From assembly GCA_002269645.1 (NCBI GenBank), contig NIVC01000980.1:62001-126000 (forward strand): 64,000 nt of DNA, read 5' to 3'. The number at the start of each line of letters is the position of its first letter. The first letter of the stretch is position 1. Positions 1 through 64,000 of this stretch are shown here, piece after piece. The notes below the pieces were generated by a model. That model ran no database searches. It was not told the origin of the DNA and saw nothing but the letters and a program-made list of their open reading frames with translations. This stretch comes from Macrostomum lignano (lineage: Eukaryota). The position numbers and the translations under genes were made by a program.

Positions 1-1259
1 CATGCCTTGCGTTGCCCGGGATTGTCCGAATCACATTTGTCTTGTGATCTCCGGCCAGAAACTGCAAACACACGGAGATTGCAAAGCCTAACACCGGGAT
101 CACAATTTGAAAATGCCGGCATTAACCATCGAAATCCCGATCCAGCTTTGCAGTAATTCAACCATTAATTCTCTAGTAGTAGTATCTGCAGCTGAGCTAC
201 TTGTCAGGTGAAAATCATAACCCAGTTGGCCTGCTTTGATTTATTAATCATTTAAGCATGCAGGCTAGAGAGTAGAAGGCTGGGCTGCAGGGGCAGGGAA
301 ACAGAAGCTTTTAGCAGATCGTAAGGAGGTTTTAAGGTGTAACAATGTACATGCTGTATGCCTATGAAACCTGTGCACAGAGCCTGAAGCAATAGAAGCC
401 AATCCCTCATCGTTTGAGATCACAGCGCTTGCCAGACGGAAGTCAAATGATTGTTAATTTGGACTCTCCCTCTATCTCAAACCCAGATAAAATCAGGGGG
501 TCTCGACCTTGCGCAGATCAGAAGCCCCCCCCCCTATGCAAAAGACTTCATTCTCAGCACTGTCAGGACACCCTTTAGATGCCCAGCATAGGGCTGGTGG
601 TAAAAAGTCCCTACCTTCAAAACTCCTTGGCCGTATTTAGTTCGGATTAGAACAGTGGGACCTTGCTATCGGACCACAACCCCAAGCTACAAATTATCCA
701 TCTAGGGCGGGTGCCCCTGGGGGTACGCTTCATAAGCGCGCAGCGGCACATGCGCGCACTGGCAGAGGCGCGCACTTTTGACACGCTGTGGCATAAGCGC
801 GCTGTCAGACTTTGGCGCAAGAGCGCATTATTTACTCGCTAAGGCAGCAGCGCGCACTTCATTTGGCGACTGACTTAATAGTGTAGAAAAATTTTAATCA
901 AAGCTGTAGTGCACAAGGGGTGGTGGGTTAGGGTGCAAAAAGAGGTACTTTAGGCACAGTTGGCACAATTGTAAGCATGTACACTGTCGATAGATACTGC
1001 GACTTAGATAAATAAGACAATCTCAGTCTCAGTCGCAGTTGGAGTGTTTGAAACGCAATGGAGCCAATCGAAGGGAAACGAATCGGCTCAGTAGTCTATA
1101 CGCACGGCGTCTACATTTATCGGAAAGATGAGTTAGAAATGGGACAGTCAGCTATCGCTGGATATAACACAGGATTCCGGCAGCTGCTCTTTTCCTTTGA
1201 CAGATGGTGTTACATCTTTGTTCTAACATACATGTAAAGCACTGGTCGAAAGGATTTTA

Positions 1260-2205
1260 ATTTACAATCCCTTTACAATCCCTTTATAATCCCTTTACAA
1301 TCCCTTTACAATCCTTTTACAATCCCTTTACAATCCCTTTATAATCCCTTTACAATCCCTTTACAATCCTTTTACAATCCTTTTACAATCCCTTTATAAT
1401 CCTTTTACAATCCCTTTACAATCCCTTTACAATCCCTTTATAATCCCTTTACAATCCCTTAACAATCCCTTTACAATCCCTTTACAATCCCTTTACAATC
1501 CCTTTATAATCCCTTTACAATCCCTTAACAATCCCTTTACAATCCCTTTACAATCCCTTTACAATCCCTTTATAATCCTTTTACAATCCCTTTACAATCC
1601 CTTTATAATCCTTTTACAATCCCTTTATAATCCTTTTACAATCCCTTTACAATCCCTTTATAATCCTTTTACAATCCCTTTACAATCCCTTTACAATCCC
1701 TTTACAATCCCTTTACAATCCCTTTATAATCCTTTTACAATCCCTTTACAATCCCTTTATAATCCCTTTACAATCCCTTTATAATCCCTTTACAATCCCT
1801 TTACAATCCCTTTACAATCCCTTTACAATCCCTTTACAATCCCTTTATAATCCTTTTACAATCCCTTTACAATCCCTTTATAATCCCTTTACAATCCCTT
1901 GATAATCCTTTTACAATCCCTTTACAATCCCTTTACAATCCCTTTATAATCCCTTTACAATCCCTTAACAATCCCTTTACAATCCCTTTACAATCCCTTT
2001 ACAATCCCTTTACAATCCCTTTACAATCCCTTTATAATCCCTTTACAATCCCTTTATAATCCCTTTACAATCCCTTTACAATCCCTTCACAATCCCTTTA
2101 TAATCCCTTTAAAATCCCTTTACAATCCCTTTACAATCCCTTTACAATCCCTTCACAATCCCTTTATAATCCCTTTAAAATCCCTTTACAATCCCCTTAC
2201 AATCA
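1260..2205. repeat. 11-bp minisatellite (TTTACAATCCC)n
   Basis: Direct reading, with tttATaatccc variants. Confidence 0.95.
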
Positions 2206-2904
2206 TATTAGATGGCCTCGTAAATCAAAATCGCACCAACGAGGATGAGAAACATTTTCAATCCCGAGAATCCCGGGATTGGCAAAACTCGGGATTTTGT
2301 ATTCCCAAATTTGGCTGGCAAAGTTCGTAGACCCATCATTTTTTCTCTACAGTTGTTGCCGTTTGCTTGTTAATTTTGTTATTCTTTATTCTCCGTTATT
2401 AATATTGTCATTTTAACAATCGATAGCTTTATTACTTAAAAAGTAATACAGGTTTTAAGAAATGAAATTTATGATTATTTATCGATACTCGCATTGCTAC
2501 AAACAGCGCTAATTATCTTTAAAAGCTAAAATATCACTTCCGATAAACTATTAAGAACATTAGAATAAAAATCTAGATAAATATGCGACCGAATATAAGC
2601 ATACACAACGAATTTCAAAACAGGAAATTTATACGGAATTTTTGTAGACAGAATCAAATTACTAATTAACAATTGATTATGCTATAATAATGTGGTATAG
2701 TAATTGCATAATGCACTGCAAGACAAACATTATCAGGAGTAAAACATTTAGCACAATATATAACTGCTGCTTGCTCGGAGCGTCAGATTGACAGTTAAAG
2801 TTGGTGATAAGGGAAATGGCCGAGTGAAACAGGGTTAATTGTGAAGGGGAAGGATAGGTGAATAAGGTGTGGGTGAAATACGAGCTAGTGAAAGTTGCGT
2901 GAAG

Positions 2905-3325
2905 GTGGGGGACGGTTGGGTGGGTGATGGAGTGGTGGGTGATGGAGGGGAGGGTGATGGAGGGGAGGGTGATGGATGCTTGGGTGATGGAGGGGTGGGT
3001 GATGGAGGGTTGGGTGATGGAGGGGTGGGTGATGGAGGGCCGTGGGTGATGGAGGGTTGGGTGATGGAGGGTTGGGTGATGGAGGGGTGGGTGATGGAGG
3101 GGTGGGTGATGGAGGGTCGGGTGATGGAGGGGAGGGTGATGGAGGGGAGGGTGATGGATGCTTGGGTGATGGAGGGGTGGGTGATGGAGGGGAGAGTGAT
3201 GGAGGGTTGGGTGATGGAGGGGAGGGTGATGGAGGGTTGGGTGATGGAGGGGTGGGTGATGGAGGAGTGGGTGGTGGAGGGTTGGGTGATGGTGGGGTGG
3301 ATGATGGTGGGGTGTGTGATGGAGA
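2905..3325. repeat. 15-bp G-rich minisatellite (GGGTGATGGAGGGNN)n
   Basis: Direct reading. It explains the Pro/His- and Gly-rich ORFs. Confidence 0.9.
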
Positions 3326-3889
3326 AGTGCGTGAGGATTTATAGTTCTCCACACTAGACACAATTTATTGCCTAAATTATATAGAGTGAACAATAGGTCG
3401 AGATATTTTTTACAATTTTGTAACGGTAAAACGAAAAATTGAAAAATATCTATAGACAGAACATTACAGATAGTTAATATGCAAGCGCTTATAGCTTGTC
3501 CCGTGTCATTAGGTTTAGTTCACAGTTTCTCAAGAATCTAGCGATTATGCATTGGCTTTGACAAAGACAGCTCGCACAGAGACACAATTTATCAAAATCT
3601 TTATTAAATTGCGAAGCATCAATAAAATTGGGGCGTATTGATCAGTCAAGGAGTTCTGTTTGATTACGCAACACTTTCAAATTAAGAAAAAAAATTTCGA
3701 AGCTCAATATCACTTTAAAAGTACACCTTGCCAGCTGGCAATTTTTTTAAAGTTTTTATACACTAAAAATAGACAAAACGGCTTCTGAAAAATTTAAATA
3801 ATTTTTAAGTGATAAGTCCTCCTCTTACTACTACTACTGGTCAGCGGTAGTAGCATTGGGAGAACGAGAATCTCCACTTCTGTAGCTGC

Positions 3890-4497
3890 GCACCTCCTCT
3901 GTAGCTGGCGCCCCCTCCTCTGTAGCTGGCGCTCCCTCCTCTGTAGCTGGCGCCCCTCTGTAGCTGGCGCTCCCTCCTCTGTAACTGGCGCTCCCTCCTC
4001 TGTAACTGGCGCTCCCTTCTCTGTAGCTGGCGCTCCCTCCTCTGTAGCTGGCGCTCCCTCCTCTGTAGCTGGCGCCCCTCTGTAGCTGGCGCTCCCTCCT
4101 CTGTAACTGGCGCTCCCTCCTCTGTAACTGGCGCTCCCTCCTCTGTAGCTGGCGCTCCCTCCTCTGTAGCTGGCGCCCCTCTGTAGCTGGCGCCCCCTCC
4201 TCTGTAACTGGCGCTCCCTCCTCTATAGCTGGCGCTCCCTCCTCTGTAGCTGGCGCCCCTCTGTAGCTGGCGCCCCCTCCTCTGTAACTGGCGCTCCCTC
4301 CTCTATAGCTGGCGCTCCCTCCTCTGTAGCTGGCGCCATCCTCTGTAGCTGGCACCCCCTCCTCTGTAGCTGGCGCCCCCTCCTCTGTAGCTGGCGCCAT
4401 CCTCTGTAGCTGGCACCCCCTCCTCTGTAGCTGGCGCCCCCTCCTCTGTAGCTGGCGCCATCCTCTGTAGCTGGCACCCCCTCCTCTGTAGCTGGCG
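3890..4497. repeat. 19-23-bp minisatellite (CTCTGTAGCTGGCGCCCCCTC)n downstream of the SLC38A11 stop (possibly in its 3' UTR)
   Basis: Direct reading. Candidate minus-strand AATAAA at 3600-3605. Confidence 0.9.
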
Positions 4498-4606
4498 ATC
4501 CTCAGAAGATATAACAGGGCAAGTGGGGGGAATCTCTGTAAGCAAATCTCCTAGGCCCATCAGTACCATGTTTAGGCACAGTATAAACGGTCAGTATAGA
4601 AGCAGT

Positions 4607-19095
<14,489 letters not shown>

Positions 19096-19857
19096 GGCGA
19101 ATGGGCTGACCCCGCCGACAGCAGCCGAGTCCTCTGCTCGAATAGGGAAAATTTGAGGGAAAACACACAGGAATTATCCCTGTTGCTGCATGCAGATGTC
19201 TTTGAAAATCCTGTCTCCAGCTGAAACCCGCTGTCTATCCATCATTATCTCTCCCCCGGCGCCCCAGCAGATCCCCTATTCGTGTCTCACCGTCTTTCAA
19301 TCCGAGATCCTTGATTGATTGCCAAGATGGGATTCTGTTCGAATGCCAATTCGAACTCCCCGGCAATTTGCTCTTCCGCCTCTGTCAGGCAAGTCGGCGA
19401 TGCAGGAAAGCAGGGGAGAAGCTGGGGGGGGGTGGAAGCTGCCAAATCGTATTGCCTGCCCCCTGGGTCTCCGATTCTCAGCTGTCTGTCTCACTGCGCC
19501 AGAAATTGCAGGAGAGACTGACGGGCGGTTTGAGGTCGGGAACGAAGGGAGAAAATGAGAGGAACGGCGACTTTTAAGGCCTCGGGGAGCTGCAACCCGC
19601 CCGCCTCACACCCACCCTCCCACTGTCCCGCGGTCTCCCCCATCTCTCAATCCTCCGTTCTCAATGTTCTGAAATAGGACAGGAATAATTCCTCCTCAGC
19701 TCAGCCTCTGTACCCTCTCGCTCGCCCTCAGCCTCCCCCAGCCTCCCCTCCATCCTGTGCCTTTGCAGTAAACCTGCTGATAAAAGAGTTGGTCCGAAGG
19801 AAACTTTTTTTAACTTATAAGGTAGGCACTTTTTGTATAGCTGCATGCTGGTGAATG

Positions 19858-20440
<583 letters not shown>

Positions 20441-20942
20441 GGAACCGAGAAGACTGAAAGTATGATGGCCTAAACTCATCTGAATGGTCCGCGACGCCTC
20501 ATCATTGCCTTGCTCAATCAATAATCTCGTTTTCTAGCCTATTCTAGCTAGTATTATCTCTGCACTTTTCATTGTAAATCCTACTATGGCTAAGCTAATG
20601 GACTAATATGCATGCAATTAGAGCGATTCCAATCCACCCAAGGCCTTAAATCATGCTGAACAGTACACGCCCCTGTGGCCCGAGCTTTGAGAAGGCTCTG
20701 GCAATTAGCGCAGGTACCTGTTGAAGAGCGGGAATCAGGCAGCTCACCTTTCCCATTCTTCTCCGAACAAGTTTGGCGACAGGGAATTTTCAATTTTGCA
20801 AGCCAGGCAGCTCAATAGGACGCAATGGAGAGAGGCTTGCCGGCTTTGGAGAAGTGGCTTTGAATGGCGGTTGAAGGAAATCGGAGAAAGCAATACTCTC
20901 TCCTGCCACTGACTCCCGGTGGACAGACAGAGGAAAGACAGA

Positions 20943-21749
<807 letters not shown>

Positions 21750-22544
21750 CATGCAGACAGGAAAATTTCCTCTGCATAGCTCAGAGTGGATCAGCAATCC
21801 AATACATTCGCAGTGTGTGCATGCGAGAGTCATGCAACGTGACATCGCATCACTTGTGCAGAGCGAGGGAGAGAGAAAGCTGAAAATTTGTCCTCAAAGC
21901 ATCGCTCAAGTTCTCAGAACAGCCTCAATTATTTCTGTGTGTAGACACAACTGGCAATTTGAGTGCGTGATTCAGTCGTGCAGTTCTCACGGCGCTGCCC
22001 ACTTGCTTTCAGTGCGTGCATTGTTATGCTACTTCACTAAAACTTTTCCATCGTATTACTATTAGTAGGCTAGAAGTGCACAGTGCGGCGCACGATTAAT
22101 TGCATGCATAAATAATGCAAAGTAAACGGAGCCGATCTGGGGGGGGGGGTGATTCCTATAGCTGGTATAGGGTGAGAAGAACCGGCTCAAGTTATTCTGC
22201 CTTTGTTTTTTTCTTACCCAAACTGGATCCTTTGAAACGCGTTTTTTCGCCTAATTAGCATAATTTATTTATAAAAATTCTCTGGTCGCAATGCTAAAAC
22301 TGCATGGCTCCCGACTCGGTGGCCTGTAAAATTGCTTCTGAAATCATTGCTTTCCATTTCTTGGGGTTAATATAGTTGGGTGAATATAGAGGAGACACCC
22401 AGCTACTTACAGAACCTCCGGTTCTTTCTGCCCGCATTCAAAGTTCTCTCTCTCAAGTGAAGGTAAGTTTTTTCGATTTTTCCCTGCTTTGAAGGAGATC
22501 CAATTTATAAAATCGATTATTATGGTCGATGATCGTTCCATGTA

Positions 22545-22935
22545 TAGCAAAGTGGATCCCGTGTACCAAACTATAGATCCCATGTACTAAAGTAGATCCC
22601 ATGTACCAAAGTAGATCCCATGTACCAAAGTAGATCCCATGTACCAAAGTAGATCCCATGTACCAAAGTAGATCCCATGTACCAAAGTAGATCCCATGTA
22701 CCAAAGTAGATCCCATGTACTAAAGTAGATCCCATGTACCAAAGTAGATCCAATGTAGCAAAGTAGATCCCATGTACCAAAGTAGATCAAATATACCAAA
22801 GTAGATTAAATGTAGCAAAGTAGATCCCATGTAGCAAAGTAGATCCAATGTAGCAAAGTAGATCCCATGTACCAAAGTAGATCCCATGTAGCAAAGTAGA
22901 TCCCATGTAGCAAAGTAGATCCCATATAGCAAAGT
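22545..22935. repeat. 19-bp minisatellite (ATGTACCAAAGTAGATCCC)n
   Basis: Direct reading. Confidence 0.93.
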
Positions 22936-23098
22936 GGATATTTTTAAGGCAGCTATGATTGTAATGATAGTGTTGATCTATCATATCACTCTATTTGTCG
23001 TTAAAGTACAAAATATTGTATCGTTTTTCGTTAGACAGTTCTGCTTAGCGTTAAATTTGCTTCCTTCTTCTTCTACAAAAGCACAGCAAAGTCAAGAG

Positions 23099-23356
23099 AT
23101 GCAGCGGCTGCTAATCTGTTTGGTTCTGGCAGCTGGCGGCCAGCTGGCGGCCCCAGCCGGAGCGGTCACCCTGCGAGAGGCCACTCTCGATGAAGACGCA
23201 TTGAAGCGGTTCGTGCACTACGATACTGCGGAGTTTAATCAGTGGTTTCACCTGGCCATTGCCTTGCCAGTGATGTACAGCATCCTGTTCTGCATCTGGG
23301 CCACGGTCACCTGCGTTATGAAAGTCACCGGCAGGAGCCGAAAGACCCGAGACTAG
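23099..23356 (+). CDS. 85-aa single-pass membrane microprotein of unknown family (signal peptide, ~29-aa ectodomain, TM helix, basic tail)
   Basis: MQRLLICLVLAAGGQLAAPAGA / VTLREATLDEDALKRFVHYDTAEFNQWFH / LAIALPVMYSILFCIWATVTCVM / KVTGRSRKTRD*. It is a GC-rich island in AT-rich flanks. A pyrimidine tract and AG (23085-23086) lie 12 nt before the ATG, and AATAAA is at ~24014. Confidence 0.65.
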   Translation: MQRLLICLVLAAGGQLAAPAGAVTLREATLDEDALKRFVHYDTAEFNQWFHLAIALPVMYSILFCIWATVTCVMKVTGRSRKTRD

Positions 23357-23479
23357 ATATAACATTCGAGACCATATTTTCGGAATGCGTTGGTAATTCG
23401 TTTGAAAGATATAAGATTGGGAAAGATAATATCGGATTACACTAACTTGGATGATGTAACTATGTATATGCACCTTTCC

Positions 23480-23830
23480 AGGGGCCTACTTTATCGCTAT
23501 ATTATCTACTTCATCGCTACAGGATCTACTTCATCGCTATAGGATCTAAATCATCACTATAGGATCTACTTCATCGCTATAGGATCTACTTCATCGCTAC
23601 CTACTTCATCGCTATAGCATCTACTTTATCGATATAGGATCTAAATCATCTATATAGAATCTACTTCATCGCTACATGATCTACTTCATCGCTATAGGAT
23701 CTACTTCACCGTTACTAGGATCTACTTCATCGATATAGGATCTAAATCATCGCTATAGGATCTAAATCATCACTATAGGATCTACTTCAGCGATATAGGA
23801 TCTGCTCTATCGCTATGGGACTATAGGACT
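23480..23830. repeat. 20-bp minisatellite (AGGATCTACTTCATCGCTAT)n
   Basis: Direct reading. Confidence 0.88.
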
Positions 23831-24544
23831 ACTGAATAACAATTGATCTGCTTTCTAAATTAAGTTCTAAATCATTCTGGAATTTATTGCAAAGTATTTG
23901 TTTTTGATGACGGTATAGCCTACTTAATTGGCACTTGGTATTCTTTAGATTACGTCATTGAAGGATTAACAAACTTAACTTATCGTAGCAAGGCCTACTG
24001 ATTTACGAGTATTAATAAAATAATTAAAATAACCGCAAATTGCTTATAGCTCAGAAGTTTTGGTCCAATTAAAAACTAATATCATGCGTTCACACGTCCA
24101 GCTTTTACGCTCGCAATATAATAGTAATAGTAATTATGAATACGTACTGCATTATGTGTACTTTAGGTCAAATGTTACCCACTAATTAGCTCTGACTACT
24201 TCTTACTAGTATTCTACCGATTTATAAAACAAAACTGTTCAGTTGCTTTATTATCGTAATTGTAATTTAAATAAATCAGAACAGTACCAGTTATTTCGAC
24301 CAGTGATCAAATTTTTACTCATCCAATTTTTTGTTGGATTTCATCGCTTTAGACAACACGTAAAACCATTGCATTTTGTCTGCTGAATTTGCATTGGGGA
24401 ATGCAAGATAAGAGAGGCAATCGATTTGAAGATTCTACACATAAATAAGCATTCTACGCGGATGTCTTATTCCCAATCCAACTCATTTAAGTGCCGATTC
24501 GAATAAACCGTACAACAGTTGGTGAAAGCTTCATAATAAATTAC

Positions 24545-25035
24545 TGAATAGGTTAGCGATGAGTTGGTGAATGGGTTAGCGATGATTTGGTGAATGGGTT
24601 AGCGATGAGTTGGTGAATGGGTTAGCGATGAGTTGGTGAATGGGTTAGTGATGAGTTGGTGAATAGGTTAGTGATGAGTTGGTGAATGGGTTAGCGATGA
24701 GTTGGTGAATGGGTTAGTGATGAGTTGGTGAATAGGTTAGTGATGAGTTGGTGAATAGGTTAGTGATGAGTTGGTGAATGGGTTAGCGATGAGTTGGTGA
24801 ATGGGTTAGTGATGAGTTGGTGAATAGGTTAGTGATGAGTTGGTGAATGGGTTGGCGATGAGTTGGTGAATGGGTTAGCGATGAGTTGGTGAATAGGTTA
24901 GTGATGAGTTGGTGAATGTGTTAGTGATGAGTTGGTGAATAGGTTAGTGATGAGTTGGTGAATGGGTTGGCGATGAGTTGGTGAATGGGTTAGTGATGAG
25001 TTGGTGAATGGGTTGGCGATGAGTTGGTGAATGGT
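24545..25035. repeat. 23-bp minisatellite (GATGAGTTGGTGAATGGGTTAGY)n just 3' of the Ly6 stop
   Basis: Direct reading. Confidence 0.93.
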
Positions 25036-25085
25036 TGATGATCAATTGCTGAGTAGCTGTTGAATATCTGGCAGGTGCACAATTC

Positions 25086-38281
<13,196 letters not shown>

Positions 38282-39839
38282 ACTTCATTTAATTATTAGC
38301 ACTATGTGTACTTTCTGCTGGATCAGCTCTGCGACAAAAGTTCAGATGAGATTTTGAAAAGAGTCTCACGGATATGCTCACTCTAAAAGCTAGAGTATTT
38401 ATATTTTAAGTTGCCTCAGTCTCATTGGCTGCGCAATCAAAAACCTCTGCCAGTCGTTTCAATAGTACGTGTAGGGTTTTTAGTCTTTATTTAGTATTAG
38501 TTAGTATGAAAAATTAAACTTCTAGCTGAATAAAAACAAATAACAGGAAATTAATATCTCTGTCGATCCTTATTTAAAATTTAACTGTAACTTCTTGAAT
38601 GAAAGAGTGTAAATCTTCAATAGATGTTCCCTTTCGGTCGTTAAATTTTATTCGGTACAATTGTTTCCACTTTTTCACGGACGTTAGTAGCTGTACGTCA
38701 ATGGACAATAAACTGAACAAATGATGAACAGGTTTTTAATATCTTCCTAAATATGTAATATCGAATACCTACTACTGATATCTTTCTAAGGTACGACAAA
38801 TTATCGAAATAATCTATTATAAATTCAAAATTCAATAATACTAATCCGTTGTTTAGGCCATAGACATAATTCTTTGGCGGCTCAAGCTTAGTAAAGCAAT
38901 TGCTGCCGTGAAAGAATCTTGTGTCCATGTCGTTATTGTACCCTTTTGTCTATGGTTTTCAGTAGTAAGCCTTTCGGCAACAAAGGCTTACTACTGTTTG
39001 CCGGCTGTTTTATATTGTTGCCGGAAAATTACGAAAAATGACAACGACACCCGGCGGTTGACGGACGGGGATTCCAGGCGCCGTTGAATGGCCGCACGGA
39101 AACAGATGAGAGACTTCGGCGCGTAGTATGTTCCACCCTGCTCTCGAAGAGACGAATAGAAAAGCCTCAGATAATCGTTCAGGAATCGATCCGGTAAACA
39201 CGCTCAAATTCTGCCAGAGAGCCCCTTCTCATTCGTAGAGAATCATATAGCTCCTTTTTCTATTGGTATTTCGAATGCCGAATACCAAATACCAAATACC
39301 AAATACCAGACAGAATAGACTAGAAATCTGGAAACAATCATATTTCATTACAAAAGGGTACAATACGGCTTGTGTTGTTGTCCGTGACTTACACCCAACA
39401 ACATTAAAAAGTCGCCACCTTTGAGACTGCCCAGTAAATTCTAGCTCAGTGTTGACTTTTGTGTGCGTACATTGGTGCATAGTGTGCGTGTACATACGAT
39501 GAGAGAGAGAGTCAGGGCAGCTGTACCCTGCGTGTGTGCCTGTGTACGTTTGATACGTGTGCGTATCAGAGGAAGGTCTCGCGCGCATCCTTTCTTCTCT
39601 CTCTTTTCTCTCTGACACCCTTCCAAGCTTATCTAGTGTACATTGATTGACAAGCATTTCGCGGGATGCGTGCTATTGTTCATATTTGCGTGTTATTGTC
39701 CATAGACAAAGGCATTAGTTTAAGGAGTTAATTAGATGACCAAATTATAAACAGCAACTAATTATAGCATGAACATGAGGGGGGAAATGTCTAATGCCAT
39801 AGTCTCTCTCGAAGAATTAGTCTTTTTGATAGATACGCC

Positions 39840-40290
39840 TTACTCAAACACAATGTTAATCAAATTGTTGTTGCCGTCAATGCTAACACGCATCTTCTTG
39901 GTCGGACAGGCCTCGATATGAACTGGCCGAGGAACCGGCTCGTCAATTGATAGTTGGGTGGCATTGCAACTGGTGATCGTCATCACTTGCGAGCAGACAG
40001 TAGAAGAACTGATAGAGCCGCTCGCATTAGCAAGGAAAGACGCCTCGCGCCCGGTCCCGGCGCCTGGTTAAATACATTTTGACCGTCTTCGCACACTCTA
40101 GTGACTCTGTGGGAGAATTAAAGGTAATTAATTTTATGTGAACTAGTTAGAACTATTGATACACTATATAACGGAAAACGAAATTTACTTACCTAATACA
40201 GTGATTAGTTTAAGACCTTGCTTAGACCGGCTTTCGCGCTCAGATTCTTCATAAATTATTGAAGGAATCGATATCTTCGAGCGGTATTTA
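39840..40290 (-). pseudogene. Decayed Crypton-like (DUF3504-type) tyrosine recombinase fragment with an 86-bp intron (40107-40192)
   Basis: After two 1-nt frameshift corrections the frame reads ...FMKNLSAKAGLSKV(x)TNHCIR|VT..., the Crypton YR HxxR motif. The GT-AG intron is intact. A terminal stretch in another frame ends KKMRVSIDGNNNLINIVFE* (stop 39840-39842). The downstream His/Tyr catalytic segment is not recognisable. Confidence 0.55.
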
Positions 40291-40873
40291 TAAAAACTAA
40301 CAATTAAACACGCTAAATTGCAAACACGGCAAGATGAAAACAAAAAGAACAGACAGAGGGGCGCAGGGCCTAAACGGGGTATATTTATTCGAATAAACAA
40401 GAAAGGGTGCAAGATGGGGTGGAGTGCGCGACTGAGGAAAGAGGCGAGAACTGAGAGCCAATCAGAAGGCAGCGAGGGAGAGAGATAAAAAATAACAAAA
40501 TTGAACTAGACAGACTCTAGCTCGTACTGAGACTGCGTGTTATTGTCTTTCTAGATCACAAACAATGTGGAAACACAGTTAATGGTATAAATTGTAAAAC
40601 ACGCGAGCGCCTACCGGCGCAATGGTATCAAAGCAACTATACCATTGTTAATATATCGACGCTTTGATGCCTAAAACTTTTCAACCCTTCAAACTTTCTA
40701 CCCCTCTGATGTACTTTAACATTAGCATACACCTGATGGCCTGGCAATGTGTTTACGCCTAAAAAAATCGATCATTTGATGCTAAACAATTTCCACTTTC
40801 TTGAAGAGTTACACTCTTTCTACCTAAGAATTCGGCTGAATATACTCGTAAAAAATCAAAGCAAGTCTTTAAA

Positions 40874-43800
40874 TCAAAGCGGCGTGATAGTTCTGCTGCC
40901 CAGAGCCAGTTTGGTAATAATGAAGACTGCGGCGCCCACCAGGCCTACGCTAACAATTGGCACAACAACTACCACGGCAATGAAGGCTGGGTCCGAACCG
41001 TCAGGACCGATCGGTGGCCGGGTTTCCGTCGAAGACTCTGTCTCCGTTGAAGACTCAGTTGAGCTCGCTGTCGCTGTTGATAGGCCGGTTGTTACCGTTG
41101 CCTCCGCGGTTGTTGTGCTCGAAGTTGTTACCACTGTTGTTGCTGTTGAGGATGATGTTGACTCTGTTGATTGGGTCGATTTAGTTGTAGTTGTAGTTAC
41201 CGTTGATCTAGCTGTAGTTTCCGTGGATGTAGTCGTAGTTCCCGTCAGTTCCGCAGTGCTTTCCGTTTTATCTGGCGTTGTTTCCGTTGCCCTGTCCGTC
41301 AATCCGCTTGTCGATTCTGTTGACCCTGGTTCGGCACTCGTCGTCAATTTTGTCGCCGCATCAGTCGAAGAAGTTTCGGTACCCGGTTTCTCAGTTGTTC
41401 CACCTGCTGTTGTTGCAGTTGTTGCTTCCAACGTAGTTTCCGCCGTCGTTTCCATCGTAGTTTCCATCGTAGTTTCCATCGTAGTTCCCGGTGTCGTTTC
41501 CGGAGGGGGGAATCGTTTGCCTACGTTGGGCAGCACCCGATCCCAGAAGTTGCACTCCCGGTCCATAAAAATGTCGGTCGCTAGCTGCTGCTGCTCAGCT
41601 CGCATCACCAAGCTGACTGGCGCATCCGGCTTGTAGCGAGGCCAGCCTGTCGGCGGCCAGCTTGGCACTCCCGAGCTGGCAAAGTTCGCCAGGCTTCGAA
41701 TTAGCACCCGAGACAGATTAGCTCGCTCCGGCGACTGCGCCTCCGCGGAGGCCGTCGGGAAGCCAAACGCATAAGACGCGTCGTGAACTAAAATTTTGCA
41801 TTTTAATAGGGCTAAAGTATATATAAAAAATTCAAACCGGTCGCATTACGATAGTGTCATAAAAAATCGTGTTAAAAGAGGGGTGCAGTGTCGTGAGAAT
41901 GCATCTCGAAAAGGATGGCTGTACCCTTGAGTCCTTGAGTGATGTCAAAGATCAAAGAGAGTTATAGTACCGTGTGAGATTGTGTCAAAAAGAGTGATGC
42001 AGAACTGCTAGAGCATGTTGAAGAGATTGACAGGCTTGACGCAAGCATGAGCTGTGATAGAGACCGGTTCATGTGGATCCAGACTCACACAAGGTCGCCT
42101 CTGGTAGCGATGTGCCAATCGAACGGAATGGCTCCTCAAATCGGAATTTGTACACGGCTCTGCTGTTTTCAGCGGACACTGCGCCCAAAAACAGCTGATT
42201 GCTGCAGGTGAACATTCGATTGCTGATGGCATTGGCCAGAGCACGCTCGTCTCGAGTGTAGTTGTCTCGGCTGAAGTAATCCGTAAAGTGCAACACTAGC
42301 GCCGTCTTGATGTCACTCCGTGGTTCAGTTGGGAATCTAGGGAAGTGCGCTATGACCTCAAGAAGTTCCTGCGGGCGCGAGTAAGCAGAAATTCCTTGGC
42401 AACTTTGTTTAATCAGTCAGTCAGTCAGTCAGTCAGTCAGTCAGTCAGTCAGTCAGTCAGTCAGTCAGTCAGTCAGTCAGTCAGTCAGTCAGTCAGTCAG
42501 TCAGTCAGTCAGTCAGTCAGTCAGTCAGTCAGTCAGTCAGTCAGTCAGTCAGTCAGTCAGTCAGTCAGTCAGTCAGTCAGTCAGTCAGTCAGTCAGTCAG
42601 TCAGTCAGTCAGTCAGTCACATTCAGAAACTCAGCATGTGTGAAGTTCTCGCCGATCCGCATGCGCTGAACTAGAATGTTCCCAGGCCCGTCAACGCCGC
42701 CAACCAGCAGAGGCACGGAGGCCAGGTCGGCCCCGCCCATGGCAAGCGGGTCGGACCGAATGAAATCGCCATCGATGACTGGCGGAAACTCGATCCCGGT
42801 GTACAGCCGGTTGAAGTCGCGCTGTCTCTCGTTGATGAAAGTGGCATTAAGCGCTCTGAGCCCGGCTAGGCAGGCCGGTATGTCGTCTGAGCCGCAGTTG
42901 AGCACGTTCTGAGCAAACACTCGGTTGATGAGCCGGACGCTGGCCGTATCGTTGGACACTGGGTAGGGCATGTACGGCGACCCGGTGAGCAGCACGGCTC
43001 GTTGGAACAGCACCGGCGACCGCGCCAAGTGGTAGCCAATCGACGCCGCTCCCGCCTCCACCCCCATCAGCGTGACTTTAGTCCGACTGCCGCCGAATTT
43101 TTCAATGTTGTACCTGATCCACTTTAACGCCTCCTCCTGATCGCGCAGGCCGAAATTCCCCGACACCGTGCTGTTGTCCAGCGACAGGAAGCCGAAGGCG
43201 CCAACGCGGTAAGCGACGGTCACCAGTAGCAGTTTGGCACTGTCCAGCACTCGATGCCCGCGCCAATCCGAGACGGCGCCGAACTGAAAGAAGCCACCGT
43301 GCAGGAAGACAATGACGGGAAGATCATCCTCCGACAGGTCGCTGTGCACCGGAGTCCAGATGTTCAGGTAGAGGCAGTCCTCAGACATGCTCGACACGAA
43401 CTCGTCCCGCTGCATGCACGGCGGAGGCATGCTTAGCGCCAGGATGCGATTGTCTTGAAGAATTTCCATGGGGGGGAGTGTAACTGCGTTAGGATTCGGC
43501 CTCTACTGATGTAGGTTGTTTGTAAAGTTGTTTTTTTTTGCAAAAAACCGCCGAGTTTGATAAATTAGATTTTTTCGCTTAGTAAAGTCGACATGCATTT
43601 GCTAACGAGTCGTTTAAAATAGTGAAATATTTTTATAAAGATTTACGAAATGTTCTGCGAGCAAATTTTTTTATTTTTTTAATCCGGACGTAGAACGCTG
43701 TCCGTTGCATCTGATCCTACGAGATCCTTTTTATGCCCACCCTACATGCATGTCTCGTGTCCCTTCCATATCTCCCAATATCCCGTCCATGTCTTTACAA

Positions 43801-46800
43801 TGTTCCTTCCATGTCTGTAAATTGTCCCTTCCATGTCTTCTTCTATGTCTTTGCAATGTTCCTTCCATGTCTGTCTATTTTCCTTCCATGCGTTTACAAT
43901 ATCCCTTTCATGTCTTTACAATGCCATTTCAATGTCTTTACAACGTCGGTTCCAGGTCCCTTTTATTTCATGGGCCACATTCTTTTCCTGTCTTCCACTG
44001 ACGCGCGATGCACTTTCTAGCATGATCCACAAATCACAAGTACCGATAGCAAGATTTAAAGCTAACACCAGAGCAGATCATCAGCTTACTGGTCCCAGAA
44101 AGCGGTTTCGGATTAGCAAATCTGAGTTCTCCGACGGGCGGCTCAGCGTACGGCACGCCCAGAAACTGGGTCAGGGTGGTGCCGGCCTCGGTTCGTATCG
44201 TCTCGCCAAGCACTGAACCGTAGCCCACCACAGTAATGCTGTAATTCCTCAGGACCAAGTAATCCACTCTTCTGACTCTGTTCGACTCCGGGACTTCTTG
44301 CGCCTGTTTCGGCTCGGCGGCCATCGAATTGTCAAACTGAGCAGTCAGTAGGCCAGCGTCCGGTCCGCATAGCCTGTTATGAAACGGCATCTCGTGCTTC
44401 CACATTGGGCAGCGGCCGGGCTCGAGGCCGAAGCCGTCTGGCAGAGAATCCGCGCTCGACGAGTCGTTGGCGGCGCGGTAGTTCATGAACTCTGTGCCGT
44501 TCAGCCCCGTCCGAGGCCACGCATTGTCGAGATCTGAGTAGGGGTAGGTGGGTGTCATTTCGTCTGCTGAAACATCTGCTGTTGAGGCATCTGCTAGACC
44601 ATCTGCTGTTGAAGCATCTGCTGGAGCATCTGCTGTTGAAGCATCTGCTGGAGCATCTGCTGGAGCATCTGCTGTGTGAAGCATCTGCTGGAGCATCTGC
44701 TGGAGCATCTGCTGGAGCATCTACTGTTGAGGCATCTGCTGGAGCATCTGCTGTTGAAGCATCTGCTGAAGCATCTGCTGTTGAAGCATCTGCTGGAGCA
44801 TCTGCTGGAGCATCTGCTGTGTGAAGCATCTGCTGGAGCATCTGCTGGAGCATCTGCTGTGTGAAGCATCTGCTGGAGCATCTGCTGGAGCATCTGCTGG
44901 AGCATCTACTGTTGAGGCATCTGCTGGAGCATCTGCTGTTGAAGCATCTGCTGGAGCATCTGCTGTTGAAGCATCTGCTGGAGCATCTGCTGGAGCATCT
45001 GCTGTGTGAAGCATCTGCTGGAGCATCTGCTGGAGCATCTGCTGTGTGAAGCATCTGCTGGAGCATCTGCTGGAGCATCTGCTGTGTAAAGCATCTGCTG
45101 GAGCATCTGCTGGAGCATCTGCTGGAGCATCTGCTGGAGCATCTGCTGTGTGAAGCATCTGCTGGAGCAGAGCCCCCTGCTCTCGCAAACTGGCTCCTAT
45201 TCTCCCTCCTACATTCCCAAATTGCACCAAAGATGTCGCCAACCTTCCAGCCTGACGAAGCGGCCAAGGTGGTCCATCATGGTGCTGGCCAGGCTCTCGT
45301 GTCCGGCGGGATATCCGGCTCGCACCAGCGGCTCGCCCAAGAAGTAGCGCACGTCAACGCTGTGATCCCCGCGTGAATCGATGGGATCCGTGACGTTCAT
45401 CTGGTAGACGTAAACGGGCTCCGTCGACGGCGCCTGCAGAAGGTCGCCGGCCGCCTCCCAGACCGGACAGGCGTAGCGAAAGTCGCCGATAGCTTGGGCC
45501 AGCAGCGGCCGGACGGCCTCGCCGAATTTCTTGGTCGGCCAGTCGGCCAGCGACAATCGAAGGAAGTTTTGGCCGCACGGACTGGTCTGGGTGTGCACTC
45601 GGGGGAAGTGGAGGAACTCCTGGCTGACAATCTGCGGGGGGACGATTAGAGATTAGTCACCCGCTCTGAGTCCATAGGGTGTCGTTGTTACAGGCGGTGG
45701 TTGCCTATAAAACTCGAAATATTCGCAGGAGGGCTGCGGGCTCGCTGATGCAGCTCCTCAACCAGCTCTGAAGGCAATTCTGCCCATTCCGCTGACTGCT
45801 GAGCGCATACAAGCGCGCCAATACTGTACGCAGGCACCACTCGTACACACGCTCACGCAGGGTGTACACAGCGACCCTGACTTTGTAATCGCCAGGCATG
45901 CAGGCATACACTGGCTGGCTTTGAACGGAATCGAACCAAGGCTCGAGGCTAGAGAGACAGATGCGTTCTCTGCTGGGCTGCTCTGCCCCCCCCCCACACA
46001 CCATCCTGATTCACAATGCCGAGACTTAGGCGCTAATGGAATCGCTCGAACAGCTCGGGGTATGCTCTCTATCGCCGTCCAAGTGACCTATACGCGCCGA
46101 GCCGAACATGCACTGCCCACTGCTTAAGATAGAGTTTGAGTCTCAGTTAGGGTGTAAGAATTAGGATTATGGATAAGACTTAAGTTATGTTGTTAGATTC
46201 CTGGCAGTTAATTTTCGTAGACCCAGCCAGCCCAGCAACCACGGACAACTGAAGCAGAAGGACCACTATACTCGAGTTTCTTAAAAATGAGCCAGAGGCC
46301 CGTAAGGAAGGCATGTCTGTCGGATTTCGTCATAAATACAGATTTCTCGAGACCATACTGAATTCTCAAGCCTCCTTGCGCCCTTCTAGATCAGTTGCCC
46401 ATGAGTTCAACATGCCAGCAAGCTTTTCGCACCACACTCGATACATTCTACTTGTCAGTAGACGATCTCTTCTACAGTTCATCTCGATTCAAACTCGCAC
46501 CTGGTTGAAGACGCTCTCAGTGACGTCGGGCCACTGCCCACCCTCAAGCGCCGCGTCAGCTCTCGGTCCACCAGAGTTGACGGCCGCTCCGGTCAGCACC
46601 GAGAAGTTTGAACCCTGCCGCCAGAGGTCCAGCGGGCCGCCGCTGCCATTGGGGAACATCTCCCCTGAGCCCAGCGGCACAAAGCCGTCCGGCGACACCG
46701 AGGCGGCCGCCAGCAGAAGCTGCTCGACACTGACCGCGACCAGGCAGTTTAACGATTCCTCGGGGCTGGACAAGTTGCAGGCAAGCTGGTTGGCCAGTTG

Positions 46801-47568
46801 CCAGCCCAGCTTCTGCGCTTCATCCGGCGAGTCAGACCAGGCTAGCGGCGAGGCAATCGATCCGCCCAGCATGGCGACCCGCTGGAACAGCGAGCCGTCA
46901 GAGCCGTCCGCCACCGCCAGGAGTCCCGCGGCGGCTGCGGCGTTGCCGTGGCCGGCCAGCGACACCCGAGCGGCGTCGCCGCCGAAGCTGCCGACGGCCT
47001 CCTCAAGGAACTGAATTGCCAGCAGTTGATCGCGCAGGCCCAGATTATCTGGAACTCCGTCGAAGCTCAGGTAACCAAGGACGCCCTGGCGAGACTGGAC
47101 CGTTGCTAGGACAACGCCGTGGATGGCGCTGAAAACGTCGCCAAGCTCGACGCCGACCTCCTGGCTGGCGAGCAGGATCAGCACCGGCTGCCGGCCGGCC
47201 AGGTCTCTAGACCGGACGCTGAGGTGCAGGCAGTCCTCGGATTGGCCGGCCGTGTTGTTGAAGTCGCCAAACGGGCAGGCAGGCGGCGGCAGAGTGGCGT
47301 TGATGCTCAGCATCTCCGAGAAGTTGAACGGCTCCGCCTGCTGGAATCGCAGCGGCGGCTGCGCGTAGCCGACGGAGAGAAAGCGGGACACCCGGTGGTC
47401 CGTGTTGTTGTGGTAGGTCAGGCGGATCTCCTGCCCGATGATTGTTGCATTCTGGTGCTGCACCTGCACCTCCCCGACCACCGAGGTGCTGAGCAGCTGC
47501 CCGTTGCTCCGTAGAGTTGCCGCTAGTAGCAGCAAAAGCAGCGAAAGCCGCGATACTTCAGTTAGCAT
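40874..47568 (-). CDS. Tandem two-domain cholinesterase-like (type-B carboxylesterase fold), non-catalytic neuroligin-like membrane protein, 1329 aa. Exons 47568-46501, 45631-45244, ~44566-44090, ~43483-42621, 42368-42089, 41787-40874
   Basis: Two sets of family motifs are present. Domain 1: GYAQPP-LRF, SEDCLHL, NLGLRDQ, FGGD, GDFRYACP, RCPMW. Domain 2: FLGVPYAEPPVGELRF, SEDCLYLNIW, FLHGG, GNFGLRDQ, FGGS, YAFGFP, ECNFW. Also a signal peptide, a Thr/Ser-rich stalk and the TM segment AFIAVVVVVPIVSVGLVGAAVFII. Exon lengths 1068+388+477+863+280+914 = 3990 are phase-compatible. The exon 2 donor (gttggc) is weak, and the exon 3 and 4 acceptors have in-frame alternatives. Confidence 0.85.
42412..42618. 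repeat. (AGTC)n microsatellite filling most of intron 4 of the cholinesterase-like gene
   Basis: Direct reading. Confidence 0.97.
44570..45165. repeat. Quasi-palindromic AGCATCTGCT-based minisatellite filling intron 2 of the cholinesterase-like gene
   Basis: Direct reading. Confidence 0.92.
45760..45912 (+). mobile_element. Short dispersed repeat, copy 2, in intron 1 of the cholinesterase-like gene
   Basis: Colinear similarity to 8011-8155. Confidence 0.7.
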
Positions 47569-48399
47569 CACGGACGGTCGATTTCTATGCTCGACACGGT
47601 TAGCCAAGAGCGAATCTGCCAGTAAGTCGCATTTTAAACTCGTGCCTTATCTACTCACATTTCTTTGCTTTGAAATAGGTTTCCATGGCAACCAGAGTCG
47701 CAGTTTAGAAGCTTGCACTAAGGAATAGCAAGTATACTTTGCTTTTTTCGAGTCAGAGTTTCTCTGTCCATCCTTATCGGGTAGCCATATGGCTTGCTTG
47801 TTGGGCCTCTTATCTCCCAGCAAGACTGCCCCCCCCCGCCCTCCGCTCGGTGGCTTTGATGAAGGCAATCTCTGCCTCTGGTAGATATTTTTCATTACTT
47901 TAAAATTGCATGCCAAGTTATTAACCATTTCTAGAATAGTTTTTATTCCACTTCACGCGGAGCGTGCTATTTACGATCTAGTAGATTATATACTGACATT
48001 GCACGCGATTTAAATTCGTTTGTACTACTTGCAGTAGGTTTAAAATCAGCGTCGCAGAATTATGACGAAATAATTAACAAACAACAGCAATTTTCCCATC
48101 GAAAATGATGAGGTTTATTGAATTTTTGGGGCCTGTTGATTTCAAATGAATAAAGGTGTATTTTAAATAAATCTGTATAGATTATTTATAAGCTACTGCT
48201 AAAATTGATTAGTAGTAAGAAGTAGTTTGACGGTTTTAGGGAAATACTACGTGTCATAAGACAAAGCCTGGGCAGGTGAGGGGAGTGATTAAGCATGCAT
48301 AATAGGAGATGCTGATGCTGATTGGACAATAAGCGGGTAAGCTGAGTGAAAATTGAGATTGAGAAGATGAATCACTTAGATAGTGAGATTGCGAGTCTG

Positions 48400-48840
48400 T
48401 TTCTCTGTCTGTCACTCCCTAGCCTCTGACGGCTGTCACTCTCAATGCTCCTAGTCTGTATATGTCACTCCTACATTGTATAGTCTGTCACTCCTTACGC
48501 TCCTAGTCTGTATATGTCACTCCTACATTGTATAGTATAGTCTATCACTCCTTACGCTCCTAGTCTGTATTGTCTGTCACTCCTAGTCTATATGGCCTGT
48601 CACTCCTAGTCTATATGGCCTGTCACTCCTAGTCTATATGGCCTGTCACTCCTAGTCTATATGGCCTGTCACTCCTACTCTATATAGTCTGTCACTCCTA
48701 GTCTATATAGCCTGTCACTCCTAGTCTATATAGCCTGTCACTCCTAGTCTATATAGTCTGTCACTCCTAGTCTATATAGCCTGTCACTCCTACTCTATAT
48801 AGCGTGTCACTCCTAGTCTATATAGCCTGTCACTCCTCAG
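48400..48840. repeat. ~22-bp CTGTCACTCCTAGTCTATATAG array. A related CTGTCACTC array lies at 49150-49690 in the same orientation
   Basis: Direct reading. The two arrays flank the last SLC35F exon. Confidence 0.88.
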
Positions 48841-48865
48841 TCCAAGCCTGTCACGCAGCGGCCGT

Positions 48866-51800
48866 TCACTTGACCACCCGCCTGACTTTGCGCGAATCCG
48901 CAGTGTACTGATCCAGGTGGCACAGCCGAGCCAGCCGCCGCTGCCAGCCTTCTGGCACGAAGGTTAGCAGGAAGGCCACGGCGACGGCCGCAATGCCGGC
49001 GACTCGCATCGGCGGAAAGTCGCCATAGTCGCCGTTGACGAAGGTGCCAAAGCGGAGCGTCTTCAGCCAGAATACGTGCAGGACTGCGGGGTGCGACGGG
49101 GAATCTTTGGTTAATTATCCTGTTCTGTCAATGTCAGTCTACATGCTAACAGTCTGTCACTCTCCGCCTTCTGTTCTGTCACTCTGACACTGTAGCAGTC
49201 TGTCACTCTCCGTCTTCTAGTCTGTCACTCTCCGTCTTCTAGTCTGTCACTCTCCGTCTTCTAGTCTGTCACTCTGACACTGAAGCAGTCTGTCACTCTC
49301 CGCCTTCTGTTCTGTCACTCTGACACTGTAGCAGTCTGTCACTCTCCGTCTTCTAGTCTGTCACTCTCCGTCTTCTAGTCTGTCACTCTGACACTGAAGC
49401 AGTCTGTCACTCTCCGCCTTCTGTTCTGTCACTCTGACACTGTAGCAGTCTGTCACTCTCCGTCTTCTAGTCTGTCACTCTCCGTCTTCTAGTCTGTCAC
49501 TCTCCGTCTTCTAGTCTGTCACTCTGACACTGAAGCAGTCTGTCACTCTCCGCCTTCTGTTCTGTCACTCTAACACTGTAGCAGTCTGTCACTCTCCGTC
49601 TTCTAGTCTGTCACTCTGAACTAAAGCAGTCTGTCACTCTCCGCCTTCTGTTCTGTCTCTCTGACACTGTAGCAGTCTGTCACTCTCAGTCGTGTGTTTT
49701 AGGTTAAATATTTTTTCGCAATTTTTGTCACAATTCGCACATCCCAGCTTAATGGCACTTTGGCTAGAATTTCCCTTCCTCATTAATAATTAACGAGCTT
49801 AGGCATCGGAGCCAGGACATGAAGAAGACTCAGCAAAAATCATAATTGAATTTTTATGCGGCTGACAAAGCTATATTTCTGGTTAAGCTGGTTGTCTGAT
49901 GCATTTATCAGTCTACTGCCTGATCGTCAGATTCGAACCAAATTTGACGTCTGATCGGATTAAAGAGATTTATATAAGGGTAAAATTTCAATATTTCAGG
50001 ATAGCAACAGGGTTGAATTATAAATCCGCGTGTCAGCGCATTCCGGATCCCACAGACTAAGCGGATTAACCGGCTTATTTGATTTCAAGGCTCAGAAATT
50101 TCCGTCTGTCTCAAGATGCGATTCGTTGCTGCTTTTAAGCCCTCAAAAGTGCTGGGAAACGCCCGGTAAATTTCCCGAAGTTGAAGGGTAGAGGAGGGAG
50201 GAAGGGAGAAGGGGAAGAGAGAGGAAGGAAGAAAATAGAGGGGGAGAAACAGATTGGAGGTATGGAGATAAGGAGAGAGGAAGGGAGGATAGAAAGGTGG
50301 GAGAAGAAGTGAAGAGAAGAAGGGAAGAGAAGAAGGGAAGAGAAGAAGGGAAGAGAGGAAAGGTGGAGAGGAAGGGAAAAGAGAAAGGGGGGAGAGAGGG
50401 AGAGAGGGAGGAGAAGAAGGGCAAGAGCAGCGGAGCACTCACGCAGCTCGACCACAATAGCCAGCAGCAGTCCGAAGCTGACCAGCAGGTGGTAGGTGAA
50501 GAAGTTGCCCAGGTGCAGCAGGAGGAACAGGATGCAGTTGGAGCCGGCGGCGCCGAACACGAACTGCCAGGGCGTGGCGACCGACAGCCCCGGCTCCAGG
50601 CGGAACCAGACCGACAGCAGCAGCACTCCGGGCCACAGGATCACCAGGGTGCAGACACCTACGGCCATGCGGTGACCCTTCTTTAGAGATTCTTAAACTA
50701 TTGGCTCCAGCAACCACCTCACTCCACATGTACACACCCGACTTCCCGCTCCGGCAACCACCTCACTCCACATGTACACACCCGACTTCCCGCTCTAGCA
50801 ACCACCTCACTCCACATGTACACACCTGACTCCCCGCTCCAGTAACCACCTCACTCCACATGTACACACCCGACTTCCCGCTCTAGCAACCACCTCACTC
50901 CACATGTACACACCCGACTTCCCGCTCCGGCAACCACTTCACTCCACATGTACACACCCGACTTCCCGCTCCGGCAACCACCTCACTCCACATGTACACA
51001 CCCGACTTCCCGCTCTAGCAACCACCTCACTCCACATGTACACACCCGATTTCCCGCTCCGGCAACCACCTCACTCCACATGTACACACCCGACTTCCCG
51101 CTCTAGCAACCACCTCACTCTACATGTACACTCCCGACTTCCCGCTCCGGCAACCACCTCATTCCACATGTGCACACCCGACTTCCCGCTAAAGTAACCA
51201 CCTCACTCCACATGTACACACTCGACTCCCCGCTCCAGCAACCACCTCACTCCACATGTACACACCAGCTGTCCGCTGTACATTTAATTCTGGCTCACCG
51301 ATAACGGACATCACCAGCATCACTTGACCAAGGTGCGGTATATAGGGCACCAAGGTGCGATCAAGCACGGTCTGAAAAATTAATGCAATAAATAATTCAT
51401 TTTTAGTATATAGGACTTCAGAGACTATATTATTTTACCAAAACACAGAACTAACCCGAAAAATAGCAAAACTTCCAGCTGAGAAGGCCGCCAGAGTTCT
51501 TAGCAGCATTGTACTCTTGTTGATGTACACCAGCAAGATAACGCCGCTGGTGCCCAGCAGGAAAGCAATTATCTGCAAATTTGAATTTGAAACGGTTGAC
51601 ATTGACCACCTCAGTCCCTGCCCCTCGCTCCCTGCCCCTCACTCCCTGCCCCTCACTCCCCGCCCCTCACTCCCTGCCCCTCACTCCCCGCCCCTCACTC
51701 CCCGCTCCCTGCCCCTCACTCCCTGCCCCTCACTCCCCGCCCCTCACTCCCCGCTCCCTGCCCCTCACTCCCTGCCCCTCGCTTCCTGCCCCTCACTCCC

Positions 51801-54800
51801 TGCCCCTCACTCCCTGCCCCTCACTCCCTGCCCCTCACTCCCTGCCCCTCACTCCCTGCCCCTCACTCCCTGCCCCTCACTCTCTGCCCCTCACTCCCTG
51901 CCTCTCACTCCCCGCCCCTCACTCCCTGCCCCTCACTCCCTGCCCCTCACTCCCTGCCCCTCACTCCCTGCCCCTCACTCCCCGCCCTCACTCCCGCTCC
52001 CTGCCCCTCACTCCCTGCCCCTCGCTTCCTGCCCCTCACTCCCTGCCCCTCACTCCCTGCCCCTCACTCCCTGCCCCTCACTCCCTACCCCTCACTCCCT
52101 GCCCCTCACTCCCTGCCCCTCACTCCCTGCCCCTCACTCTCTGCCCCTCACTCCCTGCCCCTCACTCCCTGCCCCTCGCTTCCTGCCCCTCACTCCCTGC
52201 CCCTCACTCCCTGCCCCTCACTCCCTGCCCCTCACTCCCTACCCCTCACTCCCTGCCCCTCACTCCCTGCCCCTCACTCCCTGCCCCTCACTCCCTGCCC
52301 CTCACTCCCTGCCCTCACTCCCTGCCCCTCACTCCTGCCCCTCACTCCCTGCCCCTCACTCCCTGCCCCTCACTCCCTGCCCCTCACTCCCTGCCCCTCA
52401 CTCCCTGCCCCTCACTCCCTGCCCCTCACTCCCTGCCCCTCACTCCCTGCGCCTCACTCCCTGCGCCTCACTCCCTGCGCCTCACTCCCTGCCCCTCACT
52501 CCCTGCCCCTCACTCCCTGCCCTCACTCCCTGCGCCTCACTTCCTGCCCCTCACTCCCTGCCCCTCACTCCCTGCCCCTCACTCCCTGCCCCTCACTCCC
52601 TGCCCCTCACTCCCTGCCCCTCACTCCCTGCCCCTCACTCCCTGCCCCTCACTCCCTGCCCTCACTCCCTGCCCCTCACTCCCTGCCCCTCACTCCCTGC
52701 CCCTCACTCCCTGCCCCTCACTCCCTGCGCCTCACTCCCTGCGCCTCACTCCCTGCGCCTCACTCCCTGCCCCTCACTCCCTGCCCCTCACTCCCTGCCC
52801 CTCACTCCCTGCGCCTCACTCCCTGCCCCTCACTCCCTGCCCCTCACTCCCTGCCCCTCACTCCCTGCCCCTCACTCCCTGCCCCTCACTCCCTGCCCCT
52901 CACTCCCTGCCCCTCACTCCCTGCCCCTCACTCCCTGCCCCTCACTCCCTGCCCCCCACTCCCAATCCAATATTCAAGCCAAGCAATCAGCAGCTCACTC
53001 GAATGCCAAGAAATTTTCTCTGCAGCACTACCCAACTGAGCAGGTAGGTGAAGGACGGGCAAACGGCAAATATGGTCATCATGTCCAGGCCGGGAATCAT
53101 AGTTAGAGATCGGTAGATGCAGTAGAGCATGAAATCCCATAATAGTGTGAATACGGTTGCTCGGACTGCAAATATTTTGGCTTTGCTCAGCTCTCCCGTC
53201 ATGATCACCATGTTTAGCCTGGAATTAGAACGGCAGTTTTATCTCATAGTTGCTTACATTTGTAAGACTAGCTTTGTTGAATAGAATAGAATAGAATAGA
53301 AAAGAATAGAATAGAATAGAATAGAACAGAATAGTATAGAATAGAATAGAATAGAATAGAATAGAATAGAATAGAATAGAATAGTATAGAATAGAATAGA
53401 ATAGAATAGAATAGAATAGAATAGAATAGAATAGAATAGAATAGTATAGAATAGAATAGAATAGTATAGAATAGAATGGAATAGAATAGAATTGTATAGA
53501 ATAGTATAGAATAGTATAGAATAGAATAGAATAAAATAGAATAGAATAGTATAGAATAGTATAGAATAGAATAGTATAGAATAGAATAGAATAGAATAGA
53601 ATAGAATAGAATAGAATAGAATAGAATAGAATAGAATAGAATAGAATAGAATAGAACAGAATAAAATAGAATAGAATAGAATAGTATAGAATAGAATAGA
53701 ATAGAATAGAATAGAACAGAATAAAATAGAATAGAATAGAATAGTATAGAATAGAACAGAATAAAATAGAATAGAATAGAATAGTATAGAATAGTATAGA
53801 ATAGTATAGAATAGAATAGAATAGAATAGAATAGAATAGAATAGAATAGAATAGAATAGAACAGAATAAAATAGAATAGAATAGAATAGTATAGAATAGT
53901 ATAGAATAGTATAGAATAGAATAGAATACAGTAGAATAGAATAGTATAGAATAGTATAGAATAGAATAGTATAGAATAGAATAGAATAGAATAGAATAGA
54001 ATAGAATAGAATAGAATAGAATAGAATAGAATAAAATAGAATAGTATAGAATAGAATAGAATAGAATAGAATAGAATAGAATAGAATAGAATAGAATAGA
54101 ATAGAATAGAATAGAATAGAATAGAATAGAGTAGAATAGAATAGAATAGAATAGAATAGAATAGAATAGAATAGAATAAAATAGAATAGTATAGAATAGA
54201 ACACCTGTGCAGATCCCTCAGCTGGCTGAGGTCGGGGCCGAGCCAACAGGCGCAGAATGCCATATAGACAGGGTAGCTCAGCACCAGCAGCCCCCCGGAC
54301 AGGTAGGTCAGCAGGAACGGCAGCTGCACCGGTGTCGCAACAGCCGTAGCCGAGCCGACGTTCACCGCGCCCGCAGGCGTGGTGCCGGCACCGGCCAAGT
54401 CCAGCTCCGAGCCGTTGCTTCCAGCGCTGCCGTTGCCGCCATCGACGCCGCCGCTGCCGGCGCTACTGTCGGCGATGCCGTACAGCTGGAAGACGCTGTT
54501 GACGCAGACGATCCACAGGCAGCAGACCACGCAGCTGAGCAGCAGGCCGTAGGCGATTTTCTTCAGCGCGTCGGCCGCGGCGGAGCTGCTTGTACTGTCG
54601 GCGACAACTGGAACGGTGCCCATCGCTGTGCCCGGCAGGCTGTTGGACACCTGTGACCTGTTGTTTTCCCGGCTGGGCGGCCGGCTTGAGAACTGCGAGT
54701 TGCGGTGCTGCTGCAGGTAGCCGGAGCTGCGCAGGCTGGCGTAGCTGGAGGCCAGCGTTTCCGAGAAGCTCGCCGGATCGCCTGCGGGTTGGCGGCGGGT

Positions 54801-55401
54801 CTCATCAGCTCCGAGCACTGAGTCATCATCAGCTCCAATCTCTGACTCATCATCAGCTCCGATCTCTGACTCATCATCAGCTCCGAGCTCTGACTCATCA
54901 TCAGCTCCGAGCTCTGACTCATCATCAGCTCCGAGCTCTGACTCATCATCAGCTCCGAGCTCTGACTCATCATCAGCTCCGAGCTCTGACTCATCGTCAG
55001 CTCCGAGCTCTGACTCATCATCAGCTCCGAGCTCTGACTCATCATCAGCTCCGAGCTCTGACTCATCATCAGCTCCGAGCTCTGACTCATCATCAGCTCC
55101 GAGCTCTGACTCATCATCAGCTCCGAGCTCTGACTCATCGTCAGCTCCGAGCTCTGACTCATCATCAGCTCCGAGCTCTGACTCATCATCAGCTCCGAGC
55201 TCTGACTCATCATCAGCTCCGAGCTCTGACTCATCATCAGCTCCGAGCTCTGACTCATCATCAGCTCCGAGCTCTGACTCATCATCAGCTCCGAGCTCTG
55301 ACTCTACAACCTGTCACCACCATTCTCTACAACCCGTCACCATCATTCTCACCAACCCGTCACCGTCATTCCCAAGCCAGAGTCCCCGACAGCCGCTCAC
55401 C
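48866..55401 (-). CDS. SLC35F3: SLC35F3/F4-like drug/metabolite transporter family member. Exons ending 55401 (start uncertain, ~55580), 54781-54205, 53218-52999, 51572-51456, 51371-51299, 50658-50443, 49083-48866. The N-terminal exon is unresolved (candidate ~55960-56040)
   Basis: KKIAYGLLLSCVVCCLW, PFLLTYLS...YPVY, FTYLLSWVVLQRKFLGIR|IIAFLLGTSGVILLVY, PWQFVFG and RVAGIAAVAVAFLLTFVPEGW match recalled SLC35F3/F4 motifs. Junctions are GT-AG and phase-compatible. F3 versus F4 cannot be resolved here. Confidence 0.82.
50708..51265. repeat. 44-bp minisatellite (GCAACCACCTCACTCCACATGTACACACCCGACTTCCCGCTC..)n
   Basis: Direct reading. Confidence 0.92.
51605..52960. repeat. 14-bp minisatellite (CACTCCCTGCCCCT)n
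   Basis: Direct reading. Confidence 0.95.
53277..54200. repeat. (AATAG)n pentanucleotide array with AGTAT variants
   Basis: Direct reading. Confidence 0.97.
54805..55302. repeat. 24-bp minisatellite (TCAGCTCCGAGCTCTGACTCATCA)n, ~20 copies
   Basis: Direct reading. Confidence 0.95.
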
Positions 55402-56394
55402 TTCGTGCATCCCCAATAGGCTGGACCTGCGCCTGGCCAAGTCCTGCAGCGCGTTGCCCAATTCAAGGTTGGCAGCGGGGCTTCGAGCGCCTCCGCTTGC
55501 CGCCGAGACCCGCTTGGACTCCGGCGTCAGACTGGTTGAGACCCTCAGCTTTAGCAACTCCCTGGAGTTGTTGCTCTCTAAACTTCTAAACTCTTAACGA
55601 TTAATAGTCAATGCCCCGTTTTAACAGGAACCTCGAGATATGAATATATATTAAGGCGTGGCTAGAGAAGTAAGAATATTGAGGTGGCTGCGAGCTGGGC
55701 CAGTCTCTATCTATCGCTACTCGTCCCCAATAAGATGAGATAAACAAGCGTGCCCGGCGCCGATATCCGGGAGAGGCCGGTAGCAAGGCTGAAGTCTGGG
55801 ACGAGAGAGAGAGTCAGGAAGAGGGGCCAGCCTCGAGCAAAGAGACGCCTTCTCAAGGGGAGGCTTTCTTCGAGAATCTTTGAGAGCAGAGAGACGGATG
55901 CGCACTCGGCCCCCCTCTGCACTGCACTGTACTCTTGCCGTCTGCACCTCTTCCCAGCTTCCCTACCCGAAGTCTTCCAATCCCAGTGCGAGTCACGAAT
56001 GAGTCCCGAGCCATGGAGCTCTAGATGCAACATCTCTGGCACTATGAGTATTTTTATTATTTTCTGGACTTCTGAGCGGGCGTACGTGCTAGTTGAAGTT
56101 GTTAATAATCATTGAACATAGTGAACAGGGGCGTAAGCCAAGCGGGGTCATGAGGGTCAAGGGGTCATGGGGGTCAAGGGGTCATGGAGGTCATGGGGGT
56201 CAAGGGGGTCATGGGGGTCAAGGGGGTCATGGGGGTCAAGGGGGCCATGGGGTCAAGGGGGTTATGGGAGTCAAGGGGGTCATGAAGCCCTCCCCCAGAC
56301 TGCCAAACATTTAAATTCTGAATCCTAATTTATTATTGTCAACTAGTTAGGTGATAGTATATGTAAATATCCCCTGTAGCGCTTAGTTGGCGTT

Positions 56395-56745
56395 AAAAAT
56401 CTCATTTGTGGCGCTCGTTTGGCGCTAAAAATCTGAATTGCGGCTCTCAATTGTGGAGTTCATTTGCCGCTGAAAATTTTTGGCGCTAAAAATCTCGATT
56501 CCGGCGCTCATTTGGCGCTAAAAATCTGAATTGCGGCTCTCAATTGTGGAGTTCATTTGCCGCTGAAAATTTTTGGCGCTAAAAATCTCGATTCCGGCGC
56601 TCATTTGGCGCTAAAAATCTGAATTGCGGCTCTCAATTGTGGAGTTCATTTGCCGCTGAAAATTTTTGGCGCTAAAAATCTCGATTCCGGCGCTCATTTG
56701 GCGCTAAAAATCTGAATTGTGGCGCTCATTTGGCGCTAATATCTC
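56395..56745. repeat. 93-bp tandem repeat (~3.5 copies) rich in TTTGGCGC. An 18-bp GGGGTCAAGGGGGTCATG array lies just upstream at ~56148-56285
   Basis: TTTGGCGC at 56418, 56511, 56604 and 56697 gives the 93-bp period. Confidence 0.9.
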
Positions 56746-57259
56746 GACTCCAGCTGGCAGGCTACATCATTAGAGACGATTCGATGAGTGCACTGCCCAC
56801 AGCCGCTGGTGCATTCGGCGTTTCGTCGACAGTCGCTTGGCCCAGAGACTTTGTGTCTCATGCTGACTTTCCTCTCCAGATTCTATTGTATCAGGCAGTC
56901 CTTGACCAACGCAGCTTCCCTACCTGACTTACCTCTACTTTCCTCCCAATCCTTTTCACTCTTCCTAAATAATTATTTTCTTGGTAATTGGAAAAAAACT
57001 GTGGCCCAATAGGATGTAGAAATACGAGTTATTATTGCAGTCCCAATTCCAATAATTGGGCTGCGGCTCCGACCTCGGACAGAAAAGCACTGAGGGAGGG
57101 ACAGACGGTCAGCCCTATTGCTAATGAGAGTGCCGACTTGAGCCAATCAATGGGCAAACAGATGGCTTTGCCTCACCACTCTGTCTAATGACTTTTTAGT
57201 GAGTGGACTCGCTCAGCTTCAGTATGGAGAAAGAACAATACGAGAAGAATGTGTTGGCC

Positions 57260-58569
<1,310 letters not shown>

Positions 58570-59239
58570 GAAAACTGACTTTAAACAAAAACTCTCCAAC
58601 GTAAAATTAGTCACAACTTTTCAACAAAGCTTAATAAAAACAATTTGCAACAAGTCTTAAAAGTGTATTTTGCACGTTTGCAATTGGCATTTGATGCTTC
58701 TTTGAGTCAGATTCGTACCTTTCTAGCCAGGCTGTGTTGTGTACACTATGGTTAAAGTTAATTTCGCATTAATCTCGTGCATTCAACCGGATGCTGTCAT
58801 TTCGGTAGGGTTGAACATTAGATCACGAATGCTCAGCTGGGTGGAGTCGGGGCATCACGGGCAGATGAGATTCTTAATTGGCACTTGAAGAATAATTCAT
58901 CCCGCTCTTATATTCCGCCAGCTCTCTTTCCAGGTAAACTAGCTAGATCCAATTATTGGTTAATTAGTGAGAGATCTGCTTTTATAAAAGGTTTCCCCTG
59001 AACCAGAAACCTCGCTACAGCCAAATCAAGCTTTCACTTCGAGGAGCAGTCGAGCGAAAGAAAAACTTAGCATGGCAAGAAGGAAATCATTAAAGGCCAA
59101 AGCGAGTGAGCAGCTTAGCATTGCAGGGCAAGAGAAATGGAGAGGCCGCACAAGGAAGAAGAAAGTACAAATAGTTGTTAAGGAGCGGAGAAGCGGGAAG
59201 ATAGCGAATCGGGGAGATGGAGAAACGGAGAGATGGCGA

Positions 59240-60075
59240 AACAGGAAGATGTGGAAACGGGGAGATGGGAAAACAAGAAGATGGGGAAACGGAGTGATGG
59301 GAAGATGGAAGATGGGGAGAAGGAAAGATGGGGAGGACTTGGAAGATTGGGAATAGGGAAGATGCAGGGGAATAGAGAAAATAGGGAGAAGGGAGGATGG
59401 GGAGAAGGGAAGATGGGGAGAAGGGAAGATGGGGAATAGGGAAGATAGGGAGAAGGCAAGATGGAGAGAAGGGAAGATGGGGAGAAGGGAAGATGGGGAA
59501 ACAGGAAGATGGGGAAATGGAGTGATTGGGAGAATTGGGGAGATGGAGAGAATTAGGAAGCTGGGGAGAAGAGAAGATGGGGAGGATTGGGAAGATGGGG
59601 AATGGAGAAGATGGGGAGAAGGGAAGATGGGGAGAAGGGAAGATGGGGAGGATTGGAAAGATGGGGAGAAGGAAAGATGGGGAGAAGGGAAGATGGGGAG
59701 GATTGGGAAGATGGGGAATGGAGAAGATGGGGAGGATTGGGAAGATGGGGAATGGAGAAGATGGGGAGAAGGGAAGATGGGGAGAAGAGAAGATGGGGAG
59801 GATTGGGAAGATGGGGAATGGAGAAGATGGGGAGAAGGGAAGATGGGGAGAAGGGAAGATGGGGAGAAGGGAAGATGGGGAGAAGGGAAGATGGGGAGAA
59901 GGGAAGATGGGGAGAAGGGAAGATGGGGAGAAGGGAAGATGGGGAGAAGGGAAGATGGGAGAAGGGAAGATGGGGAGAAGGGAAGATGGGGAGAAGGGAA
60001 GATGGGGAGAAGGGAAGATGGGGAGAAGGGAAGATGGGGAGAAGGGAAGATGGGGAGAAGGGAAGATGGGGAATG
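59240..60075. repeat. Purine-rich 16-bp minisatellite (GGGAAGATGGGGAGAA)n downstream of the TTLL9 stop
   Basis: Direct reading. Confidence 0.92.
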
Positions 60076-60206
60076 GGATAATAAATTGGGAGTGGTGGCT
60101 AAGTAAGCCTCTCAGAAGCAAGAAGTAGACAGGCAGAGACAGGTTAATCAGATCTAGAGATTAAGGAGCATGATAAGAACAAAGGGATTGGAGCCACCGA
60201 GTCAGT

Positions 60207-63200
60207 TCACTTGGCAGCCTTGGCAGCCGCAGCCAGTTCTCTCTGTAGCAGCTGCAGCTGCTGCAGCCGGTCATTGTAGCAGCCCAGGAATGAGTTATTG
60301 GAGTAGATATTGGAGCGCATCCGCTCCATGCCCTCCAGTCGGGTGGGGTCGTCCGAGTCAACCGGCGCGTCCTCCCAGTAGATGAGGTCGAAGCCGCCCA
60401 CGCGCCGCTCGCGACCGGTCAGCCTGGCGCGGGGCGGGGGAGGCACTTGGAGTTTAATCTAGTCCAGATCTAGTCTAGTCTAATCCAATCTAGTCTCACC
60501 CAGTTTAGTCTCATCCAGTCTGGTCTAGTCTAATCTAGTCTAGTCTAATCTAATCTAATCTAGTCTAGTCTAATCTAGTCTAATCTAGTCTAATCTAATC
60601 TAGTCTAATCTAGTCTAGTCTAATCTGCCTGATCTAATACAATATTATTCTATCCAATCTAATCTGATGCACTCTAACCTGAGCTAATCCAACCTGAGCT
60701 AATCCAACCTGAGCTAATCCAACCTGAGCTAATCCAACCTGAGCTAATCCAACCTGAGCTAATCCAATCTGAGCTAATCCAATCTGAGCTAATATAACCT
60801 GAGCTAATATAACCTGAGCTAATCCAACCTGAGCTAATCTAATCTGAGCTAATCCAACCTGGGCTAATCCAATCTGAGCTAATCCAACCTGAGCTAATCC
60901 AACCTGAGCTAATCCAACCGACTGAACTCTCATCTACTCAGTGCAGCTCCAGCCGCTCACTTTCCCTCCATGTCCACAATGGTGAGGGTGTCCTCCAGCA
61001 GGCCGAACTTCAAATCGTAGTCCTCCTTGGACGACGCAGTTAGCGAAGGCGACGCGTTGACCTCAATGAGCCAGGGCTGCAGGTCCGAGTCCAGCAGAAT
61101 GTCGTAGCCGTAGAGCTCGAAGCAGTGCTTGTCGTTAATCATGATCTTCTGCACGCTCTGCAGACTCTTTAGAAAGATGTTGTCCATGTCACGGAATACC
61201 TGCTCAACCTGGATGGATTGGGGCAGGCCGCTGGATTAAATTAATTAAACTGCTTCTCAAGGCAGCTCGCAGTAGTTATTGGTCACGAAATGTTTCGCTT
61301 TGTCTTGGTTGCGAATGCTGAATCAAGGACTGCTGTGCGTAGCGCTTGGACTGTATTTTTAGCGCTTATTTTGGGGGTCCTTGCGCGTGGACCCTCTCGA
61401 CACTGATAAAAAGTGTGTACTAGTGTAAAAGTGTAGGGCTTTGCTGAACTTGTTGATTAGAGAGCAGTCACCCAAAGCGTAAAGATAAAGTTAATCGTTA
61501 AGCATGGATTTATTGGGGAATTTCTGAGATGCTCATGGGTTTACTGGGGAATTGCTCAGATGGTCATGGGTTTATTAGGGAATTGATTAAATGGTCATGG
61601 GCTCCTGTTTTGAATTTGTTTGAGAAGCTTAAAATTAGCTCAAAAAGAAAACTTTCCGGGTTAGCAACAAGTCACTTAACAAGTCTCAAACTCACTCTCT
61701 CAACGCCGTGCTTAGCAGTGAGGTACTCTCTCAGCTTAATGATGGACCATTTGGCACCTTTGTCCGGGTCATAGTCTGGGGCCGTCTTCTGCACAGCCAC
61801 GTTGGTGAGGTGAACGTCTGGGTGAGGGGTTACGGATGAAGCAAAGATTAGCGATGGAATTGGGGATGAATAGTAATTTAAATTTAATCCCATTCTCAAG
61901 CGGCCCTCAGCATCCATTATCCAGATCCTCATTCTCAGCATCATTCAGATCCTCAGCATCATTCAGATCCTCAGCATCATTCAGATCCTCAGCATCATTC
62001 AAATATTCAGCATCATTTAGATCCTCAGCATCATTCAGATCCTCAGCATCATTCACATCCTCAATATCATTCAGATCCTCAGCATCATTCAGACCCTTAG
62101 CATCATTCAGATCCTCAGCATCATTCAGATCCTCAGCATCATTCAGATCCTCAGCATCATTCAGATCCTCAGCATCATTCAGATCCTCAGCATCATTCAA
62201 ATATTCAGCATCATTTAGATCCTCAGCATCATTCAGATCCTCAGCATCATTCACATCCTCAATATCATTCAGATCCTCAGCATCATTCAGACCCTTAGCA
62301 TCATTCAGATCCTCAGCATCATTCAGATCCTCAGCATCATTCAGATCCTCAGCATCATTCAGATCCTCAGCATCATTCAGATCCTCAGCATCATTCAAAT
62401 ATTCAGCATCATTTAGATCCTCAGCATCATTCAGATCCTCAGCATCATTCACATCCTCAATATCATTCAGATCCTCAGCATCATTCAGACCCTTAGCATC
62501 ATTCAGATCCTCAGCATCATTCAGATCCTCAGCATCATTCAGATCCTCAGCATCATTCAAATATTCAGCATCATTCAGATCCTCAGCATCATTCACATCC
62601 TCAATATCATTCAGATCCTCAGCATCATTCAGACCCTTAGCATCATTCAGATCCTCAGCATCATTCAGATCCTCAGCATCATTCAGATCCTCAACATTGT
62701 TTAGATCCTCAGCATCATTCAGATCCTCAGCATCATTCAGATCCTCAACATCATTCAGATCCTCAGCATCATTCAAATCCTCAGCATCATTCAGATCCTC
62801 AGCATCATTCCGATCCGCAGCATCATTCAGATCCTCAGCATCATTCAGAGGCTCCATCCTCAGCCTCATCCTCAACATCATTCAGAGTCTCCATCCTCAG
62901 CATCATTCAGATCCTCAGCATCATTCAGAGGCTCCATCCTCAGCCTCATCCTCAACATCATTCAGAGTCTCCATCCTCAGCATCATTCAGATCCTCAGCA
63001 TTGTTTAGATCCTCAGCATCATTAAGATCCTCAGCATTGTTTAGATCCTCAGCATCATTCAGAGGCTCCATCCTCAGCCTCATCCTGAACATCATTCAGA
63101 GTCTCCATCCTCAGCATCATTCAGAGTTTCCATCCTCAGCAACATTCAGAATGTCCATCCTCAGCATCATTCAGAGTCTTCATCCTCAGCATCATTAAAT

Positions 63201-64000
63201 GCTTTAATTCTGTACTCACTATAATGAAAAAACTTAATTGTTTTGTTTTAAAAAGTCGAAAATTTAAAATATGATTGTAAGTACTTAGAATTTCGTAATT
63301 ATTTTTTAAGACCTTAGCTTAAATCGTCAAATAGAAAGTCTCGAGACAAAGAAAATGTTGAGAATTTTCTCCCTTGCTCAAGTGTGCTCCAACTGAAATT
63401 TTATCTCTCTGTTAGCAACCCTCTTCCAAGATCTGAATTAACCTGCAGTTACTTCGCAACACGGATTTAAGGAGTTCGTCATGTCCTCCTTAATAAGGAA
63501 CTGCTGTTCATCAGACCGGCTAAACCGTCTCAAACCCTCTTCAAACAGGTCAGCCAGACGGTCGTAAATCTTAATAATTTCGAAATAGCTAATAAATAAG
63601 TTCTGTCTGTCTGTCCCGCCATGTAGCTCTAAAATAGCCAGTCTGGAGAGCTTCTGGGATGCCAAGGCTGTTTGGAGCGCTTTTCCAAGAAATAAGACTA
63701 CTCTGGAGAGTTGCTGAGAATCAATGGCTCAAGGCGGATTCTGAACAACTGTCAAGACTCTTGGGTTTCTGGATATCTAGTTCTAGAAATCCATGGCTAA
63801 ACAAGCCTTGACTAATTTTGTCGTATATTGTTCAAATATTTTACTATTTCCGTCAAGTCTAGCTTTTTACAGTCGTCCTTATTGGTTTCTTCATCTGAGC
63901 GTACTTTTAGTACATGCGCACTAAACTACAAATTTATTATAAGCCTGACGAATTCGCAACTCACAGGTGTCATCAATTGAATCGCTGGTGTACCGAGTGT
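60207..64000 (-). CDS. TTLL9: Probable tubulin polyglutamylase TTLL9, 3' part (5' end lies beyond the window). Exons >64000-63965, 61817-61696, 61208-60961, 60423-60207
   Basis: [11 protein letters not shown]|[24 protein letters not shown]...HGVER|[21 protein letters not shown]...[35 protein letters not shown]...DMEGK|[13 protein letters not shown]...LGCYNDR closely matches recalled TTLL9. Phases are consistent. Confidence 0.93.
60465..60918. repeat. Two adjacent intronic arrays: TCTAGTCTAA-type (60465-60625) and 15-bp AACCTGAGCTAATCC (60680-60918)
   Basis: Direct reading. Confidence 0.9.
61905..63195. repeat. 18-bp minisatellite (TCAGCATCATTCAGATCC)n with higher-order blocks, in a TTLL9 intron
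   Basis: Direct reading. Confidence 0.93.

What the first reader, a model, noticed from the sequence alone, without database searches (positions are those of the whole stretch)
40874..47568. Neuroligin-like protein with two tandem dead cholinesterase domains, a mucin stalk and a PDZ-type tail
Seen: one phase-consistent 1329-aa ORF encodes a signal peptide, ChE-like domain 1, a linker, ChE-like domain 2, a ~165-aa Thr/Ser stalk, a TM helix and a 13-aa tail ending ITPL. The domain 1/2 junction lies inside a single exon (44090-44566), so the fusion is not just a splice guess. The nucleophile elbow is GHGNA in domain 1 (Ser to Gly) and GVEAG in domain 2 (Ser to Glu). The catalytic His position is kept in domain 1 (DHSVDVRYFLG) but is Leu in domain 2 (LFHDASYAFG). 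All three canonical Cys pairs are present in both domains, which argues for folded domains rather than decay. Known: cholinesterase-like adhesion molecules (neuroligin, gliotactin, neurotactin) carry one dead ChE domain, and neuroligins add an O-glycosylated stalk and a PDZ ligand. Inference: a bivalent adhesion or ligand-binding receptor of an architecture I do not recognise.
Basis: partly seen in the sequence, partly recalled or inferred. Interest (0 to 1): 0.82.

Follow-up and report, generated by a model that had tools for sequence, protein, structure and literature searches.

The report
Flatworm membrane protein, two dead cholinesterases
This is a real, intact gene of the flatworm Macrostomum lignano for a cell-surface protein that carries two enzyme-dead cholinesterase-type domains in a row on a sugar-coated stalk; it belongs to a small, uncharacterised gene family, look-alikes arose separately in other animals, and its function is still untested.

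Summary
A six-exon, 1329-aa gene on the minus strand (40874-47568) encodes a signal peptide, ChE domain 1, a 37-aa linker, ChE domain 2, a Thr/Ser stalk, a TM helix and a 13-aa tail. Pfam COesterase matches both domains (E 2e-55 and 2e-92). Both are catalytically dead: D1 is GHGNA with His kept, D2 is GVEAG with His replaced by Leu.

The organism is Macrostomum lignano. The gene is already in UniProt as two flawed models, A0A1I8I8B3 and A0A1I8F227. Paralogs at 40% identity (PAA79327.1, PAA79323.1) have the same architecture. All five window introns recur in the paralog at the same columns and phases, so the fusion is real.

"Neuroligin-like" is true of the layout only. Both domains score best against AChE. 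All Macrostomum D1 and D2 domains form one clade (97% bootstrap), which indicates an internal duplication in this lineage. Uncharacterised tandem-ChE membrane proteins also exist in a nemertean, echinoderms, hemichordates and a tunicate, apparently of separate origin. The ITPL tail is not conserved in the paralogs.

AlphaFold folds both domains of a paralog but fixes no interdomain packing (pTM 0.56). No literature description was found. The function, probably non-enzymatic binding or adhesion, is inferred.

The parts
46501..47568 (-). Exon 1 (aa 1-356): start ATG at 47568, signal peptide (aa 1-23, 47500-47568), first two thirds of ChE domain 1
   Evidence: ORF and splice donor CAG|GTGCGA. Pfam PF00135 profile 4-317, E 2.3e-41. 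The start Met and the phase-0 intron are conserved in paralog P0269.
46939..46953 (-). D1 nucleophile elbow GHGNA (aa 206-210): Ser replaced by Gly
   Evidence: HMM column read-out, coordinates. G-H-G is conserved in the D1-type domains of P0124, P0269 and P0123.
45244..45631 (-). Exon 2 (aa 357-485): D1 segment with the retained His motif DHSVDVRYFLG (45332-45367)
   Evidence: Pfam profile 365-470. Acceptor CCCCGCAG|ATT, donor GAAG|GTTGGC.
44567..45243 (-). Intron 2 (phase 1), almost wholly a 12-bp tandem array (44563-45169, about 46 copies) that is open in all three frames
   Evidence: TRF and frames. An intron at the same alignment column with the same phase, splitting an Ala codon after G, is present in paralog P0269. 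The AChE alignment runs through the spliced junction.
44090..44566 (-). Exon 3 (aa 486-644): C-terminus of D1 (WP...GRCPMW), 37-aa linker (44262-44372), N-terminus of D2 (GVPYAEPPVGELRF), all in one uninterrupted frame
   Evidence: Pfam profile 7-51 for the D2 start. The homologous exon of P0269/P0124 and an exon of Lineus P0180 also span the D1/D2 junction.
42621..43483 (-). Exon 4 (aa 645-932): core of D2, including the HGGFF oxyanion motif and the elbow
   Evidence: Pfam profile 58-325, E 1.5e-61. Splice sites.
43050..43064 (-). D2 nucleophile elbow GVEAG (aa 785-789): Ser replaced by Glu
   Evidence: An acidic residue (E or D) occupies this column in every D2-type domain of the Macrostomum family (GAEAG, GVEAG, GDDAG).
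42369..42620 (-). Intron 4 (phase 0), holding a perfect (TCAG)n microsatellite (42413-42619, about 52 copies) that starts at the donor GTGACTGACTGA
   Evidence: The intron position and phase are shared with P0269. It is also homologous to intron 1 of D1 (alignment).
42089..42368 (-). Exon 5 (aa 933-1025): D2 segment between the acid-residue loop and the His loop
   Evidence: Acceptor CCCGCAG|GAA, donor TTGT|GTGAGT. No separate Pfam hit, but it is covered in the full D2 match and in the AChE alignment.
40874..41787 (-). Exon 6 (aa 1026-1329 plus stop): end of D2 (LFHDASYAFG, Leu in the catalytic His column), Thr/Ser/Glu stalk (40994-41503), TM helix (40916-40987), tail TKLALGSRTITPL (40877-40915), stop (40874-40876)
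   Evidence: Pfam profile 434-515. Composition and hydropathy, coordinates. The paralogs have the same stalk-TM-tail order.

Best explanation
The region is one intact protein-coding gene of the free-living flatworm Macrostomum lignano.

Its product is a type I membrane glycoprotein. A cleavable signal peptide is followed by two cholinesterase-fold (COesterase) domains joined by a roughly 37-aa flexible linker. Then come a mucin-like Thr/Ser/Glu stalk of about 170 aa, one TM helix and a 13-aa cytoplasmic tail.

Both domains have lost the serine-hydrolase machinery, so the protein cannot act as an esterase. The two domains arose by an internal duplication in the Macrostomum lineage. The gene then multiplied into a small paralog family with fixed signatures: G-H-G in D1 and G-x-[E/D]-A-G in D2.

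Most likely the protein holds two non-equivalent ChE-fold binding surfaces well above the membrane, on a stalk that could reach tens of nanometres if extended. It would then act as a non-enzymatic extracellular binding or adhesion module, as the known cholinesterase-like adhesion molecules do with a single domain that homodimerises.

Shown here: the gene structure, the domain content, the loss of catalytic residues, the topology signals, the family membership and the origin by duplication.

Inferred: glycosylation, adhesion or ligand binding, any partner, any PDZ docking of the ...TPL end, and whether the two domains pack into an intramolecular pseudo-dimer.
For: - Gene model: a phase-consistent 1329-aa CDS with GT..AG introns.
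- Paralog support: all five introns coincide in alignment column and phase (0,1,1,0,1) with introns of paralog PAA79327.1, whose sites are canonical GTGAG donors.
- D1/D2 junction: it lies inside one exon in the window, in both paralogs and in Lineus.
- Single protein: there is no hydrophobic segment between the domains. D2 therefore has no signal peptide of its own and D1 has no anchor.
- Domains: two full PF00135 matches.
- Dead triads: with AChE alignments.
- Topology: 18 N-x-S/T sequons, six canonical Cys-pair positions, stalk composition and a single TM peak.
- Family: P0124 and P0269 are 40% identical over the full length with the same order of parts. D1 is 42% and D2 44% identical, against 32% for the stalk and 15% for the tail. 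P0123 carries alternating D1-type and D2-type units.
- Internal duplication: all eight Macrostomum domains are monophyletic at 97% NJ bootstrap, with the D1 clade at 98% and the D2 clade at 95%. The BLAST matrix agrees. A phase-0 intron sits at the homologous position in D1 and D2.
- Fold: in the AlphaFold model of the paralog ectodomain both domains fold (most 10-residue blocks have pLDDT 80-97), the linker is disordered, and the best PDB matches are human AChE with TM 0.82-0.84.
- Background: dead ChE domains acting as adhesion or dimerisation modules are established for neuroligins, gliotactin, neurotactin, glutactin and thyroglobulin (PMC5943944, PMC10084454).
Against: - No transcript, expression or binding data could be reached. 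Splicing rests on sequence logic and paralog conservation.
- The intron 2 donor (GTTGGC) is weak.
- The tail is very short and its T-P-L end is not shared by the paralogs, so intracellular scaffolding is doubtful.
- AlphaFold pTM is 0.56 with a disordered linker. This gives no support for a fixed two-domain arrangement, although the alignment had only 40 rows and the model is of the paralog, not of the window protein.
- The tree is neighbour-joining on 496 columns, contains few bona fide neuroligin or gliotactin references, and may suffer long-branch attraction between the fast-evolving Macrostomum domains.
- An invariant acidic residue at the D2 elbow suggests a pocket-based function that the adhesion model does not explain.
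Confidence: 0.6

Rival explanations
1. It is a non-catalytic small-molecule binder on the cell surface. D2 keeps an AChE-like core and oxyanion motif but carries an invariant Glu/Asp at the nucleophile position. It would use the old active-site pocket to bind or sequester a cationic or ester ligand (choline esters, amines, xenobiotics) without hydrolysing it.
For: - D2 is far closer to AChE than D1 is: 213 against 99 bits.
- D2 keeps the HGGFF motif.
- An acidic residue occupies the elbow in all six D2-type domains seen.
- The same Ser-to-Glu change occurs independently in a Parastrongyloides protein, GAEAG.
Against: - The Omega (Cys) loop is only 13-14 residues long and lacks the choline-binding Trp (sequence).
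- The acid and His positions of the triad are both replaced.
- This reading does not explain why two domains and a stalk are needed.
Confidence: 0.15
2. It is a surface-coat, matrix or barrier glycoprotein. The ChE domains serve only as stable, protease-resistant globular heads or oligomerisation modules, as in glutactin or the thyroglobulin ChEL domain. The protein would be part of an epidermal or gut glycocalyx and might be shed, with no specific receptor-ligand role.
For: - It has a mucin-like stalk and heavy N-glycosylation potential.
- The tail is very short and poorly conserved, 15% identity to the paralog.
- The family has expanded in a lineage-specific way.
- ChE domains are known to act as dimerisation or chaperone modules (PMC5943944).
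Against: D1 and D2 are each kept at 42-44% identity between paralogs with fixed, distinct elbow signatures. This suggests domain-specific constraints beyond a bulk structural role. There are no expression data either way.
Confidence: 0.15
3. It is the flatworm's functional neuroligin equivalent: a synaptic adhesion molecule that binds neurexin and docks to PDZ scaffolds through ...ITPL.
For: - The layout matches the neuroligin description: ChE domain, O-glycosylated region, TM, C-terminal PDZ motif (PMC10084454).
- D1 has Gly at the nucleophile position, as neuroligins do.
- The C-terminus fits [S/T]-x-hydrophobic.
- Neuroligin-2 and thyroglobulin rank close behind AChE among D1's PDB hits, 90-91 bits against 99.5.
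Against: - AChE/BChE outrank neuroligins for both domains.
- The Macrostomum domains do not group with the neuroligin-labelled sequences.
- The tail is 13 aa, against roughly 100 aa or more in neuroligins (my knowledge).
- The motif is absent from the paralogs.
- The neurexin-contact residues were not examined.
Confidence: 0.06
4. It is an artefact: two neighbouring esterase-like genes (or a decaying pseudogene) stitched together by a splice guess.
For: - Most multi-COesterase database entries found here are fusions of tandem arrays with internal signal peptides, for example Lineus XP_064631732.1.
- The two UniProt models of this very locus are visibly faulty.
Against: - The junction is a continuous frame inside exon 3.
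- There is no internal signal peptide or TM.
- The same architecture, intron positions and phases recur in paralogs at 40% identity.
- All six exons are free of stops or frameshifts.
- Both domain types fold in AlphaFold.
Confidence: 0.04

Closest known systems
Macrostomum lignano paralogs PAA79327.1 (BOX15_Mlig007046g1, 1326 aa) and PAA79323.1 (BOX15_Mlig025559g3, 1232 aa); also UniProt A0A1I8G704
   Same: The order of parts is identical: signal peptide, D1 (G-H-G elbow), linker, D2 (G-x-E-A-G elbow), Thr/Pro-rich stalk, TM, tail. Identity is 40% over the full length. Five introns are shared with the same phases.
   Different: - The linker is poly-Pro.
- The tails are longer and unrelated, with no [S/T]-x-hydrophobic end.
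- D1 of the paralog lacks the first Cys pair and the retained His.
- There are two extra introns in D2.
- All are deposited only as 'hypothetical' or 'COesterase domain-containing' proteins.
Neuroligins (NLGN1-4, Drosophila Nlg1-4, C. elegans NLG-1)
   Same: A catalytically dead ChE-fold ectodomain with Gly at the nucleophile position (as in D1), an O-glycosylation-type stalk, a single TM, type I topology and a C-terminal class I PDZ-type end (PMC10084454).
   Different: - Neuroligins have one ChE domain that homodimerises through a four-helix bundle (PMC5943944). Here there are two different domains in one chain.
- The tail is 13 aa instead of a long scaffold-binding tail.
- The protein is not in the neuroligin clade by score or tree.
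Other cholinesterase-like adhesion molecules: gliotactin, neurotactin, glutactin
   Same: Non-catalytic ChE-fold extracellular domains used for adhesion or matrix roles (PMC5943944, PMC10084454).
   Different: They are single-domain. Neurotactin is type II and glutactin is secreted (my knowledge). No sequences of these were available here for a direct comparison.
Acetyl- and butyrylcholinesterase
   Same: They are the best sequence and structure matches for both domains, with the three disulfide positions conserved.
   Different: The triad is destroyed in both domains, the Omega loop is short and lacks the choline-binding Trp, and D1 has lost the oxyanion motif. The protein is not an enzyme of this class.
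Uncharacterised tandem-ChE, TM-anchored proteins of other phyla: Lineus longissimus XP_064622620.1; Glandiceps XP_077983973.1; Saccoglossus XP_006825066.1; Acanthaster XP_022079595.1 and XP_022100211.1; Lytechinus XP_054767789.2; Diadema XP_071500051.1; Styela clava XP_077968891.1 (four domains)
   Same: - Signal peptide, two or more ChE domains without internal signal peptides, a stalk, a C-terminal TM and a short tail.
- The membrane-proximal domain is always dead (GHGSG, GLGAG, GFKAG, GMGSG, GQGSG; GSDTG in Lineus).
- Several end in [S/T]-x-hydrophobic.
   Different: - In most of them D1 keeps a GxSxG triad.
- The per-domain tree and the score matrix place them apart from the Macrostomum domains. 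Lineus D1 and D2 are each other's closest relatives, and the ambulacrarian D1 and D2 groups are old and separate.
- The shared architecture therefore looks convergent. None is characterised.
Thyroglobulin ChEL domain
   Same: A dead ChE domain used as a dimerisation or chaperone module. It is the second-best PDB hit of D1, at 91 bits (PMC5943944).
   Different: It is a single C-terminal domain of a very large secreted vertebrate protein, with no TM.

Membership tests
Type-B carboxylesterase/lipase fold (Pfam COesterase, PF00135) | Full-length match to the family profile above the gathering score (27 bits) | tested here: met
   D1 scores 188.9 bits over profile 4-498 of 515. D2 scores 311.2 bits over profile 7-515 of 515.
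Type-B carboxylesterase/lipase fold (Pfam COesterase, PF00135) | Three conserved disulfide positions | tested here: met
   Cys is present at all six consensus positions in both domains. Two positions were read by eye because of alignment trimming or shift.
Active carboxyl/cholinesterases (AChE, BChE, carboxylesterases) | Ser-Glu/Asp-His catalytic triad in a G-x-S-x-G elbow | tested here: not met
   D1 reads Gly / Ser / His. D2 reads Glu / Pro / Leu at the three columns.
Active carboxyl/cholinesterases (AChE, BChE, carboxylesterases) | Long Omega (Cys) loop carrying the choline-binding Trp (AChE/BChE only) | tested here: not met
   There are 13-14 residues between the first Cys pair in both domains and no Trp (sequence; alignment gaps).
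Neuroligins | Closest relatives by sequence or phylogeny are neuroligins | tested here: not met
   The best PDB hit of both domains is AChE. D2 scores 212 bits against AChE and 123-162 against neuroligin-labelled sequences. The Macrostomum domains form their own clade at 97%. Caveat: few bona fide neuroligin references were available.
Neuroligins | [quoted passage not shown] | tested here: inconclusive
   The stalk, the TM and a T-P-L end are present. However there are two ChE domains, the tail is only 13 aa, and the motif is absent from the paralogs.
Neuroligins | Binds neurexin LNS domains; forms 2:2 complexes as a homodimer | not testable with these tools
   This needs binding assays. No coordinates were available to inspect the interface.
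Cholinesterase-like adhesion molecules (functional grouping) | Non-catalytic ChE-fold domain exposed extracellularly on a membrane-anchored or matrix protein | tested here: met
   Both triads are dead. A signal peptide, sequons, disulfide positions and a single C-terminal TM are present. Topology is predicted, not measured.
Cholinesterase-like adhesion molecules (functional grouping) | Mediates cell adhesion or heterophilic binding | not testable with these tools
   No expression or interaction data could be reached.
Macrostomum tandem dead-ChE family (defined here) | SP - D1 (G-H-G elbow) - linker - D2 (G-x-[E/D]-A-G elbow) - stalk - TM, with a collinear full-length alignment and shared introns | tested here: met
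Ambulacrarian/nemertean tandem-ChE membrane proteins | Orthology of D1 with D1 and of D2 with D2 | tested here: not met
   Cross scores (window D2 against their D1: 144 bits; window D1 against their D2: 94 bits) are at least as high as the single collinear alignment spanning both domains (201 bits). The tree and the score matrix separate them.

The most novel reading that the evidence does not exclude
Tandem cholinesterase-fold membrane proteins may be a recurrent, so far undescribed class of adhesion-type receptors. They appear to have arisen at least three times by internal duplication: in Macrostomum, in the nemertean Lineus, and in ambulacrarians (perhaps also tunicates). In this reading the second domain replaces the partner subunit of the usual ChE-fold homodimer, giving a built-in asymmetric 'heterodimer'. 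A neuroligin-style [S/T]-x-hydrophobic tail would have been acquired repeatedly: 6 of the 12 such proteins seen here have one, against 6% of the other proteins retrieved.
Probability: 0.3. Interest if true: 0.65.

Novelty: new variant of a known kind. Interest (0 to 1): 0.45.

Why it matters
Dead cholinesterase domains are a classic case of an enzyme fold re-used for cell adhesion, as in neuroligin, gliotactin and neurotactin. All described cases use one domain, which pairs with a second copy of the same protein.

A family that hard-wires two different dead domains into one chain would be a natural experiment. It would show what the dimer is for and how new binding surfaces evolve on this fold. 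That would hold all the more if the arrangement evolved several times.

M. lignano is amenable to RNAi and to transgenesis, so the question could be tested. If the function turns out to be an ordinary surface glycoprotein role, the finding is mainly an annotation correction for this locus and a note on lineage-specific family expansion.

Tried and rejected
- **Word-index protein searches.** They were swamped by low-complexity words. The full-length query returned only two proteins. The junction and D1 queries did not even return the identical UniProt entry, so their silence on transcripts or orthologs means nothing. The exhaustive search was the informative one.
- **Handing in the spliced 1329-aa model.** For the structure prediction I did not try the spliced model.
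- **Repeat array of intron 2 as coding sequence (an ADAPADAP... linker).** Rejected for four reasons. A 12-bp unit without stop codons is trivially open in all frames. The frames still acquire stops. The paralog has an intron at the same column and phase. The AChE alignment runs straight across the spliced junction.
- **P0001's alternative splices.** Rejected because they delete conserved core segments, namely the WP motif of D1 and the acid-loop strand of D2.
- **Intramolecular four-helix-bundle pseudo-dimer.** Neither supported nor excluded. pTM is 0.56 and no coordinates were available to measure geometry.
- **Intron positions as a test of common origin with Lineus.** Rejected as not decisive. 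One position coincides (after ...F-x-x-x-G/E of the C-terminal helix), but such introns may be ancient in the whole family.
- **Literature searches.** Searches for tandem or double ChE domains and for the gene identifiers found nothing relevant.
- **Second copy in the window.** None was found.
- **tRNA genes in the window.** None were found.

Full report
**What is in the sequence**

The minus strand between 40874 and 47568 holds six open segments. Their translations match successive parts of the Pfam COesterase profile twice over: D1 covers profile 4-317 and 365-470, and D2 covers 7-51, 58-325 and 434-515.

I placed the splice sites by hand. The exons are 47568-46501, 45631-45244, 44566-44090, 43483-42621, 42368-42089 and 41787-40874. 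All introns are GT..AG with phases 0,1,1,0,1.

Scanned as two halves, D1 matches PF00135 at E 2.4e-55 and D2 at E 2e-92, both essentially full length. This is far beyond chance.

I built a family HMM from 45 single-domain relatives and read out the catalytic columns.
- D1: elbow GHGNA (Ser to Gly), acid position Ser, His retained. The HGG oxyanion motif is gone.
- D2: elbow GVEAG (Ser to Glu), acid position Pro, and Leu in the catalytic His column. A His lies two residues downstream. D2 keeps HGGFF.

The same assignment follows from the direct alignments to AChE.

Cysteines occupy the three canonical pair positions in both domains. Residues 1121-1290 are 39% Thr, 15% Ser and 12% Glu. The only strong hydropathy peak is 1293-1316, and the tail is TKLALGSRTITPL. 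There are 18 N-x-S/T sequons in the ectodomain.

Exon 3 is one continuous frame. It runs from the C-terminal WP...GRCPMW part of D1 through a 37-aa linker into GVPYAEPPVGELRF of D2. No hydrophobic segment lies between the domains. A D2-only product would therefore lack a signal peptide, and a D1-only product would lack an anchor.

**Organism and existing records**

The protein matches two UniProt entries from Macrostomum lignano, A0A1I8I8B3 (P0001, 1013 aa) and A0A1I8F227 (P0002, 1245 aa). Both are models of this same locus, and both already join D1 and D2.

Both are faulty. P0001 lacks the N-terminus and skips conserved core segments. It also shifts frame in the 12-bp repeat of the stalk, so it loses the stalk and the TM. 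P0002 is fused to an upstream repeat-rich gene and has frame errors.

**Independent validation from paralogs**

An exhaustive phmmer search of 1.84 billion representatives found further M. lignano proteins: PAA79323.1 (P0124, 1232 aa), its near-twin PAA79327.1 (P0269, 1326 aa), A0A1I8G704 (P0123, 3380 aa) and A0A1I8F5T1 (P0153).

P0269 aligns collinearly with the window protein over its whole length at 40% identity. By region the identity is 42% in D1, 44% in D2, 32% in the stalk and 15% in the tail.

It has the same order of parts and the same elbow signatures: AGHGTA in D1 and GAEAG in D2.

I fetched its locus (L001) and mapped its eight exons. All five window introns fall in the same alignment columns as introns of P0269 and have the same phases. 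These include the Ala codon split after G at the contested intron 2. The paralog's donors are canonical GTGAG.

The exon that spans the D1/D2 junction is also a single exon in P0269, in P0124 and in a Lineus analogue.

Taken together, this settles the question of one gene versus two as far as sequence alone can. Intron 2 of the window is filled by a 12-bp tandem array (44563-45169). The array is open in all three frames only because the unit has no stop codon. It is not coding.

**Where the two domains came from**

D1 and D2 of the window protein are only 25% identical, so the duplication is not recent.

I made a neighbour-joining tree of 56 domains on 496 HMM columns with 100 bootstraps. All eight Macrostomum domains form one clade (97%), split into a D1 clade (98%) and a D2 clade (95%).

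A pairwise score matrix agrees. The best hit of a Macrostomum D1 outside the D1 group is a Macrostomum D2 (114-127 bits), slightly above AChE at 92-110 bits.

Intron 1 in D1 and intron 4 in D2 lie at the homologous position, VFNQ|IVSQEF against EFLN|ELLEVI, and both are phase 0.

The simplest reading is an internal duplication in the lineage leading to Macrostomum, followed by gene duplication. P0124 and P0269 lie about 30 kb apart in opposite orientation on one contig.

The caveats are that the method is NJ only, that long-branch attraction is possible, and that few genuine neuroligin or gliotactin references were included.

**Relation to known families**

For both domains the best solved relatives are AChE and BChE. 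D2 scores 213 bits and D1 99.5 bits. For D1, thyroglobulin ChEL and neuroligin-2 follow at 90-91 bits.

An AlphaFold2 model of the paralog ectodomain (P0124 residues 22-1098, 40-row alignment) has mean pLDDT 78.4. Both domains are mostly at 80-97 and the linker is below 50. Its best PDB matches are human AChE with TM 0.82-0.84.

The protein is therefore a member of the COesterase fold. It is not an active esterase or cholinesterase, and it is not a member of the neuroligin clade.

It does share the neuroligin layout described in PMC10084454: ChE domain, O-glycosylated region, TM and a C-terminal PDZ motif. This makes it a cholinesterase-like adhesion-molecule-type protein by architecture.

Canonical ChE-fold proteins dimerise through a four-helix bundle of helices alpha3(7,8) and alpha10 (PMC5943944). 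Whether D1 and D2 do this within one chain is an attractive idea. The model's pTM of 0.56 gives it no support, and I could not inspect coordinates.

**Is the architecture unique?**

It is not. The exhaustive search returned dozens of predicted proteins longer than 1000 aa with several COesterase stretches.

Most are fused models of tandem arrays of active esterases with internal signal peptides. Examples are Lineus XP_064631732.1, Solemya, Cirrhinus and Parastrongyloides.

A distinct set is different. Its members have one N-terminal signal peptide, two or more ChE domains, a dead membrane-proximal domain, a stalk, one C-terminal TM and a short tail. The set comprises:
- Glandiceps XP_077983973.1
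- Saccoglossus XP_006825066.1
- Acanthaster XP_022079595.1 and XP_022100211.1
- Lytechinus XP_054767789.2
- Diadema XP_071500051.1
- Lineus XP_064622620.1
- Styela XP_077968891.1, with four domains

The ambulacrarian proteins are collinear orthologs of one another at 30-48% identity, so they are real genes. All are annotated only as uncharacterised.

By tree and score matrix they are not orthologs of the Macrostomum family. The two Lineus domains are each other's closest relatives. The architecture therefore seems to have arisen more than once.

**The tail**

Six of the twelve TM-anchored tandem proteins end in [S/T]-x-[LVIMF]: the window protein with TPL, and others with TQF, TKL, TSM, SAL and TKM. 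Among the other retrieved proteins the figure is 15 of 262. The binomial tail probability is 2e-5, but the proteins are not independent.

The two Macrostomum paralogs do not have such an end. For this gene the PDZ reading is therefore weak. As a recurrent feature of the class it is a lead.

**Literature**

Seven full-text searches found no paper describing such proteins or this gene. They covered tandem or double cholinesterase or carboxylesterase domains, the gene and protein identifiers, and Macrostomum together with these families. The library does not cover most subscription journals, so absence is not proof.

**Verdict**

The locus is a genuine single gene for a membrane-anchored protein with two dead ChE domains. 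It is a member of a lineage-specific Macrostomum family that is present in databases but uncharacterised. It is neuroligin-like in layout only.

The most likely function is non-enzymatic extracellular binding or adhesion. A pocket-based ligand-binding role for D2 and a structural surface-coat role are the main rivals. The conserved acidic residue at the D2 elbow is what suggests the pocket-based role.

Interest is moderate. This is a new variant of a known kind. It would become more interesting if the convergent 'built-in heterodimer' idea holds.

Noticed in passing
window 44563-45169 (intron 2): A 12-bp tandem array (unit TCTGCTGGAGCA on the plus strand, about 46 copies, with a higher-order period of about 185 bp) is open in all three minus-strand frames. 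It produces spurious ORFs of up to 299 aa (ADAPADAP, CSSRCSSR, MLQQMLQQ).
   Followed up: yes
window 42413-42619 (intron 4): A perfect (TCAG)n microsatellite of about 52 copies begins directly at the splice donor (AAT|GTGACTGACTGA...). Copy-number change there could touch the donor site.
   Followed up: partly
UniProt A0A1I8I8B3 (P0001) and A0A1I8F227 (P0002), models of window 40874-47568: Both deposited models of this locus are wrong. They have skipped core segments, a frame shift in the 12-bp repeat at 41426-41501 that removes the stalk and the TM, and a fusion to the upstream repeat-rich gene (window about 50135-55285).
   Followed up: yes
D2 elbow: window 43050-43064; P0124, P0269 and P0123; P0127 (Parastrongyloides): An acidic residue (Glu or Asp) replaces the nucleophile Ser in every D2-type domain of the Macrostomum family. 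The same GAEAG elbow occurs in a nematode (Parastrongyloides trichosuri) multi-domain 'acetylcholinesterase' model. The conservation is unexplained.
   Followed up: partly
L001 and L002 (GCA_002269645.1 contig NIVC01000640.1, about 217-224 kb and 254-262 kb): The two near-identical paralogs PAA79323.1 and PAA79327.1 lie about 30 kb apart in opposite orientation. This looks like a recent inverted segmental duplication. Their stalks differ in length by about 90 aa and their tails differ completely.
   Followed up: partly
P0269/P0124 domain 1 (L001 10001-11047): D1 of the paralogs has lost both cysteines of the first canonical disulfide (HMM columns read D and L) and also the His that the window's D1 retains. 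D1 is therefore evolving more freely than D2.
   Followed up: no
window 5535-5918 (-): This ORF matches the transmembrane amino-acid transporter family (Pfam Aa_trans PF01490, E 6e-12, profile 205-299). It is probably one exon of a neighbouring transporter gene.
   Followed up: no
window 2677-4400, 5929-6968, 8113-8598, 10536-11050, 14021-15460, 19661-21883, 25230-25842, 35248-36025, 51517-55597, 59090-60128, 61836-63008: The window is packed with long tandem arrays, which generate overlapping spurious ORFs of 120-530 aa on both strands. Composition swings strongly, for example AT skew -0.94 at 26-28 kb. This is what I would expect of a very repeat-rich genome, as I understand M. lignano's to be (my own knowledge, not tested here).
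   Followed up: no
(tool behaviour): The word-indexed protein search failed to return the identical UniProt entry P0001 for queries taken from the same gene. Negative results from that tool for this protein are therefore uninformative.
   Followed up: yes
P0126 (Styela clava XP_077968891.1) and P0132 (MetaClust UPI000696023A): These are membrane-anchored proteins with four and three ChE domains respectively. Only the membrane-proximal domain is dead (GQGSG, GTGSA) and the tails end in SAL and TKM. They extend the tandem architecture beyond two domains.
   Followed up: partly
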